Source: Oscillospiraceae bacterium (lineage in GTDB: Bacteria > Bacillota > Clostridia > Oscillospirales > CAG-272). Taken from it: a DNA stretch of 64,000 nt. The position numbers were made by a program, and so were the translations under genes. Shown here in pieces: positions 1-64,000 of this stretch. The stretch is from assembly GCA_015064725.1 (NCBI GenBank), contig SVRQ01000009.1:1897-65896 (forward strand), given 5' to 3'. Positions within the stretch are counted from its first letter, which is position 1, and each line of letters begins with the position of its first letter. The notes below the pieces were generated by a model. That model was given only the letters and a program-made list of their open reading frames with translations. It had not been told where the DNA came from and made no database searches.

Positions 1-1
1 C

Positions 2-433
2 TGCGCTGTACTTGGGCTTATTTTCGCTCTTGGCGGAATAGATCTTGAGGTATATGAGGAGATAGTTCAGCCGAAGTTTTATCTGCCGCCGTTTTTTATG
101 ATATTTTTCAGTACAGTCTTTTACGCAGTGCTCGGGGCGGCGGCGGGAACCGCGCTTTCCACGCCGTATTACAGAAAGAACAATATAAAGCTTATCTCCA
201 TCGTGCTTTCCGTATGTACGCTGTTTCTCTGCTTTACTTGGGTCCCGCTTGTTTATACTGCGGCAAGCTTTCTTATAGGAGCTTTCGTTTACATATTGGT
301 GTTGCTTTTTTCTTCCGTTATATTCAAATTCTTTTTCCGCATAAACAGAATGGCGGCGTGGCTTGTACTTATATTTGCCGTATATGCACTATATATGGTA
401 TGCTACAGCCTTACTTTATTCATTATAAATTAA
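2..433 (+). CDS. integral membrane protein of unknown function, 5'-truncated by the window edge
   Basis: The frame of ORF 98..433 stays open back to nt 2 and there is no RBS before the ATG at 98. The product is almost entirely hydrophobic helices (LISIVLSVCTLFLCFTWVPLVY, WLVLIFAVYALYMVCYSLTLFII). Confidence 0.5.
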   Translation, partial: CAVLGLIFALGGIDLEVYEEIVQPKFYLPPFFMIFFSTVFYAVLGAAAGTALSTPYYRKNNIKLISIVLSVCTLFLCFTWVPLVYTAASFLIGAFVYILVLLFSSVIFKFFFRINRMAAWLVLIFAVYALYMVCYSLTLFIIN

Positions 434-448
434 GTTTTCGGAAAATGC

Positions 449-477
449 TTGACAAAAATTGAAAATTTTGATATTAT
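449..477 (+). promoter_or_regulatory. SigA-type promoter upstream of the HPr-like gene
   Basis: TTGACA (449-454), 17-nt spacer, TATTAT (472-477), with TG at 469-470 (extended -10). Confidence 0.55.
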
Positions 478-523
478 GATATATACGGTAAACTAATAAT
501 TTCAAAATGGGGGTACATTAACT

Positions 524-754
524 ATGAAAACTGTAAAAGTTCGTCTTTCTTCTATTGAAGCTGTTCGTGATTTCGTTGAAGCTGTTCGCAAATACGACTC
601 CGAAATCGACCTTTCCAGCGGCAGATACGTTGTAGATGCAAAGTCCATTATGGGTATTTTCAGCCTTGATCTTATGAATCCCATCACGATGACTGTTCAC
701 AACGACAACTGCGACGATATCATCGAAGAACTCAAAAACTACATTGTTGACTGA
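524..754 (+). CDS. HPr-like (Crh-like) small protein lacking the PTS histidine
   Basis: 76 aa. By eye, SSIEAVRDFV aligns to HPr SGIHARPATV, putting Glu at the His15 position. VVDAKSIMGIFSL matches the HPr Ser46 region (KSIMGVMSL). Confidence 0.6.
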   Translation: MKTVKVRLSSIEAVRDFVEAVRKYDSEIDLSSGRYVVDAKSIMGIFSLDLMNPITMTVHNDNCDDIIEELKNYIVD

Positions 755-765
755 TCTACGTTATG

Positions 766-800
766 AAAAAGACGCTTGCGTTACGCAAGCGTCTTTTTTG
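766..800 (+). terminator. rho-independent terminator after the HPr-like gene
   Basis: GACGCTTGCG (771-780) pairs with CGCAAGCGTC (784-793). It is followed by TTTTTT and preceded by an A-run. Confidence 0.75.
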
Positions 801-903
801 TTGCTTGAAAAATTGTGTGAGGATTCGCGGACGACCAATGGTTGTCCCTGCGAGAAAGGATTTGATTTTCTTCCGCAGCGTCTGTGCTTGCCATTCTCGC
901 TTT

Positions 904-1374
904 TTACCTTATAATATCCGCATATTCAAGCTTTATGACGTTTTCAAGCTTTTCGGGGGCAAGCTCTATCTGAAAGCCTATTCTGCCGCCGCTGAAAAAA
1001 ATCGTTTCGTAATTTTTTGCCGTTTCGTGTACGGTCGTACGGAAAAATTTCTTCATCCCGATAGGCGAGCATCCGCCGTGGATGTAACCCGTAAGAGGAA
1101 GAAGCTCTTTTGATTTTATCATTTCCACGGATTTTTCTCCGACAGCAGAAGCCGCCTTTTTAAGGTCTAGCTCCTCTGCTACGGGTACCATAAAAACGTA
1201 GTGTGCGCCTGATCTTCCGACCGTCACAAGCGTTTTGAATACCTGTGCGGGGGCTTCGCCCAGCACACGCGCAATATCCACGCCCGCAACTGCGCCTGTG
1301 TCAACGTAGTAATGCTCCTTATAATCTATTTTCATACTGCTAAGCTTTCGCATAGCGTTCGTTTTTTCGGCCAT
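904..1374 (-). CDS. ybaK: Cys-tRNA(Pro)/Cys-tRNA(Cys) deacylase, YbaK/EbsC family
   Basis: Start moved to the ATG at 1374, which has a GGAGGAG RBS at 1378-1384 on the minus strand; 156 aa. Shows the YbaK-fold pattern (KTLVTVGRSG..YVFMVPV, LLPLTGYIHGGCSPIG). Confidence 0.8.
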   Translation of the reverse strand: MAEKTNAMRKLSSMKIDYKEHYYVDTGAVAGVDIARVLGEAPAQVFKTLVTVGRSGAHYVFMVPVAEELDLKKAASAVGEKSVEMIKSKELLPLTGYIHGGCSPIGMKKFFRTTVHETAKNYETIFFSGGRIGFQIELAPEKLENVIKLEYADIIR

Positions 1375-1483
1375 AAACTCCTCCAAAGTACGTTGTATCT
1401 GAAGTATATTGTAATCTATAGATATATAATATCGCTCTTTTGACAAAAATTCAAGACAAAGCGTGTAATTCCGATTTAAGTTA

Positions 1484-1512
1484 TTGATATTTATCCTATT
1501 TTATGGTATAAT
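1484..1512 (+). promoter_or_regulatory. SigA-type promoter for the lipoprotein gene at 1545
   Basis: TTGATA (1484-1489), 17-nt spacer, TATAAT (1507-1512), with TG at 1504-1505. Confidence 0.55.
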
Positions 1513-1544
1513 CCTTTACATAAAGACAACATTGGAGGTTTTTT

Positions 1545-3155
1545 ATGAAAAAGATAATTTCTCTTATTCTTTCCGCGGCAATGCTGATGCTTATGCTTGC
1601 TTCATGCGGCGGCGTTGCGGAAACGACAACGGGCCAGAACGCAACGGCGGATCCCACAATCGATGCAACGGTGGCAACGTCGGCAACGACAGAGGCAACT
1701 TCAGCGACGACGGAAGCCACAACAGCAGCTACAACTGCTGCAGGGACGATCACTCAATTGACTTTCTCCGAAGGCGATCTTTTGGCGCATTGGGATTTTT
1801 CCGAAATATCGGCAGACGGCACGGTTGCCGACCTTACAGGTAACGGCCACGTGGGCAAGGTGTCCGGAAACGTGCAGTGCGTTGAAGCTGCTGACGGCAA
1901 CGGCGTTAAGTTTGCCGGCGACGGCGGTATGATAACGGTTGAAGACCATAAGGATTTTCAGTTTAAGAACGAACATAGCTTTGCTGTTGAAATAAGATTT
2001 AAGATGGATGAATCCGCAGCTCCCGGTGCTATCTTCCAAAAAGGCTTGCTTGACGGAAAGGGCTCTCATTTCGGCTTCTGGACGGATGAATTTTCAAAGC
2101 TCAATCTCGGTATGTCCGGACAGACGGAAAAGACTTTCGCGTCCAATAATGCTCTTAACAGCGAATGGCATCACATAGTTTTGATACAGAACAAGACTAC
2201 GGGTACTGTGGTATATTATCTTGACGGCGTTTTGCAGAACTCCACTATGCCTAAAAACTCCAAATCTCCCGTTGTGGCAACCTCTTTCGTTATGCGCGAC
2301 GAGGCTATAACGTTCGGCTCCGACGGAACAAAGCATTTTGCCGGCATTATAGACGATATTAAGATATACGATTATGCCATAAACGAATCCATCGTCCTTG
2401 CGGAATATGACACCATCTATAATTTCGAGGGCGAGATATACAGATACGAAAATGAAAAAGGCGAGACATTTACTCTCAGCTGCCGCGTACACTATCCCGA
2501 CGGCTATTCCGAAAATGACGGAAAAACATATCCCATCCTTCTCGTGCTTCACGGACACGGCGAAACGGGTACGGACAACCTGGGTCAGCTCCGCGTTTGG
2601 GCCCATCCTATGACGGACGTTATCTCCCGAGAGGATATTATAGTTGTTGTTCCTCAGTGCGAATGCGACGGAGGAAAGACAAAGGAATGGGTAGCCTCCA
2701 ACCACTTGTTCAACGAGATGAGCAACAGATCCTTGCCCAAGAACCCCACGCTTGCTCTTGCTGCGGTTACGGGTGTTATGAACAAGTTCCTTGCAAGCGG
2801 CAAGGTGGATACGAACCGCGTTTATGCAATGGGTTCTTCTATGGGCTCTATCGGTATTTGGGAGCTTATGGCGCGTGAAAAGGATATGTTCACAGCGGCT
2901 ATCCTTATGTGCGGCGCGGGCATCCCCTCCAAGGCGGAAAACCTTCTCAACGTTGATATCTGGGCGTTCCACGGTACGGTGGACGAAACAGTTCCTTATA
3001 CCGGCACAAAGAATATGGAAAGAGCTATCACAGAGGCAGGCGGAACTAAGATGAAGGCAACGTACCTTGAGGGTGTTGACCACAACTGTATGAGCCAAGC
3101 GTTTGCAGAGGGCGACCTTATCGGTTGGCTTATTTCGCAGACAAAGGCGGACTAA
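1545..3155 (+). CDS. secreted lipoprotein: LamG-like lectin domain fused to an alpha/beta-hydrolase esterase
   Basis: Lipobox signal peptide (MKKIISLILSAAMLMLMLASCGG) followed by a Thr/Ala-rich linker. The Laminin_G_3-like block runs LTGNGHVGKVSG...WHHIVL...FAGIIDDIKIYDYA. The C-terminal esterase has GSSMGS (GxSxG), FHGTVDETV and DHN as a Ser/Asp/His triad. Confidence 0.75.
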   Translation: MKKIISLILSAAMLMLMLASCGGVAETTTGQNATADPTIDATVATSATTEATSATTEATTAATTAAGTITQLTFSEGDLLAHWDFSEISADGTVADLTGNGHVGKVSGNVQCVEAADGNGVKFAGDGGMITVEDHKDFQFKNEHSFAVEIRFKMDESAAPGAIFQKGLLDGKGSHFGFWTDEFSKLNLGMSGQTEKTFASNNALNSEWHHIVLIQNKTTGTVVYYLDGVLQNSTMPKNSKSPVVATSFVMRDEAITFGSDGTKHFAGIIDDIKIYDYAINESIVLAEYDTIYNFEGEIYRYENEKGETFTLSCRVHYPDGYSENDGKTYPILLVLHGHGETGTDNLGQLRVWAHPMTDVISREDIIVVVPQCECDGGKTKEWVASNHLFNEMSNRSLPKNPTLALAAVTGVMNKFLASGKVDTNRVYAMGSSMGSIGIWELMAREKDMFTAAILMCGAGIPSKAENLLNVDIWAFHGTVDETVPYTGTKNMERAITEAGGTKMKATYLEGVDHNCMSQAFAEGDLIGWLISQTKAD

Positions 3156-3165
3156 TTATATAGGC

Positions 3166-3199
3166 AAAAAGAACAGGATTTTTTCCTGTTCTTTTTTTG
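3166..3199 (+). terminator. rho-independent terminator
   Basis: GAACAGG (3171-3177) pairs with CCTGTTC (3185-3191), followed by TTTTTTT. Confidence 0.75.
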
Positions 3200-3262
3200 T
3201 TCTATTCGGATGTTTTGCCTAATATATATAAAATGAAGTAAAAAACAGGGAGAGCTTATATT

Positions 3263-4411
3263 ATGAAAAAAATAATTTCGTTGATGCTTGTGATCTTTAT
3301 GGTGTGCTTTTTTTGTGCGCCGGGCGTATGTGCCGCGGAGTTTACGGAAGAGGTGAGCGCGGCAAGCGCAATACTTATGGACTTTGCGACGGGAAAGGTG
3401 CTTTTTGAATATAATGCTGACACCGCGCTTCCGCCCGCCTCCGTTACGAAAGTTATGACTCTTTTGCTTGTTTTCGAGGCGATAGCAGACGGAAAGATAG
3501 CTTTTTCCGATATGGTGAGCGTGAGCGAGCACGCAGCATCTATGGGCGGAACGCAGATATACCTTGAGCCGGGGGAGCAGATGAGCGTTGACGAGCTTAT
3601 AAAAAGCGTTGTGGTAAGCTCCGCGAACGATGCGGCAACCGCCCTTGCGGAATACGTTTGCGGCAGCGAAAGCTTGTTCGTGGCGAAGATGAACGAGCGC
3701 GCGCGTGAGCTCGGAATGGCGAACACGCATTTTGAAAATACGAACGGGCTTGACGATACGGCAGAGAACCACGTGACCTCTGCACGCGATATCGCAATAA
3801 TGAGCCGCGAGCTTATGAAGCACGAAAAGATATTCGATTATACTATGATATGGATGGACACGGTGCGCGGCGGCGCGTTCGGACTTTCCAACACGAACAG
3901 GCTGCTTCGCACTTACAGCGGCTGTACGGGGCTTAAAACGGGATCTACGGCAAAAGCGAAGTTCTGTATAAGCGCAACGGCACAGAGGGGCGGACTGCAC
4001 CTTATCGCGGTCATTATGGGAAGCCCCACAAGGGACGAGCGAAACGCGCTTGCGGCAAAGCTTCTTGATTTCGGATTTGCAAATTACGCGCTGTTTTCGG
4101 ACGATAACGCTGATGTGGGAGATGTTGCCGTGCGCGGCGGCGTGAAAAACACGCTTTCGCTCAGGTGCGATGGCTTTTGCGCACTTGTCGAAAAGGGAAC
4201 GGAATCAAAAATAGAAGCGGTGTATGAGCTTCCCGAAAGCGTTGCGGCGCCCATCAAGGAGGGCGGCAAGATAGGCACGGTTACGTATAAAAACGGCAAT
4301 ACCGTTTTGGGGCAAGCGGATATAGTTGCCGCAGAAAGCGTTGAAAAAATAGGATTTTTTACCCTTTTTCCGAGAATTTTACGTTGGATGCTCTGTGCGC
4401 CCGAAAATTAA
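3263..4411 (+). CDS. D-alanyl-D-alanine carboxypeptidase (low-MW PBP, PBP5/DacB-DacF type)
   Basis: Signal peptide present. SxxK motif is SVTK, SxN is SAND, KTG is KTGST. C-terminal PBP5-like domain plus a hydrophobic tail. Confidence 0.9.
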   Translation: MKKIISLMLVIFMVCFFCAPGVCAAEFTEEVSAASAILMDFATGKVLFEYNADTALPPASVTKVMTLLLVFEAIADGKIAFSDMVSVSEHAASMGGTQIYLEPGEQMSVDELIKSVVVSSANDAATALAEYVCGSESLFVAKMNERARELGMANTHFENTNGLDDTAENHVTSARDIAIMSRELMKHEKIFDYTMIWMDTVRGGAFGLSNTNRLLRTYSGCTGLKTGSTAKAKFCISATAQRGGLHLIAVIMGSPTRDERNALAAKLLDFGFANYALFSDDNADVGDVAVRGGVKNTLSLRCDGFCALVEKGTESKIEAVYELPESVAAPIKEGGKIGTVTYKNGNTVLGQADIVAAESVEKIGFFTLFPRILRWMLCAPEN

Positions 4412-4446
4412 GTGAAATTGGAATTGAAATAGAGATGCATATATGG

Positions 4447-4481
4447 TAAAATGAGATGATACATCATCTCATTTTATTTTT
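4447..4481 (+). terminator. rho-independent terminator of the carboxypeptidase gene
   Basis: TAAAATGAGATGAT (4447-4460) pairs with ATCATCTCATTTTA (4463-4476), followed by a T-run. Its right arm is the first copy of the 73-bp repeat unit. Confidence 0.7.
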
Positions 4482-4702
4482 GCCTCACCCGCCCTAGCGG
4501 GCACCCTCCCCAAAGGGGAGGGCAGATTGGCAAACATCATCTCATTTTATTTTTGCCTCACCCGCCCTAGCGGGCACCCTCCCCAAAGGGGAGGGCGGAT
4601 TGGCTAGCATCATCTTGTTTTATTTTTGCCTCACCCGCCATAGCGGGTACCCTCCCCAAAGGGGAGGGCAGATTGGCTAGCATCATCTCATTTTATTTTT
4701 GC
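4462..4702. repeat. tandem array, 73-bp unit x about 3.3
   Basis: Units start at 4462, 4535, 4608 and 4681. Unit sequence is CATCATCTCATTTTATTTTTGCCTCACCCGCCCTAGCGGGCACCCTCCCCAAAGGGGAGGGCAGATTGGCAAA. Each unit carries hairpins CCCGC-cta-GCGGG and CCCTCCCC-aaa-GGGGAGGG. Confidence 0.95.
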
Positions 4703-4743
4703 CTTCCCCTTTGGGGAAGGTGTCACGAAGTGACGGAAGAGGT
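4701..4743 (+). repeat. hairpin repeat module A
   Basis: GCCTTCCCCTTTGGGGAAGG TGTCACGAAGTGAC GGAAGAGG. The same module recurs at 24818, 30758, 43589 (inverted) and 43684. Confidence 0.9.
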
Positions 4744-4767
4744 TACATTTTACTCAAGGAGATATTT

Positions 4768-6078
4768 ATGATAAACAACGGCTCGCCCACCGTCGGCGTA
4801 TATACGCTCGGCTGTAGGCTCAATCAATACGAATCCACGGCGATAGAGGAAGCTCTTTCGGAAAACGGTTTTATAGTTTTGCCTTTTTCCGAAAAGTGTG
4901 ACGTTTATATAATCAACACCTGTGCCGTAACGGAGGAAAGCGAAAAAAAATCGCGCAAGATAGTGCGCCGAGCCCACGCGGAAAATCCCGATGCTTTTGT
5001 TATAGTTACGGGCTGTGCCTCTCAGGTTCATTCCGACGTTATGGCGGCAATACCCGGGGTGAGCTACGTTTGCGGAAACAGAAACAAGCTTTCCGCAGCG
5101 GAAGCGGCAATTATGCTTATGCGCGGAGAGAATATCGACGGGAAGATAAGCATTATGGACGTGGAAGCTTCCCCGATAGAGAAGATGAGCATAACTCGCT
5201 CGGAGCGCACGCGCGCATTCGTAAAGATAGAGGATGGATGCGATAATCATTGCACGTATTGCATTATAAAGACCGCGCGCGGAAGCGTGGTCTCGCGCCG
5301 CGCGGACGAGATAATAGAGGAAGTGAAAACGCTTTGCCGCGCAGGATACGAAGAGGTCGTGCTTACAGGCGTGGAAACCGCGTCTTACGGAAAAGATTTT
5401 GAGGATGGATATGACCTTGCCTTGCTTATCCGCGACGTGGCGCAAAAGACGGATATAAAAAGAATTCGCCTGGGCTCGCTTGAACCTTCCGTATTAAAAA
5501 AAGCGCTTGTAGATAAGCTTTGCGCGGAAGAAAAGTTTTTGCCCAGCTTCCATCTTTCGCTTCAAAGCGGAAGCAACAGAGTGCTTGCCGCTATGAAGCG
5601 AAAATATAACAGAGAAACGGTGCTTTCCAACGTGGCATATATCAAGGAAAAAATGCCCGCGGCGACCTTTACCTGTGATATTATAGCGGGTTTCCCCGGG
5701 GAGAGCGAGGAGGACTTTGCAGATACTTACGATATAGCGGAAAGAATAGAGTTTTTGCACATGCACGTTTTCCCGTTTTCCAAAAGAGAGGGAACGCCTG
5801 CCGCAAAAATGCCGTGCCAGCTTCCCGAAAGTGTTAAAAACGAGCGCGTAAAGCGCCTTGCCGAGCTTGAAAAGACGCTTCGTACGAAAAATATAGAGCG
5901 TTTTATCGGAATGGAATTCTGCGTGCTTTTTGAAACGGAGAAAAACGGCGTTTACACGGGACATACGGAAAATATGCTGGAGGTAAGCGTACCGAGCGAG
6001 ATCGATATAAGAGGAAAGATAGTAAAAGTTAAAATAATCGGATACGACGGGGAAAAAGTGCTGGCGGAGAAGGTTTGA
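4768..6078 (+). CDS. mtaB: tRNA methylthiotransferase, MiaB-like (MtaB type)
   Basis: Start moved to ATG 4768 (AAGGAG RBS at 4756-4761), because the ORF-track start at 4699 reads through repeat DNA. N-terminal UPF0004 domain (VGVYTLGCRLNQYES). Radical-SAM triad CDNHCTYC. 436 aa. Confidence 0.85.
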   Translation: MINNGSPTVGVYTLGCRLNQYESTAIEEALSENGFIVLPFSEKCDVYIINTCAVTEESEKKSRKIVRRAHAENPDAFVIVTGCASQVHSDVMAAIPGVSYVCGNRNKLSAAEAAIMLMRGENIDGKISIMDVEASPIEKMSITRSERTRAFVKIEDGCDNHCTYCIIKTARGSVVSRRADEIIEEVKTLCRAGYEEVVLTGVETASYGKDFEDGYDLALLIRDVAQKTDIKRIRLGSLEPSVLKKALVDKLCAEEKFLPSFHLSLQSGSNRVLAAMKRKYNRETVLSNVAYIKEKMPAATFTCDIIAGFPGESEEDFADTYDIAERIEFLHMHVFPFSKREGTPAAKMPCQLPESVKNERVKRLAELEKTLRTKNIERFIGMEFCVLFETEKNGVYTGHTENMLEVSVPSEIDIRGKIVKVKIIGYDGEKVLAEKV

Positions 6079-6160
6079 ACGAACAATAGATACCCTCTCA
6101 GGCACCTTTCGGTGCCAGCTCTCCCAACGGGAGAGCCTTATGGGATTGAAAAGTAACAGA

Positions 6161-6352
6161 AAAAGAAAGTGCGTTGAGAAAAATTGCGTTACCTGCATTA
6201 AAAAATGCGGGTGCGAGGGAAGTTCTTTGCCCGCTTTCTTTCAAGAAAAAACATATTTGCTTTAAAAAGAAAGTGCGTTGAGAAAAATTGCGTTGCCTGC
6301 ATTAAAAAATGCGGGTGCGAGGGAAGTTCTTTGCCCACTTTCTTTCAAGAAA
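6161..6352 (+). repeat. tandem duplication of an 88-nt leader segment (period 104)
   Basis: 6161-6248 versus 6265-6352 are identical except for 2 mismatches. The second copy runs into the RBS of the pseudouridine synthase gene. Confidence 0.9.
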
Positions 6353-6364
6353 GTGGGAGAACAT

Positions 6365-7339
6365 ATGAAAATAATTGAAATAAAACAGAACGATGCGGGA
6401 AGAAGACTTGATAAAGTTTTGACGGCGGCTTTTCCGCTTCTGCCCAAATCAATGATGTATAAATATATACGCCTTAAAAAGATAAAGGTCAACCGCAAGC
6501 GTGCGGAGATCGGTCAGATACTTAACGTGGGCGACACGGTGGAGCTTTTTATCAAGGAAGAGTTTATGGAAAAAGAGCCGAGAAACGACTTTTTCAAAAA
6601 TATCCGTGTCAACTTCGGTGTGATATACGAGGATGAAAACATCTTGCTTTGCGATAAGCCCTCCGGCTTGCTCTGCCACAGCGACACGGCAGGGGAGCAG
6701 AACACGCTTATAGAGGGCGTGAAGGCTTATCTCTGGCAAAAAGGGGAGTGGGTGCCCGAGGAGGAAAACTCCTTTGCGCCTGCGCTCTGCAACAGGATAG
6801 ACAGAAACACGGCAGGCATCGTTATCGCGGCGAAGAATGCGGCAACGTTGCGCGTGATGAATGAAAAGATAAAAAAGCGCGCCGTTGCAAAGTTTTATCT
6901 GCTCGCCGTTCACGGAAATATGGAGAAAAAGGCAGGTGAGCTTGATGGCTACATCTGGAAGGACGCGAAGAACAACAAGGTCACCGTTTACGAGCACGAG
7001 CCGCGCGGAAAGCACGATGCAAAGCATATCGTAACGCGCTACCGCGTTGTGGGCAAGCACCCGATGGGCGATATTCTTGAAGCGGAGCTTGTAACGGGGC
7101 GCACGCACCAGATACGCGCACATTTTGCCTCTGTGGGGCATCCGCTTGTGGGCGACGGCAAATACGCCGTTAACCGCGAGGACAGGAAGATGGGCTTTGA
7201 AAGCCAGGAGCTTTATTCGTACAAGCTCACGTTCCTCTCGGACGAGCCCTCCCACCTCGATTACCTTGAGGGCAAGACGTTCACAAGGGATATTTCCGAT
7301 TTTCCCTTTGCCGATGGAATAGGAAAGGGCAAGGTGTGA
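6365..7339 (+). CDS. RluA-family pseudouridine synthase with S4 domain (RluC/RluD-like)
   Basis: Start moved to ATG 6365. S4 domain begins GRRLDKVL. Catalytic motif is NRIDRNTAGIV (HRLDxxTSG type), and TGRTHQIRAH is present. 324 aa. Confidence 0.85.
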   Translation: MKIIEIKQNDAGRRLDKVLTAAFPLLPKSMMYKYIRLKKIKVNRKRAEIGQILNVGDTVELFIKEEFMEKEPRNDFFKNIRVNFGVIYEDENILLCDKPSGLLCHSDTAGEQNTLIEGVKAYLWQKGEWVPEEENSFAPALCNRIDRNTAGIVIAAKNAATLRVMNEKIKKRAVAKFYLLAVHGNMEKKAGELDGYIWKDAKNNKVTVYEHEPRGKHDAKHIVTRYRVVGKHPMGDILEAELVTGRTHQIRAHFASVGHPLVGDGKYAVNREDRKMGFESQELYSYKLTFLSDEPSHLDYLEGKTFTRDISDFPFADGIGKGKV

Positions 7340-7486
7340 ATACTTTGTAAATAAAAAATTAACCGATTGTTAATTTGACTAAAAATATAATTCTTTTATT
7401 GATTTTTTTGTGAATTTATGCTAGAATAAATGTAAATAAAAGGTTTACTTACCAAAAACCTTAAAAAACAAAGGAGGAATTATATT

Positions 7487-8653
7487 ATGAAAAAATTTTT
7501 ATCGGCGGTTTTAACAATTGCGTTATTGATTTGTGCGTTTTCAAATCTTACGTTTGCTCTTGATGCACCTATCGATGTTAGCGCGACTGTGCACGATGAT
7601 CCTGCGGCAGTGTACGCTACATTGGAGCCTCGCGGTGGCGAATATTATTTATATAATTCTGATTTAGGAAACTATTTGCAGATTGATAATAACGATGATC
7701 CTGCTTATAATACTAATGGTGCTTTTATGGAACTTTGGGATTTTGATAATGGTGCGTATCAAGAATGGGAAGTAGTAAATTTATATAATGGATATTATGA
7801 AATTCATTCTAAAGTTAGTAATATGTCGCTGGCGGTTCCGGAGGGCGAAACAAATACAGCTAATGTTAAAGTTATACAAGAGCCTTATTCAGGATACACA
7901 AGACAACAGTGGAAATTCACTCAAACATCTAGAGGTACTTATATTATAAGACCAAGATCGGCAGAAAACTTTGCAACGGATTGGTGTCTTTCTGCCGGTT
8001 CGGGAGTTATTACCGGCGAGGGGCGAAATGTTTTACAGGTGGCATATTCGAATGATTCTGATTATAAGGATGAATGGCAACTTTTAGGGATAGGAAATGA
8101 TGCTTTTCTTTTGGGTATAACAGAAAGCGGGAGAGATCGTGCTACTGTTTTGGGGAAAATAATGCCTTATATTGATGGAATGGGATATAATGATTTTAGG
8201 GCAATTGTTACCGATTCAATTACTTGTAGTAGTGTAAAAAATTATATGGCTGAATCAAGGATATTTGTTTCTAGAAGCCACGGAAATTCTGATGGCGATG
8301 GTACATATATCATACTTTCGGAAGATAATACACAATATATTCATTCGCGTGATATATATAATTTTTCAACTAATACGCCATTGGTTGATTTAACTAATTG
8401 TGATTTGATGTTATTTGTTGGATGTTATACAGGAATTAACGATAATACCAGTTTGCCGTATGCAGCTGTTGCGGCCGGAGCGGATTGTGCTGTTGGCTTT
8501 ATGGATACAATACACTGGGTAGTTGCGAACGAATGGACAGAATTTTTCTTTAATTATTACGCAAATGGTTTTTCTGTGGAGCGTGCTTGCTATCAAGCAT
8601 CAAGCAAATTTATAAACGTTTTTGGAGCCGATTCATATCGAGTTGTCGAATAA
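7487..8653 (+). CDS. secreted ricin-type beta-trefoil lectin protein with a C-terminal His/Cys domain (possible clan CD peptidase)
   Basis: Signal peptide present. Three QxW-type trefoil repeats (YQEWEV, RQQWKF, DEWQL). The C-terminal half has hydrophobic strand + HG (RIFVSRSHGN) and hydrophobic strand + C (DLMLFVGCYTG). The gene lies in low-GC DNA. Confidence 0.6.
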   Translation: MKKFLSAVLTIALLICAFSNLTFALDAPIDVSATVHDDPAAVYATLEPRGGEYYLYNSDLGNYLQIDNNDDPAYNTNGAFMELWDFDNGAYQEWEVVNLYNGYYEIHSKVSNMSLAVPEGETNTANVKVIQEPYSGYTRQQWKFTQTSRGTYIIRPRSAENFATDWCLSAGSGVITGEGRNVLQVAYSNDSDYKDEWQLLGIGNDAFLLGITESGRDRATVLGKIMPYIDGMGYNDFRAIVTDSITCSSVKNYMAESRIFVSRSHGNSDGDGTYIILSEDNTQYIHSRDIYNFSTNTPLVDLTNCDLMLFVGCYTGINDNTSLPYAAVAAGADCAVGFMDTIHWVVANEWTEFFFNYYANGFSVERACYQASSKFINVFGADSYRVVE

Positions 8654-8672
8654 ATATAAGGAGGATATTATA

Positions 8673-9533
8673 ATGAAAAAAATAATTTCTTTAATATTGG
8701 CTTTTGCGCTGACGTTAATCGTTGCTTCCTGCGGGAAAAAGCCTTATACTGTGCTTGAGGTCGGCGGTGCAGATTCTCGTTCCGTTGCAAACCACGATTC
8801 CGATATAGTTTTGGAAATAAAAAGCGAAAAAGACTTGAAGCTGAACAAGAACAAGACATTTGAACTGAACAGCAAAAGCTATGATGTTGAATATAGAAAT
8901 ACAATGAAAACTTACTTTTTTAACGGCGAAATAGACTTTTACGAAAGCAAAGAAGTTTCAATAGGGGTAAACAAGAAAACGGGCAATATCGACCAATATT
9001 CGTTTTTGGGAGCCTACGTTCTCGGAACGGAGGGTGCAGAAAAAAGCTATGACGAATGTCTTGAAATTGCGAAAAAATATCTCGGAAAGGCTGTTTCCGA
9101 CGTTGAAAATTATGCCGTTGCGGATTACCGATACTTAAAAATTCCCGAATATAAAGCCGTGTATTCGTTTGAATTTGCGCGCTTTGTTAACGGTGCGAAA
9201 ACTTCCGACAGTGCGGTTGTGGGCGTTACGGTCTATGGCGATGTTATCTCTCACACATATCAAAACCTCGGCGGGATGAAGGATGCACCCGTGCCGAGCG
9301 AAGCGGAAATGGCAGAGATAAGAGCGAACGTTTACCAAAAGCTTGAAGATATTTACGGCGGAATAAAAGCCGAATATGACGTTGAATATTCAACAAAGGA
9401 CGTTGTGCTTTCAAGGCTTGAAGACGGCAAATACGCTATTGAATATTATATGGATGCGAAAGTAACGCCGAAAGCGGAAGGCAAACTCGGTTTTATGGAA
9501 ACAAATCATTTTTTGATATACGTTAAAAAATAA
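8673..9533 (+). CDS. lipoprotein of unknown function
   Basis: Start moved to ATG 8673 (AAGGAGG RBS at 8658-8664). Lipobox is LTLIVASCGKK. 286 aa with no motif I recognise. Confidence 0.6.
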   Translation: MKKIISLILAFALTLIVASCGKKPYTVLEVGGADSRSVANHDSDIVLEIKSEKDLKLNKNKTFELNSKSYDVEYRNTMKTYFFNGEIDFYESKEVSIGVNKKTGNIDQYSFLGAYVLGTEGAEKSYDECLEIAKKYLGKAVSDVENYAVADYRYLKIPEYKAVYSFEFARFVNGAKTSDSAVVGVTVYGDVISHTYQNLGGMKDAPVPSEAEMAEIRANVYQKLEDIYGGIKAEYDVEYSTKDVVLSRLEDGKYAIEYYMDAKVTPKAEGKLGFMETNHFLIYVKK

Positions 9534-9546
9534 TTCAAAATCCCTC

Positions 9547-9575
9547 TTGACAAAGGGCGCGCTTTATGCTATAAT
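9547..9575 (+). promoter_or_regulatory. consensus SigA promoter of the infC-rpmI-rplT operon
   Basis: TTGACA (9547-9552), 17-nt spacer, TATAAT (9570-9575). Confidence 0.75.
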
Positions 9576-9740
9576 CATCGGGTAAAACAAAGAAGAACAT
9601 TCTCCGTTCTCACCCTGCCGCAAACGGCGCGCTCGGTCAATAAACAAGATAATACCTTACTTGCGTATATTTTCGGAAGTAATTATGTCTATATTTATGC
9701 GGAGAGCCTTACTTTGGTTTTCCGCATTTTATTTTGTTAT
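9576..9740 (+). promoter_or_regulatory. putative L20-responsive leader / transcription attenuator upstream of infC
   Basis: The leader is about 180 nt, between a consensus promoter and the infC RBS. It ends in an intrinsic terminator: ATGCGGA (9697-9703) pairs with TCCGCAT (9721-9727), followed by TTTTATTTT. Position and architecture match the Firmicute L20 leader, but the fold was not verified. Confidence 0.5.
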
Positions 9741-9754
9741 GGAGGTGCTTTACC

Positions 9755-10270
9755 ATTAGCACGAAAGAAAATCTTATCAACGAGGAAATAAAGATCCCTG
9801 AAGTTCGTCTTGTAACAGACGAAGGCGAAATGCTTGGGGTTGTCAAAATCGCAAAGGCACTTGAAATGGCACAGGAGAGAGACCTTGATCTCGTACTTAT
9901 CTCCCCCTCCGCCGTTCCGCCCGTATGCAAAATAATGGACTACGGCAAGTTCTGCTTTGAAAAAGAAAAACGCGCTAAAGAAGCGAAGAAGAAACAGCAG
10001 GTTGTCGATGTAAAGGAAATTCAGCTTTCCTGTACGATCGGTGAGCACGATTTCCAGACGAAGCTTAACCACGCGCACCGCTTCCTTAAAGGCGGCGACA
10101 AAGTTAAGGTCGTTGTAAGATTCCGCGGAAGAGAAATGCGCCACACAGAGCTTGGCGCAGATATCCTTGCAAAGTTTGAAAAGGGTTGCGAGGGTGTTGG
10201 CACAGCGGAGAAAAAAGCTGTTCTTGACGGACGTAATATGACAATGTTCATCTCGCCCGTAAAACAATAA
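9755..10270 (+). CDS. infC: translation initiation factor IF-3
   Basis: Strong IF-3 sequence (LINEEIKIPEVRLV...VCKIMDYGKF...). The likely start is ATT at 9755, 7 nt after GGAGGTG (9741-9747). The ORF-track TTG at 9734 lies upstream of that RBS. Confidence 0.9.
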   Translation: MSTKENLINEEIKIPEVRLVTDEGEMLGVVKIAKALEMAQERDLDLVLISPSAVPPVCKIMDYGKFCFEKEKRAKEAKKKQQVVDVKEIQLSCTIGEHDFQTKLNHAHRFLKGGDKVKVVVRFRGREMRHTELGADILAKFEKGCEGVGTAEKKAVLDGRNMTMFISPVKQ

Positions 10271-10302
10271 ATTTTTGTATAAACTGAAAGGAATATAAAG
10301 TT

Positions 10303-10497
10303 ATGCCGAAGATCAAAACACACAAGGCTACATCTAAGAGATTTTCCACAACAAAGAGCGGTAAAGTAAAGCTCAATTCTTCTTTCCGTCGCCACAAGCT
10401 CGGAATCAAGACACCCAAACGTAAGAGACAGCTCAGAAAGAACGCTTACTTGAGCCCCTCTTTCGCAAAAACGATCAAATCCCTTATCAACGCTTAA
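10303..10497 (+). CDS. rpmI: 50S ribosomal protein L35
   Basis: MPKIKTHKATSKRF... 64 aa, in the canonical position after infC. Confidence 0.95.
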   Translation: MPKIKTHKATSKRFSTTKSGKVKLNSSFRRHKLGIKTPKRKRQLRKNAYLSPSFAKTIKSLINA

Positions 10498-10529
10498 TCG
10501 GCGGGAATTTACTTTAGGAGGAAACTGAA

Positions 10530-10883
10530 ATGGCAAGAGTTAAAGGCGCGATGATGGCTCGCAAGAGAAGAAATAAAATGTTGAAGCTCGCAAAGGGTTA
10601 CTGGGGTGCTAAATCCAAACACTTCAAGATGGCTAAGCAGGCCGTTATGAAGAGCGGTAACTACGCTTTCGCAGGCAGAAAAATGAAAAAGAGAGATTTC
10701 CGTTCTCTCTGGATCACAAGAATCTCCGCACAGGCAAAGGTTAACGGTATCAACTACTCCAGATTTATGTGCGGTCTCAAGAAGGCAGGCATCGAACTCA
10801 ACAGAAAGATGCTCGCTGACCTCGCTGTAAACGACAAGGCTGCTTTCGCTGCTCTCGTTGAAACAGCTAAAAACGCTCTTTAA
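10530..10883 (+). CDS. rplT: 50S ribosomal protein L20
   Basis: [29 protein letters not shown]... 117 aa. Confidence 0.95.
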
Positions 10884-10910
10884 TTTTTAAAGAGGAACAT
10901 AAACGTAAGC

Positions 10911-10945
10911 AAAACCAAGGTGCGCGCGCACTTTGGTTTTTGTTT
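10911..10945 (+). terminator. rho-independent terminator after rplT
   Basis: AAAACCAAGGTGCGC pairs with GCGCACTTTGGTTTT, followed by a T-run. Confidence 0.75.
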
Positions 10946-10981
10946 ATCAAGAAAACGAATCACCGAACAGAGGAAACGAAA

Positions 10982-11785
10982 ATGCAGACGAATTACGAAA
11001 TGATAACAAGCAGAAAAAACGCTTCCGTGCTTGCCGCCGCCGCACTTGCAGACAAAAAACAGCGCGATAAAACGGGGCTTTTTGCATTTGAGGGCATAAA
11101 GCTTTTCGAGGATGCGGCGCGCGAAAAAACGGATATAGAAAAAGTTTTTGTAACGGAGCGCGCATACGGGCGATATAAGGATATTTTCGCTTCCTCCGGC
11201 GTTTCGGAAAAGCTTGTGCTTGTAACGGAGGAGGTTTACGAAAAGCTCTCCTTTGAAAGTGCGCCGCAGGGCGTTTTTACCGTTGCACGCAAATTTTCCG
11301 AAAAAAACAGATGCTTTGGCGAAAATTCAACCGTGATGTTCCTGGATTCCCTTGGCGACCCCGGCAATATCGGCACGATAATCCGCAGCGCGGATGCTTT
11401 CGGTGTGGATGCCGTTTTTGTGGGCGAGGGAAGCGCGGATATCTACAATCCCAAAACGGTGCGCGCTTGTATGGGTTCGCTCTTCCGCGTGAACGTAAAG
11501 GTCTGCACGGATATTGCCGCAGATATCGCCGTGCTTCGCGCAGAGGGCTTTTCCGTATATGCTGCGATGCTCGATAAAACGAGCGAAAGCTTGCTCTCGC
11601 TCCCGTTTTCGGGCAAGGTCGGCTTTGTTATAGGCAACGAAGGGCACGGTGTGAGCGCGGGCGTAAGACAAGCCTGCACGGGAAGCGTGATCATCCCTAT
11701 GTGCGAGGGACCTGAATCTCTTAATGCGGCAACCTCCGCCTCCGTGCTTATGTGGGAAGCGTACAGGGCGAGAATGAAAAAATAA
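10982..11785 (+). CDS. TrmH/SpoU-family RNA 2'-O-methyltransferase
   Basis: Start moved to ATG 10982. SpoU substrate-binding N-domain, then the SPOUT knot region (LGDPGNIGTIIRSADAFG, VIGNEGHGVS, IPMCEGPESLNAATSASVLMWE). 267 aa. Confidence 0.85.
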   Translation: MQTNYEMITSRKNASVLAAAALADKKQRDKTGLFAFEGIKLFEDAAREKTDIEKVFVTERAYGRYKDIFASSGVSEKLVLVTEEVYEKLSFESAPQGVFTVARKFSEKNRCFGENSTVMFLDSLGDPGNIGTIIRSADAFGVDAVFVGEGSADIYNPKTVRACMGSLFRVNVKVCTDIAADIAVLRAEGFSVYAAMLDKTSESLLSLPFSGKVGFVIGNEGHGVSAGVRQACTGSVIIPMCEGPESLNAATSASVLMWEAYRARMKK

Positions 11786-11797
11786 ACGGAGGATAAG

Positions 11798-13120
11798 ATG
11801 GATCCATTGCTTTATTACATATGGCTTTCCCTGCGCTGCGGCGCAGGAAACGAAACGGCAAGCTTCTTGCTTTCAAAATTCGGCTCTCCCAAAGCAATAT
11901 TCGACGCGGACAGACACACGCTCCTTTCCGTATTGCCGGAGCGCGAAGGGCTTGCCGCCGCACTCTCCGATAAAGATACTTCCGCGGCGGAACGCGTATT
12001 GGAGCATTGCCAGCGTGCAAACATCGGTATTATGACGGTGGACAGCCCGATATATCCGCAAAGACTTCGCGCCATACAAGCAAAGCCTATAGTTTTGTAT
12101 TATAAAGGCGCATTCCCGAATATAGATGAAAAAGTAGCCATCGCTTGTGTCGGCACGCGCAAATGCTCCGATAAGGGCATAAAGGTTGCATACAAGCTTG
12201 GCGCGGACCTTGCAAGCGCGGGTGCTGTTGTGGTTTCGGGAATGGCAAGGGGCATTGATTCTATGTGCGCAAGAGGTGCGCTTGCGGAAAAAGGGCATAC
12301 CATAGCCGTGCTTGGCTGCGGCATAGACGTTGTATATCCTCCCGAAAATGAGCCGCTTATGAAAGCTATCGAGCAAAACGGCACGGTCATAACGGAGTAT
12401 GCGCCCGGCACACCGCCGACGGGTAAACACTTTCCCGTCAGAAACAGGATAATTGCGGGACTCTGCCTTGGCACGGTCGTTGTGGAGGCGGATGCCGGCA
12501 GCGGAGCGCTTATCACCGCAGAGCACGCGCGAAAGCAGGGGAAGGACGTTTTTGCTTTTCCCGGAGACGTGGACAGCAATTATCACAGCGGCACGAACGA
12601 GCTTATAGCGGGCGGTGCTACGATGGTGCGGGACGCGCGCGATATTTTGCTTGAATACGAAGAGCTTTGGCGCGGAAGAATATCTGTGCGAAAAATTCCA
12701 AAAAATAAATATTACACGGGCGAGGCTCCGCTTACACCCATAGAGCCGCTTGCAAAGACGTATGCGGAAGAAGCTGCCAAGAAAAAACGCTCTTGGGGCG
12801 GTAAAAGGGAAAGAAAGCCCCTGCCCGAAAAGCTCTATGAGGAAGCGCTTGAAAACGCAGAGGTAAGGATAGAGTTTGAAGAAGAGCGCTTAGAGGAGAT
12901 ACCGAAGCCCGAAAAAGCCAAAACAGAGCCTTCGCTTTCCGGAACGGAGCTTCTTGTGTGGCGCGCCATATCCGGCACGATGTCCGCAGACGAGATCGCG
13001 GCGAAGATCGTGCGCGAAACGGGAGAGAGCATTGGCGTGGGAGAGGTCCTCGGTGCGCTCACCTCTCTTGAGATAGAGGGTCTTTGCAAAAGCTTCCCCG
13101 GCGGGCTTTTTGGCAAATGA
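11798..13120 (+). CDS. dprA: DNA-processing protein DprA (Smf)
   Basis: Rossmann-like DprA core (VVSGMARGIDS, GSGALITAEHA, FAFPGD). About 110 aa of K/E-rich linker, then a C-terminal winged-helix (MSADEIAAKI...LTSLEIEGL). Confidence 0.85.
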   Translation: MDPLLYYIWLSLRCGAGNETASFLLSKFGSPKAIFDADRHTLLSVLPEREGLAAALSDKDTSAAERVLEHCQRANIGIMTVDSPIYPQRLRAIQAKPIVLYYKGAFPNIDEKVAIACVGTRKCSDKGIKVAYKLGADLASAGAVVVSGMARGIDSMCARGALAEKGHTIAVLGCGIDVVYPPENEPLMKAIEQNGTVITEYAPGTPPTGKHFPVRNRIIAGLCLGTVVVEADAGSGALITAEHARKQGKDVFAFPGDVDSNYHSGTNELIAGGATMVRDARDILLEYEELWRGRISVRKIPKNKYYTGEAPLTPIEPLAKTYAEEAAKKKRSWGGKRERKPLPEKLYEEALENAEVRIEFEEERLEEIPKPEKAKTEPSLSGTELLVWRAISGTMSADEIAAKIVRETGESIGVGEVLGALTSLEIEGLCKSFPGGLFGK

Positions 13121-13176
13121 TCAAAAAATGAAATAAAATATATACCTATGCTCACACAATATTCACAAATTCACTC

Positions 13177-13206
13177 TTGACAGAATTTGATTTTTGAGTG
13201 TATAAT
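13177..13206 (+). promoter_or_regulatory. SigA-type promoter for topA
   Basis: TTGACA (13177-13182), 18-nt spacer, TATAAT (13201-13206). Confidence 0.6.
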
Positions 13207-13271
13207 TTCGAGTGCGTGTATTTTTTTAGAAGGGAGATATACTTTGATTTTCGCAAAGTAGTTGTGTTACA

Positions 13272-15503
13272 ATGCAGAAACTTGTGATAGTGGAGTCACC
13301 CTCCAAAGCAAATTCCATAAATTCTTATCTGGGCAACGATTTTAAGGTCGTTGCATCGAAGGGTCACGTAAGGGACCTTCCGAAAAGCACACTCGGTGTG
13401 GATATAGAAAACAATTTTAAAGTTAAATATATAAATATTCAAGGCAAGGGCGAGCTTATAAATCAGCTCAAAAAAGAAGCCAAGGGCGCAGATATGATCT
13501 ATCTTGCGACTGACCCTGACCGCGAGGGCGAAGCGATCGCTTGGCACCTTGCGACGGTGCTTGGAATAGAGCCCGAGAAAGCCAACAGAGTTGCCTTTAA
13601 CGAAATTACGAGAAATACCGTCCTCGCGGAAATAGAAAAACCCCGCGCCATCGATATGAACCTTGTAAATTCCCAGCAGGCAAGAAGAGTTCTGGACAGA
13701 ATAGTAGGCTACAAGCTCAGCCCCTATCTTTGGAAGACGGTTAAATCCGGTCTTTCCGCGGGCAGAGTACAGTCCGTTGCAACAAGAATAATCGTAGAGC
13801 GCGATGCGGAGATAGCCGCGTTCGAGCCCAAGGAATATTGGACAGTGGAAGCGCTCCTCAAGGGTGCGGGCACACGAAAGATAAAAGCAAAATTCCACGG
13901 CAACAAGCATGGCAAGATGGAACTTACCTGCGAGGCGGACGCGCAAAAGGTGCTTGACGTTTGCAACACGGAAAAATTTATCGTTGAAAGCGTTGTACGT
14001 GCGAAAAAGAATAAATCCCCCATGCCTCCCTTCATCACGTCAACAATGCAGCAGGATGCTTCCCGAAAGCTTGGCTTCCAGGCGAAAAAGACGATGCGCG
14101 TGGCGCAGGAGCTTTATGAAGGCGTAAACCTTGGTTCGGAGTTTGGCGGCACTCACGGTATCATCACTTATATGAGAACGGACTCCCTTCGTATTTCCGG
14201 CGACGCGGCAAATGCAGCGCAGAAATTTATCGTTTCGAAATACGGTGCGGAATATTACCCCTCCAGAAGAAGGACTTTCAAGTCCGCGGGCTCTGCACAG
14301 GATGCACACGAAGCTATCCGTCCTTCGAGTATGGAGTTCGAGCCGGAGCTTATAAAACGCTATCTTTCCAACGACCAGTATAAGCTCTATAAGCTTATCT
14401 GGGACAGATTCGTTGCAAGCCAGATGAAGAATGCGGAGCTTGATACGATGAACGCGGATATTGCCTGCGGCGAATATATCTTCAAGGCGAGCGAATATTC
14501 CGTTAAATTCAAAGGCTATCTGCTTGTTTACGAAGAAGCGGAATCAAGCGAGACGGCAGAAAAGCTTGCAAAGGTATGCGAGCTTACACAGGGACAGGAG
14601 CTTTTGCTTGACGGCATAAACGGCGAAAAGAACTTTACAACGCCCCCTGCTCATTTTAATGAAGCTTCTCTTATCAAATTCCTCGAGGAAAAGGGCATCG
14701 GCAGACCGAGCACCTATGCAACGACCATCACGACCATAATCGACCGCGGATACGTTGAAAGAGATAAAAAGATACTCCGTTCCACCCCCTTGGGCGAGGC
14801 AACGGTAGAACTTATGAAAAAGAACTTCCCAAGCATTGTCGATTATAAATTCACGGCGAATATGGAAACGAACCTTGATAAGATAGCATCCGGCGATGAA
14901 ACCGCGGAAGAGATCCTTGGAGATTTCTACGTAGGCTTTGAAAAAACGCTTGAAAAAGCGCAATCCAAGATAAAGGAAAACAAGGTGGAGCTTCCCGTGG
15001 AGGAATCCGATATCATTTGCGAAAAATGCGGAAAGCGTATGATAATCAAATCGGGCAGATTCGGTAAATTTGCCGCTTGCCCGGGCTATCCCGAATGCAA
15101 GAACACAAAGCCTCTTGCAAAGGACGGAAGCACGGCGGCGGAAAAGGAAGAGCCGGAAAAGACGGATATAAAATGCCCCGAATGCGGCGGCGAGGTCGTT
15201 ATCCGTAAGAGCAGATACGGAAAATTCTATGCTTGCCTTAACTTCCCGAAGTGCAAATATACAAAAGCTATCAAAGAAGAGATCGGCGTTGCCTGCCCGA
15301 AATGCGGCGGTGCTATCGTTCGCAGCTTCGGCAGACGAAAGAGTGTTTTCTATAACTGCGACAATTACCCCAAGTGCGATTTTTCCGTTTGGGATATGCC
15401 CACGGGCGAAAAGTGCCCCCAATGCGGCGGACTCTTGCTTGAAAAGAAGGGCAAAAAGTTCAGCTATTGTATGAATGACGGCTGCGGTTATAACGCAAAG
15501 TAA
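13272..15503 (+). CDS. topA: DNA topoisomerase I
   Basis: TOPRIM start (KLVIVESPSKA). Active-site Tyr region ITYMRTDS. Four C-terminal CxxC...CxxC zinc ribbons. 743 aa. Confidence 0.95.
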   Translation: MQKLVIVESPSKANSINSYLGNDFKVVASKGHVRDLPKSTLGVDIENNFKVKYINIQGKGELINQLKKEAKGADMIYLATDPDREGEAIAWHLATVLGIEPEKANRVAFNEITRNTVLAEIEKPRAIDMNLVNSQQARRVLDRIVGYKLSPYLWKTVKSGLSAGRVQSVATRIIVERDAEIAAFEPKEYWTVEALLKGAGTRKIKAKFHGNKHGKMELTCEADAQKVLDVCNTEKFIVESVVRAKKNKSPMPPFITSTMQQDASRKLGFQAKKTMRVAQELYEGVNLGSEFGGTHGIITYMRTDSLRISGDAANAAQKFIVSKYGAEYYPSRRRTFKSAGSAQDAHEAIRPSSMEFEPELIKRYLSNDQYKLYKLIWDRFVASQMKNAELDTMNADIACGEYIFKASEYSVKFKGYLLVYEEAESSETAEKLAKVCELTQGQELLLDGINGEKNFTTPPAHFNEASLIKFLEEKGIGRPSTYATTITTIIDRGYVERDKKILRSTPLGEATVELMKKNFPSIVDYKFTANMETNLDKIASGDETAEEILGDFYVGFEKTLEKAQSKIKENKVELPVEESDIICEKCGKRMIIKSGRFGKFAACPGYPECKNTKPLAKDGSTAAEKEEPEKTDIKCPECGGEVVIRKSRYGKFYACLNFPKCKYTKAIKEEIGVACPKCGGAIVRSFGRRKSVFYNCDNYPKCDFSVWDMPTGEKCPQCGGLLLEKKGKKFSYCMNDGCGYNAK

Positions 15504-15516
15504 TAAATAATAACAG

Positions 15517-15547
15517 CAAAAACCCCGACAGTCTGTCGGGGTTTTTA
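15517..15547. terminator. bidirectional rho-independent terminator (topA and the convergent orphan gene)
   Basis: CCCCGACA (15523-15530) pairs with TGTCGGGG (15534-15541). It is flanked by an A-run and a T-run. Confidence 0.8.
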
Positions 15548-15886
15548 ATTGTTAATGTCGAAGAAGCACGGAACAAGGATGTGCGGCGCATAAGATTTTA
15601 TGGTAGAAGTGATATGGTCCTTAATTTCCACCAAGGTTTTCTGCCCTAAAGCTTTATCGTATATCATTGTTTCAGCCCACATATATTCGGGATTTTCTTT
15701 ATCACCATATCCTCCGCCACCTAGTGAATCTTTTTGTTTATCTATCAATACATATTCAAACCAGAGGATCTCGTTTACAAAACCTCCGCACTCAAAAAGC
15801 AATTCTACAAACTCACTCCAGTTTCTAAATATCAAATCCGAACAAACTTTGTTTTCTTCTATATATTTTTTTATTTTGCTGTCCAT
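15545..15886 (-). CDS. hypothetical cytoplasmic protein (orphan, low GC)
   Basis: Start moved to the internal ATG (MDSKIKKYIEE...), because the upstream part of ORF 15545..15985 reads into repeat DNA. 113 aa with no recognisable motif. Confidence 0.45.
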   Translation of the reverse strand: MDSKIKKYIEENKVCSDLIFRNWSEFVELLFECGGFVNEILWFEYVLIDKQKDSLGGGGYGDKENPEYMWAETMIYDKALGQKTLVEIKDHITSTIKSYAPHILVPCFFDINN

Positions 15887-15990
15887 AATAACACCTCGTT
15901 TATTATCGTTTATCGCGCGCGCCAATTCCGCCTTTGTATTACAAAAAGCATCTGGCAATGCCCTCATCCCTGAAGTTGAACGCATCCAAA

Positions 15991-16176
15991 GGCTCCTCCG
16001 GGAGGGAGCTCCAGACGGAGTCGGGTGAGGGAGAGCGCGTTACAATGAATTTGGCACAAGCTTAAAGTCACGCAAGCTCCTTCCGTCACGCTTCGCAGCG
16101 AACCCCCAAAGCTCATTTCATTCGCTTCGGGGAACCCCTGCCGCGTGCCACCTTCCTCCCGGAGGAAGGCTTTTTC
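15991..16176 (+). repeat. composite hairpin repeat module C
   Basis: Starts GGCTCCTCCGGGAGGGAGC and ends GCCACCTTCCTCCCGGAGGAAGGC followed by TTTTT. A homologous copy lies at 35820-35958. Confidence 0.85.
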
Positions 16177-16346
16177 GTTAGCCCCATTATAACACAAATC
16201 GGCAGAGAAGACAATATCTCTACCGATTTTTATGTGTGTATTAAGGACCGTCGGGGACGCCGGTCTCTACAATGCAATTCGTGAACATCCTTATGAGAAC
16301 CAACCTAAGGCACACTTTTTTCTTTTAAATAAAAATGTTTTTTATC

Positions 16347-16375
16347 TTGAATTTTACCATATTATGATGTATAAT
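16347..16375 (+). promoter_or_regulatory. SigA-type promoter for plsX
   Basis: TTGAAT (16347-16352), 17-nt spacer, TATAAT (16370-16375). Confidence 0.55.
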
Positions 16376-16406
16376 ATACTAGTATAAATATAATTAGGAG
16401 TATGCT

Positions 16407-17453
16407 ATGAGAATAATACTTGACGTTATGGGTGCGGACAACGCCCCAAAAGAACTTATCCACGGCGCTATCCTTGCAAAGAAAGAATACGAAAACTGCG
16501 ATATTACACTTGTCGGCGATGAAAGCATCATAAAAGAAGCTCTTGCTGCCGAGGGCGAAAGGTATGAGGATTACAGCATCGTTCATTGTGACGATTTTGT
16601 TACTATGGAGGACAGCCCGATGAGCGTTATGTCGGCTCACTCCGCCTCCTCTATGACAACGGCACTCAGAATGCTATCCAAAGGCGAGGGAGATGCCGTT
16701 ATTTCCTGCGGAAACACGGGCGCGCTCTTTACTGGTGCCACGCTTATCGTCCGCCGTATCCACGGAATACGCCGTGCGGCTTTGGGTACGGTGCTTCCTT
16801 TTAACGGCGGTATGCTCCTTCTTGACAGCGGAGCGAACGTAACGGTGACCTCCGAATACCTTGTTCAGTTTGCATACCTCGGCTCTATCTATATGGAAAA
16901 GGTTATGGGAATTAAAAATCCCAGAGTCGGACTTCTCAATAACGGCGCAGAGGAGCATAAGGGTACTCCCATCGTTGCGGAAGCGCACAAGATGCTTGCA
17001 AACGCACAGGGCATAAACTTCATCGGCAACGTAGAGGGCAAGGACGTGCCCTTCGGTGTTTGCGACGTTCTCGTCTGCGATGGTTTTACGGGCAATATAT
17101 TGCTCAAGTCCAGCGAGGGACTTTCCAAATTCATTATGAAAGAAGTTAAAAAGGTCTTTGCAAGCGGGATTACGGCAAAGATCGCAGGGCTTTTGGTTAA
17201 GAAAAAGCTCTATAAGATGAAAAAATACTTTGATTCAACGGAGTACGGCGGCGCACCTTTCTTGGGCCTTGCAAAGCCTGTTATAAAGGCACACGGAAAT
17301 GCGGATGCCAACGCTATCAAGAACGCCATCCGCCAAGCTCTCGGTTATGCCTCCTGCGGCGCTATAGAGCAGATAGCTTCCTCCAAGGATAAATTCAACG
17401 AGGCTGTAAAAGCCGTTGAGGACTCCAAAAAAGCGGAGCAGGAAAAAGAATAA
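16407..17453 (+). CDS. plsX: phosphate acyltransferase PlsX
   Basis: MRIILDVMGADNAPKE..., GNTGA motif region (ISCGNTGALF), 348 aa. Confidence 0.95.
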   Translation: MRIILDVMGADNAPKELIHGAILAKKEYENCDITLVGDESIIKEALAAEGERYEDYSIVHCDDFVTMEDSPMSVMSAHSASSMTTALRMLSKGEGDAVISCGNTGALFTGATLIVRRIHGIRRAALGTVLPFNGGMLLLDSGANVTVTSEYLVQFAYLGSIYMEKVMGIKNPRVGLLNNGAEEHKGTPIVAEAHKMLANAQGINFIGNVEGKDVPFGVCDVLVCDGFTGNILLKSSEGLSKFIMKEVKKVFASGITAKIAGLLVKKKLYKMKKYFDSTEYGGAPFLGLAKPVIKAHGNADANAIKNAIRQALGYASCGAIEQIASSKDKFNEAVKAVEDSKKAEQEKE

Positions 17454-17489
17454 AAATAATTACATAAGAAAAAAAGAAAGGAGCTCATA

Positions 17490-18209
17490 ATGTCGGAAAA
17501 ACGCAAAAGCATAGTCTTTGACTTCACGGAGCTCGAAGAAAAGATCAAATATACCTTTGCCGATAAGACGCTCCTCTACAACGCGCTTTGCCATTCCTCC
17601 TATTCCAATGAGCGAAAACACGAAAACATTTCATCAAACGAGCGTTTGGAATTTCTCGGTGACTCCGTCATCTATATAATCGCAAGCGAACATCTTTTTC
17701 GCTCGTTTTGCGAAAAGCCGGAAGGCGAGCTTTCAACTCTTCGCCGCGAGATAATCGACAGCGCGGCGCTTGAGTCCTTCGCGCGCAAGATAGACCTCGG
17801 CTCTTATATGTTCTTCGGCAACGGAGAGGAGAAAAACGGCGGCAGAGAAAGACGCTCCAACCTTGAAGATGCTTTCGAGGCTCTTGTCGGTGCAATATAT
17901 ATTGACGGCGGCTTCCTCAAGGCAAAGGAATTTTTCCTTCCTTTTGTGAAGGAAAAGGTACAGGCTCTTTTTGCAGAGCATAGGTTCAACGACCCCAAAT
18001 CCCTTTTGCAGGAGATAGTTCAGCAGAACGGCGAAACGCTTAAATATGAAAAGATAAAGGAAAGCGGCCCCGACCACGATAAACGCTTTACCTGCGTTGT
18101 AAAGCTCAACAGCAACGTTATCGGTATGGGAGAGGGCAGACGCATACAGGAAGCGGAGATGAATGCCGCGCGCGATGCGCTCAGCCTTTTCGGTGAACAG
18201 TGGAACTGA
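17490..18209 (+). CDS. rnc: ribonuclease III
   Basis: RNase III signature ERLEFLGDSV. C-terminal dsRBD (DPKSLLQEIVQ...FTCVVKLN...GRRIQEAEMNAA). Confidence 0.95.
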   Translation: MSEKRKSIVFDFTELEEKIKYTFADKTLLYNALCHSSYSNERKHENISSNERLEFLGDSVIYIIASEHLFRSFCEKPEGELSTLRREIIDSAALESFARKIDLGSYMFFGNGEEKNGGRERRSNLEDAFEALVGAIYIDGGFLKAKEFFLPFVKEKVQALFAEHRFNDPKSLLQEIVQQNGETLKYEKIKESGPDHDKRFTCVVKLNSNVIGMGEGRRIQEAEMNAARDALSLFGEQWN

Positions 18210-19231
18210 TGAAAAAACACAGAAATATACCGATTTTTGTGCCGCACCTCGGCTGCCCCAATACCTGTGTGTTTTGCAACCAACGCAAAATATCGGGCTG
18301 TGAAAAAGCTGATTTTTCCTCCGTTTCGGCGGAGATAGAGGAAGCTCTTTCCACCATTACCGCGGGCACGGACGTGCAGATAGCCTTTTTCGGCGGCAGC
18401 TTTACGGGCATTGACCGCAGAGATATGATATATCTGCTCGAAACGGCAAAAAGATTTATAGACGAGGGCAGAGTGGAAAGCATACGCCTTTCCACTCGCC
18501 CCGATTATATCGATGAAGAAATACTTGACATCCTCTGCCGTTACGGCGTGAAGAGCATCGAGCTCGGCATACAGAGTATGGACGATGCCGTCCTTCGTGC
18601 AAGCGGACGTGGGCATACCGCCGCACAAACGGAGCGTGCGTGCCGCCTTATCACAGCGCGCGGATTTGAGCTTGTCGGGCAGATGATGACGGGGCTTCCC
18701 GAGGCAACACTTGAAACGGAGCTTTACACTGCAAGGCGCATTTGCGAGCTTGGCGCATCGGGGGCGCGAATATACCCCACGGTCGTTTTTCGCGGCACGG
18801 AGCTTGAAAATATGATGAAGCGCGGCGAATACGAGAGCCGCGGGATGGAGCGCGTTATTGACGATGGCGCTGCCGTGCTTGCGGTTTTCCTTGAAAGCGG
18901 TGTGAACGTCATTCGCGTCGGGCTTCAGTCAAGCGAGCTTTTGACGGACGGAAGCGATACCGCAAGCCCATATCACGAAGCTACGGGCGAGCTTATATAT
19001 TCCCGATATTTTCGCAATATGGCGGAAAAGATGCTGGCGGAGCTTGAGCCGTGCGGGAAGAGCGTAACGATATACGTGTCCCCCGGCGAGGTCTCCAAAA
19101 TGGTTGGACAGAAAAAAACGAACTCAGAATATTTGAAGAAAAAATTCTCTCTTTACAGCATAAAGGTACGCGAAAGCGGTGAGCTTTCGCCAAATAAGAT
19201 AAAGATAATCTCGGAAGAAAGGAAGATATAG
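18209..19231 (+). CDS. radical SAM protein (ELP3/HemN-like family) conserved between rnc and smc in Clostridia
   Basis: CxxxCxxC triad is CPNTCVFC. The ATG at 18209 overlaps the rnc stop (TGATG). 340 aa. Confidence 0.75.
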   Translation: MKKHRNIPIFVPHLGCPNTCVFCNQRKISGCEKADFSSVSAEIEEALSTITAGTDVQIAFFGGSFTGIDRRDMIYLLETAKRFIDEGRVESIRLSTRPDYIDEEILDILCRYGVKSIELGIQSMDDAVLRASGRGHTAAQTERACRLITARGFELVGQMMTGLPEATLETELYTARRICELGASGARIYPTVVFRGTELENMMKRGEYESRGMERVIDDGAAVLAVFLESGVNVIRVGLQSSELLTDGSDTASPYHEATGELIYSRYFRNMAEKMLAELEPCGKSVTIYVSPGEVSKMVGQKKTNSEYLKKKFSLYSIKVRESGELSPNKIKIISEERKI

Positions 19232-19233
19232 TT

Positions 19234-22200
19234 ATGCGGCTTAAATCTCTTGAATTGCAGGGCTTTAAATCGTTCCCCGATAAGACCGTTATAAGCTTCA
19301 ACCGCGGCACAACGGTCGTTGTCGGCCCGAACGGCAGCGGAAAATCGAATATCTCGGACGCCATGCGTTGGGTCTTGGGCGAAATGTCTTCCAAAAATAT
19401 CCGAGGCGCGAAAATGGAGGACGTTATCTTTGCGGGCTCGCAGAAGCGCAGCCCTATGGGATACGCGGAGGTCTCCGTTGTATTTGACAACAGCGAGGAC
19501 GCGGGCAAAAACGAAAGTATGGGCGAATATGACGAGATAGTTGTAACGCGCCGTTACTACCGCGTTGGCGACAGCGAATATTTTATCAACAGAAAAAGCG
19601 CGCGCCTTAAAGATATCGTGGAGCTTTTTCTCAACACGGGTCTTGGAAAAAACGGATATTCCATTATAGGTCAGGGAAAAATAGCGGAGATAATCTCCCA
19701 AAAGAGCGAAGAACGCCGGGACGTTTTCGAGGAGGTCGCGGGCATTGCCAAATACCGCTACCAGAAGAACGAGGCGGAGAAAAAGCTTGCTTCCACGGAC
19801 GAAAATCTTGTAAGGCTTTCCGATATTGCCGGCGAGCTTGAAGGGCGCGTGGGTCCGCTTGAAAAGGAAGCGGAAAAAGCGAAAAGATATCTTGAAATAT
19901 ACGAAAAGAAAAAAGAAGCGGATATATCGCTTTCAATTTACGATATAGAAAATGCATCTGCCGAGGAAAAGGATCTTGCGGGCAAGCTCAAACTCTCCAA
20001 GCACGAGCTTGACGTTTCCGACGAAACGCTTGCGGATATGGACCGCGAGGATGAGAAGCTCTTTTCCAAAATACAGCAGAATAAGATAGATTATGAGCGT
20101 GCCGTGGAAAGCATCGCACAGGCAACGAAGAGCCTGCACGAAGCAAAAAGCGGTATCCTGGTAAAAGAAAACGATCTTTCCCATTACAAGAGCGTGCTTG
20201 ACGGCGCGGGCTCAAAGCTTTCCTCGCTGGATGCCTCGCTCTTTTCTGCGAACGAAGAATATGCCGCAAGACTTGCACAGCTTCGCGCGGCGGAAAAGAA
20301 CAAGAACGCCGTTGAAAAGGCTCTTGCCGAAGCGGATGAGCAGATAGCGGAGATACGAACCACCCTTGATGGCATAGAAGCGGAAAAACGGGAGATAGCA
20401 AAGGATACGGAATATCTCAAAGCACAGACGGTAGATGCGCGTGTTGCATCATCCGTTGCTTCCTCTCAAAGGGAGGCCGGCGCACAAAAGGCGCAGAAGC
20501 TTTCCGAGGATATTAAAAAATACGAAGAGGATATACAGCTTCTTTCCGCGCGTATTGCAAAGGCGCAGGAAAAAATAGACGGCTACGCCGAAAAAGAAAA
20601 AAAATTTAAAGAAGAAACGGATGCGCTGGATGCAAAGCGCACCGAAAACGAAGGCGAAAGCGCTCTCCTTTCCGAAAAGAAGAGCAAGATGCTTATAGAA
20701 TTATCGCAGACAAGGGTGAAGATACAGAACCTTGTCAATATGGAGGAGCTTTTTGAGGGCTATTCCCGTGCGGTAAAATTTGTTATGAACGCGCACAAAA
20801 CGGGGAAGATACTTACCGCAAACGGCAAAAAGCCGACGATATACGGTCCTGTGTCACTGCTTTTTGAGGTCGATGCCGAATATTCCCTTGCTGTGGAAAC
20901 AGCGCTTGGCGGCGGACTTCAAAATATCGTAACGGAGGACGAGGAAAGCGCAAAGGCGGCGATCTCATACCTGAAACGCCAGAATGCGGGCAGAGCCACG
21001 TTCTCTCCCGTGACAACTGTATTCGGCACGGAGCTTGATGAAGCGAAAATGGCGCTTTCCTCCAAAAAAGGTTTTATCGCCGTTGCCTCCAGACTTGTTC
21101 GTGCGGATGCAAAATTCACGGGCATTATCCGCAATATGCTCGGAAGAATAATCATCGCGGACGATCTTGACAATGCCGCAAAGATAGCAAAATCACTTGA
21201 TTTCAGATACAGGGTAGTAACGCTTGACGGTCAGGTCGTGAACGCAGGCGGCTCCTTTACGGGCGGCTCCTCGCAGAACAACAGCGGTATGCTTTCCCGC
21301 CGCGCACAGATAGACAAAATGAGCGCGGAGGCAGAGCTTCTTGAAAAGCAGGTATCCGCCGTAAACGATGATATAAAGAAAATTGCGGAAAATATCGCCT
21401 CCTTGAAGAAGCGCCGCGACGGTGTTATTTCCACTCTTTCCGTTTTGCGTACTATGAAGGAGGCGGAATCCACACAGCTTCACGTGCTTATCTCCACAGG
21501 CAACGGTATGGAAAAAACTCTTGCACAGCTTCGCGCAGAATACGATGCGGCGAAGAACAAGAACGAAAAGCAGGAGAACAGCATAAAAGACCTTGCCGAA
21601 AAGGAAAAGCAATATGCACAGCAGATAGAGAAGCTTTCAAAGAGGGATGCACGCCTTGAGGAAGAAAAGCGCGGGCTTCTTGAAAGATCGGAGTCTATTC
21701 GTACAAGCCGCGGCGAACGCGCCGTTGAGCTTGCAAGAGAGGAAAAGAACCTGGAACTTCTTCTTTCCGTGGCAAACGCGGCGAAGAGCAAGGCGCAGGA
21801 CTATGCTTCACGCAGGGAGGAGCTTAACGCAGAGCTGGAAACGGCGCGCGAAAGCACGGCGCTTGCAACGGAGCAGATAGAAGAATATAAAAAGACAATC
21901 TCCTTGTCCGAAGGCACGCTTCGGGAGCTTGAGGGACAGCGCGATGAACTTTCCCGCGTTTCCGTATCCCTTGAACAGAAGCAAGCGCAAAGCAGGGCAA
22001 AGCAAAGGGATCTTACCCACAAGCGTGAGCTTATCTTCCGTGAATACACAAGGCTTGAAGCTGCACATAAGAGCAGCGCAGATAAAAAGGACAAGCTGCT
22101 CTCGTTCCTTTGGGATGAATACGAGCTTTCCTACAGCGGCGCGTGCGAGCTGGGATTTGAAAGAGTTACGGAGCAGAACCGTGCGTCCGTTGCCGCACAG

Positions 22201-22857
22201 CAGGCTAAATGCCGCGAGGGCATAAAGGCTCTCGGCCACGTTAACGTGGGTGCGATAGAGGAGTTCCGCGAGGTGAGCGAACGCTATACCTTCCTTTCCG
22301 CGCAGATAAACGACCTTTGCAGCTCCAAGGAAGAGCTTGCGAAGATAATATTCACGCTGGAGGATCAGATGCGCCGTGATTTTGCAACGACGATAGACGT
22401 TGTAAACGCAAACTTCGGTATGGTATTTACGGAGCTTTTCGGCGGCGGCCACGCGGAAATATCGCTGACAGACCCCGAAAACGTGCTTGAATCCGGCATT
22501 GAGATAAAAGCGGCTCCCCCCGGAAAGGTGATAAAAAATCTTTCCTTGCTTTCGGGCGGCGAGCAAGCGTTTGTTGCGATAGCTCTTTACTTTGCTATAA
22601 TGAAGGTAAGCCCCACTCCGTTCTGCATTATGGACGAGATAGAGGCGGCGCTTGACGAGGTAAACGTAGATAAATTTGCACAATACGTTAAGAAATATTC
22701 GGGAAAAACGCAGTTCGTTATAATTACGCACCGCCGCGGCACGATGGAGATTGCGGATACCCTTTATGGCGTTACGATGCACGAAAAGGGAATCTCTCAG
22801 GTGCTTTCCGTGGACGTTTCCGAAATAGAAAAGAAAACAGGCGTTATTCTTGATTGA
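19234..22857 (+). CDS. smc: chromosome segregation protein SMC
   Basis: Walker A GPNGSGKSN. Long coiled coils with a central hinge. LSGGEQAF signature and Walker B FCIMDEIEAALD. 1207 aa. Confidence 0.95.
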   Translation: MRLKSLELQGFKSFPDKTVISFNRGTTVVVGPNGSGKSNISDAMRWVLGEMSSKNIRGAKMEDVIFAGSQKRSPMGYAEVSVVFDNSEDAGKNESMGEYDEIVVTRRYYRVGDSEYFINRKSARLKDIVELFLNTGLGKNGYSIIGQGKIAEIISQKSEERRDVFEEVAGIAKYRYQKNEAEKKLASTDENLVRLSDIAGELEGRVGPLEKEAEKAKRYLEIYEKKKEADISLSIYDIENASAEEKDLAGKLKLSKHELDVSDETLADMDREDEKLFSKIQQNKIDYERAVESIAQATKSLHEAKSGILVKENDLSHYKSVLDGAGSKLSSLDASLFSANEEYAARLAQLRAAEKNKNAVEKALAEADEQIAEIRTTLDGIEAEKREIAKDTEYLKAQTVDARVASSVASSQREAGAQKAQKLSEDIKKYEEDIQLLSARIAKAQEKIDGYAEKEKKFKEETDALDAKRTENEGESALLSEKKSKMLIELSQTRVKIQNLVNMEELFEGYSRAVKFVMNAHKTGKILTANGKKPTIYGPVSLLFEVDAEYSLAVETALGGGLQNIVTEDEESAKAAISYLKRQNAGRATFSPVTTVFGTELDEAKMALSSKKGFIAVASRLVRADAKFTGIIRNMLGRIIIADDLDNAAKIAKSLDFRYRVVTLDGQVVNAGGSFTGGSSQNNSGMLSRRAQIDKMSAEAELLEKQVSAVNDDIKKIAENIASLKKRRDGVISTLSVLRTMKEAESTQLHVLISTGNGMEKTLAQLRAEYDAAKNKNEKQENSIKDLAEKEKQYAQQIEKLSKRDARLEEEKRGLLERSESIRTSRGERAVELAREEKNLELLLSVANAAKSKAQDYASRREELNAELETARESTALATEQIEEYKKTISLSEGTLRELEGQRDELSRVSVSLEQKQAQSRAKQRDLTHKRELIFREYTRLEAAHKSSADKKDKLLSFLWDEYELSYSGACELGFERVTEQNRASVAAQQAKCREGIKALGHVNVGAIEEFREVSERYTFLSAQINDLCSSKEELAKIIFTLEDQMRRDFATTIDVVNANFGMVFTELFGGGHAEISLTDPENVLESGIEIKAAPPGKVIKNLSLLSGGEQAFVAIALYFAIMKVSPTPFCIMDEIEAALDEVNVDKFAQYVKKYSGKTQFVIITHRRGTMEIADTLYGVTMHEKGISQVLSVDVSEIEKKTGVILD

Positions 22858-22871
22858 AAGGTTAGAATACT

Positions 22872-23780
22872 ATGGGATTTTTTGAAAAGCTTAAACAGGG
22901 TCTTGCGAAGACGAAGGATGCCTTCGTCGGCAAGATAAACAACCTCTTCCGTTCCTTTTCCCGAGTTGACGAGGATATGATGGAGGAGCTTGAGGAGATA
23001 CTTATAACGGCGGATATCGGCGTGGAGGTTACGGAGAATATTCTCGATACTCTGCGCGACCGCATTAAGGACGAGCATATCACCGACCCCGAAGAAACGA
23101 GAAAGGTACTCTTTGAGATACTCAAGGATATGATAGGCGAGGGCGAGCCCATCGCAGAAGAGAAGGGCGCAATGACCGTTATCCTCGTTATCGGCGTAAA
23201 CGGTGTGGGCAAAACGACGTCCATTGCAAAAATTGCAAACGTAATGAAGAAAAAACGCAAAAAGGTCGTTCTTGCGGCGGCGGATACCTTCCGCGCGGCG
23301 GCTATCGACCAGCTGGAGGTCTGGGCGGACAGAGTGGGCGTTGACATCATCCGTCAGGCAGAGGGCTCCGACCCTGCGGCAGTCGTTTTCGATGCTTGCG
23401 CGGCGGCCAAAAAGAGGGATGCGGACGTGCTTATAATAGACACGGCGGGCAGACTCCACAATAAAAAGAACCTTATGGCAGAGCTTGCGAAGATAAACCG
23501 CGTTATAGAACGCGAGCTTCCCGAGGCTGTACGCGAAACTCTTCTCGTTCTCGATGCCACAACGGGTCAGAATGCGCTTATACAGGCAAAAGAATTTAAA
23601 AACGCGGCAGAGATCACGGGTCTTGTTCTCACGAAGCTGGACGGTACGGCAAAGGGCGGTATCGTGCTTGCTATCAAGCACGAGCTCGGCATACCCGTTA
23701 AGTTTATCGGCGTCGGTGAAAAGATGGATGACCTTGAGGAATTCAGCGCAGAAGATTTTGTAAGTGCGCTCTTTGAATAA
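22872..23780 (+). CDS. ftsY: signal recognition particle receptor FtsY
   Basis: SRP GTPase motifs GVNGVGKTT, DTAGR and TKLDGTAKGG. 302 aa. Confidence 0.95.
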   Translation: MGFFEKLKQGLAKTKDAFVGKINNLFRSFSRVDEDMMEELEEILITADIGVEVTENILDTLRDRIKDEHITDPEETRKVLFEILKDMIGEGEPIAEEKGAMTVILVIGVNGVGKTTSIAKIANVMKKKRKKVVLAAADTFRAAAIDQLEVWADRVGVDIIRQAEGSDPAAVVFDACAAAKKRDADVLIIDTAGRLHNKKNLMAELAKINRVIERELPEAVRETLLVLDATTGQNALIQAKEFKNAAEITGLVLTKLDGTAKGGIVLAIKHELGIPVKFIGVGEKMDDLEEFSAEDFVSALFE

Positions 23781-23789
23781 GGAGTTATT

Positions 23790-24407
23790 ATGGAGATCGT
23801 ACTTGCTTCCAACAACAAGCACAAGGTCGTTGAGCTTGAATATTTTATAAACGAGATGTGCCGCTGTCACGGCTTGGAGAGCATAAAGGTGCTTACGCTT
23901 TCCGACATCGGCTTTACGGATGAAATTATAGAGGACGGCAAAACCTTTGAAGAAAACGCACTTATCAAGGCGCGTGCCGTTGCCGCAAAAGGCTATATCG
24001 GCATTGCGGACGATTCGGGTCTTTGCGTGGATGCGCTTCACGGTGAGCCCGGCGTTTACTCCGCACGCTACGCCGGCGAGCCTTGTGACGATGCAAAAAA
24101 CAACGCACTTCTCCTTGAAAAGATGGCGGACGTGCCGGAGAACGAGCGCACGGCGCATTTCGTTTCCGTTATAGGTTTGGCTTATCCGAACGGAGATGGA
24201 TTTACCGTTCGCGGCGAATGCCCCGGAAAGATACTCTTTGCACTTCGCGGAAACGGCGGCTTCGGATATGATCCGCTGTTCCTCTACGAGCCTTACGGCA
24301 AAACTTATGCCGAAATAAATGCGGAAGAAAAGAATGCGATAAGCCACCGCGCACGCGCGATGCGTCTTTTCTCCGAAAAATTTGCAAAAGAAATAAAAAA
24401 TAAATAA
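23790..24407 (+). CDS. rdgB: XTP/dITP diphosphatase (Ham1/RdgB family)
   Basis: IVLASNNKHKVVE, ALIKARAV, GNGGFGYDPLF, NAISHRARA. Confidence 0.9.
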   Translation: MEIVLASNNKHKVVELEYFINEMCRCHGLESIKVLTLSDIGFTDEIIEDGKTFEENALIKARAVAAKGYIGIADDSGLCVDALHGEPGVYSARYAGEPCDDAKNNALLLEKMADVPENERTAHFVSVIGLAYPNGDGFTVRGECPGKILFALRGNGGFGYDPLFLYEPYGKTYAEINAEEKNAISHRARAMRLFSEKFAKEIKNK

Positions 24408-24421
24408 AAAAGGAATTGAAT

Positions 24422-24814
24422 ATGCTTACAAGCAAACAGCGCGCGTACCTTCGCGGCCGCGCAAACGATTATGAAACAATATTTCAGGTGGGCAAGGGCG
24501 GCATAAACGAAAATATGCTCGAACAGATAGACAACGCCCTTGAAGCACGTGAGCTTATCAAGCTCCGCACGCTCGAAAACAGCGATTTCTTCGCGCGCGA
24601 AGCCGCTGAAACTATCGCAGAAGAGCTTGGTGCGGACGTTGTCAGCGTTGTCGGCTCCCGCTTTATTCTTTACAGAGAATCCGAGAAAAACAAAAAATTC
24701 GATATTGAAAAGCTTTGCATCATAGAGGAAGAAAAGAAGCCTGCTAAAAAAGTTCAGGTAAAACCCGCTATGAAAAGAAAAATTGCCAAAAAGCTTGCAA
24801 GAAAAGGCAAATAA
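24422..24814 (+). CDS. yhbY: YhbY-type CRM-domain RNA-binding protein (ribosome assembly)
   Basis: LTSKQRAYLRGRAN...FQVGKGGINENMLEQIDNALEARELIKL, followed by a Lys-rich C-terminal tail. ATG 24422 is preferred over the TTG at 24416. Confidence 0.85.
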   Translation: MLTSKQRAYLRGRANDYETIFQVGKGGINENMLEQIDNALEARELIKLRTLENSDFFAREAAETIAEELGADVVSVVGSRFILYRESEKNKKFDIEKLCIIEEEKKPAKKVQVKPAMKRKIAKKLARKGK

Positions 24815-24817
24815 TAA

Positions 24818-25137
24818 GCCTTCCCCTTTGGGTTGCGCCTTCAAATTCGCAGAATTTGAATTTTGCCTTGCAAAAAATCTTTGCTAAAGTAGGAAAGGCA
24901 ATAGATTTGTTCACACTTTGAGAAGGTGTCACGGAGTGACGGATGAGGTTTATCATTGCGCAAAACCTCTCCCGACGTGAGAGTCTTTCAAAAACGCAAA
25001 GCTTTAAATTTTATAGCATAGTAGGGGCGAGCATTGCTCGTCCGCGAAAAAGTAGGCAAAAAGAACTTTGTAAAAAAGCACGATAATTTTAGTAAAGTCC
25101 ATTGTCTTACCGTAGGGGAGGGGCTTGCTCCTCCCGC
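24818..25137. repeat. composite repeat block: split module A plus one 91-bp-type unit
   Basis: Left arm of module A lies at 24818-24832 and the remainder at 24920-24948, separated by about 87 bp with its own hairpins. 25021-25137 is homologous to the units of the 30375-30735 array. Confidence 0.85.
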
Positions 25138-25165
25138 AAAATCTAACCATATGAAAGGAGCAAAA

Positions 25166-25765
25166 ATGAGAACAGGCATATTTGGAGGAACCTTTTCCCC
25201 TATACACAACGGACACGTGAAGGCCGCGCGCTCTTTCCGCGACGAAATGAAGCTTGACGTGCTTTACGTTATCCCGGACAGAATTCCGCCGCACAAGCAG
25301 ATCTCCGGAAAAGACGACCCGTTTTTGCGCCTTGAAATGGTTAAGACCGCGCTTGCGGGTGAAGAAAAAATGATCGTTTCCGATACGGAGCTGAAGCGTG
25401 AAGGAAAAAGCTATACTGTTTATACGCTTCCCGAATTTACGGGAAACGGAGAGCTTTTTCTCCTTTGCGGAACGGATATGTTCTTGACGTTTGACACTTG
25501 GTTCAGGTTTGAGGATATTTTCCGTATGTGTACCCTTGTTCTTATGCAGAGAGAAACCTCAAGCCCCGCACTTCGCGCCGAAATCGAAGAAAAGAAAAAA
25601 TTATACACGGAAAAATACGGCGCGAAAATAGAGATGATAAAAGAAGAGCCCTTCGAAATATCCTCCTCTGAAATACGAAATATGATAGCAAAAGGAGAGG
25701 ATTATTCCGCTTACGTTCCCGAAAGCGTTCGTGAATTTATCGAAGAAAAGGGGCTTTACAGATGA
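25166..25765 (+). CDS. nadD: nicotinate-nucleotide adenylyltransferase
   Basis: Start moved to ATG 25166 (AAAGGAG RBS at 25154-25160); the ORF-track N-terminus is repeat DNA. GIFGGTFSPIHNGH motif. 199 aa. Confidence 0.9.
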   Translation: MRTGIFGGTFSPIHNGHVKAARSFRDEMKLDVLYVIPDRIPPHKQISGKDDPFLRLEMVKTALAGEEKMIVSDTELKREGKSYTVYTLPEFTGNGELFLLCGTDMFLTFDTWFRFEDIFRMCTLVLMQRETSSPALRAEIEEKKKLYTEKYGAKIEMIKEEPFEISSSEIRNMIAKGEDYSAYVPESVREFIEEKGLYR

Positions 25766-26391
25766 GCGCTGATATTGAAAAAATAAAAAGCGTCGTTGCC
25801 GAGTACGAGGGCGAAAAAAGGTTTTCGCATACGCTTGCCGTTATGCGAGAGGCTGAATATATAAGCCGCAAATGCTTTTTCAGCGAAGAAAAAGCCGAAA
25901 AAGTGCTCCTTGCCGCGCTGCTTCACGATATCACAAAGAAATTCGGCGAGAGGGAACAGGAAGAAATGTTCCGAAAATACGGAATAGACGTTCCTGCCTC
26001 CGCGCCGACGATGCACGAAAAAACCGGCGCGCACTTTGCACGCGAGCTTTTCGGTGCCGGCGTGGTCGACGGAGAGGTCTTTTCCGCAATATATTGCCAC
26101 ACAACGGGAAAGGAGCATATGAGTATGCTCGATATGGCGGTTTTTATCGCGGATTACACGGAAGAAACAAGAAAACACGCCGCCTGCCGCGAAATGCGGG
26201 AATATTTGCATAAAGAATGTGAAAAAATAGATTGTGAACAAGCCGCCGAAAGCGTTCTGCGGGATGTCACTTTGAGAATTATCGGCAATACGCTCTGCTA
26301 TCTGCTTCGGGAGAAGCAGCAGATCGACATCGGAACGGTCAGGTCTTGGAATTCAATGATCTTAGATTTAGGAGTTACGAGTGAACGATAA
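25762..26391 (+). CDS. yqeK: HD-domain bis(5'-nucleosyl)-tetraphosphatase YqeK
   Basis: ATGA overlap with the nadD stop. HD motifs (RFSHTLAV, LLHDITK). Canonical nadD-yqeK pairing. Confidence 0.85.
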   Translation: MSADIEKIKSVVAEYEGEKRFSHTLAVMREAEYISRKCFFSEEKAEKVLLAALLHDITKKFGEREQEEMFRKYGIDVPASAPTMHEKTGAHFARELFGAGVVDGEVFSAIYCHTTGKEHMSMLDMAVFIADYTEETRKHAACREMREYLHKECEKIDCEQAAESVLRDVTLRIIGNTLCYLLREKQQIDIGTVRSWNSMILDLGVTSER

Positions 26392-27499
26392 TAATTTAAA
26401 AAAAGAAGAAAATAACGGCAAAAAACGCCCGATAGTGCTTATAACGGTTATCGCCTTTGTGCTTAGCCTTGCGCTTCTTACGGGGATATGCGCAATTGTT
26501 TTTCGCCCGAGCATCAGCTCCGACCCTCCGTTTGTCGGTACGCTTCCCACGGTGAACGGTACAACGGGCAGCGAGGAAGTTCCCGCCGTTACGCCGGAAT
26601 ACACGCGAAAAGACGGATATTATACATTCCTTGTCTGCGGTATGGATAACGTATCCAAAAATACGGACGTAATGATGCTCGTGTCACTTGACACAAAGAA
26701 TGGGGAGGTCAACATTCTCCAGATACCGCGAGATACCTTTATAAACCGCGATACCTCGGGTTACCGCGTGACGCGCATCAACGGTATATACACGCTTGCG
26801 TATACTGCGGCACCTTATGCCGGGGAAACGCGCAAAAAGCTTGCGATGGATAAGCTTTGCGAGTCCATTGAAAGCTCCCTCTGTGTTACCATAGACAGAT
26901 ACGTTCTTATGGACACTAAGGCTTTTGTGGGAATCATAGACGCCATCGGGGGAATAGATTACTACGTGCCTTTCGATATGGACTACGAAGACCCGGAGCA
27001 GGATCTTTACATCCACCTCAAGGAGGGTATGCAGCACCTTGACGGAAAGGAAGCGGAGCAGTTTATCCGCTACCGTTCCGGTTATATTACGGGCGACATC
27101 GGCAGAGTGGAGGCGCGCGCGGATTTCCTTAAAGCACTTTACGAGAAGGTGCGGGCAAGCTTCAGCCTTTCCGTTGCGGTGGAGATGGCGAAGCAGCTTA
27201 TAGGCAGCGTGACGACGGATGCAACGCTTGAGGACATTGCGTTTTTCGCAAGTGCGGTATATGCTATCGATGCCGAAAATATAAACGTAAAGACCCTTTC
27301 CGGAAGCGCCGTTATGAACCCGGAAAACGGCGTTTGGACGTATTACGCGCTTAACAAAAAAGCGGCTCTTGCCGATATAAACAGATATATGAACGCCTTT
27401 AAGGAAGACGTTTCATACGATATATTTGATAAAAATGCAATATTTACGGATGACCCCAATGGGAAAAATCCTTATATAAGCCAATATTATTACTCATAA
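26381..27499 (+). CDS. LytR-CpsA-Psr (LCP) family cell-envelope phosphotransferase
   Basis: N-terminal TM anchor. LCP core (NTDVMMLVSLDTKNGEVNILQIPRDT, GGIDYYVP, LDGKEAEQFIRYR). GTG start overlaps yqeK by 11 nt. Confidence 0.85.
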   Translation: MNDNNLKKEENNGKKRPIVLITVIAFVLSLALLTGICAIVFRPSISSDPPFVGTLPTVNGTTGSEEVPAVTPEYTRKDGYYTFLVCGMDNVSKNTDVMMLVSLDTKNGEVNILQIPRDTFINRDTSGYRVTRINGIYTLAYTAAPYAGETRKKLAMDKLCESIESSLCVTIDRYVLMDTKAFVGIIDAIGGIDYYVPFDMDYEDPEQDLYIHLKEGMQHLDGKEAEQFIRYRSGYITGDIGRVEARADFLKALYEKVRASFSLSVAVEMAKQLIGSVTTDATLEDIAFFASAVYAIDAENINVKTLSGSAVMNPENGVWTYYALNKKAALADINRYMNAFKEDVSYDIFDKNAIFTDDPNGKNPYISQYYYS

Positions 27500-27511
27500 A
27501 GGAGAAAAAGT

Positions 27512-27916
27512 ATGGATAACAACCAAAACATCGCAGAAAAGAACGCGAACACCGCGCTCGAACCCTTGGCACTTGCGGAACAGATCGTTAAGATACTTGA
27601 CGCGAACAAAGCGGGGCAGATAAAGCTACTGCGCGTGAACGATCAGACTGTTATGACGGATTATTTCGTTATCTGCACGGGTAACTCCAACACGCACATA
27701 AAGAGCCTTTCCGGAGAAGTTGAATTTAAGCTTGGCGAGATGGGCGTGACCCCTCTGGGCAACGACGGATACGATTCCGGCATTTGGATAGTTATGGACT
27801 ACGAAAGCGTAATGGTCCACATCTTTAACCGCGAGCAGAGAGATTTCTTCAAGCTTGAAAAGCTCTGGGCAGACGCGGAAGACGTTTCTATAGAAAATAT
27901 TGTCACGGAAGATTGA
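27512..27916 (+). CDS. rsfS: ribosome silencing factor RsfS
   Basis: MTDYFVICTGNSNTHIKSL...WIVMDYESVMVHIF...R.FFKLEKLW. 134 aa. Confidence 0.9.
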   Translation: MDNNQNIAEKNANTALEPLALAEQIVKILDANKAGQIKLLRVNDQTVMTDYFVICTGNSNTHIKSLSGEVEFKLGEMGVTPLGNDGYDSGIWIVMDYESVMVHIFNREQRDFFKLEKLWADAEDVSIENIVTED

Positions 27917-27943
27917 CGTTTAAATATCAAGGAGCATAAAACA

Positions 27944-30346
27944 ATGAGATACGATTTCAAAAATATCGAAGCAAAATGGCAGGAAGAATGGGAAAAAGCG
28001 GGTATTTTCCACGCTTCCGAAGACCACACAAAACCTAAATTCTACGGCCTTGTAGAATTCCCTTACCCCAGCGGCGCAGGTATGCACGTTGGCCATATCA
28101 AGGCTTATTCCGGTCTTGAGGTAGTTTCCCGTAAAAGACGTATGCAGGGCTACAACGTCCTTTTCCCCATGGGCTTTGACGCATACGGTCTTCCCACGGA
28201 AAACTCCGCTATCAAGTTCAATACACATCCCCGCATACTTACGGACAGAAACATTGAAAAATTCACCTCCCAGCTCAAGCGCGTCGGCTTCTCCTTCGAC
28301 TGGACTCGCGTTATCGACACAACGGACGAAAAATACTACAAATGGACACAGTGGATATTCCGCAAGATGTTCGATAAGGGTCTTGTTTTCCGTGCAACAA
28401 CGCTCGTTAACTACTGCCCCAACTGTAAGGTAGTCCTTTCCAACGAAGACTCCCAGGGCGGCAAGTGTGATATCTGCCACGGCGACGTTGTTCAGAAATC
28501 CAAGGACGTTTGGTATCTTCGCATTACGGAATACGCAGATAAGCTTCTCGAAGGTCTTAAAAAGGTTGATTACCTTCCCAACGTAAAGCTCCAGCAGGAA
28601 AACTGGATCGGCCGTTCCGAGGGTGCATTTGCGGATTTCAAGCTTACGAACTGCGATGAGTCCCTTCGCATCTACACAACACGCTGCGATACTATGTTCG
28701 GCGTAACGTTTATGGTTATCGCGCCCGAACATCCCATTATCGAAAAATACAAGGATAGAATAAACAACATAGAAGAGCTCGAAGCATACAAAGCAGAATG
28801 CGCTAAGAAGACTGAATTTGAACGCACACAGCTCGTTAAAGACAAGACCGGCGTTCGCATCGACGGTATTGCCGCTATCAACCCCGCAAACGGCAAAGAA
28901 ATTCCCGTTTATATTTCCGACTACGTTATGATGGGCTACGGCACGGGCGCTATTATGGCTGTTCCCGCGCACGATGAGCGCGACTATGATTTCGCAAAGA
29001 AATTCGGCATCGACATCATCGAGGTTATCAAGGGCGGCGACATTTCCAAGGAAGCCTACACGGGCGACGGCGAAATGGTAAACTCCGAATTCCTCAACGG
29101 TATCAAGACGAAGAAAGAAGCTATCGATAAGATGCTTGCTTACCTTTCCGAAAAGGGAATCGGCGAAAAGGGCGTACAGTACAAGATGAAGGACTGGGCG
29201 TTCAACCGCCAGAGATATTGGGGCGAACCCATTCCGATCATTCATTGCGAAAAATGCGGTATGGTTGGCGTTCCCTATGAAGAACTTCCCTTAAGACTTC
29301 CCGATATGGAAAACTTTGTTCCCGGCGAAGGCGGCGAAAGCCCCCTTGCAAAGGTAGAATCCTTTGTAAACTGCACTTGCCCCAAGTGCGGCGCTCCCGC
29401 AAAGCGCGAAACGGACACAATGCCCCAGTGGGCAGGCTCTTCCTGGTATTTCCTGCGTTACTGCGACGCGAACAACGAGGAAGCATTTGCAGATCAGGAA
29501 AAGCTTAAATATTGGCTCCCCGTTGACTGGTACAACGGCGGTATGGAGCACGTAACAAGACATATGATCTACTCTCGTTTCTGGCACCACTTCCTCTATG
29601 ACATTGGCGAGGTTCCCGTTGACGAGCCTTACGCAAAGCGTACAGCTCAGGGTCTTATCCTCGGACCGGACGGTGACAAGATGAGTAAATCCAAGGGCAA
29701 CGTTGTTGACCCCAACGACGTTGTTGACGAATACGGCGCAGACGTTCTCCGTATATACATCCTCTTTATGGGCGATTACGGCTCCGCAACTCCTTGGAAC
29801 GACAGCAGCGTTAAGGGCTGCAAGAGATTCCTTGAAAGAATAGCTGGTCTTACGGATATTGCAAAGGGCACGGGCGCAACACCCAAGCTTGAATCCGCTT
29901 TCCACAAGACCATAAAAAAGGTTTCTCAGGATATCGAGGAAATGAAGTTCAATACGGCCATTGCCGCTATGATGGCTCTTGTAAACGATATTTACGATGC
30001 CGGCACGCTCACGGTTGATGAGCTCAAGACGCTCATAACTCTCCTCAATCCTTTTGCGCCCCACATCACGGAGGAGATCTGGCACGTTCTCGGCGAGAAC
30101 ACACTCCTTTCCGTAGAGGCTTGGCCCTCCTACGACGAAGCGAAGACGGTTGATTCTACAGTTACGATCGCCGTTCAGATCTGCGGTAAGATGCGCGGTA
30201 CTATCGACGTTCCCGCAGGTGCGGAAGAAGACGTTGCTTTCGACATCATTATGAAAGACGAAAAGCTTTCTTCTTTCCTTGCAGGTAAGAACATCGTTAA
30301 AAAGATCTACGTTAAGAACAAGATCTTCAACATAATCGCCAAATAA
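27944..30346 (+). CDS. leuS: leucine--tRNA ligase
   Basis: HIGH-type motif MHVGHIKAY and KMSKS motif KMSKSKGN. CP1 editing domain present. 800 aa. Confidence 0.97.
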   Translation: MRYDFKNIEAKWQEEWEKAGIFHASEDHTKPKFYGLVEFPYPSGAGMHVGHIKAYSGLEVVSRKRRMQGYNVLFPMGFDAYGLPTENSAIKFNTHPRILTDRNIEKFTSQLKRVGFSFDWTRVIDTTDEKYYKWTQWIFRKMFDKGLVFRATTLVNYCPNCKVVLSNEDSQGGKCDICHGDVVQKSKDVWYLRITEYADKLLEGLKKVDYLPNVKLQQENWIGRSEGAFADFKLTNCDESLRIYTTRCDTMFGVTFMVIAPEHPIIEKYKDRINNIEELEAYKAECAKKTEFERTQLVKDKTGVRIDGIAAINPANGKEIPVYISDYVMMGYGTGAIMAVPAHDERDYDFAKKFGIDIIEVIKGGDISKEAYTGDGEMVNSEFLNGIKTKKEAIDKMLAYLSEKGIGEKGVQYKMKDWAFNRQRYWGEPIPIIHCEKCGMVGVPYEELPLRLPDMENFVPGEGGESPLAKVESFVNCTCPKCGAPAKRETDTMPQWAGSSWYFLRYCDANNEEAFADQEKLKYWLPVDWYNGGMEHVTRHMIYSRFWHHFLYDIGEVPVDEPYAKRTAQGLILGPDGDKMSKSKGNVVDPNDVVDEYGADVLRIYILFMGDYGSATPWNDSSVKGCKRFLERIAGLTDIAKGTGATPKLESAFHKTIKKVSQDIEEMKFNTAIAAMMALVNDIYDAGTLTVDELKTLITLLNPFAPHITEEIWHVLGENTLLSVEAWPSYDEAKTVDSTVTIAVQICGKMRGTIDVPAGAEEDVAFDIIMKDEKLSSFLAGKNIVKKIYVKNKIFNIIAK

Positions 30347-30374
30347 CCTACTTTTTCTTTCGGAGAAAAAGTAG

Positions 30375-30735
30375 GCAAAAAGAACTTTGCACAAAAAAAT
30401 ATAATATAATGTTAGCAAGACCATCGGCTTGCCGTAGGGGCGAGCATCGCTCGTCCGCAAAAAAGCAAAAAGAACTTTGCACAAAAACAATATAATATAA
30501 TGTTAGCAAGACCATCGGCTTGCCGTAGGGGCGAGCATCGCTCGTCCGCAAAAAAGCAAAAAGAACTTTGCACAAAAACAATATAATATAATGTTAGCAA
30601 AACCATTGATTTGCCGTAGGGGCGAGCATTGCTCGTCCGCAAAAAAGCAAAAAGAACTTTGCACAAAAACAATATAATATAATTTTGCAAACCCATCGGC
30701 TTTCCGTAGGGGAGGGGCTTGCTCCTCCCGTGAAA
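30375..30735. repeat. tandem array, 90/91-bp unit x 4
   Basis: Units start at 30375, 30465, 30556 and 30647. Unit sequence is GCAAAAAGAACTTTGCACAAAAACAATATAATATAATGTTAGCAAGACCATCGGCTTGCCGTAGGGGCGAGCATCGCTCGTCCGCAAAAAA. The last unit has the variant hairpin GGGGAGGGGCTTGCTCCTCCC. Confidence 0.95.
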
Positions 30736-30757
30736 GCTTTGCAGAAGAGTTATTCTT

Positions 30758-30800
30758 GCCTTCCACCTTTTGGGAAGGTGTCACGAAGTGACGAAAGAGG
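30758..30800 (+). repeat. hairpin repeat module A
   Basis: GCCTTCCACCTTTTGGGAAGG TGTCACGAAGTGAC GAAAGAGG. Confidence 0.9.
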
Positions 30801-30868
30801 CAAAAAACAACGAAATAGACTGCCCGAAAAATATTTTTTCGCTTTTCTGTGAAAAACACAAAAAAATA

Positions 30869-30897
30869 TTGACAAATCATTGACTTTAGGCTATAAT
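30869..30897 (+). promoter_or_regulatory. consensus SigA promoter for yceD-rpmF
   Basis: TTGACA (30869-30874), 17-nt spacer, TATAAT (30892-30897). Confidence 0.7.
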
Positions 30898-30947
30898 TTT
30901 AAAAGCGTACTATAACGTTGTATGTTATTTCGCAAAGGAGATTTTTT

Positions 30948-31454
30948 ATGAACTTGGATATGCGGCCGATACTTTGCGGCGAAAAAAACAAGATCGAATT
31001 TGATTTTGCTACCGTGCCGGAAGAAGAAGCGGTCCTCTCCGAGCTTTTTCCTGATGTAAAATTCCATACCCCTGTTTCCGTTAAGGGAAACGTAAAGAAT
31101 ATGTCGGGATATATGGTTCTTACGGTAAATTCCGATCTGTTGTTTACGGCGGATTGTGCCAGATGCACAAAACCGGTGGACGGTAAAGTCACGCTGTCTT
31201 TTGAGCGTGAGATCGCGGGAAAAGACACTTCCCAAGATAACGATGACTATATCTTTATCGAAGATAAAAAACTCGATATTTTCGAGCCCTTGATAGAACA
31301 GGTCCTTTTGGATATGCCTTCCAAAACGCTTTGTTCCGAAGACTGCAAGGGTCTTTGCCCGAAATGCGGTAAAAACCTCAACGAGGGTGAATGCGCTTGC
31401 CCCAAAAAGGAAATAGACCCCAGACTCGAAATTCTCAAAACATTATTACAATAA
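30948..31454 (+). CDS. yceD: YceD-family (DUF177) 23S rRNA accumulation protein
   Basis: Start moved to ATG 30948 (AAAGGAG RBS). C-terminal CxxxCxxLCPxCGxNLN...C.C metal motif. Lies immediately upstream of rpmF, as is usual. Confidence 0.85.
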   Translation: MNLDMRPILCGEKNKIEFDFATVPEEEAVLSELFPDVKFHTPVSVKGNVKNMSGYMVLTVNSDLLFTADCARCTKPVDGKVTLSFEREIAGKDTSQDNDDYIFIEDKKLDIFEPLIEQVLLDMPSKTLCSEDCKGLCPKCGKNLNEGECACPKKEIDPRLEILKTLLQ

Positions 31455-31490
31455 TTGAAAGATTTACTTTTTCAAGGAGGTTAGATAACA

Positions 31491-31673
31491 ATGGCAGTAC
31501 CGAAGAAAAAAGTCTCTAAAGCAAGAAGAGACAAAAGACGTTCCAACGTTTGGAAACTCGATCTTCCCGGAATGACAAAGTGCCCCAAGTGCGGTGAATA
31601 CAACCTTTCCCACAGAGTATGCAAGAATTGCGGCACATATGACGGCAAAGAGATCGTTAAGCAGGACGCTTAA
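31491..31673 (+). CDS. rpmF: 50S ribosomal protein L32
   Basis: [18 protein letters not shown]... with a CPKCG...CKNCG zinc ribbon. 60 aa. Confidence 0.95.
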
Positions 31674-31702
31674 TCGAGCGATAAAAGCTTAAAACAAACG
31701 AG

Positions 31703-31738
31703 GTAGGTATGCTCGGCTCTCGGGCATACCTACAATTC
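31703..31738 (+). terminator. stem-loop / weak terminator after rpmF
   Basis: GTAGGTATGC (31703-31712) pairs with GCATACCTAC (31724-31733). The downstream T-tract is weak. Confidence 0.5.
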
Positions 31739-31753
31739 ATTTAGAGGGTAATT

Positions 31754-33052
31754 ATGGTTTGTATAAAGGAAGTTGAACGTTTTTCTCCGGCGGAAAAGGC
31801 AAAGCTTTTGCCGGGGGATAAAATAATCTCCATCAACGGAAACGAGATAAAAGACGTTCTTGATTACAGATATTACATTTGCGAAAAAAAGCTTTCAGTT
31901 CGCGTTCTGCGCGGCGAGGAAGAGAAGACCTTTAATATAAAAAAGGGCGAATACGATGACCTTGGCTTGGAATTTGAAACCTTCCTTATGGACAACAAGC
32001 ATTCCTGCCGTAACAAGTGCATTTTCTGCTTTATAGACCAGCTGCCCAAGGGTATGCGCGACACGCTCTATTTTAAAGACGATGACAGCCGCCTTTCCTT
32101 CCTTCAGGGCAACTATATCACTCTTACGAATATGACGGAAGAGGATATAGACCGAATTATAAAAATGCGTATGTCGCCCATCAATATTTCCGTTCATACG
32201 ACCGACCCCGAGCTTCGCGTTAAGATGCTCAAAAATCCTCGCTCGGGAGAGGTTCTTTCCTATATCAAAAAGCTTGCCGATGCGGGCATTGAAATAAACG
32301 CGCAGATAGTTCTTTGCCGCGGTATCAACGACGGTGAAAATCTTGAGCGCACGATGCACGATCTTGCCTGCCTTTATCCGCAGGTCTCCAGCGTTTCCGT
32401 TGTTCCCGCAGGACTTACAAAGTACCGCGACGGGCTTTATCCGCTTACTCCGTTTACGAAAGAGGAAAGCGCCGCTGTTGTGGCGCAGGTGGAAGCATTT
32501 GCCGCCGCCTGCAAAAATTCTCTCGGCTCATCCATAATCTACTGCGGGGACGAGCTTTACCTTGAGGCAGACTTGCCGCTTCCCGATGGGGAATATTACG
32601 AAGGATACAGCCAGATAGAAAACGGTGTCGGTATGATCGCTTCTATGAAGGATGAGCTGGACTCGGCTCTTGAAGATGAGGAAGGCGATGAAAGTGAAAG
32701 AACGCTTTCTATTGCCACGGGTCACGCGGCATACGGATTTATACTTGAATGTACGGAAAAAATAAAAGCGAAATTTCCAAATATAAAAGTTAACGTTTAC
32801 GAAATAAAAAATGACTTTTTCGGAGAGAGCGTTACCGTTGCGGGTCTTGTAACGGGGCGCGATCTTGCCGCCCAGCTTGCGGACAAGGAGCTTGGAGAAG
32901 AACTCCTTCTTCCATCCTGCATGCTTCGCTACGGCGGCGACCTTTTCCTGTGCGGCAAAAGCCGCGAGGAGATTGAAGAAGAACTTTCCGTTCGCATCAC
33001 GCTCTGTGAAAACGACGGATACGAGTTCCTTGAAAAAGTTATCGGAAGATAA
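31754..33052 (+). CDS. PDZ + radical-SAM-like DUF512 protein
   Basis: N-terminal PDZ (SPAEKAKLLPGDKIISINGNEIKD). Cys triad CRNKCIFC. Typical position upstream of der. 432 aa. Confidence 0.8.
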   Translation: MVCIKEVERFSPAEKAKLLPGDKIISINGNEIKDVLDYRYYICEKKLSVRVLRGEEEKTFNIKKGEYDDLGLEFETFLMDNKHSCRNKCIFCFIDQLPKGMRDTLYFKDDDSRLSFLQGNYITLTNMTEEDIDRIIKMRMSPINISVHTTDPELRVKMLKNPRSGEVLSYIKKLADAGIEINAQIVLCRGINDGENLERTMHDLACLYPQVSSVSVVPAGLTKYRDGLYPLTPFTKEESAAVVAQVEAFAAACKNSLGSSIIYCGDELYLEADLPLPDGEYYEGYSQIENGVGMIASMKDELDSALEDEEGDESERTLSIATGHAAYGFILECTEKIKAKFPNIKVNVYEIKNDFFGESVTVAGLVTGRDLAAQLADKELGEELLLPSCMLRYGGDLFLCGKSREEIEEELSVRITLCENDGYEFLEKVIGR

Positions 33053-33147
33053 ATAAAAATACGGCACGTACTAAGCTTTTGGCGTGTGCCGAGTGAAGTT
33101 TTTTACCTCGCTTTTTTACAAAAAAGCGAGAGAAAGGATGTAATATA

Positions 33148-34479
33148 ATGGCAAAGACTGTTGCTGCGATAGTGGGCCGCCCGAACGTGGGCAAAAGCAC
33201 CCTGTTCAACAAAATATCAGGCTCCAGAATTTCCATAGTAGATAACGTGCCGGGCGTTACCCGCGACCGTATCTATTATGAAACGGATTGGAACGGCAAG
33301 CCCATTGTCCTTATCGATACGGGCGGTATCGAACCCAAGACGGATAACGTTCTGCTTGAGAAGATGAAGCTTCAGGCAGAGGTTGCTATAGACACCGCCG
33401 ACGTGATCGTTTTCCTTTGCGATATCGAGGCGGGCGTTACGGCGGATGACCGCGAGATCGCACAGATGCTTAAAAGAAGCAAAAAGCCGATAATCCTCGG
33501 CGTAAACAAGATAGACACTATAGGCGAGCTTCCCTTGGGATTTTATGAATTTTACGAGTTGGGACTTGACGATCCGATCGCCGTTTCCTCCGTACACGGA
33601 ACGGGCACGGGCGATATACTCGATAAGATTCTTGAGCTTTCTCCCGTGGCGGACGATCCCGAGGAGGAGGACGATGACAGCATAAAGATCGCCGTTATCG
33701 GCAAGCCGAATGCGGGCAAGAGCTCCATCGTCAACAAGTTTTTGGGCGAGGACAGAATGATCGTTTCCGACATTGCGGGCACGACCAGAGATGCCATAGA
33801 CAACAAGCTTGAAAACGAATACGGCAAATTCACGCTTATCGATACTGCGGGTATGCGCCGCAAGAGTAAGATCATCGATAAAATAGAAAAATACAGCGTT
33901 ATCCGCGCTCACGAAGCGGTGGAACGTGCCGACGTTTGCCTTATTATGATCGATGGCAGCGAGGGCATTACGGAGCAGGACGAAAAGATCGCCGGTATCG
34001 CGCACGATTCGGGAAAGGCCTCCATAATCGTTGTAAACAAATGGGATATCGTCGAAAAGGATAATTCCACAGTAAAAGAATTTACTATGAAGATAAGAGA
34101 GTCCCTTGCGTTTATGCCGTATGCGCCCATAGTTTTCGTATCCGCCAAAACGGGTCAAAGACTTAATAAAATTTTTGAAACGGTAGTTGCGGTTGCAAAC
34201 GAAAATGCAAAGCGCGTTACAACGGGTATGCTCAATGACGTTCTTTCCGATGCACAAACGCGCGTTCAGCCGCCCACGGACAGGGGCAAGCGTCTTAAGA
34301 TCTACTATATGACGCAGTCCGGAATAAAGCCGCCCACGTTCGTTTTCTTTGTAAACAACGCGGAGCTTTTCCATTTCTCTTATCAAAGATACCTTGAAAA
34401 TCAACTTCGTGAAGCATTTGGCTTCAACGGCACCCCCATAAAGCTCATCATCCGCCAAAAAGGCGACGATAAAGAATAA
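33148..34479 (+). CDS. der: ribosome biogenesis GTPase Der (EngA)
   Basis: Two GTPase domains (GRPNVGKST...DTGG...NKID and GKPNAGKSS...DTAG...NKWD) plus a KH-like C-terminus. Confidence 0.95.
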   Translation: MAKTVAAIVGRPNVGKSTLFNKISGSRISIVDNVPGVTRDRIYYETDWNGKPIVLIDTGGIEPKTDNVLLEKMKLQAEVAIDTADVIVFLCDIEAGVTADDREIAQMLKRSKKPIILGVNKIDTIGELPLGFYEFYELGLDDPIAVSSVHGTGTGDILDKILELSPVADDPEEEDDDSIKIAVIGKPNAGKSSIVNKFLGEDRMIVSDIAGTTRDAIDNKLENEYGKFTLIDTAGMRRKSKIIDKIEKYSVIRAHEAVERADVCLIMIDGSEGITEQDEKIAGIAHDSGKASIIVVNKWDIVEKDNSTVKEFTMKIRESLAFMPYAPIVFVSAKTGQRLNKIFETVVAVANENAKRVTTGMLNDVLSDAQTRVQPPTDRGKRLKIYYMTQSGIKPPTFVFFVNNAELFHFSYQRYLENQLREAFGFNGTPIKLIIRQKGDDKE

Positions 34480-34494
34480 TTTACGGAGGATTTT

Positions 34495-35172
34495 ATGAAA
34501 GAGTTCGTTTCAAACGGTATTATAGGCGCAAACTCTCCTATTGCGCTTTATATTTTAGGTATAGTTATCTGCATTGTTGTTCCGTATCTTCTCGGAAGCC
34601 TTAATTTCGGCGTTATGATCTCCAACAAGAAATACGGTGATGACGTGCGCACGCACGGCAGCGGAAACGCGGGAGCGACCAATATGCTCCGTACATACGG
34701 CAAAAAAGCGGCAGCTCTTACTCTCCTTGGCGATGCACTCAAGGCGGTCGTTGCAACTTGCATCGGTCTTTTCCTTATGCCGGGAGATGAATTTGCATAC
34801 GTTGCGGCGCTTTTCTGTATGATAGGCCACGCTTTCCCCGTGTTTTTCAAGTTTAAAGGCGGCAAGGGCGTTGTTGTTGCGGCGGCTTCTATGCTCGTTC
34901 TCAACCCCTTGGTCTGCATTCTCTGCATACTTATATTTGTAATTATCGTTGCGTTTACAAGATACGTTTCCCTCGGCTCTATAATCGCGGCGTTCCTTTT
35001 CCCGCTTATGAACTACAGATTGCCGGTTTATTTCCCATCTTTTCCGATAAAGACGATATTCTGTATTTTAATGGGACTTTTCATCATTTTTCTGCACAGA
35101 AAAAATATCGTCCGTCTTTTCAACGGCACGGAAAATAAATTCGGCGGAAATAAGACCGAAAAATTAAAATAA
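34495..35172 (+). CDS. plsY: glycerol-3-phosphate acyltransferase PlsY
   Basis: Polytopic membrane protein with GSGNAGATN and FKGGKGV motifs. 225 aa. Confidence 0.92.
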   Translation: MKEFVSNGIIGANSPIALYILGIVICIVVPYLLGSLNFGVMISNKKYGDDVRTHGSGNAGATNMLRTYGKKAAALTLLGDALKAVVATCIGLFLMPGDEFAYVAALFCMIGHAFPVFFKFKGGKGVVVAAASMLVLNPLVCILCILIFVIIVAFTRYVSLGSIIAAFLFPLMNYRLPVYFPSFPIKTIFCILMGLFIIFLHRKNIVRLFNGTENKFGGNKTEKLK

Positions 35173-35306
35173 TTTTGAAAAAACTATTGCTTTTTTAAAA
35201 TATAAGTGTTATTATATTAAGGTAATTGTGATAAGAAATGCGCCGCCGCAACCCTCTCATTGCAAAAGCCGTTTCTGATCGAAAAAATAAGGAGGTATTG
35301 ACGAAC

Positions 35307-35573
35307 ATGCCGAATATCAAATCTGCAAAGAAGCGCGTTAAAGTTAACGAAACAAAAGCTGCTCAGAACAAAGCTCTCAAATCGGCTCTTAAAACTTCTA
35401 TGAAGAAGTACGAAGCTGCTGTAGCATCCGGCAATATGGAAGCTGCCGAAGCAACATACACAGCTGCAGTTAAGAAGATTGACCAGGCTGTTTCTCACGG
35501 TATTATCCATAAGAACAATGCCGCAAGAAAAAAGAGCAGATTCACAAAGATGCTCAACAACGCAAAAGCGTAA
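35307..35573 (+). CDS. rpsT: 30S ribosomal protein S20
   Basis: Start moved to ATG 35307 (AAGGAGG RBS at 35289-35295). MPNIKSAKKRVKVNE... 88 aa. Confidence 0.95.
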   Translation: MPNIKSAKKRVKVNETKAAQNKALKSALKTSMKKYEAAVASGNMEAAEATYTAAVKKIDQAVSHGIIHKNNAARKKSRFTKMLNNAKA

Positions 35574-35593
35574 GTCAAGCGTAAATAAGAAAG

Positions 35594-35630
35594 AAAAAGG
35601 ATTCATCTCACCGAATCCTTTTTTATTTTT
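35594..35630 (+). terminator. rho-independent terminator after rpsT
   Basis: AAAAAGGATTC (35594-35604) pairs with GAATCCTTTTT (35613-35623), followed by a T-run. Confidence 0.8.
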
Positions 35631-35819
35631 ATTTGAAAATGTGTTTCACGGATATGGCTTTGGAGCAAACAAATCTATACCCTTTTAGAGCGAGTTCAAA
35701 ATTTAAAGTTTAGCTTAATTCTCACTACGTTCGAAGGGCGAATCTCACCGAATGCTTTTTTATTTTTATTTATTTTTTATGCACGGTTATAACTTTGGAG
35801 CGAACAAAAGTAACTTTAA

Positions 35820-35958
35820 GGCTCCTTCCGGGAGGGAGCTGTCGCCATAAGGCGACTGAGGGAGAGTGCGTAAACATAAAATTTTATCAAAAATTGAAAT
35901 AACGCATGCTCCTTCCGTCATTTGCTTCGCAAACGCCACCTTCCTCTCGGAGGAAGAC
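35820..35958 (+). repeat. composite hairpin repeat module C
   Basis: GGCTCCTTCCGGGAGGGAGC ... TGAGGGAGAGTGCGT ... ACGCATGCTCCTTCCGTCA ... GCCACCTTCCTCTCGGAGGAAG. Homologous to 15991-16176. Confidence 0.85.
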
Positions 35959-36028
35959 AAACCACTTTGGAGTTTCGTTCACACCTTATTAACTCATTCA
36001 AAAACTGTGCGCAAAGTGTTTTAACTCC

Positions 36029-36057
36029 TTGACATATCTTATAAATAATGATAAAAT
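36029..36057 (+). promoter_or_regulatory. SigA-type promoter for proS
   Basis: TTGACA (36029-36034), 17-nt spacer, TAAAAT (36052-36057), with TG at 36049-36050. Confidence 0.55.
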
Positions 36058-36102
36058 AACAATGATATACATATTATTTTAAAAAAACAGGAGATACACA
36101 AA

Positions 36103-37824
36103 ATGAAGGTCAGCAAACTCCTCGGAGAACGCTTTAAAGAAGCTCCGAAAGATTGTTCCATCGCAAGCCACGCTCTTATGATGCGCGGCGGATATATGAA
36201 ATACCTCAGCAACGGAAGTTATTCTCTCTTTATGCCAGCAAAACGCATTACAAGAAAGATAGAGAATATTATCCGTGAGGAAATGGACAGGATCGACGGT
36301 CAGGAAGTCCTTATGCCCGTTGTTATGCCCTCCACGATCTGGGAAGAATCCGGCAGATATACAAGCATCGGCAGTGAAATGGCTCGCTTCAAGGACAGAA
36401 GCGGCAACAATATGGTCCTCGGTATGACACACGAGGAAGCCGCTGTTCACCTTGCGCGTGATACTGCAAAATCCTATGCGGATTTCCCCTTTATGATCTA
36501 TCAGATCCAGACGAAATTCCGCGATGAGCCCCGTTGCCGCGGCGGTCTTATCCGTGTTCGTGAATTTACAATGAAGGACGCTTACTCTTTCCACACATCC
36601 CAGGAGGATCTTGAGCAGTATTACGATCTCTGCTACAAGGCATACGAAAGAATTTTCGCCCGTGCAGGCGCGAAAAATGTTATCGGTGTTAAATCCGACT
36701 CCGGTATGATGGGCGGCAAGATCTCCCACGAGTTTATGCTCCTTACGGAGATCGGTGAAGATACCCTTGCTATCTGCCCCGAATGCGGCTACAAGGCAAA
36801 TATGGAAGCCGCAGAATGCGTTGTTGAAAACGCACAGGAAGAGCTTGCTCCTCTTACAAAGGTTCACACACCGAATGCTAAAACTATTGATGCCCTTGCA
36901 AAATTCCTTTCTATCGATGATAAAAAGCTTTGCAAAGCTGTTGTTTACCAGAAGAACAAGGACGACGCTTACGTTGTGGTATTTGTTCGCGGCGACCTTG
37001 AAGTAAATGAAACAAAGCTTCGCAACTACCTCAAGGAAGAGATACACCCTGCATTCATCACGCTTGAAAGCGGTATCGTTGAAGGCTTTATCGGACCTAT
37101 GGGTCTTCCCAAGGGTACAACAGTTGTATTTGACTCCTCCACAAAGGGTCTTACAAATACTGTTTGCGGTGCTAACGAAGTCGATTACCACTATTCCGGC
37201 TTCAATATCGAGCGCGACTACGGCAAGGTTGACTACGTTGACGTTGCGAAGATATACGAAGGTGCTATCTGCCCCGTATGCGGCAAGCCTATCATTACTA
37301 TCAGCCGCGGTATCGAAGTGGGCAACATCTTCCAGCTCGGTACAAAATACACAGAATCTATGGATATGACTTATCTTGACGCAGACGGTGTTGCAAAGCA
37401 TCCCATTATGGGTTGCTACGGCATCGGCGTGGGCAGACTTGCCGCTTCCATTTGCCAGGAAAGCCACGATAAGTTCGGTCCTATCTGGCCTATGTCCATC
37501 GCTCCTTGGCAGGTTGAAGTTTGCAACCTTCGCCGCGATGACGAAAAGGTCAATGCAACAGCGGATAAGCTTTATGACGAGCTTACAAAAGCAGGTGTGG
37601 AAGTTCTCTATGATGACAGAGATATTCGCCCCGGCGCAATGTTTGCGGATGCAGACCTTCTCGGTATTCCCGTTCGCGTTGTTGTAAGCCCCAAGACTTG
37701 CGACAAGAACGTTGTAGAAGTTTCTATGCGTGACAAGAGCTTTAAAGCTGACATCGCTATCGATACAGCTGTTGAAGAGATCGTTAAGATCGTTCGCCAA
37801 GAGCTTGCAAAATACGATATGTAA
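36103..37824 (+). CDS. proS: proline--tRNA ligase (bacterial type with INS editing domain)
   Basis: Class II aaRS motifs (FRDEPRCRGGLIRVREFTMKDAYSF; GCYGIGVGRL). Inserted editing domain and a C-terminal anticodon-binding domain. 573 aa. Confidence 0.95.
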   Translation: MKVSKLLGERFKEAPKDCSIASHALMMRGGYMKYLSNGSYSLFMPAKRITRKIENIIREEMDRIDGQEVLMPVVMPSTIWEESGRYTSIGSEMARFKDRSGNNMVLGMTHEEAAVHLARDTAKSYADFPFMIYQIQTKFRDEPRCRGGLIRVREFTMKDAYSFHTSQEDLEQYYDLCYKAYERIFARAGAKNVIGVKSDSGMMGGKISHEFMLLTEIGEDTLAICPECGYKANMEAAECVVENAQEELAPLTKVHTPNAKTIDALAKFLSIDDKKLCKAVVYQKNKDDAYVVVFVRGDLEVNETKLRNYLKEEIHPAFITLESGIVEGFIGPMGLPKGTTVVFDSSTKGLTNTVCGANEVDYHYSGFNIERDYGKVDYVDVAKIYEGAICPVCGKPIITISRGIEVGNIFQLGTKYTESMDMTYLDADGVAKHPIMGCYGIGVGRLAASICQESHDKFGPIWPMSIAPWQVEVCNLRRDDEKVNATADKLYDELTKAGVEVLYDDRDIRPGAMFADADLLGIPVRVVVSPKTCDKNVVEVSMRDKSFKADIAIDTAVEEIVKIVRQELAKYDM

Positions 37825-37870
37825 AAAAAGAGGACAGAGAACCTTAAAATTCTCTGTCCTTTTCTTTTTG
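37824..37870. terminator. bidirectional terminator between proS and the convergent GH31 gene
   Basis: AGGACAGAGAA (37831-37841) pairs with TTCTCTGTCCT (37850-37860). It is flanked by an A-run and TTTCTTTTT. Confidence 0.8.
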
Positions 37871-37927
37871 TGTTTGTTTTTTCGTTCTGCTTTATCGCAG
37901 ACACCCGTTGTACAGGGTTGTTTTATT

Positions 37928-40297
37928 TTACCAAGCTTCGGTAAGGAGTATTTTTTCGTTTGCGGTAAGGACCTCGTCCGTCAAGATTTCGCGCATAAGC
38001 TCTTTATCGTCCAAATTACGTTTTTTCCAAAGGCTGCCCTTATAAACGTTGCCTATCTCTGCGTAAGTGAGAGCTTTGAGGAAACGATCGTTTCTGTATT
38101 CGCGCTCATTTTCCTCGAACTCAACTTCAACGGTGTATTCGACAGAGGGAAGCACCTCTGCAAGTGTTACCGAGAGATGTTCGTCCTCGTAAACGTCTGT
38201 CGAGATCTTTTCGCCGTCCGCGAAAACGCATACCTTGCCGTTTTTGATATTTTTCATCTCCAGAGTGATTTTGCGCGTCACAGCGCCTTCGGAAGCTTTT
38301 ATGCGTGTTATCTGCTTGCCGTTTGCTGCCTCGGCACAGAAGCTCGTATTTGCGCCGTCTTCGCGAAGGGTATATTCGCCGTTTCCGTTAAACGCCATAA
38401 CCTTGAGCGCATTGGGAACGTCAATGCTGTTTGTATGCTTGCGTGCATCAAGCACGAAGAAGCCGCCTTCCTTGGCAAGAACGGGAATGGTGTCTATAAA
38501 ACGAACCATATCCACCCATCTGCCGCCGCGATAGGTGCTTCCCGTGAAAATGTCCGTCCATTTTCCCTCGGGGAGCCATACTCGTGTGCGCGCCATACCC
38601 TTGCTGTCGCCTTTTGTTACTACGGGGGCGACGATAAGCTCCGAGCCGAACGTGTATTGCTCAGGGCAGTTGTATGCCGCTTCTTCGTTCGGGTAGGAGT
38701 AGTACATAGGCTCTATGAGCGCTTTGCCGATTTCGTTCGTATCCAGCATAGCTGAGTAGAGGTAGGGTATCATCTTGTGGCGCAGGCGCAAGAATTCTTC
38801 CGCTATATAACCTGTGCCGTTTTTATATGCAAATGGCTCCTTGGTGCAGTAATCGTAGGAGGTGGAATGGAGTCTGTTAACGGGACTGAAAACGCCGAAC
38901 TGAACGGAGCGAACGTAAAGCTCGTTATCCTTTTTTCCGCCCTGGTGTCCGCCTATGTCGTGGCTCCACCAGGTAAAGCCGATGTTGGAGGCGTTCGCTG
39001 TGAAGTAGGGAAGATATTTAAGCGTTTCCCAAGTGATGTGCGTATCTCCTGAGAAGCCGAGAGGGTAGCGGTGTGCGCCAAGACCGGAGTAACGGGAGAG
39101 AATGAGAGGAGTATGCTCCTTCGCGTTGTCAAGCGTATGATAGTGGTTGAGCACCCACATAATGTCGATACCCGCCGCTTTTGCGCGCGGTCCCTGCTGC
39201 CAATCTATCCACCAGAAGTCAACACCGTCGTGCTCATGGGGCTTATGGAGTATCTTGAAGTATGCGTTTATCCACTTATCGGAGGAAAAATCCAGGTCCA
39301 CCTTGCGCTCCGTTTTGGGGTCGATGCCCATTTCGCGCGCCATCTCCTCATACATATCCTCGAAGAAGCGTACGCCCGTTGCGGGGTGCAGGTTGAGCGT
39401 AACGGCACAGCCGCGCTCGTGAACCTTTTTAAGAAAATCCTTGTGATCGGGGAAAAGCTCCGTATTCCAGCTATAACCCGTCCAACCGGAAGACCCGCCG
39501 TAAAAATCGCCGCTTCTTTTTTCAAGGGGCATTTTGTCTTCTATGCCGGGTTTTTTGTGAATGTTGCCCGTGTTCCAGTGCCAGTCCATATCGACCGTTG
39601 CCACGGTGATGGGAATATCGCGTTCTTCCATCTTGTCAAGAACAGCGAGATATTCTTTATCTGTATATTCGTAATATCTGCTCCACCAGTTGCCAAGGGC
39701 ATAGCGGGGGAGCTTGGGCGTTGAACCGCATATTGTGTAGAATGCGCGAACGGCGGCACGGTAATCCTTACCATATGCGAATACGTATATATCAAGCTCA
39801 TCGCGGCGCTCTTTACGTATCATACCGTTGTTTTGAAGCACGGAGGAGCTTGTGTAATCGAGAACGGCAACGCCGTTTTTGGAAACCACACCCATATCAA
39901 GCTGTATAGGCTCTCGCTTCTCACCGTTTACAAGGTATTCTCCGTCGCAGCAATCGAGCGTGGAGTACGTGCCGCGCAAATTTTCTTTGTTATCAAGAGC
40001 TATCTTTTTGCCATTCAAAATAACGTGGCTTTTTTTCATATCCTCGCAGAGGACGAGAACGGCTTTTGCGGTTTTTACAAAAAGAGAATCCTCCGTTTCC
40101 TCTGTTTCAAATGATACGGGCGGCATATCGCGGAACCATACGGCTTCCGTCGCTTCATCGCAGAATATCCTTCCCGCGTCCTTTTCGATACGGAAAAGGC
40201 GTTCTTCAAGAACAGTTACGCGAAAATCTTTGAAAAAAATTATGTTTTCGCTGTTAGCAAGCGGACGAGTTTTTGCAATGAGATGTTTATCTAACAT
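37928..40297 (-). CDS. glycoside hydrolase family 31 protein (alpha-glucosidase/alpha-xylosidase-like)
   Basis: Start moved to ATG 40297 (AAGGAGC RBS). 789 aa and no signal peptide. TIM-barrel block GVDFWWIDWQQG resembles the GH31 nucleophile motif (WxDxxE-like). N- and C-terminal beta-sandwich regions are typical of GH31. Family assigned from memory. Confidence 0.7.
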   Translation of the reverse strand: MLDKHLIAKTRPLANSENIIFFKDFRVTVLEERLFRIEKDAGRIFCDEATEAVWFRDMPPVSFETEETEDSLFVKTAKAVLVLCEDMKKSHVILNGKKIALDNKENLRGTYSTLDCCDGEYLVNGEKREPIQLDMGVVSKNGVAVLDYTSSSVLQNNGMIRKERRDELDIYVFAYGKDYRAAVRAFYTICGSTPKLPRYALGNWWSRYYEYTDKEYLAVLDKMEERDIPITVATVDMDWHWNTGNIHKKPGIEDKMPLEKRSGDFYGGSSGWTGYSWNTELFPDHKDFLKKVHERGCAVTLNLHPATGVRFFEDMYEEMAREMGIDPKTERKVDLDFSSDKWINAYFKILHKPHEHDGVDFWWIDWQQGPRAKAAGIDIMWVLNHYHTLDNAKEHTPLILSRYSGLGAHRYPLGFSGDTHITWETLKYLPYFTANASNIGFTWWSHDIGGHQGGKKDNELYVRSVQFGVFSPVNRLHSTSYDYCTKEPFAYKNGTGYIAEEFLRLRHKMIPYLYSAMLDTNEIGKALIEPMYYSYPNEEAAYNCPEQYTFGSELIVAPVVTKGDSKGMARTRVWLPEGKWTDIFTGSTYRGGRWVDMVRFIDTIPVLAKEGGFFVLDARKHTNSIDVPNALKVMAFNGNGEYTLREDGANTSFCAEAANGKQITRIKASEGAVTRKITLEMKNIKNGKVCVFADGEKISTDVYEDEHLSVTLAEVLPSVEYTVEVEFEENEREYRNDRFLKALTYAEIGNVYKGSLWKKRNLDDKELMREILTDEVLTANEKILLTEAW

Positions 40298-40483
40298 AGG
40301 TAAGCTCCTTTTTAGAGTGGTTGTTGAGTTTATTCTACCATTTTTTTCTTTAAAATCAACATCAAAACCTAAAAAAAGCAAATTTCATTTAAAGTTTACA
40401 AAAACCCTTATTGATTTTTGTGGGATAACATATTATAATATATACGATAACGATATGAAATTACCGAAAGGAGATGATGTTTC

Positions 40484-41380
40484 GTGGCAGAAGATTTTAA
40501 CGACTATGGCAGTTACCGCAGATACCTCGAAGATGAAGAATTTAAGTCAAGACCCTTGATACGTAAAATATTCAGCTTCCGTGCGCTCAAGTTTGCTTTG
40601 AAATGGTTTGGTTATCTTTTGATAATATCCGTTTTCGTAATATTGTTTTGGAGAATGTTTTCTTCCCAAAATCCCAAGCAGACGTCGGAGCTTATCTGGA
40701 CAAAAAATTCATATGAGGCGTACCAATCGCTTGGAGAAGACTTTTTGATATATACGCAGGACGTTGGCAAGACGTTCGATAAGGACGGTAAATTCTCTAT
40801 ATATGAGCTGCGCTATCTTCCCGCAACGGATGAATTGCAGTTTACCATAAGGTACAATAAGAGCACGCTGGGACAGCTTGCGGACCACCTTACAAAGGAG
40901 GCGCAGGAAGAGCTTGGTGATGCGTTTACAAGCGCGGATATAGTTAATGAAGAGAGCTTGCCGCAGTATCCTTTTGTTTTCGCCCTGCGCGACAATAAGG
41001 GAAATATATACACGGAAAGCGAATATAATACCTTTACCAAGGGAAGATATAATTACATCCGCATAGCTTTTTCCGGGGTGGATCTTTTTGACGTTGAAAA
41101 AACAACTCCTTCCTCCTATTTCCCTGCGCCGGACGCGGAAAACTCTTCTTATATATACAAGGGTCGATTTGAGCCTGTATATATTTCGGATTCCATCGAC
41201 TATATCTACCTCGATTCCTATTATATCGAGGATGACGTGAGGGAAAGATCCTTCTCCGACCAGATAGTGGTTTACCGTTCCGACAGAAGAACGGAGCTTT
41301 ACGATTACACAAAGGAACGCCCCAAGGCGTTTACAGCGGATCTTTCCGCGGCTTCTTCCAAACTTTCAAAGGAAGAATAA
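40484..41380 (+). CDS. single-pass membrane protein of unknown function
   Basis: GTG start 10 nt after AAAGGAG. One TM helix (WFGYLLIISVFVILFW) followed by a roughly 240-aa extracytoplasmic domain. No recognisable motif. Confidence 0.55.
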   Translation: MAEDFNDYGSYRRYLEDEEFKSRPLIRKIFSFRALKFALKWFGYLLIISVFVILFWRMFSSQNPKQTSELIWTKNSYEAYQSLGEDFLIYTQDVGKTFDKDGKFSIYELRYLPATDELQFTIRYNKSTLGQLADHLTKEAQEELGDAFTSADIVNEESLPQYPFVFALRDNKGNIYTESEYNTFTKGRYNYIRIAFSGVDLFDVEKTTPSSYFPAPDAENSSYIYKGRFEPVYISDSIDYIYLDSYYIEDDVRERSFSDQIVVYRSDRRTELYDYTKERPKAFTADLSAASSKLSKEE

Positions 41381-41394
41381 CAAAGTTAAATAAG

Positions 41395-41764
41395 ATTGAC
41401 CGGGCGGAACGATCGCGTAATATGTTGCCGAAAGGTATTATTATGAGGAAAGTCCGGGCTTCATAGGGCAGGATAACGGATAACGTCCGCCGAAGGTGAC
41501 TTCCGGGAAAGTGCAACAGAAATAAACCGCCGTCCTCGGACGGTAAGGATGGAAAGGCGAGGTAAGAGCTCACCGACCCTCAGGTAACTGGGGGTGCAAT
41601 GTAAACCCTATCCGAAGCAACGCCCCGCGCTTATACGGTCTGCCCGACCAAAGCGAAAGCTTGGCGTGCGGCGGCAACCTGCAAAAACAGGTAAGGTGTG
41701 TGGCAACACACATCGCAGATAGATGATCGTTCTCGACAGAACCCGGCTTACACGCCCGGTCAAT
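41395..41764 (+). ncRNA. rnpB: RNase P RNA
   Basis: Universal GAGGAAAGTCCGGGC box at 41444-41458 and ACAGAACCCGGCTTA near the 3' end. A perfect 12-bp P1 stem forms between ATTGACCGGGCG (41395-41406) and CGCCCGGTCAAT (41753-41764). Confidence 0.93.
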
Positions 41765-41786
41765 ATTGTTTATTCCAAAAAAATTA

Positions 41787-41843
41787 AACAGCAGCCTTGC
41801 GGTACTCGGATAAGAGTATCACGCAGGCTGCTGTTTTCTTTTT
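41787..41843. terminator. stem-loop terminator between rnpB and the convergent ygjV-like gene
   Basis: AAACAGCAGCCTTGCG (41787-41802) pairs with CGCAGGCTGCTGTTT (41822-41836) with one bulged T in the left arm, followed by TTTTCTTTTT. Confidence 0.7.
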
Positions 41844-42387
41844 AACCTTTGTCATATCCCGTTTTGCGGAAGCGTATGAACGAAACTATAACGGAGAGCA
41901 TATTGAACACCTCGCAAAGTATGCCGCCAACGGAAAAATAATATACATTGTTTACTATCCAAAGCGGAGAGATAAGGAAGAGCTGCGCACGGCGTATGAT
42001 TTTGCCGTCGCGTGTCCACATTGCAAGCGTACCGCCCGCCTGCGCTATGAAGAGGAGGAGGGCTATCCAAATGACCTCGTCGAAAATAAATACGGAGATG
42101 AGCGAGGATGCTGCGAAGCAGACTTCCATTATCAGAAGATAGACTATCTTTTTGCATCTTTCTCCAAGAGCGAAGATGATGCCGCGCAAAACGCTGAATA
42201 TATTCAAGAGCATTCCCGCAAAAGAGCCCAATAGGGCAAATTGCAGGGTGAAAGCTATACCGCACCCCATTTGAAAAAGGAAATAGCTGCGGTTTTTCTT
42301 GCATTGATACGATATGAGCGCGCAGAGCATACCTGCGTACCCGATAAGCTGTATGGGAGAAAAAGTTTTTGCCAAAAATTCTATCAT
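41842..42387 (-). CDS. YgjV-family inner membrane protein
   Basis: Start moved to ATG 42387. 181 aa with about 5 TM helices. Size and pattern resemble the Imp-YgjV family. Preferred over the antisense ORF 41797..42234. Confidence 0.6.
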   Translation of the reverse strand: MIEFLAKTFSPIQLIGYAGMLCALISYQCKKNRSYFLFQMGCGIAFTLQFALLGSFAGMLLNIFSVLRGIIFALGERCKKIVYLLIMEVCFAASSLISVFIFDEVIWIALLLFIAQAGGTLAMWTRDGKIIRRAQLFLISPLWIVNNVYYFSVGGILCEVFNMLSVIVSFIRFRKTGYDKG

Positions 42388-42435
42388 AAAATATAACCCT
42401 CTTTGATGATTTTTTATACCATATGGTATTGCTCT

Positions 42436-42550
42436 GAGCGGGCGAACGCAGTTCGCCCCTACGCACATAATTGAGCTTTTAGCAAATATCAATATTATAT
42501 TTGCCGAAATTAAAGCTTTTGCTCGTAGGGGAGAACTGTGTTCTCCCGCC
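42436..42550. repeat. pair of inverted module-B hairpins
   Basis: GAGCGGGCGAACGCAGTTCGCCCCTACGC (42436-42464, inverted) and CTCGTAGGGGAGAACTGTGTTCTCCCGCC (42522-42550). Confidence 0.8.
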
Positions 42551-42718
42551 TTTTTATTGCCTGAAAAATTGCGTAAAATCAGACCTCGCCGTTTGGCTTT
42601 TTATACAGATGAAAAGCATCAATAGGCGAGCGTTTGGAGGCGGGCATTGCCCGCTTTTTTACGAACACAATTAAGGCGTATTATATCACCAAAGAGGGTT
42701 AAAATCAATATTTATGAA

Positions 42719-43450
42719 TTAAAATTTCAAAAATTTAGCTTCTATCGTAACGGAAACGGATTCGGGGTTGTAGGGGGAATTATGATTTGGCCCATAACCG
42801 TAGCCAAAGGAGATGCTTCCCGTGTATTTGCAAGCGCCGTCCTCATAATTTTCATAGAGCTTTATGCCCGTCACGTGCGTCTGCGTTGTAAGCTTTATGT
42901 CGGCGCTTTCTTCCTCGCCAATAGTAACGTAATCGCCTGCGGCAAAGGAAAGCGTGAAGGTGATGCTCTCGCCCGTATCAAGGCTCCAGCTCTGGAGCAT
43001 AGCGGGGCAGACGCCGATGTCCATATTGCGAAGGAGATTGCCCTGTGCATCTGTGAGGGCGACGCCTATTTCGTGGTTATGTCCTTTTCCGTGGCAGTAA
43101 TAGGGAATGGTCTGATATATGGTGCTTTCCGAATTGTTCGTTATCTTGACTTCGGCGCGCATAACGCCGTCCGTAAAGTAAAAGTTTTCGTGGAGGCTTT
43201 CGCTTGTATAGCCGATAAGAGCTATCTCCATAGAAACGCCGTCGGAATTTTGATGCACTGTTGTGGCGCGCATGGGTGCTTGATCCGCAGGGTAGGAGGG
43301 AACTTCGTTTAAAATGACCGTCGTTGCGCTCGTGCTTTCAAACGTGGGCGTTGTTACGGTGCTTGCTGTGGTGCTTTCCTCCACCGTCGCGCAAGCGGCG
43401 AAGATGAGCGAGGTCAGCGCGAGAAGTATTGCGAATATTTTATTTTTCAT
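42719..43450 (-). CDS. lipoprotein of unknown function
   Basis: Lipobox LTSLIFAACATV followed by a Thr/Ser-rich linker. 243 aa. Confidence 0.6.
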   Translation of the reverse strand: MKNKIFAILLALTSLIFAACATVEESTTASTVTTPTFESTSATTVILNEVPSYPADQAPMRATTVHQNSDGVSMEIALIGYTSESLHENFYFTDGVMRAEVKITNNSESTIYQTIPYYCHGKGHNHEIGVALTDAQGNLLRNMDIGVCPAMLQSWSLDTGESITFTLSFAAGDYVTIGEEESADIKLTTQTHVTGIKLYENYEDGACKYTGSISFGYGYGPNHNSPYNPESVSVTIEAKFLKF

Positions 43451-43588
43451 ATTATGTACCTCCGATGTGTGTGATTATAACGAGAAAGACCTCCGCCTCT
43501 CTGTTTTTTAGTCGCAGAAAGGGGAGGTTTTTCTCATTTTCTTTCAAAAAATTTATAAAAGGAGTTTAATAGTTTGCTGTTTTTTGAA

Positions 43589-43730
43589 CCTCTTTCGTCA
43601 CAATTTCATTGTGACACCTTCCCCAAAGGGGAAGGCGCATAGAACAACATTAAATTTTCATAAAACCTCTTTCGCTGTGGCAGGCCTTCCCCTTTGGGGA
43701 AGGTGTCAACCGCAGGTTGACGGAAGAGGT
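43589..43730. repeat. two module-A hairpin repeats in inverted orientation
   Basis: 43589-43637 is the reverse complement of module A. 43684-43730 is the forward copy, with GTCAACCGCAGGTTGAC as a variant second hairpin. Confidence 0.85.
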
Positions 43731-43731
43731 A

Positions 43732-44907
43732 TTAAAGCGCTTTGAGCGTTTCCATTACGTAGTTGCCGAACTCTTCGCAGGTAGCACCTGTATCTCTGCC
43801 CGTGATGGTGATCTTCTTTTCTTCAAAGCAGCAGATGTCAAGCGCTTTTGCAAGCTTGTCTGCTTTTTCCTGCAAGCCGATGTGGGAAAGGAGCATTACG
43901 CAGCCGCGGAGCATAGAGCAGGGGTCTGCATACTGTGCTCTGCCTTCCTTGACCATTCTGGGCGCGGAGCCGTGGATGGCTTCGAACATAGCGTATTTTT
44001 TGCCGATGTTGGCACAGCCCGCCGTGCCTACACCGCCCTGGAATTCTGCGGCTTCGTCGGAGATGATATCGCCGTAGAGGTTGGGAGCAACGAGTACCTT
44101 GAAATCTCTGCGTCTTTTGGGGTCAACGAGCTTCGCCGTGATGATGTCCGCGTACCATTCGTCCGTTGTGATCTCGGGGTATTCTTCTGCAACCTTGTGG
44201 CAATCTTCAAGGAAGTTGCCGTCCGTTGTCTTGATGACGTTTGCTTTGGAGATAAGGGAAACTCTGCCGTAGCCGTTCTTTCTTGCGTAATCGTAAGCAA
44301 GACGAGCTATTCTGTCCGAGCCCTGCTTCGTTGTGATAACGAAGTCAACGGCGAGGTCATCCGTTACGTTGAAGCCTTCTTTACCTACCGCGTATCCGCC
44401 CTCCGTGTTTTCACGGAAGATCGTCCAGTCGATGCCCTCTGCGGGCACCTTAACGGGGCGGATGTTTGCAAAGAGGTCGAGTGCTTTTCTCATAGCGACG
44501 TTTGCGCTTTCGATGTTGGGCATACCGTCGCCCTTCTGGGGAGTCGTTGTCGGTCCTTTAAGGATGATCTCGCAGGATTTAAGCTGTGCCATAACGTCAT
44601 CGGGGATAGCTTTGCCGCAGGCGATTCTGTTTTCGATGGTAAGACCGTCGATGTTTACGAATTCCACCTTGCCCGCTTCAACCATATCAGCAAGCATAAA
44701 TTCAAGCACACGTCTTGCTTCCGCCGTGATAGTGGGGCCGATGCCGTCACCGCCGCATACGCCGATGCGGATCTTTTCGAGGGCGTTGTAATCTACAAAA
44801 TCGCCCTGAGATTTCATATCTTCGATTCTTACAAGCTGTTTTTCAAGAATTTTTCTGAATTTTTCGCAAGCCGCATCGAGCTGTGCGTTTACGTTTACGT
44901 CTGCCAT
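43732..44907 (-). CDS. isocitrate dehydrogenase (isocitrate/isopropylmalate dehydrogenase family)
   Basis: Family signature NLYGDIISDEAA. GGDGIGP nucleotide-binding N-terminus. The operon context (aconitase, citrate synthase) favours isocitrate. 391 aa. Confidence 0.8.
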   Translation of the reverse strand: MADVNVNAQLDAACEKFRKILEKQLVRIEDMKSQGDFVDYNALEKIRIGVCGGDGIGPTITAEARRVLEFMLADMVEAGKVEFVNIDGLTIENRIACGKAIPDDVMAQLKSCEIILKGPTTTPQKGDGMPNIESANVAMRKALDLFANIRPVKVPAEGIDWTIFRENTEGGYAVGKEGFNVTDDLAVDFVITTKQGSDRIARLAYDYARKNGYGRVSLISKANVIKTTDGNFLEDCHKVAEEYPEITTDEWYADIITAKLVDPKRRRDFKVLVAPNLYGDIISDEAAEFQGGVGTAGCANIGKKYAMFEAIHGSAPRMVKEGRAQYADPCSMLRGCVMLLSHIGLQEKADKLAKALDICCFEEKKITITGRDTGATCEEFGNYVMETLKAL

Positions 44908-44911
44908 TGTG

Positions 44912-46846
44912 TCAGTTCTCCTTGTCTTTTGTATAGTTGAGAAGTCCGCCTGCGAGAAGTATTTCGCGCTGGCGTGCCGTTGCTGCGAGGACGAGCGTTA
45001 CGTTTTCGCCCGTTGTCTTGTTGCAAAGTGTAAGCTCCTCTTTGTTTGCAATGCCGTCTGCAAAGCCGAGAATCTCTATATCGTCACCCTCTGCGATCTT
45101 TTCGTAATCGTCGGGGTCTTTGAACGTGAGGGGGATTATGCCGAAGTTGATAAGGTTTGCCATATGGATGCGCGCAAAGCTCTTTGCAACGACCGCCTTG
45201 ATACCGAGGTAAAGGGGAACGAGAGCCGCGTGCTCACGAGAGGAGCCCTGACCGTAGTTTGCACCGCCCACGATGATGCCGCCGCCAAGAGCCTTTGCTC
45301 TTTCGGGGAATTCTTTATCGCATACCGTGAAGCAGAATTCGGAAAGCTTCGGTACGTTGGAACGGTAGGGAAGTATCTTTGTGCCGGCGGGCATAATGTG
45401 GTCTGTTGTGATATTGTCGCCAACCTTGAGCACTGTCTTGCAGGAAAGGTCTTGTGCGGGGCGCACGCCTTTGGGGATGGGCTTGATGTTGGGGCCGCGC
45501 TCAACAAGAACGTCTGCCGATTCTTCTGCACTTGCGGGCATTTCTATAAGGTTATCGTTTACCTTCATAACCTCGGGGAGCGCGATCTCGGGAGCTTTTC
45601 CGAGCGTTCTGGGGTCTGTGAATACGCCCGTGATGGCGGAGGCTGCCGCCGTCTGGGGAGAAACGAGATATACCTTTGCATCGGCAGTGCCGCTTCTTGC
45701 TTCAAAGTTGCGGTTGAAGGTGCGAAGGCTGACACCTGCGGATTTGGGGGAGAAGCCCATACCGATGCAGGGACCGCACGCACATTCAAGGATTCTTGCG
45801 CCTGCGCTTACCATATCCGTAAGAGCGCCGCAGTCCGCAAGCATAGAGAGAACTTCTTTTGAGCCGGGGGAAACGGACATTTCTACGTCCGCGTGAACGG
45901 TTTTATCCTTGAGTATCGAGGATACCGTGAGCATATCGAGCATAGAAGAGTTCGTGCAGGAGCCTACGCATACCTGGTCGAGCTTCATTCCGGCAAGCTC
46001 GGAAACGGGGCGCACGTTGTCGGGGCTGTGGGGACAAGCCGCAAGAGGCACGAGCTCGGAAAGATCTACCGTGAGAGTTTCATCGTAAACAACGTCGTCG
46101 TCGGGAGCAAGAGGAACGTAATCGCACTCTCTCTGCTGAGATTTAAGGAAAGCGAGCGTTATTTCGTCGGAGGGGAAGACGGAGCTTGTAGCGCCGAGCT
46201 CTGCGCCCATATTCGTAATGGTTGCGCGTTCGGGAACGGAGAGCGTCTTAACGCCTTCGCCGTAGTATTCAACTACCTTTCCCACGCCGCCCTTAACGCC
46301 GAGCTTGGAAAGAACGTAGAGGATAACATCCTTGGCACCTACGAAATCGGGGAGCTTGCCTTTAAGCTCTACGCCGATTATCTTGGGCATATTGATGTAA
46401 TACGCGCCGCCGCCCATTGCAACGGCTACGTCAAGGCCGCCCGCACCCATTGCGAGCATACCAAGACCGCCCGCCGTGGGGGTATGGCTGTCGGAGCCGA
46501 TGAGGGTTTTGCCGGGTATTCCGAATCTTTCAAGGTGTACCTGGTGGCAGATGCCGTTGCCGGGACGGGAGAAACGCACGCCGTGCTTCTTTGTCACCGT
46601 CTGGATATATCTGTGGTCGTCTGCATTTTCAAAGCCGGCCTGAAGCGTGTTGTGGTCGATATATGCCACGGAAAGCTCTGTTTTAACTCTTTCCGTGCCC
46701 ATCGCTTCAAACTGGAGGTACGCCATAGTACCCGTTGCGTCCTGTGTAAGTGTCTGGTCTATGCGGAGTCCTATCTCGCTTCCCGGAGTCATTTCACCGG
46801 AAACGAGGTGGTTTTTGATTATTTTCTGCGCTATGGTAAGTCCCAT
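44912..46846 (-). CDS. aconitate hydratase
   Basis: Aconitase Fe-S ligand regions IGSDSHTP, GSCTNSS and CGPCIG. C-terminal swivel domain. 644 aa. Confidence 0.9.
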   Translation of the reverse strand: MGLTIAQKIIKNHLVSGEMTPGSEIGLRIDQTLTQDATGTMAYLQFEAMGTERVKTELSVAYIDHNTLQAGFENADDHRYIQTVTKKHGVRFSRPGNGICHQVHLERFGIPGKTLIGSDSHTPTAGGLGMLAMGAGGLDVAVAMGGGAYYINMPKIIGVELKGKLPDFVGAKDVILYVLSKLGVKGGVGKVVEYYGEGVKTLSVPERATITNMGAELGATSSVFPSDEITLAFLKSQQRECDYVPLAPDDDVVYDETLTVDLSELVPLAACPHSPDNVRPVSELAGMKLDQVCVGSCTNSSMLDMLTVSSILKDKTVHADVEMSVSPGSKEVLSMLADCGALTDMVSAGARILECACGPCIGMGFSPKSAGVSLRTFNRNFEARSGTADAKVYLVSPQTAAASAITGVFTDPRTLGKAPEIALPEVMKVNDNLIEMPASAEESADVLVERGPNIKPIPKGVRPAQDLSCKTVLKVGDNITTDHIMPAGTKILPYRSNVPKLSEFCFTVCDKEFPERAKALGGGIIVGGANYGQGSSREHAALVPLYLGIKAVVAKSFARIHMANLINFGIIPLTFKDPDDYEKIAEGDDIEILGFADGIANKEELTLCNKTTGENVTLVLAATARQREILLAGGLLNYTKDKEN

Positions 46847-46861
46847 ATCGGTGGTGTCCTT

Positions 46862-47521
46862 TCAATCTTTATTTTGTATTATGGTAAGCAGGTTTGAGAG
46901 TGCGAGCTCTACGTGCGCGGACATGAGCGAATCCGCGCCATCGGCATCGCCTTTTTTGATAGCTTCAACGATCTCTCTGTGTTCCGCCAATGATCTTTCA
47001 AGCCGTCCCTTAACGGAAAGGGAAAGCTTGCGGTAGCACACGATGTAGCGGTGAAGCTCCGAAAGCGTTTTGCCGAGTATCCTGCTTTGGCAATAGCCGT
47101 AGATTATATCGTGAAAGTCGGAATCAAGGTCCTTGAGCTTTTCTATATTTCCCTTGGACATATAAAATTCCGTAAGCTCTATGTTGTCCGAAAGCTGACG
47201 GATGAGCGTTTCGTCTGCGTTTTCCGCGGCGATGCGCGCGGCAAGCCCCTCAAGGCGCGTTCTTATTTTATATATATCGATAAGATCGCGCTCGGAAATG
47301 CCAACGACCACCGCGCCCTTGTTCGGGCGAAGCTTTATAAGCCCCTCGCGGTCGAGGCGCTGGAGTGCTTCGCGCACGGGTGTGCGGCTTACGCCCAGCT
47401 CCTTTGAAAGCTTCATTTCCGTAACGGAGTCACCAGCACGAAGCTTTTGGGAAAGTATTTGATCTTCAAGTATGTTATAGACCTTTTCTTCAAGTGTTGA
47501 TGCTCCGTCCGGTTGAAACAT
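46862..47521 (-). CDS. GntR-family transcriptional regulator (FadR/FCD subfamily)
   Basis: Winged HTH (LSKELGVSRTPVREALQRLDREGLI) plus a C-terminal FCD domain. 219 aa. Confidence 0.88.
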   Translation of the reverse strand: MFQPDGASTLEEKVYNILEDQILSQKLRAGDSVTEMKLSKELGVSRTPVREALQRLDREGLIKLRPNKGAVVVGISERDLIDIYKIRTRLEGLAARIAAENADETLIRQLSDNIELTEFYMSKGNIEKLKDLDSDFHDIIYGYCQSRILGKTLSELHRYIVCYRKLSLSVKGRLERSLAEHREIVEAIKKGDADGADSLMSAHVELALSNLLTIIQNKD

Positions 47522-47547
47522 CTTTGCGTCCTGCCTTCTGTTGTAGA

Positions 47548-48954
47548 TTATTCTTCGGTGGTCTGCGCTTCTTCTTTTGCGTTTGCTGCTTCAAGCTCCT
47601 TGCTAAGGGAGATGAATATCTCTTCGAGCTCGGGATCCGTCATAAGCGTCACTCTGCCTTCGGCGTAAAGCTTGTCGATAGCATCCTTCATTTTAATAAC
47701 TATCTCGTCACGCTTGGATACCGTTTCCTCTCCGCGCAAGCGGTAGTGGTTGTTTATCCAATATGCAATTCCCGCAAGGCCTGATGTGTTGGAAACGGAA
47801 ACGCTGGCGGGCACGCCGAGTATGCGCTCCGTATCGAAGATATTGTATATCTCCGCATCCTTCATCATACCGTCTGCGTGAATACCCGCGCGGGTTACGT
47901 TGAAGTTTTCTCCGATGAACGGGGTCATAGGAGGTACGTTGTAGCCGAGGTTCTTTTTATAGTATTCCGCTATCTCTGTGATAACAGAGGGATCCATACC
48001 GTCGAAGGAGCCGCGGATGGAGGCATATTCGATAACCATTGCCTCAAGCGGCACGTTGCCCGTGCGTTCTCCTATTCCGAGGAGCGAGCAGTTGACGGCG
48101 GAAGCACCGTAGAGCCAAGCCGTTGTGGCGTTGGAAACAGCCTTGTAGAAGTCGTTATGTCCGTGCCATTCAAGCATCTCACTCGGTACGTTTGCGTAAT
48201 GGTGCAAGCCATATACCATACCGGGAACGCTTCGGGGAAGGGCGACTTCGCTGAAAGGAACGCCGTAGCCCATAGTATCGCACATACGGATCTTTACGGG
48301 GATGTTCGCCTGCTCGGAAAGCTCTGTAAGCTCATTTACGAAGGGAACAACGAAACCGTAGAAATCGGCGCGCGTAATATCTTCAAGGTGGCAACGGGGG
48401 CGAAGGCCCGCGTTGAAGGCATCGTAAACAACGGAAAGGTACTTGTTAAGTGCCTGGGAGCGCGTCATACCGAGCTTTTTGAATATATGGTAGTCGGAGC
48501 AGGAAACGAGGATACCCGTTTCTTTGATACCGATGTCGCGCACGAGCTTGAAGTCCTCCTTCGTTGCGCGTATCCAGGTCGTGATCTCCGGGAATTTATA
48601 GCCGAGCTCCATGCATTTCTCAACGGCGTCGCGGTCTTTTTTGCTGTAAACGAAAAATTCGCTCTGGCGAATTATGCCTTTTTCACCGCCGAGGCGCGAG
48701 AGCATCTTGTAAAGGTCAACTATCTGCTCCGTCGTATAGGGGGCGCGGGACTGCTGACCGTCGCGGAAGGTCGTGTCCGTGATCCATATTTCCTTGGGCA
48801 TAGAGATGGGCACTCTGCGGTGGTTGAACGGAACTTTCGGAACTTCCGTATAAGGATATATATCTCTGTACAGGTTGGGGTTTTCAACGTCCTGAAGAGA
48901 GTATTTGTATTGCGAAAATTCAAGCAAATTACTTGCGTCGCTTCTTGTAAGCAT
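47548..48954 (-). CDS. putative Re-face citrate synthase (HMGL-like / homocitrate-isopropylmalate synthase family)
   Basis: DRE-TIM metallolyase motifs TDTTFRDGQQ and EWHGHNDFYKAVSNATTAW. It is the first gene of an operon with aconitase and IDH. 468 aa. Confidence 0.65.
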   Translation of the reverse strand: MLTRSDASNLLEFSQYKYSLQDVENPNLYRDIYPYTEVPKVPFNHRRVPISMPKEIWITDTTFRDGQQSRAPYTTEQIVDLYKMLSRLGGEKGIIRQSEFFVYSKKDRDAVEKCMELGYKFPEITTWIRATKEDFKLVRDIGIKETGILVSCSDYHIFKKLGMTRSQALNKYLSVVYDAFNAGLRPRCHLEDITRADFYGFVVPFVNELTELSEQANIPVKIRMCDTMGYGVPFSEVALPRSVPGMVYGLHHYANVPSEMLEWHGHNDFYKAVSNATTAWLYGASAVNCSLLGIGERTGNVPLEAMVIEYASIRGSFDGMDPSVITEIAEYYKKNLGYNVPPMTPFIGENFNVTRAGIHADGMMKDAEIYNIFDTERILGVPASVSVSNTSGLAGIAYWINNHYRLRGEETVSKRDEIVIKMKDAIDKLYAEGRVTLMTDPELEEIFISLSKELEAANAKEEAQTTEE

Positions 48955-48973
48955 TGTTTATTCCTCCAAAGGG

Positions 48974-49001
48974 ATTGTATGATTGTATACAATTATACAA
49001 T
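48974..49001. promoter_or_regulatory. candidate GntR operator: 26/28 palindrome with a perfect 12-bp core
   Basis: ATTGTATgATTGTATACAATtATACAAT. The core ATTGTATACAAT lies at 48982-48993 and overlaps the -10 box and the predicted transcription start of the minus-strand operon. Confidence 0.55.
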
Positions 49002-49020
49002 TGAGTTTGGGCTTTGTCAA
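48992..49020 (-). promoter_or_regulatory. consensus SigA promoter of the citrate synthase-gntR-acn-idh operon
   Basis: On the minus strand: TTGACA (49020-49015), 17-nt spacer, TATAAT (48997-48992). Confidence 0.7.
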
Positions 49021-49191
49021 TAGCGCGCAAAAAATTTTCGTGAAAATTTAAAATTTATTCAAAATTTATTTGCTTTTGCCGTAAAGGTGAAAATAACCAA
49101 AAAACCAAGCCTTGATACAGCGTTTTTCACAATGCAATATGCAACGTAAAAGGAGTTTTTCACTATTGAAAGGAAAAAACAATAATTTTTA

Positions 49192-49220
49192 TTGACAAAC
49201 GGGTTTGAATGTTGTAAAAT
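49192..49220 (+). promoter_or_regulatory. SigA-type promoter upstream of the RpiR regulator / BMC locus
   Basis: TTGACA (49192-49197), 17-nt spacer, TAAAAT (49215-49220). Confidence 0.55.
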
Positions 49221-49309
49221 GAAGAAAAATGAAAATATTTTTCATTTGATAAAAAAAGAAACATCAAAAAAACGCAGTAAATTTTCAGAACGAAAGCGAG
49301 GGCGTATAA

Positions 49310-50152
49310 TTGAATAAAATAATTCTCAAGACCCAGCTTTTGTATTCCGAAATGGGAAAATCCGAAAAAAAGGTTGCGGATTGGCTTATTTCCCATCCGG
49401 GAGATAATCTTCCGATGTCTATTTCGGAGCTTGCCGAGCTTTGCGAAAGCTCGGAATCCACCATTGTGCGTTTTGCCCGCAGGCTCGGCTTTTCCGGCTA
49501 CGGAGAGCTTAAGATCTGCGTTGCGGGAGAGCAGGAGAAAAAGGTGGTATTGCCCACGATAAACGAAAATGACTCCTGCTTTGAGATACTTGAAAAAATA
49601 TGTAACGATGCATACCTTTCCTTTGAGCGCACAAAGCGCACCATCGCTCCCGAAAACATTGCCGCCGCGGCAAACCTTATCGCGGGCGCGGGCAAGACCG
49701 TGCTTATCGGTCTCGGCTCCTCCGCCTCCGTTGCACAGGATGCGGCAAACAAGTTTTTGCGCGCCGGCTACCCCGCGTACTCCTACGGGGATACGCATAT
49801 GCAGATGATAGCTGCCTCCCATATGAAGGCGGGGGACGTGCTTATAGGCGTTTCCCAATCCGGTGCTTCAAAGGATATAGTGGAGGCGCTCAAGTTCGCA
49901 AAGAGCCGCGGAATCTCCACCATCTGCATCACGGGTACAGATAGATCGCCCATTATGAAACAGAGCGACATCGTACTTTTAACGGACACGGAGGAAACGA
50001 AGCACAGCTCCCTTGCGCTGAGTTCCCATCTGTCGCGCCTGGTTGTCATAGACTCTCTTTGCTATTACCTTGTATATAGAAACGAGGCAAACGGCACGGG
50101 CCTTGACGAGGAAAACGAAAATAACCTCAGATCCAAACGCGTTAACGAATAA
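49310..50152 (+). CDS. MurR/RpiR-family transcriptional regulator (HTH + SIS sugar-phosphate domain)
   Basis: HTH_6 region (EKKVADWLISHPGD...SISELAELCESSESTIVRFARRLGFSGY). SIS domain (VLIGLGSSASVAQD...VSQSGASKD). TTG start. Confidence 0.85.
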   Translation: MNKIILKTQLLYSEMGKSEKKVADWLISHPGDNLPMSISELAELCESSESTIVRFARRLGFSGYGELKICVAGEQEKKVVLPTINENDSCFEILEKICNDAYLSFERTKRTIAPENIAAAANLIAGAGKTVLIGLGSSASVAQDAANKFLRAGYPAYSYGDTHMQMIAASHMKAGDVLIGVSQSGASKDIVEALKFAKSRGISTICITGTDRSPIMKQSDIVLLTDTEETKHSSLALSSHLSRLVVIDSLCYYLVYRNEANGTGLDEENENNLRSKRVNE

Positions 50153-50195
50153 ACAGTCAATTTTTATACAAGCAAATAAATGCGGAGGAAAAGTT

Positions 50196-51395
50196 ATGAA
50201 AATTTTGGTTATCAACTCGGGCAGTTCATCGCTTAAATATCAGCTTTTCGATATGACAAGCGGGGAAGTGCTTGCAAAAGGCCTTTGCGAACGCATCGGC
50301 GGCGAATGCGGTATCATTACCCACAAGCGCCCCGGACACGAGCCATATAAGGCAGAACCCGTGCTTCCCGACCACGGTGCGGCTCTTTCTCTGGTTCTTG
50401 GTCTTATCACGGATAAGGAGCTTGGCGTTATCGAGCATATCGACGAGATAGAAGCTGTTGGCCACCGCGTGGCACACGGCGGCGAAATGCTCAAGAGCTC
50501 TTCTCTTATCGGAGAAAAGGAGCTTGAATACCTCTATTCCATCGTGGATATAAACCCCCTGCACGGTCCGCCCGCGATCAAGGGCATAGAAGCGTGCAAA
50601 AAGCTTCTTCCCAAGGTACCGCAGGTCGGCGTTTTCGATACGTCTTATTACAGCACGATACCCGATTACACTTACATCTGCCCTTTGCCTTACGAATATT
50701 ACGAAAAATATAAAATACGCCGCTACGGCTTCCACGGCACCAGCCACCGTTTTGTAACGGCGGAATGTGCAAAGATCATGGGCAAGCCGCTTGAAGAACT
50801 TAAAATAATCACTTGCCATATGGGCAACGGCTCCTCCATCACGGCAACAAAATACGGCAAGGCTCTTGATACGTCTATGGGCTTTACCCCTCAGGACGGT
50901 CTTATAATGGGTACACGCTCCGGCGCTATAGACCCTACCGTTCTTACATATATTATGAAAACGGAAAACGTTTCCGCACAGGAAATGGACGATATAATCA
51001 ACCGCAAATCCGGTCTTCTCGGTGTTTCCGGCGTTTCCAACGACTGCCGCGAGATCTGGGAAGCTGCGGACGCAGGCAATAAGAGAGCAAAGCTTGCGCT
51101 CGATATGCTTATAAACGACGTTAAAAAGATAGTAGGCTCTTACCTTGCCGAAATGAACGGCGCGGATGCGCTCGTATTCACAGCGGGTATCGGCGAAAAT
51201 GACTTTGCCGTACGCGAAGGCGTTTGCCGCGATATGGATTTCTTCGGTATCAAGATAGACGAAGAAAAGAACAAGAACGCCGCAAGAGGCGAATTTAACG
51301 ATATTACCGCGCCGGACGGAAAGATGAAGGTCTTCATCATTCCCACGGACGAGGAATATATGATAGCAAAAGACACACAAAATCTTGTAAAATAA
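50196..51395 (+). CDS. ackA: acetate/propionate kinase
   Basis: Start moved to ATG 50196 (GGAGGA RBS). MKILVINSGSSSLKYQLF, HRVAHGG, YGFHGTSH, FTAGIGEN. 399 aa. Confidence 0.93.
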   Translation: MKILVINSGSSSLKYQLFDMTSGEVLAKGLCERIGGECGIITHKRPGHEPYKAEPVLPDHGAALSLVLGLITDKELGVIEHIDEIEAVGHRVAHGGEMLKSSSLIGEKELEYLYSIVDINPLHGPPAIKGIEACKKLLPKVPQVGVFDTSYYSTIPDYTYICPLPYEYYEKYKIRRYGFHGTSHRFVTAECAKIMGKPLEELKIITCHMGNGSSITATKYGKALDTSMGFTPQDGLIMGTRSGAIDPTVLTYIMKTENVSAQEMDDIINRKSGLLGVSGVSNDCREIWEAADAGNKRAKLALDMLINDVKKIVGSYLAEMNGADALVFTAGIGENDFAVREGVCRDMDFFGIKIDEEKNKNAARGEFNDITAPDGKMKVFIIPTDEEYMIAKDTQNLVK

Positions 51396-51418
51396 TTAAA
51401 TGAAAGGAATATAAAACT

Positions 51419-52222
51419 ATGGTTTCATCTTTCGAAATTAAAAAAGAGATCTGCGAAGTAGGTCACAAAATCTATGCAGAGGGCTTCGTTGCTGCAAACG
51501 ACGGTAACATCTCCGTTAAAGTAAACGATAACGAATACTACTGCACCCCCACAGGCGTTTCCAAGGGCGACCTTACACCCGATATGATCATTCGTATCGA
51601 CGGCAAGGGCAACAAGATCGAAGGCAGACTCAACCCCTCCTCCGAAATTAAAATGCACCTCCGTGTTTACCAGGAACGTCCCGACGTAAACGCAGTTGTA
51701 CACGCTCATCCCCCCGTTGCAACAGCCTTCACAGTTGCAGGCGTACCGCTTGACAAGTACATCCTTCCCGAAGCAGTTCTTACAATCGGCTTCGTTCCCA
51801 CTTGCGAATACGGTACACCCTCCACAATGGAAATTCCCGATTCCCTTATGCCCTACATCCAGAACCACGACGCGTTCCTTCTCAAAAACCACGGTGCTCT
51901 TACAGTAGGTAACACACTTAAAAAAGCTTTCTTCACAATGGAAGAAGTTGAATTCAACGCAAAGATCTGCAAATACGCTATGGAACTCGGCAAGGTTGAA
52001 GAAATTCCTTGCGATCAGCTTGAAAAGCTCATGGATCTCCGTAAGAAGATGCGTATCCCCGGCAAGCACCCCGGCTGCAAAACTTGCAAAAACCTCGGCA
52101 CACCCGATTGCAAGTGCAAACAGAATGCAGAACCCAAGAGCGGCATCGTAACGGCTTCCGGCGCTGACGAAGCTCTCATTGCTGAAATCACAAAGAAAGT
52201 TCTCGCTTCTCTTGGCAGATAA
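51419..52222 (+). CDS. class II aldolase (L-fuculose/rhamnulose-phosphate aldolase-like) with a C-terminal encapsulation peptide
   Basis: Aldolase_II motifs (GNISVKV, EIKMHLRVY, VVHAHPP, LLKNHGALTVG). C-terminal extension CKTCKNLGTPDCKC followed by the amphipathic helix DEALIAEITKKVLASL. Confidence 0.85.
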   Translation: MVSSFEIKKEICEVGHKIYAEGFVAANDGNISVKVNDNEYYCTPTGVSKGDLTPDMIIRIDGKGNKIEGRLNPSSEIKMHLRVYQERPDVNAVVHAHPPVATAFTVAGVPLDKYILPEAVLTIGFVPTCEYGTPSTMEIPDSLMPYIQNHDAFLLKNHGALTVGNTLKKAFFTMEEVEFNAKICKYAMELGKVEEIPCDQLEKLMDLRKKMRIPGKHPGCKTCKNLGTPDCKCKQNAEPKSGIVTASGADEALIAEITKKVLASLGR

Positions 52223-52267
52223 TTTTTGGCTTTGCTGAAAATTAAACCTTGAAAGGAGAGATATAAA

Positions 52268-53725
52268 ATGGCAATCAACTGGACAGACGCGCAGATAGAA
52301 GAGATCGTTAAAATGGTCGTTTCCCAGATCGGCGGCGAGGCGAAAAAAGAAACGCCCGCATTCGATTCCGAAAGCTATAACGGCAGAAAATTTATCGGTA
52401 TCTTCGAGGATATGAACGATGCCATAAACGCCGCAAATGCAGGCTATAAGGCAATTCGCTCTATGCGCGTTGAAGAAAGAGAAAAGCTCATCTCCAAGAT
52501 CCGCGAGCTTACGCGCGAGGAAGCCGAAATTATGGCGACCATCGGCGTTGCGGAAACAAAGATGGGCAGAGTAGATCACAAGATCGCAAAACACCGTCTT
52601 GTAGCAGACAAGACGCCCGGAACGGAAGACATCATCTCTCAGGTTAAAACAGGCGACTGCGGTCTTACGCTTACGGAAATGGCTCCTTTCGGCGTTGTTG
52701 GCAGCATTACTCCCAGCACGAACCCTTCCGAAACAGTCATCTGCAACAGTATGGGTATGATAGCGGCGGGCAACGGTATCGTTTTCAACCCCCACCCCAA
52801 CGCTATTGCAACATCCAACTATGCCGTTGACCTTATAAACCGTGCGTGCTTCGCAGCGGGCGGCCCCAAGATACTTGTTGCCTCCGTTAAGAAGCCCACG
52901 CTCGATACGGCGAACATTATGTATAAGAGCCCGCTTATCAGACTTCTCGTTTGTACCGGCGGCCCCGGCGTTGTAAAAGCTGTTCTTTCCTCCGGCAAGA
53001 AGGCTATCGGCGCGGGCGCGGGAAATCCCCCCGTTATCGTTGACGATACGGCGGATATAAAGAAAGCCGCAAAAGACATTATCGACGGCTGTACGTTCGA
53101 TAACAACCTGCCCTGCATCGCGGAAAAGGAAGTTTTCGCGTTCGACAATATTGCGGACGAGCTTATCGACGGTATGCTGAAGAACGGCGCATACAAGATC
53201 ACGGCGGCGCAAGCGGACGAGCTTGCAAAGATAGTTCTCGTTGACGTTAAGAACCCCAAAACAGGCATCGTTAAGAAGACTGTTTGCCGCGACTGCGTCG
53301 GCAGAGATGCAAAGGTGCTTCTCTCCAAGATCGGCGTAAGCGTTGGCGATGAGGTTCGCTGCATTATATGCGAAACGGGCTTTGACCACCTCTTCGTTCA
53401 GGAAGAGCTTATGATGCCCATCCTTCCCATCGTTCGCGTTAAGAACATCGACGAAGCTATCGAAAAGGCTGTTGCCGCAGAACACGGAAACAGACATACG
53501 GCTCATATGCACTCCAAGAATATCGACAACCTCACAAGATTTGCGCGTGCGGTTGAAACGACTATATTCGTTAAAAACGCTCCTTCCTACGCGGGCATAG
53601 GCTTTGGCGGCGAAGGACATACAACATTTACTATCGCAGGCCCCACGGGCGAGGGTATCACCTCCGCGAAGAGCTTTACTCGCCTTCGCCGCTGCGTAAT
53701 GGCGGACAATTTCCGCATAATCTAA
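52268..53725 (+). CDS. CoA-acylating aldehyde dehydrogenase (PduP/EutE-like) with an N-terminal encapsulation peptide
   Basis: N-terminal helix TDAQIEEIVKMVVSQI followed by a linker. ALDH core with catalytic Cys in NNLPCIAEKE. 485 aa. Confidence 0.88.
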   Translation: MAINWTDAQIEEIVKMVVSQIGGEAKKETPAFDSESYNGRKFIGIFEDMNDAINAANAGYKAIRSMRVEEREKLISKIRELTREEAEIMATIGVAETKMGRVDHKIAKHRLVADKTPGTEDIISQVKTGDCGLTLTEMAPFGVVGSITPSTNPSETVICNSMGMIAAGNGIVFNPHPNAIATSNYAVDLINRACFAAGGPKILVASVKKPTLDTANIMYKSPLIRLLVCTGGPGVVKAVLSSGKKAIGAGAGNPPVIVDDTADIKKAAKDIIDGCTFDNNLPCIAEKEVFAFDNIADELIDGMLKNGAYKITAAQADELAKIVLVDVKNPKTGIVKKTVCRDCVGRDAKVLLSKIGVSVGDEVRCIICETGFDHLFVQEELMMPILPIVRVKNIDEAIEKAVAAEHGNRHTAHMHSKNIDNLTRFARAVETTIFVKNAPSYAGIGFGGEGHTTFTIAGPTGEGITSAKSFTRLRRCVMADNFRII

Positions 53726-53744
53726 TCGAAAGGATGAGATAGAA

Positions 53745-54992
53745 ATGGCATTTAACCCTTCCGACATTGAAAGCATCGTTCGCAAGATCGTAAGCGAGAT
53801 GAACGGCGCGGGCGAGCACAAGCACGAATGCTGCGGCGGCCACGGCGGCGAATGCAAATGCGGCAAGCATTCCGCAGGCATCCCCAAGACAGCCAAGGTT
53901 GCGATGCTTACAAAAACAAAAACTATCGAGATCAAGGAATTCCCCATTCCCGAACTTCAGGATGACGACATCCTCGTTAAGGTAGAAGGCGCAGGCATCT
54001 GCGGTACGGACGTTCACGAATGGAGAGCAGACCCGTTCGGTCTTATGCCCGTAGTCCTCGGTCACGAAGGCACAGGCGAGATCATTGCTCTCGGTAAAAA
54101 CATTAAAACAGATACATCCGGCAAGCCCATCAAGGTTGGCGATAAGGTGGTAACTTCCGTTATCTCCTGCGGCGAATGCAACATCTGCCGCAACCATCCC
54201 GCGAATACAAACCTTTGCGACAAGCAGGGCGTGTTCGGCCTTATCCCCCACAATGACGAACAGCCCCTCCTCGGCTGGTTCGCAACACATCTTCTTATCC
54301 GCGGCAAGGGTTCTACATACTTTGTTGTAAACGACCTTGACCTTTACGAAAGAATGATACTTGAGCTTGCTTGCGTTTGCGTTCACGCCCTCAAGCGTGC
54401 AAACGGCACAGGTCTTATGAATTTCAATACTAAAGTTGTTATCCAGGGTCTTGGCCCCGTTGGTCTTGTTATGGCTTGCGTGCTCCGCGCGGCGGGTATC
54501 AACCATATCATCGCCATCGACGGTACACAGACAAGACTTGATATGGCTAAAAAGCTCGGCGTTAAGACAGTCATCAACTTCAAGGAAGCAAAAACTCTTG
54601 AAGAGCGCGTAGCTCTCGTTACGGAAGCGTGCGGCGGCAACCTTGCCGACTTCGCATTCCAGTGCACGGGCGTTCCCGCGGCTGCTGCCGACATCTACTC
54701 CTACATCCGCCGCGGCGGCGGTATGTGCGAAATGGGCTTCTTCGTTAACAACGGCGAATACCAGATCAACCCCCACTTCACAATGTGCAACAAAGAGATC
54801 AACCTTGTTGGTTCTTGGGACTACAGCGCAGACGATTATCCCACAACAATGGCGTTCCTCCGTCAGGCAAGAGAGATGAACATTCCGATCAAAGAACTCA
54901 TCACTCATACATATCCGCTTGAAAAGATGAACGAAGCAATGGAAATGAACGTTTCCCAGCAGGGCATAAAGATCTGCTACGTTGCTGACTAA
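53745..54992 (+). CDS. zinc-dependent MDR alcohol dehydrogenase with an N-terminal encapsulation peptide
   Basis: N-terminal helix SDIESIVRKIVSEM, then HKHECCGGHGGECKCGKH. The MDR core has GICGTDVHEW, GHEGTGEI, structural Zn site CGECNICRNHPANTNLC, and GLGPVG NAD-binding fold. 415 aa. Confidence 0.85.
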   Translation: MAFNPSDIESIVRKIVSEMNGAGEHKHECCGGHGGECKCGKHSAGIPKTAKVAMLTKTKTIEIKEFPIPELQDDDILVKVEGAGICGTDVHEWRADPFGLMPVVLGHEGTGEIIALGKNIKTDTSGKPIKVGDKVVTSVISCGECNICRNHPANTNLCDKQGVFGLIPHNDEQPLLGWFATHLLIRGKGSTYFVVNDLDLYERMILELACVCVHALKRANGTGLMNFNTKVVIQGLGPVGLVMACVLRAAGINHIIAIDGTQTRLDMAKKLGVKTVINFKEAKTLEERVALVTEACGGNLADFAFQCTGVPAAAADIYSYIRRGGGMCEMGFFVNNGEYQINPHFTMCNKEINLVGSWDYSADDYPTTMAFLRQAREMNIPIKELITHTYPLEKMNEAMEMNVSQQGIKICYVAD

Positions 54993-55003
54993 GGAGAGCG
55001 CAT

Positions 55004-55342
55004 ATGGCACTCGGTATGATAGAAGTTTACGGCTTTACCACGGCTATCGTTGTAGCAGATAAGGTTGCAAAAAGTGCCGATGTCAAGGTCGTTGCTATAG
55101 ACAAAAATAAGCCCGCAAACGCAGATAAGGTGGAAGTTCCCCTTGTTATGGTAGTTAAGTTTGAGGGCGGCGCTTCCGAGGTTGCCGCGGCTATGGACGC
55201 AGGCGTTGCGGAAGCGGAAAAGAGAAATCTTTTCATTACATCAAAGCTTATTTCCAGACAGTCGGAGGAGATAGAGTGGTTCGCGAATCTCAGCGCACTC
55301 GGAAAAGACAAACTCCGCAACACGGAAAAAGAAGAAAACTAA
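55004..55342 (+). CDS. BMC-H shell protein (divergent, with internal insertion and C-terminal tail)
   Basis: Pfam00936-type start ALGMIEVYGFTTAIVVADKVAKSADV. Insertion DKNKPANADKVEVP. 112 aa. Confidence 0.8.
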   Translation: MALGMIEVYGFTTAIVVADKVAKSADVKVVAIDKNKPANADKVEVPLVMVVKFEGGASEVAAAMDAGVAEAEKRNLFITSKLISRQSEEIEWFANLSALGKDKLRNTEKEEN

Positions 55343-55391
55343 AAAAAATAAAAATCAAACAAAAATATAAAATTAAAGGAGAACAATTATT

Positions 55392-55667
55392 ATGCAGGAA
55401 GCACTCGGTATGGTAGAAACAAGAGGTCTCGTTGCAGCTATCGAAGCAGCGGACGCAATGGTTAAAGCAGCAAACGTAACACTCGTAGGTAGCGAAAAGA
55501 TCGGTTCCGGTCTCGTAAGCGTAATGGTTCGCGGCGACGTTGGCGCTGTTAACGCAGCAGTTGCAGCAGGCGGCGAAGCAGCTCAGAGACTCGGCGAAGT
55601 AGTTGCTACACACGTAATTCCTCGTCCTCACACAGACGTTGAAAAACTTCTCCCTAAACTCGGCTAA
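55392..55667 (+). CDS. BMC-H shell protein (PduA/PduJ-like)
   Basis: [27 protein letters not shown]...[10 protein letters not shown]...HVIPRPH. 91 aa. Confidence 0.93.
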
Positions 55668-55691
55668 TTCTTAAAGAAACGGTACGAAATT

Positions 55692-55967
55692 ATGGATCAG
55701 GCAATAGCGTTACTCGAAGTACAGGCGCTCGTTACAGCCATCGCGGGACTTGATGCGATGGTAAAGGCGGCAAATGTAAAGCTCATCCACGTCGAGAAAC
55801 GCTTGGGCGGACGATTGGTAACAGTCGTTGTGCAGGGCAGCGTGTCCGATGTGACCGCGGCTCTTGAAGCAGGTGTAAAAGCGGCGAAGCTTGTTGGCAA
55901 CGTAAAACTTGCGGAAGTTATCGCACGCCCGCACCCCGACGTTATGAGCTTTCTCACAACGGGTTGA
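55692..55967 (+). CDS. BMC-H shell protein (divergent paralog)
   Basis: [28 protein letters not shown]...VVVQGSVSDV...VIARPH. 91 aa. Confidence 0.88.
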   Translation: MDQAIALLEVQALVTAIAGLDAMVKAANVKLIHVEKRLGGRLVTVVVQGSVSDVTAALEAGVKAAKLVGNVKLAEVIARPHPDVMSFLTTG

Positions 55968-56016
55968 TAAGACCCATTTGAAGAAATACAAAAAATTTTA
56001 ATGGAGGTAATATACA

Positions 56017-56289
56017 ATGGAAGCACTCGGTATGGTAGAAACAAGAGGTCTTGTTGCGGCTATCGAAGCAGCAGATGCTATGGTTAAATCCGCTAACGTT
56101 ACACTTATCGGCAGCGAAAAGATCGGTTCCGGTCTCGTAAGCGTAATGGTTCGCGGCGACGTTGGCGCTGTTCAGGCTGCTGTTGCAGCAGGCGGCGACG
56201 CAGCTCAGAGACTCGGCGAAGTTGTAGCTACACACGTAATTCCTCGTCCTCACACAGACGTTGAAAAACTTCTCCCCAAGCTCGGCTAA
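56017..56289 (+). CDS. BMC-H shell protein (PduA/PduJ-like, near-duplicate of 55392..55667)
   Basis: Differs from the 55392 product by 4 substitutions and a 1-residue indel. 90 aa. Confidence 0.93.
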
Positions 56290-56301
56290 TTAAACTTTCG
56301 T

Positions 56302-56339
56302 GAATTTTCGGGGCGCTTCACCGCGCCCCTCGAAAATTC
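56302..56339 (+). terminator. GC-rich stem-loop (possible partial terminator / attenuator) after the shell-gene block
   Basis: GAATTTTCGGGGCGC (56302-56316) pairs with GCGCCCCTCGAAAATTC (56323-56339) with a bulge. The following T-tract is weak (GCTTTTG). Confidence 0.4.
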
Positions 56340-56462
56340 CGCTTTTGATGCTCATTTTAAATTAAATAATATTTGAAGAGCAAAAGCTCTTTTGTCTTTC
56401 TCGGCTCGCAAGAGGCGAAAAACGTAAAATAAATTAAATTTATTAAAAAACATCCCTATATT

Positions 56463-56489
56463 TGTAGGGGAGGGGCTTGCTCCTCCCGC
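56463..56489 (+). repeat. hairpin repeat module B inside the BMC operon
   Basis: TGTAGGGGAGGGGCTTGCTCCTCCCGC. The same hairpin occurs at 25110-25137 and 30704-30730. Confidence 0.85.
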
Positions 56490-56578
56490 ATTTATCAAAA
56501 CAATTTTTTAACTTCGAACAAAATTCCGCATCGTGCGGATTTACATAAATAAAAATTACAGCAGAGGAGCCGAAGATT

Positions 56579-57235
56579 ATGGAATATTCATCTGCGGAAA
56601 TAGCCGCAATCGTTAAAAAAGTTATATCCGATATGGGAAGCACCGAAGAAAATAACGGCGCAGACGTGCCGATCGGCGTTTCCAACCGCCACGTACACCT
56701 TTCCAGAGAGCACCTCGATATTCTTTTCGGGAAGGGATACGAGCTTACGAAAGCCAAAGACCTTTCTCAGCCGGGACAGTATGCGGCAAACGAGGTAGTA
56801 ACTATTGTCGGACCCTCGCTTCGCCCCATCGAAAAGGTAAGAGTTCTCGGTCCCATCCGTTCCGCTTCCCAGGTGGAAGTATCTATGACGGACTCTTACG
56901 TACTCAAGGTCAAGCCCCCTGTGCGCGAATCCGGCAGCATCGAAGGCTCTGCGGGTATCACAATGATCGGCCCAAAGGGTGTTGTAACTCTTAAAGAGGG
57001 CTGCATTATCGCAAACCGCCACATACATATGGGCATTGCCGATGCCGAAAAATACGCGGTATCCGACGGAGATTACGTTACCGTTGACGTTGAGGGCAAG
57101 GGCAAAAAGACACGCTGGTACGGCGTTCAGGTAAGAGTAAACAAGAATTTTGCTCTTGAAATGCACGTTGACACGGATGACGCAAACGCTGCGGGAATCG
57201 GCAACGGCAGCCTTGTTAAAATTGTCAAAGAATAA
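56579..57235 (+). CDS. pduL: phosphate propanoyltransferase PduL (PTAC) with an N-terminal encapsulation peptide
   Basis: N-terminal helix SAEIAAIVKKVISDM. Two PduL repeats (VSNRHVHLS..., IANRHIHM...). 218 aa. Confidence 0.92.
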   Translation: MEYSSAEIAAIVKKVISDMGSTEENNGADVPIGVSNRHVHLSREHLDILFGKGYELTKAKDLSQPGQYAANEVVTIVGPSLRPIEKVRVLGPIRSASQVEVSMTDSYVLKVKPPVRESGSIEGSAGITMIGPKGVVTLKEGCIIANRHIHMGIADAEKYAVSDGDYVTVDVEGKGKKTRWYGVQVRVNKNFALEMHVDTDDANAAGIGNGSLVKIVKE

Positions 57236-57256
57236 TTTTTCGACGGGAGTAATGAT

Positions 57257-57505
57257 ATGTTAAAGGGAATCGTTGTCGGAAACGTGGTTTCCACAAAAAA
57301 ACAGGAATCTCTTATGGGAAGCAAATTCCTTGAAGTAAACCTTATAGAAAACGGTGTTAAGACCGATAAATATATAATCGCGGTCGACAGCGTCGGTGCG
57401 GGTATCGGCGAGGTCGTTCTCGTGACGACGGGAAGCAGCGCGCGCCTTGCGCTTCGCAACCAGTTTGAGCCCGTTGACGCGGTTATCGTAGGTATAGTTG
57501 ACTGA
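57257..57505 (+). CDS. BMC-P pentameric vertex protein (EutN/PduN/CcmL family)
   Basis: MLKGIVVGNVVSTKK...AVDSVGAGIGEVVLVTTGSSAR...VDAVIVGIVD. 82 aa. Confidence 0.92.
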   Translation: MLKGIVVGNVVSTKKQESLMGSKFLEVNLIENGVKTDKYIIAVDSVGAGIGEVVLVTTGSSARLALRNQFEPVDAVIVGIVD

Positions 57506-57525
57506 TATTAAGATAGGAGAAAAAT

Positions 57526-58956
57526 ATGTCGGGTGAAATGAACAATATTTCCGTTAAGGAAACGAAATATCCGCTTTACAGAAAACCCGCGCCCGCACCC
57601 GATACGCACGACGGCATACTTCGTATGACCGCCACACATATCGAGTTTAAGGAAAGCGTAAAGACCGCCGGCATTGTCGGCGCGGGCGGCGCAGGTTTCC
57701 CATCTTACGCGAAGATCGCAGACGGCGTTGATACGATTCTTATCAACGGCGCGGAATGTGAGTCCCTGCTTTATACGGACTACGTTCTTATGCGCGATGA
57801 GCTTCGCAAAGTAGTGGAGGGTATAGATCACGTTGTTACGAATACAACGGCGAAAAAAGGTCTTCTTTGCGTAAAGGAGCATACGGGCAAGGAGCTTGGC
57901 TTCTTTGACGGGCAGAAGCTTTCCGAGCATACATTTGTGAAGTTTTTGCCGAACGTGTATCCTATGGGCGATGAAGTAAGCCTTATTTATGAGGCTACGG
58001 GCAGAAGCATCAAGCCCGGTTCGCTCCCCATCTCCGTGGGCGTTATAGTTTACAACGTGGAAACGGTTTTTGATATAAGAGAAGCACTCAAACACAGAAT
58101 TGCAGTTACGCATAAATGGCTTACGGTTGGCGGAAACACGGAAAAGAGCTTTGTTGTAAGAGTTCCCGTGGGTATGTACGTAAAGGAGCTTTTGGAAATG
58201 CTCGGTGTCAGCGTGCCGAAGGGCAACGTGGTGCTTGACGGCGGTCCGGCTATGGGCAGAGTTATAGATCACGAACGCGCCGCCGTTACAAAGACGACAA
58301 AATCGATCCTTATACTGCCCGAAAGCTTGCCGATAATACAGAGCAAGATGACGTCGCTTGACGTGCAGGTGCGCCGCGGCACTTCCGCGTGCTGCCAATG
58401 CACAAGATGTACGGACCTTTGCCCCAGAAACCAGCTCGGTTATCCTTTGGAGCCGCACAAGCTCGTGCGCGCGGCGCAGGGCGCAGGTATCGTTGACCCC
58501 AAGATATTCGCAACGGCAACGCTTTGCTGCGGATGCGGCATTTGCGAGCACGCGGCGTGCGGTCAGGGTCTTTCCCCCAGAGCGATGATATTTAAGCTCA
58601 AGGACGATCTTGCAAAGAACAAGACGAGATATATTTCCGACGAAACCATCTCTCCCAGAGATACAAGGGATTACCGCCTTATCTCAAGCGAGCGTTGGAA
58701 AGAGATAATCGGCGTTTCCAAATATGATAAGAAAGCCGAATTTATAGATAAGGACTTTGCTCCCTCCAGAGTAGAAATATCTATGAGAGGCCACATAGGC
58801 GCACCCTCCGTTCCTTGCGTTGAAAAGGGACAGGCAGTTGCCTTGGGCGAAAAGATAGCGGACGCGGCAGACGGACTTTCGCTTCCGCAGTACGCTTCCA
58901 TCTCCGGCGTTTGCCGCCGTGTGGACAGCGACAAGATAATCATTGAAAGAATATAA
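57526..58956 (+). CDS. PduS/RnfC-like Fe-S flavoprotein
   Basis: GAGGAGFPSYAK and NGAECESLL (RnfC/PduS NADH-FMN region). SLBB-like middle. Two 4Fe-4S motifs, CCQCTRCTDLCP and CCGCGICEHAC. 476 aa. Confidence 0.8.
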   Translation: MSGEMNNISVKETKYPLYRKPAPAPDTHDGILRMTATHIEFKESVKTAGIVGAGGAGFPSYAKIADGVDTILINGAECESLLYTDYVLMRDELRKVVEGIDHVVTNTTAKKGLLCVKEHTGKELGFFDGQKLSEHTFVKFLPNVYPMGDEVSLIYEATGRSIKPGSLPISVGVIVYNVETVFDIREALKHRIAVTHKWLTVGGNTEKSFVVRVPVGMYVKELLEMLGVSVPKGNVVLDGGPAMGRVIDHERAAVTKTTKSILILPESLPIIQSKMTSLDVQVRRGTSACCQCTRCTDLCPRNQLGYPLEPHKLVRAAQGAGIVDPKIFATATLCCGCGICEHAACGQGLSPRAMIFKLKDDLAKNKTRYISDETISPRDTRDYRLISSERWKEIIGVSKYDKKAEFIDKDFAPSRVEISMRGHIGAPSVPCVEKGQAVALGEKIADAADGLSLPQYASISGVCRRVDSDKIIIERI

Positions 58957-58977
58957 AAGAAAGGGACAAACTGTAAT

Positions 58978-59523
58978 ATGTATCAGGCCATAGGTATAAT
59001 TGAGCTTAAAAGTATAGCTAAAGGCGTTGAAGCGTGTGACTCCGCGCTTAAAAGCGCAGGCATTACGCTTGTCAGCGCACATCCGTCGTGTCCCGGAAAA
59101 TATGAGATAATCATCACGGGTGCTATTGCCGACGTAAGCGCGGCTCTCTCCCACGTGAAAACAAGATTTGAAGGAACTATAATAGACTCCTCCCTTATGG
59201 GCAGAATAGATCCGCAGGTCATCACCGCGCTCTTCGGCACGGAGCCCATAAAGAAAAGCGGCTCTCTCGGCGTTATAGAAACGTACAGCGCGGCAAGCGC
59301 AATAAAGGCTGCGGATATTGCCGTTAAAACGGCAAAGGTCGATATATACGATCTTCGCGTTTCTCGCGGTATGGGCGGTAAGGGTCTTGTTATGGTGACG
59401 GGCGACGTCGGTGACGTAAATGCGGCTGTTGAAGCAGGCGCTTCCCACGCGGCGGACCTCGGACTTCTTATGAACAAATCCGTTATTGCCGCACCGCACA
59501 AAGAGCTTTGGGAACAAATTTGA
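58978..59523 (+). CDS. BMC-T tandem-domain shell protein (PduT-like)
   Basis: Two fused BMC domains (AIGIIELKSIAKGVEACD... and SLGVIETYSAASAIKAAD...). The Cys in HPSCPGKY sits where PduT binds its pore Fe-S cluster. 181 aa. Confidence 0.88.
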   Translation: MYQAIGIIELKSIAKGVEACDSALKSAGITLVSAHPSCPGKYEIIITGAIADVSAALSHVKTRFEGTIIDSSLMGRIDPQVITALFGTEPIKKSGSLGVIETYSAASAIKAADIAVKTAKVDIYDLRVSRGMGGKGLVMVTGDVGDVNAAVEAGASHAADLGLLMNKSVIAAPHKELWEQI

Positions 59524-59543
59524 TTTGAGGCGGGGTAATTAAA

Positions 59544-62072
59544 ATGGAAAACATTAAATTTTGTATAGAGAAAAGCGCACGCATAGGTAAGCTTATAGAG
59601 GCGATGTACGAAAAATTGCCGGAGATCGAAGCGGACCGCGGCGTGCTTGTAACAGAAAGTTACAAAGCGACGGAAGGGCTTCCGCTTATCAAGCGCAGAA
59701 GTGCGGCTTTCGCGCACATTCTTCGCAATATACCGATCGTTATCCGCGAAAACGAGCTTATCGCGGGAAGCACTACCGTGACACCCCGCGGCTGCCAGGT
59801 ATTCCCCGAATATTCCTACGAATGGCTCGAAGCGGAGTTTGACACGGTCGCAACCAGAGAAGCAGACCCCTTCTACATATCCGAAGAAACAAAGCAAAGA
59901 CTTCGCGAGGTTTATCCCTATTGGAAAGGCAAGACCGTTTCCGACCTCGCAAAAGCAAATATGGCACCCGAAGCGTATGACGTATTTATGAACCACGGTA
60001 TCTTTACCGTTGGTAACTACTTCTACAACGGTATCGGCCACGTTTGCGTTCAGTATGACAAAGTTATAAATTACGGCTACGAAGCTATAATAAACGAAGC
60101 CAAGGCAGAGCTTGCAAAGCTAAACTTCGGCGACGGAGATTACGTTACACGCAAGAATTTCCTTGATGCTGTTATTGAAAGCTGCGAAGCCGTTATAGAA
60201 TATGCCCACCGTTACTCTCTTCTTGCAACACAGCTTGCAGAAAAAGAGCACGATATGGGCAGAAAGCTGGAGCTTATCCGCATTGCGAATGCTTGCGCTC
60301 ACGTTCCCGAAAAGGGCGCGAGAAACTTCTTTGAAGCTTGCCAGTCTTTCTGGTTCATTCAGATGCTTTTGCAGACGGAGTCCAGCGGACACTCCATCTC
60401 CCCCGGACGTTTCGACCAGTATATGTATCCTTTCTATAAGAAGGATATGGATGACGGCGTTATGTCCATAGAGGAAGCGCAGGAGCTTATCGATAATATC
60501 TGGGTAAAGCTCAACGATATAAACAAGGTGCGCGACGCGGCAAGCGCGGAAGGTTTTGCAGGCTACGGTCTTTTCCAAAACCTTATTGTAGGCGGTCAGG
60601 ATGAATACGGAATGGATGCGACGAACGATCTTTCCTATATGTGTATTGAAGCCTCCATCCACGTTTCTCTCCCTCAGCCCTCTCTTTCCATCCGCGTTTG
60701 GAACGGCTCTCCGAAATCCTTGCTCATCAAGGCGGCATCGCTTACAAGACTCGGCACGGGCGTTCCCGCATACTATAATGACGAAGTTATCATCCCCTCC
60801 ATTATGGCTCGCGGGCTTACACTTGAAGATGCGCGCGATTACTGCATAATCGGTTGCGTTGAACCTCAAAAGGCGGGCAAAACGGACGGCTGGCACGATG
60901 CGGCGTTCTTCAATATGTGCCGTCCGCTGGAGCTTGTTTTCTCAAACGGTTACGATAAGGGCAAGAAAATCGGCCCTGACACGGGCGACGTTCTTGAAAT
61001 GAAGACGTTTGAAGAATTTTACGATGCTTACAAAAAGCAGGAAGCTTATATGATCTCCCTTATGGTCAACGCGGATAACGCGGTAGATGCGGCGCACGCT
61101 ATGCGTTGTCCTCTCCCGTTCCAATCCTGTATGGTTGACGATTGTATTGCCCGCGGCAAGTCCTTGCAGGAGGGCGGCGCTATCTATAACTTCACAGGTC
61201 CGCAGGGCTTCGGCATTGCCAATATGACGGACGCGCTTATCGCCGTTCGAGAGCTCGTTTTTGAAAAGAAGCTCGTTTCTATGGCAGAGCTCAAGGAGGC
61301 GCTCGAGCACAACTATGGCAAGGGTCTTCGCGGTTATGATGCCCAGAAGCTTACAACGGATATTGCCTGCAAGATAGCCGAAAGCGGCAGCAAAATAACG
61401 GAGGCGGATATCAAGGAGATATACCGCGAGGTCACAACGGGCGAATACCTTACGGCAAGCGCGAAAAAGAGATATGATGAAATTCTCGAGCTTATCGCAG
61501 GGCTTCCCAAGTATGGCAACGATATAAGAGAAGCCGACCTCTTTGCAAGAGATGTGGCTTACACATACACAAAAGAAGTTGAAAAATACAAGAACTACCG
61601 CGGCGGTCAGTATCAGGCGGGTCTTTATCCCGTTTCCGCAAACGTGCCTCTCGGCGCACAGACGGGTGCGACGCCCGACGGCAGACTTGCATATACGCCC
61701 ATTGCGGACGGTGTCGGTCCTGTTTCGGGAAGCGACAGAAAAGGTCCCACTGCAACGGCAAACTCCGTTGCAAAGCTCGACCACGGTATAGCGTCCAACG
61801 GTACGCTTCTTAACCAGAAATTCCATCCCAGCGCACTTGCAGGTATGGCGGGTCTTGAAAAGTTCGTATCCCTTATCCGTGGTTACTTCGACCAGAAGGG
61901 TATGCACGTTCAGTTCAACGTAGTAAACCGAGAAACGCTTCTCGATGCGCAGAAGCACCCCGAAAACTACAAGAATCTTGTTGTTCGCGTTGCGGGCTAC
62001 AGCGCACTTTTCACAACGCTTTCACGCTCCTTGCAGGATGACATCATCAACAGAACAGAACAGGGATTTTAA
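59544..62072 (+). CDS. glycyl radical enzyme, diol (1,2-propanediol)-dehydratase type
   Basis: 842 aa. Cys loop is IIGCVEPQ (Cys438/Glu440 by my count). His166 lies in NGIGHVCV and Asp452 in GWHDAAF. Glycyl radical motif is VVRVAGYSALF (Gly818). Confidence 0.88.
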   Translation: MENIKFCIEKSARIGKLIEAMYEKLPEIEADRGVLVTESYKATEGLPLIKRRSAAFAHILRNIPIVIRENELIAGSTTVTPRGCQVFPEYSYEWLEAEFDTVATREADPFYISEETKQRLREVYPYWKGKTVSDLAKANMAPEAYDVFMNHGIFTVGNYFYNGIGHVCVQYDKVINYGYEAIINEAKAELAKLNFGDGDYVTRKNFLDAVIESCEAVIEYAHRYSLLATQLAEKEHDMGRKLELIRIANACAHVPEKGARNFFEACQSFWFIQMLLQTESSGHSISPGRFDQYMYPFYKKDMDDGVMSIEEAQELIDNIWVKLNDINKVRDAASAEGFAGYGLFQNLIVGGQDEYGMDATNDLSYMCIEASIHVSLPQPSLSIRVWNGSPKSLLIKAASLTRLGTGVPAYYNDEVIIPSIMARGLTLEDARDYCIIGCVEPQKAGKTDGWHDAAFFNMCRPLELVFSNGYDKGKKIGPDTGDVLEMKTFEEFYDAYKKQEAYMISLMVNADNAVDAAHAMRCPLPFQSCMVDDCIARGKSLQEGGAIYNFTGPQGFGIANMTDALIAVRELVFEKKLVSMAELKEALEHNYGKGLRGYDAQKLTTDIACKIAESGSKITEADIKEIYREVTTGEYLTASAKKRYDEILELIAGLPKYGNDIREADLFARDVAYTYTKEVEKYKNYRGGQYQAGLYPVSANVPLGAQTGATPDGRLAYTPIADGVGPVSGSDRKGPTATANSVAKLDHGIASNGTLLNQKFHPSALAGMAGLEKFVSLIRGYFDQKGMHVQFNVVNRETLLDAQKHPENYKNLVVRVAGYSALFTTLSRSLQDDIINRTEQGF

Positions 62073-62075
62073 TAT

Positions 62076-62103
62076 GAAACCATAGCCAAACGGCTATGGT
62101 TTC
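62076..62103 (+). other. perfect 12-bp stem-loop right after the GRE stop codon (no U-tract)
   Basis: GAAACCATAGCC-aaac-GGCTATGGTTTC. Confidence 0.6.
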
Positions 62104-62135
62104 CCCATAATTTAATTTTTAAGAGGTATTTTAAA

Positions 62136-62402
62136 ATGGATAACGAAAATGTGATCGTTCTTATGGACGAAGAGGGCAACGAGGTTGCGCTTGAGGTCCT
62201 TGACGAAATCGAATACGAAGGCAAAAACTACGGCGTGTTTATTTCTACCGATGAAAACGCAGACGAGGTTATAATCCTTGAAATTGCCGAAGACGGCAAC
62301 GGCGAGGCAGAATTCCTCAGCGTTGACGATGAAAAAGCTCTTGAAGCGGTTTTTGCGATCTTTATGGAAAACGCAAAGGACGATTTCGACTTTGTTGAGT
62401 AA
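62136..62402 (+). CDS. DUF1292-family small acidic protein
   Basis: VIVLMDEEGNEVALEVLDEIEYEGKNYGVFIS...EVIILEI...EFLSVDDEKALEAVFAIF matches the DUF1292 pattern (from memory). 88 aa. Confidence 0.75.
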   Translation: MDNENVIVLMDEEGNEVALEVLDEIEYEGKNYGVFISTDENADEVIILEIAEDGNGEAEFLSVDDEKALEAVFAIFMENAKDDFDFVE

Positions 62403-62433
62403 TTTGGCTTGAAAAAAGAAAGGAGGAGCGCCT

Positions 62434-63219
62434 ATGGGCATTCTCGATACACAGGGAAGAATATTCGATATACAGCGTTTCTCCATCCACGACGGACCCG
62501 GCATACGCACGATAATCTTCCTTAAAGGCTGCGCCCTGCGCTGCCGTTGGTGCTGCAACCCCGAATCTCAGGAGTTTAAAATCCAGGAGATGGAGCGCGC
62601 AGGCAAAAAAGAGATAATCGGGCGCGACGTTACCGTGCGCGATATTATGGACGAGATCGAAAGTGACTCTCCGTATTATGACAGAAGCGGTGGAGGCGTT
62701 ACGCTTTCAGGCGGCGAGGCACTTTGCCAGCCTGAATTTGCCGCGGCGATACTTAAAGCGTGCCACGACAGGGGCATCAACACAGCGATAGAGACCACGG
62801 GATACGCAAAACGCGAGGTGCTTGAAAAGGTAATTCCTCACGTTGACTACGTTCTTATGGATATAAAGCATATAAACGGCGAAAAGCACAAGGAATTTAC
62901 GGGCAGGGATAACGCGCTCATCCTTGAAAACGCGAGGTATATTGCGGAAATGGCGGATGATATGACCGTCCGTGTACCCGTGATACCCACGTTTAACGAT
63001 ACGGTTGAGGAGATACGCGCTATTGCAAAATTTGCGTCAAAGCTTCCAAAGGTGATGCACTTGCATCTTTTGCCGTACCATAGACTCGGCAGGGATAAAT
63101 ATACGGGTCTTGGAAGAGATTATGCGCTTGACGGAATTGAACCGTTGCCAAGTGAAAAGATAAATACGCTCTACGAAGCGGCGTGCGAAAGCGGCCTTAT
63201 CGTGCAGGTGGGCGGTTGA
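62434..63219 (+). CDS. glycyl-radical enzyme activating protein (radical SAM)
   Basis: IHDGPGIRTIIFLKGCALRCRWCCNPES (C33-x3-C37-x2-C40). GGGVTLSGGE motif. 261 aa with no additional Cys-cluster insert. Confidence 0.9.
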   Translation: MGILDTQGRIFDIQRFSIHDGPGIRTIIFLKGCALRCRWCCNPESQEFKIQEMERAGKKEIIGRDVTVRDIMDEIESDSPYYDRSGGGVTLSGGEALCQPEFAAAILKACHDRGINTAIETTGYAKREVLEKVIPHVDYVLMDIKHINGEKHKEFTGRDNALILENARYIAEMADDMTVRVPVIPTFNDTVEEIRAIAKFASKLPKVMHLHLLPYHRLGRDKYTGLGRDYALDGIEPLPSEKINTLYEAACESGLIVQVGG

Positions 63220-63233
63220 GCAAACGGATCAAA

Positions 63234-63385
63234 AATGCGTGAAAAAACGTAGGGACAGGCGTCCCCGAATGTTTGTTTTTACAAACGGGAGGAGCAAGCC
63301 TCCCCTACGATGCACGGACCAAAGATGCGCAAAAAAATGTAGGGACAGGCGTCCTCGACTGTCCGTCTTTATAAATGGGAGGAGA
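63234..63385 (+). repeat. two direct copies of a roughly 60-bp module-B-type repeat between the activase and the PduU-like gene
   Basis: ATGCGtgAAAAAAcGTAGGGACAGGCGTCCcCGA...GGGAGGAG lies at 63234-63295 and again at 63324-63385. The second copy supplies the GGGAGGAG RBS of the next gene. Confidence 0.85.
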
Positions 63386-63391
63386 TATTGT

Positions 63392-63760
63392 ATGAATGAA
63401 ATTTCAATGCAGGATAAGATGCGTATAATACAGGAGCTTGTTCCCGGCAAGCAGATAACGCTTGCACATATTATCGCAAATCCCGATCCGATACTTTTTC
63501 AGAAGCTGGGTCTTGACCCGAAGAATGATTATAAGAGAAGCGCCATCGGCGTGCTTACGGTGAGCCCTGCGGAAACCGCAGTCATCTGCGCTGATATTGC
63601 GATGAAATCCTCCGGCGCTGCGGTCGAGTTTGTGGATAGATTTACAGGTACAGTTATTATAGCGGGAACGGTATCCGAGGTGGAGGCTTCCATAACCGCT
63701 ATGGCAGGCTACTGCAAGGATAAGCTCCACTACACAGTTTGTGAAATTACAAAGACATAA
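63392..63760 (+). CDS. circularly permuted BMC-H shell protein (PduU/EutS type)
   Basis: Start moved to ATG 63392; the ORF-track N-terminus is repeat DNA. RIIQELVPGKQITLAHIIANP...GVLTVSPAETAVICADIAMKSSG. 122 aa. Confidence 0.88.
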   Translation: MNEISMQDKMRIIQELVPGKQITLAHIIANPDPILFQKLGLDPKNDYKRSAIGVLTVSPAETAVICADIAMKSSGAAVEFVDRFTGTVIIAGTVSEVEASITAMAGYCKDKLHYTVCEITKT

Positions 63761-63764
63761 TGAT

Positions 63765-64000
63765 ATGAAAAAAATAATTTTTATCGGCAGAGTTGGCGCT
63801 GGCAAGACCACGCTTACGCAAAGACTGCGCGGAGAAGATATAAGTTATTATAAGACCCAGTATATCCATTACGGCGACAGCATTATCGACACACCCGGAG
63901 AATACACGGAACGTGCAAGCCTTGCCGGAGCGCTTGCGCTCTACGCATACGAGGCGGATATAGTGGGTTTTCTTGTTTCTGCGGATGATTCCTATTCGAT
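63765..64000 (+). CDS. EutP/PduV-family GTPase, 3'-truncated by the window edge
   Basis: My translation from ATG 63765 is MKKIIFIGRVGAGKTTLTQRLRGEDISYYKTQYIHYGDSIIDTPGEY... It has a P-loop GRVGAGKT and DTPGE, and stays open to the end of the window. It is absent from the ORF track because it has no stop. Confidence 0.8.
   Translation, partial: MKKIIFIGRVGAGKTTLTQRLRGEDISYYKTQYIHYGDSIIDTPGEYTERASLAGALALYAYEADIVGFLVSADDSYS

Follow-up and report, generated by a model that had tools for sequence, protein, structure and literature searches.

In animal guts, GRM5 microcompartments turn fucose and rhamnose of host and dietary origin into propanol and propionate by way of a glycyl radical enzyme. 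The published definition of their loci includes a lactaldehyde reductase with pfam00107 and pfam08240 domains and a class II aldolase (pfam00596), and all GRM5 loci carry PduS and PduT together with activases that lack the ferredoxin insertion (Ferlez 2019, PMC6325248). The alcohol dehydrogenases (ADHs) of the microcompartment loci of Clostridium phytofermentans (Cphy_1179) and Roseburia inulinivorans (ABC25529) are zinc-dependent medium-chain dehydrogenases (Zn-MDRs) unrelated to PduQ (Petit 2013, PMC3557285), encoded directly after a class II aldolase and an acylating aldehyde dehydrogenase (AldDH) in a glycyl-radical propanediol-dehydratase locus. The GRM5 Zn-MDR ADH has also been proposed to act as a propanol dehydrogenase. 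Encapsulation peptides (EPs) are described on PduP, PduD, PduL and the class II aldolases of microcompartments, where the aldolase EP is C-terminal; the same survey saw no obvious EP on the alcohol dehydrogenases examined, for which it proposed piggy-backing, and called EP linkers unconserved, yet its aldolase linkers contain 5.5% Cys (Aussignargues et al. 2015, PMC4594438). Cysteine motifs proposed or shown to bind metal (FeS) are known from the PduT pore, from GrpU (GxCPQ) and from the C-terminal tetracysteine of PduK (PMC6325248).

The 64-kb stretch of DNA analysed here (the window) carries, as judged from its gene content, a complete GRM5 locus with all published components: a glycyl radical enzyme with a short activating enzyme, class II aldolase, Zn-MDR ADH, PduS, PduT, BMC-H, BMC-P, AldDH and PduL (Table 1). 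The glycyl radical enzyme contains Pfam PFL-like and Gly_radical domains (NCBIfam PFL2-3, 1.1e-244), and the activating enzyme has Radical_SAM and Fer4_12 only, and so lacks the ferredoxin insertion as GRM5 activases do. The ADH matches Cphy_1179 and ABC25529 in both domain pair and gene position, and a search of the GRM5 locus for a second ADH gene returned none. The same 415-residue protein occurs on six contigs, and three of its placements come from three separate samples, which rules out an assembly artefact. The source organism is known from metagenome assemblies alone. A 441-aa acetate kinase ORF, considered as a further N-terminally extended protein, was rejected as a start-codon artefact.

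Table 1. Features of the GRM5 locus and of its alcohol dehydrogenase, with positions in the window
Feature	Position	Strand	Basis
Class II (fuculose/rhamnulose-phosphate) aldolase with C-terminal extension	51419-52222	+	Pfam Aldolase_II, 9.1e-48
Aldolase-tail Cys4 knot CKTCKNLGTPDCKC; C220, C223, C231, C233	52076-52117	+	Homologue conservation; pLDDT ~70
Aldolase C-terminal encapsulation-peptide helix, residues 251-264	52169-52210	+	AF2, pLDDT ~84
Acylating aldehyde dehydrogenase (PduP-like), N-terminal EP	52268-53725	+	Pfam Aldedh; NCBIfam PRK15398, 4.3e-201
Zn-type MDR alcohol dehydrogenase, 415 aa	53745-54992	+	ATG start; N-terminus MAFNPSDIESIVRKIVSEMNGAGEHKHECCGGHGGECKCGKHSAGIPKTAKVAML
ADH N-terminal encapsulation-peptide helix, residues 5-19, PSDIESIVRKIVSEM	53757-53801	+	AF2 helix; homologue conservation
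ADH tether/linker, residues 20-45, NGAGEHKHECCGGHGGECKCGKHSAG, 26 residues	53802-53879	+	pLDDT <50 at residues 19-43; hypervariable
ADH His/Cys-rich core, residues 25-42, HKHECCGGHGGECKCGKH	53817-53870	+	4 Cys and 4 His in 18 residues
ADH catalytic-domain start IPKTAKVAML, residues 46-55	53880-53909	+	Columns P47-L55 invariant or nearly so
ADH catalytic zinc region: Cys86 (GICGTD), His107 and Glu108 (GHEGTGEI, residues 106-113)	54000-54068	+	Conservation
ADH structural-zinc lobe CGECNICRN...C: Cys142, Cys145, Cys148, Cys158	54168-54218	+	Invariance; CGEC..C lobe of 1vj0
ADH Glu207, completing the predicted catalytic zinc site	54363-54365	+	Conservation
ADH Rossmann GLGPVG, residues 235-240, and Asp259	54447-54521	+	G235, G237, G240 and D259 invariant
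Four BMC-H shell genes	55004-56289	+	Pfam BMC domain
PduL phosphotransacylase, N-terminal EP	56579-57235	+	Pfam PTAC, 8.1e-76
BMC-P (EutN/CcmL-type) vertex protein, 82 aa	57257-57505	+	ORF; same-position 82-aa gene is PF03319 in L170 and L171
PduS-like flavo-FeS protein	57526-58956	+	Pfam Complex1_51K, Fer4_17, RnfC_N
Tandem-BMC (PduT-like) shell protein	58978-59523	+	Two Pfam BMC domains
Glycyl radical enzyme (842 aa) and short activating enzyme (261 aa)	59544-63219	+	Pfam, NCBIfam

The window ADH is composed of an N-terminal helix, a disordered tether and an MDR enzyme. Pfam profiles recognise ADH_N (4.7e-18; 65.8 bits against a cut-off of 23.5) and ADH_zinc_N (1.6e-21; 77 bits against a cut-off of 31.8), and no Fe-ADH domain was found with Pfam at E ≤ 0.01, placing the enzyme outside the iron type (PduQ/FucO/EutG). 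Its top solved relative by sequence is TM0436 of Thermotoga maritima (1vj0; E 4.8e-43, ~26% identity), with the alignment starting at residue 58. The same structure is the best Foldseek match (E 5e-26, TM 0.69-0.78), indicating an MDR fold, which also resembles sorbitol and threonine dehydrogenases. In an alignment of 64 sequences, C86, H107, E108 and E207 of the predicted catalytic site, a Cys/His/Glu set of the polyol/threonine dehydrogenase type, and C142, C145, C148 and C158 of the structural lobe are all invariant. The ligand motifs match those of 1vj0 and of the ketose reductase 1e3j, whose LLEPLSV aligns with ILELACV of the window enzyme. Asp259 and the GLGPVG motif presumably favour NAD(H) over NADP(H). 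TM0436 shares the zinc-ligand motifs but lacks an N-terminal helix or tether and is not associated with a microcompartment. An earlier note on this DNA had read the enzyme as a zinc-type MDR from its GHEGTGEI and CGECNICRN...C motifs, which the profiles bear out; it had also taken a zinc-type rather than an iron-type ADH to be unexpected here, and this does not hold, the Zn-MDR being the published norm for GRM5 (PMC3557285, PMC6325248).

Residues 5-19 behave as an amphipathic encapsulation peptide. AF2 predicts a helix over exactly these residues, followed by pLDDT values below 50 across residues 19-43, and the hydrophobic moment of the helix lies within the top 3% of shuffles. Of the 120 closest ADH homologue clusters, 118 have the helix motif, the other two (P0044 and P0049) beginning within the linker, and the motif is also kept in locus-associated ADH relatives of ~50% identity. 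Three relatives outside microcompartments (P0125, P0129 and P0132) lack the N-terminal helix, as does 1vj0; P0125 and P0129 begin at the MDR fold. Within the window locus, the ADH, AldDH, PduL and aldolase peptides have an I-x-x-I-V-K/R-K-V/I pattern in common. The ADH helix belongs to the same class as the EPs of PduP, PduD, PduL and the aldolases, and, in contrast to the ADHs of the published survey, this Zn-MDR ADH carries an EP of its own. The earlier proposal of an encapsulation-peptide-like helix at residues 6-19 (53760-53801), ahead of a tract at residues 25-42 (53817-53870), was reproduced at both positions. Enzyme class and targeting helix together are nothing new; they are textbook GRM5.

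The linker distinguishes the window enzyme from its relatives. GRM5 ADHs of ~50% identity share the EP-linker-IPKTA architecture, with Ala/Pro/Ser-rich linkers free of Cys and His (Ala/Pro-rich and Cys-free in the human-gut outgroup), whereas the window linker holds four Cys and four His in its 26 residues. A typical linker among the closest ADH homologues consists of ~10 Gly/Ser/Ala/Lys residues. Translation confirms the count given earlier, with all eight candidate ligands (Cys29, 30, 37 and 39; His25, 27, 33 and 42) lying in an 18-residue core ahead of the MDR fold. The core is free of aromatic residues, and its Cys fall into CC and CKC motifs. When ORF segments of 100 aa or more were scanned in all six frames of the window, a density of at least seven Cys plus His, with at least three Cys, per 18 residues was seen only in the ADH tether and in one antisense shadow frame. 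No Pfam family was found on ADH residues 1-50, and the tether gave no match among sequences of solved proteins (PDB) at E ≤ 10. The underlying codons are mostly GGC, TGC, CAC and AAG; Tandem Repeats Finder detected no array under the tether, and simple slippage is not demonstrable.

Across orthologues, the ADH linker is hypervariable in both length and sequence, and the Cys/His patch appears to be fast-evolving. The His/Cys tether is limited to the small clade of the window (variants in L001-L008 and P0001-P0007) and one lineage of 71% identity (L163). The ADHs of the window and of L001 have a core identity of 99.5% but differ in the tether (CCGGHGGECKCGKH and CCGKCGGHGANAA, respectively), and two allele types are mosaically distributed among near-identical proteins. 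Within the clade the number of Cys is three or four and that of His ranges from zero to four, with varying spacing; clustered Cys (three to four) are nevertheless retained in nine of nine members despite turnover of the other residues. The tether of L163, KHECKCGGNCKCGGHGH, repeats the pattern KHEC.CGG..CKCG.H at 71% core identity, and most orthologues have no tract at all. The novelty claimed for this enzyme therefore holds by half: Zn-MDR ADHs are usual in GRM5, identical tethers are not.

A parallel Cys cluster lies in the aldolase tail, as the earlier note had pointed out. The arrangement C-x2-C-x7-9-C-x-C is present in 115 of 120 aldolase homologue clusters, with nearly invariant Cys; 86 of the 115 have a second Cys pair, accompanied by His in 78. 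Outgroup aldolase tails follow suit, at least four Cys being found in 20 of 21 distinct tails, and a comparison of the knot with PDB sequences gave a single chance match (E 7.2). Linker Cys content amounts to 9.0% in the ADH, 10.3% in the aldolase and 4.7% in PduL, compared with 2.1% in the AldDH and 2.4% in locus proteins overall. These Cys are grouped as CC, CxC or CxxC rather than placed singly. In the window itself, the AldDH tether (GGEAKKETPAFDSESYN) and the PduL tether (GSTEENNGAD) contain no Cys, and outgroup ADH and PduL linkers are likewise Cys-free except for one isolated Cys in L082.

Where the aldolase knot has been lost, Cys clusters turn up on the ADH or the PduL tether instead. 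The knot-loss subclade comprises five ADH-Cys clades and two PduL-Cys clades, all with aldolase tails of at most one Cys; the clades derive from a neighbour-joining tree of one protein, and the five are those with known aldolase tails. Loci with two Cys-bearing tethers number zero in this subclade, where a column permutation that ignores phylogeny predicts 6.9; outside the window clade, Cys-bearing tethers exclude one another. A strict form of this complementarity for loci that keep the knot, namely a Cys-rich ADH tether wherever the aldolase lacks its second Cys pair, was also considered and failed with eight additional loci: L163 fits, L162 and L164 do not, and L165 combines a second aldolase pair with an ADH Cys pair. 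Carrier complementarity is valid only within the subclade that lost the aldolase knot. Several knot-bearing relatives have no Cys in the ADH tether (L162, L164, L166-L169, L042 and L065), which makes the His/Cys tract dispensable for the GRM5 design, and in nine of 51 complete loci every tether has fewer than two Cys.

We favour, with moderate confidence, a reading in which a Zn-MDR ADH standard for GRM5 carries an accessory, disordered and putatively metal-binding tether with a non-catalytic role at the level of the organelle. The enzyme probably uses NADH to reduce lactaldehyde, supplied by the encapsulated aldolase encoded nearby, to 1,2-propanediol; in this way the acylating AldDH would be provided with regenerated NAD+ within the shell. 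Residues 5-19 would bring the enzyme into the compartment, and residues 20-45 would serve as the flexible link that, in the window lineage, has become a Cys/His/Gly/Lys-rich patch resembling metallothionein. Most orthologues have every zinc ligand and lack the patch, so the tether is not part of catalysis. Most likely it would bind a soft metal through thiolates and imidazoles, with Zn2+ as the favoured candidate, and the bound ions could bridge or stiffen cargo near the shell or could buffer zinc for the lumenal zinc enzymes. The tether is one case of an apparently undescribed habit of GRM5 cargo, in which a Cys(His) cluster is placed beside the encapsulation peptide, nearly always in the aldolase tail and sometimes in the ADH or PduL tether. 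In the literature on encapsulation peptides and microcompartments we found no description of Cys-rich tethers, though Zarzycki et al. 2015 may mention them.

Known metal-binding segments offer partial parallels. The tails of SlyD, HypB and UreE and the CC/CxC arrays of metallothionein are low-complexity, disordered, rich in His, Cys and Gly, and highly variable from one orthologue to the next, and the core fold does not require them. The window tract is similar in composition and shares the CC and CxC motifs, without a Pfam or PDB match; it is much shorter than the tails, its metal site is putative, and it connects an enzyme to a targeting helix. The Cys motifs of PduT, GrpU and PduK are positionally conserved and located on shell proteins, whereas the GRM5 tether clusters are on cargo, variable in sequence and shift between cargo proteins.

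The main rival is neutral low-complexity drift, a real though minority possibility. A linker need only be flexible and hydrophilic, Cys is tolerated in strict anaerobes, and indels in runs rich in GGC, TGC, AGC and CAC would produce functionless Gly/Cys/Ser/His tracts in which any bound metal is incidental. The variable Cys/His count and spacing among near-identical proteins are also expected of unconstrained low-complexity sequence, and the same reading accommodates the hypervariable linker, the mosaic alleles at 99.5% core identity, the narrow codon usage, the AF2 disorder and the many orthologues without a tract, in line with the published view of EP linkers as poorly conserved (PMC4594438). 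Drift accounts less well for a Cys content of 9-10% in ADH and aldolase linkers when the AldDH linkers alongside them have only 2.1%, for the essentially Cys-free outgroup ADH and PduL linkers, or for Cys that come in CC, CxC and CxxC clusters. It also sits poorly with the retention of at least three Cys in the clade while other residues turn over, with the recurrence of KHEC.CGG..CKCG.H at 71% core identity, with the mutual exclusion of Cys-bearing tethers beyond the window clade and with tether DNA free of a detectable tandem repeat.

An iron-sulfur site is improbable. The Cys, alone or between subunits, would hold a [2Fe-2S] or [4Fe-4S] cluster near the shell as a lumenal redox centre communicating with PduS and PduT, and could perhaps offset the missing ferredoxin domain of the activase. 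Tethers of other lineages do show ferredoxin- or radical-SAM-like spacing (PduL CGGCAICKSREEC and CKNDCVICKSRESC; ADH CSSCSSC and CAPSCTAC), and GRMs are rich in accessory FeS proteins, GRM5 having PduS, PduT and a ferredoxin-less activase (PMC6325248). The window encodes PduS, a PduT-like protein and the 261-aa activase. Its tract, however, consists of CC and CxC amid His, Gly and Lys, an arrangement characteristic of thiolate clusters that hold zinc or copper, and less so of FeS motifs. Close relatives have only three Cys, the tract offers neither a Pro/aromatic context nor a predicted fold, and many loci have a CxC pair alone or nothing.

That the tether acts as a metallochaperone for its own enzyme, taking up Zn2+ and delivering it to both zinc sites, catalytic and structural, of its own subunit during or after encapsulation, is very unlikely. 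The carriers of Cys clusters, namely the ADH, the class II aldolase and PduL, are all metal enzymes (class II aldolases and PduL are metal-dependent), the metal-free AldDH has the lowest linker Cys, and the composition recalls the His/Cys-rich tails of SlyD and HypB. With metal enzymes making up three of the four cargo proteins that bear an EP, though, this association is statistically weak. The idea, raised in the earlier note, is further weakened because most orthologues have all eight zinc ligands, which are invariant, but no tract, implying that metallation can do without it, and the placement of the cluster on another enzyme in other lineages points to a function for the organelle as a whole rather than for the single enzyme. 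A redox switch, in which O2 would induce intermolecular disulfides that cross-link cargo or shield the glycyl radical enzyme, is hardly credible: clustered, solvent-exposed Cys on a disordered segment and an oxygen-labile radical enzyme in the compartment would suit it, but the hosts are strictly anaerobic gut Clostridia (ruminant and human gut assemblies), the co-enrichment of His is left unexplained, and PMC6325248 and PMC4594438 contain no precedent in catabolic microcompartments.

The accessory metal-binding tether can be carried one step further, in a speculative and rather unlikely extension. GRM5 metabolosomes might need one Cys(His) metal site beside an EP, either to store zinc in the lumen or to condense cargo against the shell through a metal bridge, and this site would have moved between cargo proteins: ancestrally the aldolase knot, then the ADH or PduL tether after knot loss, and duplicated on the ADH in the window clade. 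If this were true, it would add a new metal-dependent layer of cargo organisation.

EP-adjacent linkers are regarded in the literature as featureless spacers; the present comparison shows a strong and specific enrichment of clustered Cys, in part with His, in these linkers across hundreds of gut Clostridia. Should these clusters be real metal sites, they would revise the view of cargo packing and metal supply in catabolic microcompartments and would have a bearing on the design of synthetic encapsulation tags; metal and redox conditions could then also affect solubility when GRM5 enzymes are expressed in heterologous hosts.

The alcohol dehydrogenase (ADH) carries an ADH_N domain (residues 73-185) and an ADH_zinc_N domain (residues 238-372), both well over the Pfam cut-offs, and the profile search gave no Fe-ADH match on the 415-residue protein, bearing out the zinc-type, non-iron assignment of the earlier note. 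The catalytic ligands (C86, H107, E108 and E207), the structural-zinc cysteines (142, 145, 148 and 158), and GxGxxG at 235-240 with Asp259 are invariant in a 64-sequence alignment. The nearest solved structure by sequence, T. maritima TM0436 (1vj0, E 4.8e-43), is also the best fold match, its alignment starting only at residue 58. Judged from this match and from ligand and motif conservation, the enzyme looks functional. With one genome scanned per species, 448 genomes contain a relative.

The zinc-type medium-chain (MDR) class, which the earlier note contrasted with the iron-type enzymes of Pdu and GRM loci, is already known for GRM5, the fucose/rhamnose glycyl-radical microcompartment class. 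In fucose/rhamnose BMC loci, the ADHs of C. phytofermentans and R. inulinivorans were reported as zinc-dependent MDR enzymes unrelated to PduQ (Petit et al. 2013, PMC3557285), and the GRM5 lactaldehyde reductase is defined by the same two domains, pfam00107 and pfam08240 (Ferlez et al. 2019, PMC6325248). Zn-MDR thus being the published norm, that contrast draws on Pdu and GRM3 loci rather than on GRM5. On literature and pathway logic, the ADH would reduce lactaldehyde from the aldolase to 1,2-propanediol with NADH, which would balance the NAD+ consumed by the acylating aldehyde dehydrogenase (AldDH) within the shell; Petit et al. put forward propanol formation in its place (PMC3557285).

Features of the microcompartment locus, with ADH and aldolase segments
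Feature	Position	Strand	Details
RpiR-type regulator	49310-50152		
Acetate/propionate kinase ORF	50070-51395	+	441 aa from TTG start, overlapping the RpiR gene end
Class II aldolase	51419-52222		
Aldolase tail knot, C-x2-C-x8-C-x-C	52076-52117	+	residues 220-233, HPGCKTCKNLGTPDCKC, just ahead of the C-terminal encapsulation peptide
AldDH	52268-53725		
Zn-MDR ADH	53745-54992	+	ATG start, 415 aa, N-terminus MAFNPSDIESIVRKIVSEMNGAGEHKHECCGGHGGECKCGKHSAGIPKTAKVAML
ADH residues 6-19	53760-53801		
ADH residues 25-42	53817-53870		
Four BMC-H genes	55004-56289		
PduL	56579-57235		
BMC-P (EutN/CcmL-type) vertex gene	57257-57505	+	82 aa, between PduL and PduS
PduS-like	57526-58956	+	476 aa
Tandem-BMC, PduT-like	58978-59523		
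Glycyl radical enzyme	59544-62072		842 aa
Activase, short	62434-63219		261 aa
Additional BMC-domain protein	63239-63760		

The ADH gene belongs to a complete glycyl-radical microcompartment locus matching GRM5 as defined in the literature (PMC6325248): a GRE of the propanediol-dehydratase kind, an aldolase for fuculose phosphate (pfam00596), a lactaldehyde reductase (pfam00107 and pfam08240), PduS and PduT in all loci, and an activase that lacks the ferredoxin insertion. The gene at the BMC-P position is PF03319 in identical contigs; at 82 aa, it drops below the 85-aa ORF cut-off and is easily missed. Acetate kinase is called at 397-409 aa in related loci versus 441 aa here, and translation probably begins at an ATG near 50196 (MKILVINSG). 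This start leaves no N-terminal extension or targeting peptide, a candidate feature rejected on the TTG-start overlap with RpiR and the shorter calls in relatives. The PduS-like ORF is longer than the 438-445 aa of loci L165-L169, and the surplus of ~35 residues at its N-terminus could be an extension peculiar to this lineage or reflect a false start upstream. The first BMC-H (55004-55342, + strand, 112 aa) bears a charged C-terminal extension of ~25 residues (..GKDKLRNTEKEEN) that is absent from the other three, and ~360 bp between the glycyl radical enzyme and the activase (62073-62433) hold no listed ORF of at least 85 aa. Antisense ORFs of 840 and 444 aa (51425-53947 and 53676-55010, - strand), opposite the aldolase, AldDH and ADH, are very long but are listed without any family match, and they resemble shadow frames of the genes on the coding strand. 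The upstream region (36103-49020) encodes prolyl-tRNA synthetase, a GH31 glycosidase, aconitase, a GntR regulator and an HMGL-like synthase, with no fucose/rhamnose uptake or isomerisation genes, so the steps supplying fuculose/rhamnulose phosphate must be encoded elsewhere.

The ADH N-terminal helix has the marks of an encapsulation peptide (EP), as the earlier note had suggested for residues 6-19. AlphaFold2 places a helix at residues 5-19, followed by a segment with pLDDT <50 (19-43) and the MDR fold from residue 49. Of the 120 closest ADH clusters, 118 carry the motif x-S-Q-V-E-S-I-V-R-K-I-L-G-E-M, the other two (P0044 and P0049) beginning within the linker, and it is kept in ~50%-identical relatives from human-gut metagenomes; free-standing relatives begin right at the MDR fold. 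In this locus, AldDH and PduL share its I-x-x-I-V-K-K-V pattern at their N-termini, and the aldolase shares it at the C-terminus. Among the alcohol dehydrogenases covered by a 2015 survey, none was found to bear an EP (PMC4594438).

Between helix and fold, residues 25-42 contain four Cys (29, 30, 37 and 39) and four His (25, 27, 33 and 42), matching the count in the earlier note, all of whose coordinates are exact. A six-frame scan of the 64-kb window revealed an equally Cys/His-rich 18-residue stretch only in one antisense shadow frame. The tract is real sequence, since at least 6 contigs code for the identical protein, with three of the places coming from three different samples.

The segment between the EP helix and the conserved IPKTAKVAML differs widely among orthologues, the commonest linker comprising ~10 Gly/Ser/Ala/Lys residues with 0-2 Cys, and that of the ~50%-identical group 15-25 Ala/Pro/Ser-rich residues essentially without Cys. 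The His/Cys tether is a form of this EP linker particular to one lineage: besides a comparable tract in L163, it is restricted to the window clade (window, loci L001-L008, protein clusters P0001-P0007), known from gut assemblies of deer, humans and other hosts. Two forms predominate among the loci: CCGGHG[GA][ED]CKCGKH with four Cys (window, L002-L004) and CCGKCGGHGANA or CCGKCGGKSAE with three (L001, L005-L007); L008 carries ECHKNCTGSC. The window and L001 enzymes are 99.5% identical in the core, tether excluded, and their tethers differ (CCGGHGGECKCGKH versus CCGKCGGHGANAA; 53802-53879 versus 10058-10123 in L001), indicating tract turnover by indels or recombination far quicker than that of the enzyme. 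Both forms recur in more distant clade members, a distribution that suggests tether-confined recombination or recurrent indels. L163 (71% core identity), of a more distant lineage, carries KHECKCGGNCKCGGHGH, and the nearer L042 (83%) and L165 (80%) lack such a tract; this patchiness points to an old feature repeatedly lost, inter-lineage exchange or convergence.

The aldolase tail HPGCKTCKNLGTPDCKC is a conserved module, with C-x2-C-x7-9-C-x-C in 115/120 aldolase clusters (72-97% identity). A second Cys pair accompanies the knot in 86 of these 115, 78 of them with His too, and examples such as GHKHEEGHTCHCHSE and GHTCTCGKH closely resemble the ADH tract, sustaining the parallel drawn by the earlier note. 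The ~50%-identical human-gut outgroup carries a different 4-Cys+His version (LCPNAKAGKPSCHSCGGxCG), with at least four Cys in 20/21 distinct intact tails. AF2 gives pLDDT ~70 for the knot and ~84 for the terminal helix. This linker has been described as unconserved, one table listing elevated Cys without comment (PMC4594438).

Across 80 related genomes, Cys makes up 10.3% of aldolase, 9.0% of ADH, 4.7% of PduL and 2.1% of AldDH linkers, with 2.4% for locus proteins overall. The aldolase knot is gone from a large subclade, which mostly keeps only a CNC pair. There, every ADH tether with at least two Cys and a known aldolase tail (five clades, e.g. CCGSSCC, CSSCSSC, CAPSCTAC) and every PduL tether with 3-4 Cys (two clades, e.g. 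CKNDCVICKSRESC) is paired with an aldolase tail of at most one Cys. PduL N-termini of L019, L021, L022, L023 and L050, also L014 and L049, show 3-4 tether Cys in FeS-like spacing (CKNDCVICKSRESC, CGGCAICKSREEC, CSGCHGC), and the aldolase and ADH tethers of these lineages have none. Loci with two Cys-bearing tethers number 0 in the subclade versus 6.9 expected by column permutation. None of these statistics is corrected for phylogeny, and the independent events number ~seven. In nine of the 51 complete loci, every tether carries fewer than two Cys. The literature searched gave no description of Cys-cluster tethers in GRM5.

We favour the tract as a putative metal-binding accessory element working at the compartment level. 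Zn2+ is the favoured candidate, because the motifs are presumably of thiolate-cluster type and the aldolase knot resembles a zinc knuckle. The site may instead be FeS, as ferredoxin-like spacing is seen in certain variants of PduL and ADH from other lineages. Against metal binding, ligand number varies between tethers, the tract is dispensable in many lineages, AF2 gives it no structure, and Pfam and PDB sequence searches found no homology to known metal-binding families. Pure drift of the tether sequence is argued against by its composition (CC, CxC, His, Gly, Lys, zero aromatic residues), its predicted disorder, the retention of at least three clustered Cys despite rapid turnover, Cys enrichment specific to some linkers and mutually exclusive cluster placement, which together favour the metal-binding accessory element. 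Neither catalysis nor metallation of the ADH's own sites can depend on the tract, since most orthologues lack it and yet keep all ligands. With the enzyme class already known, the value of the finding lies mainly in the family-wide Cys-cluster pattern reached via the ADH tether.
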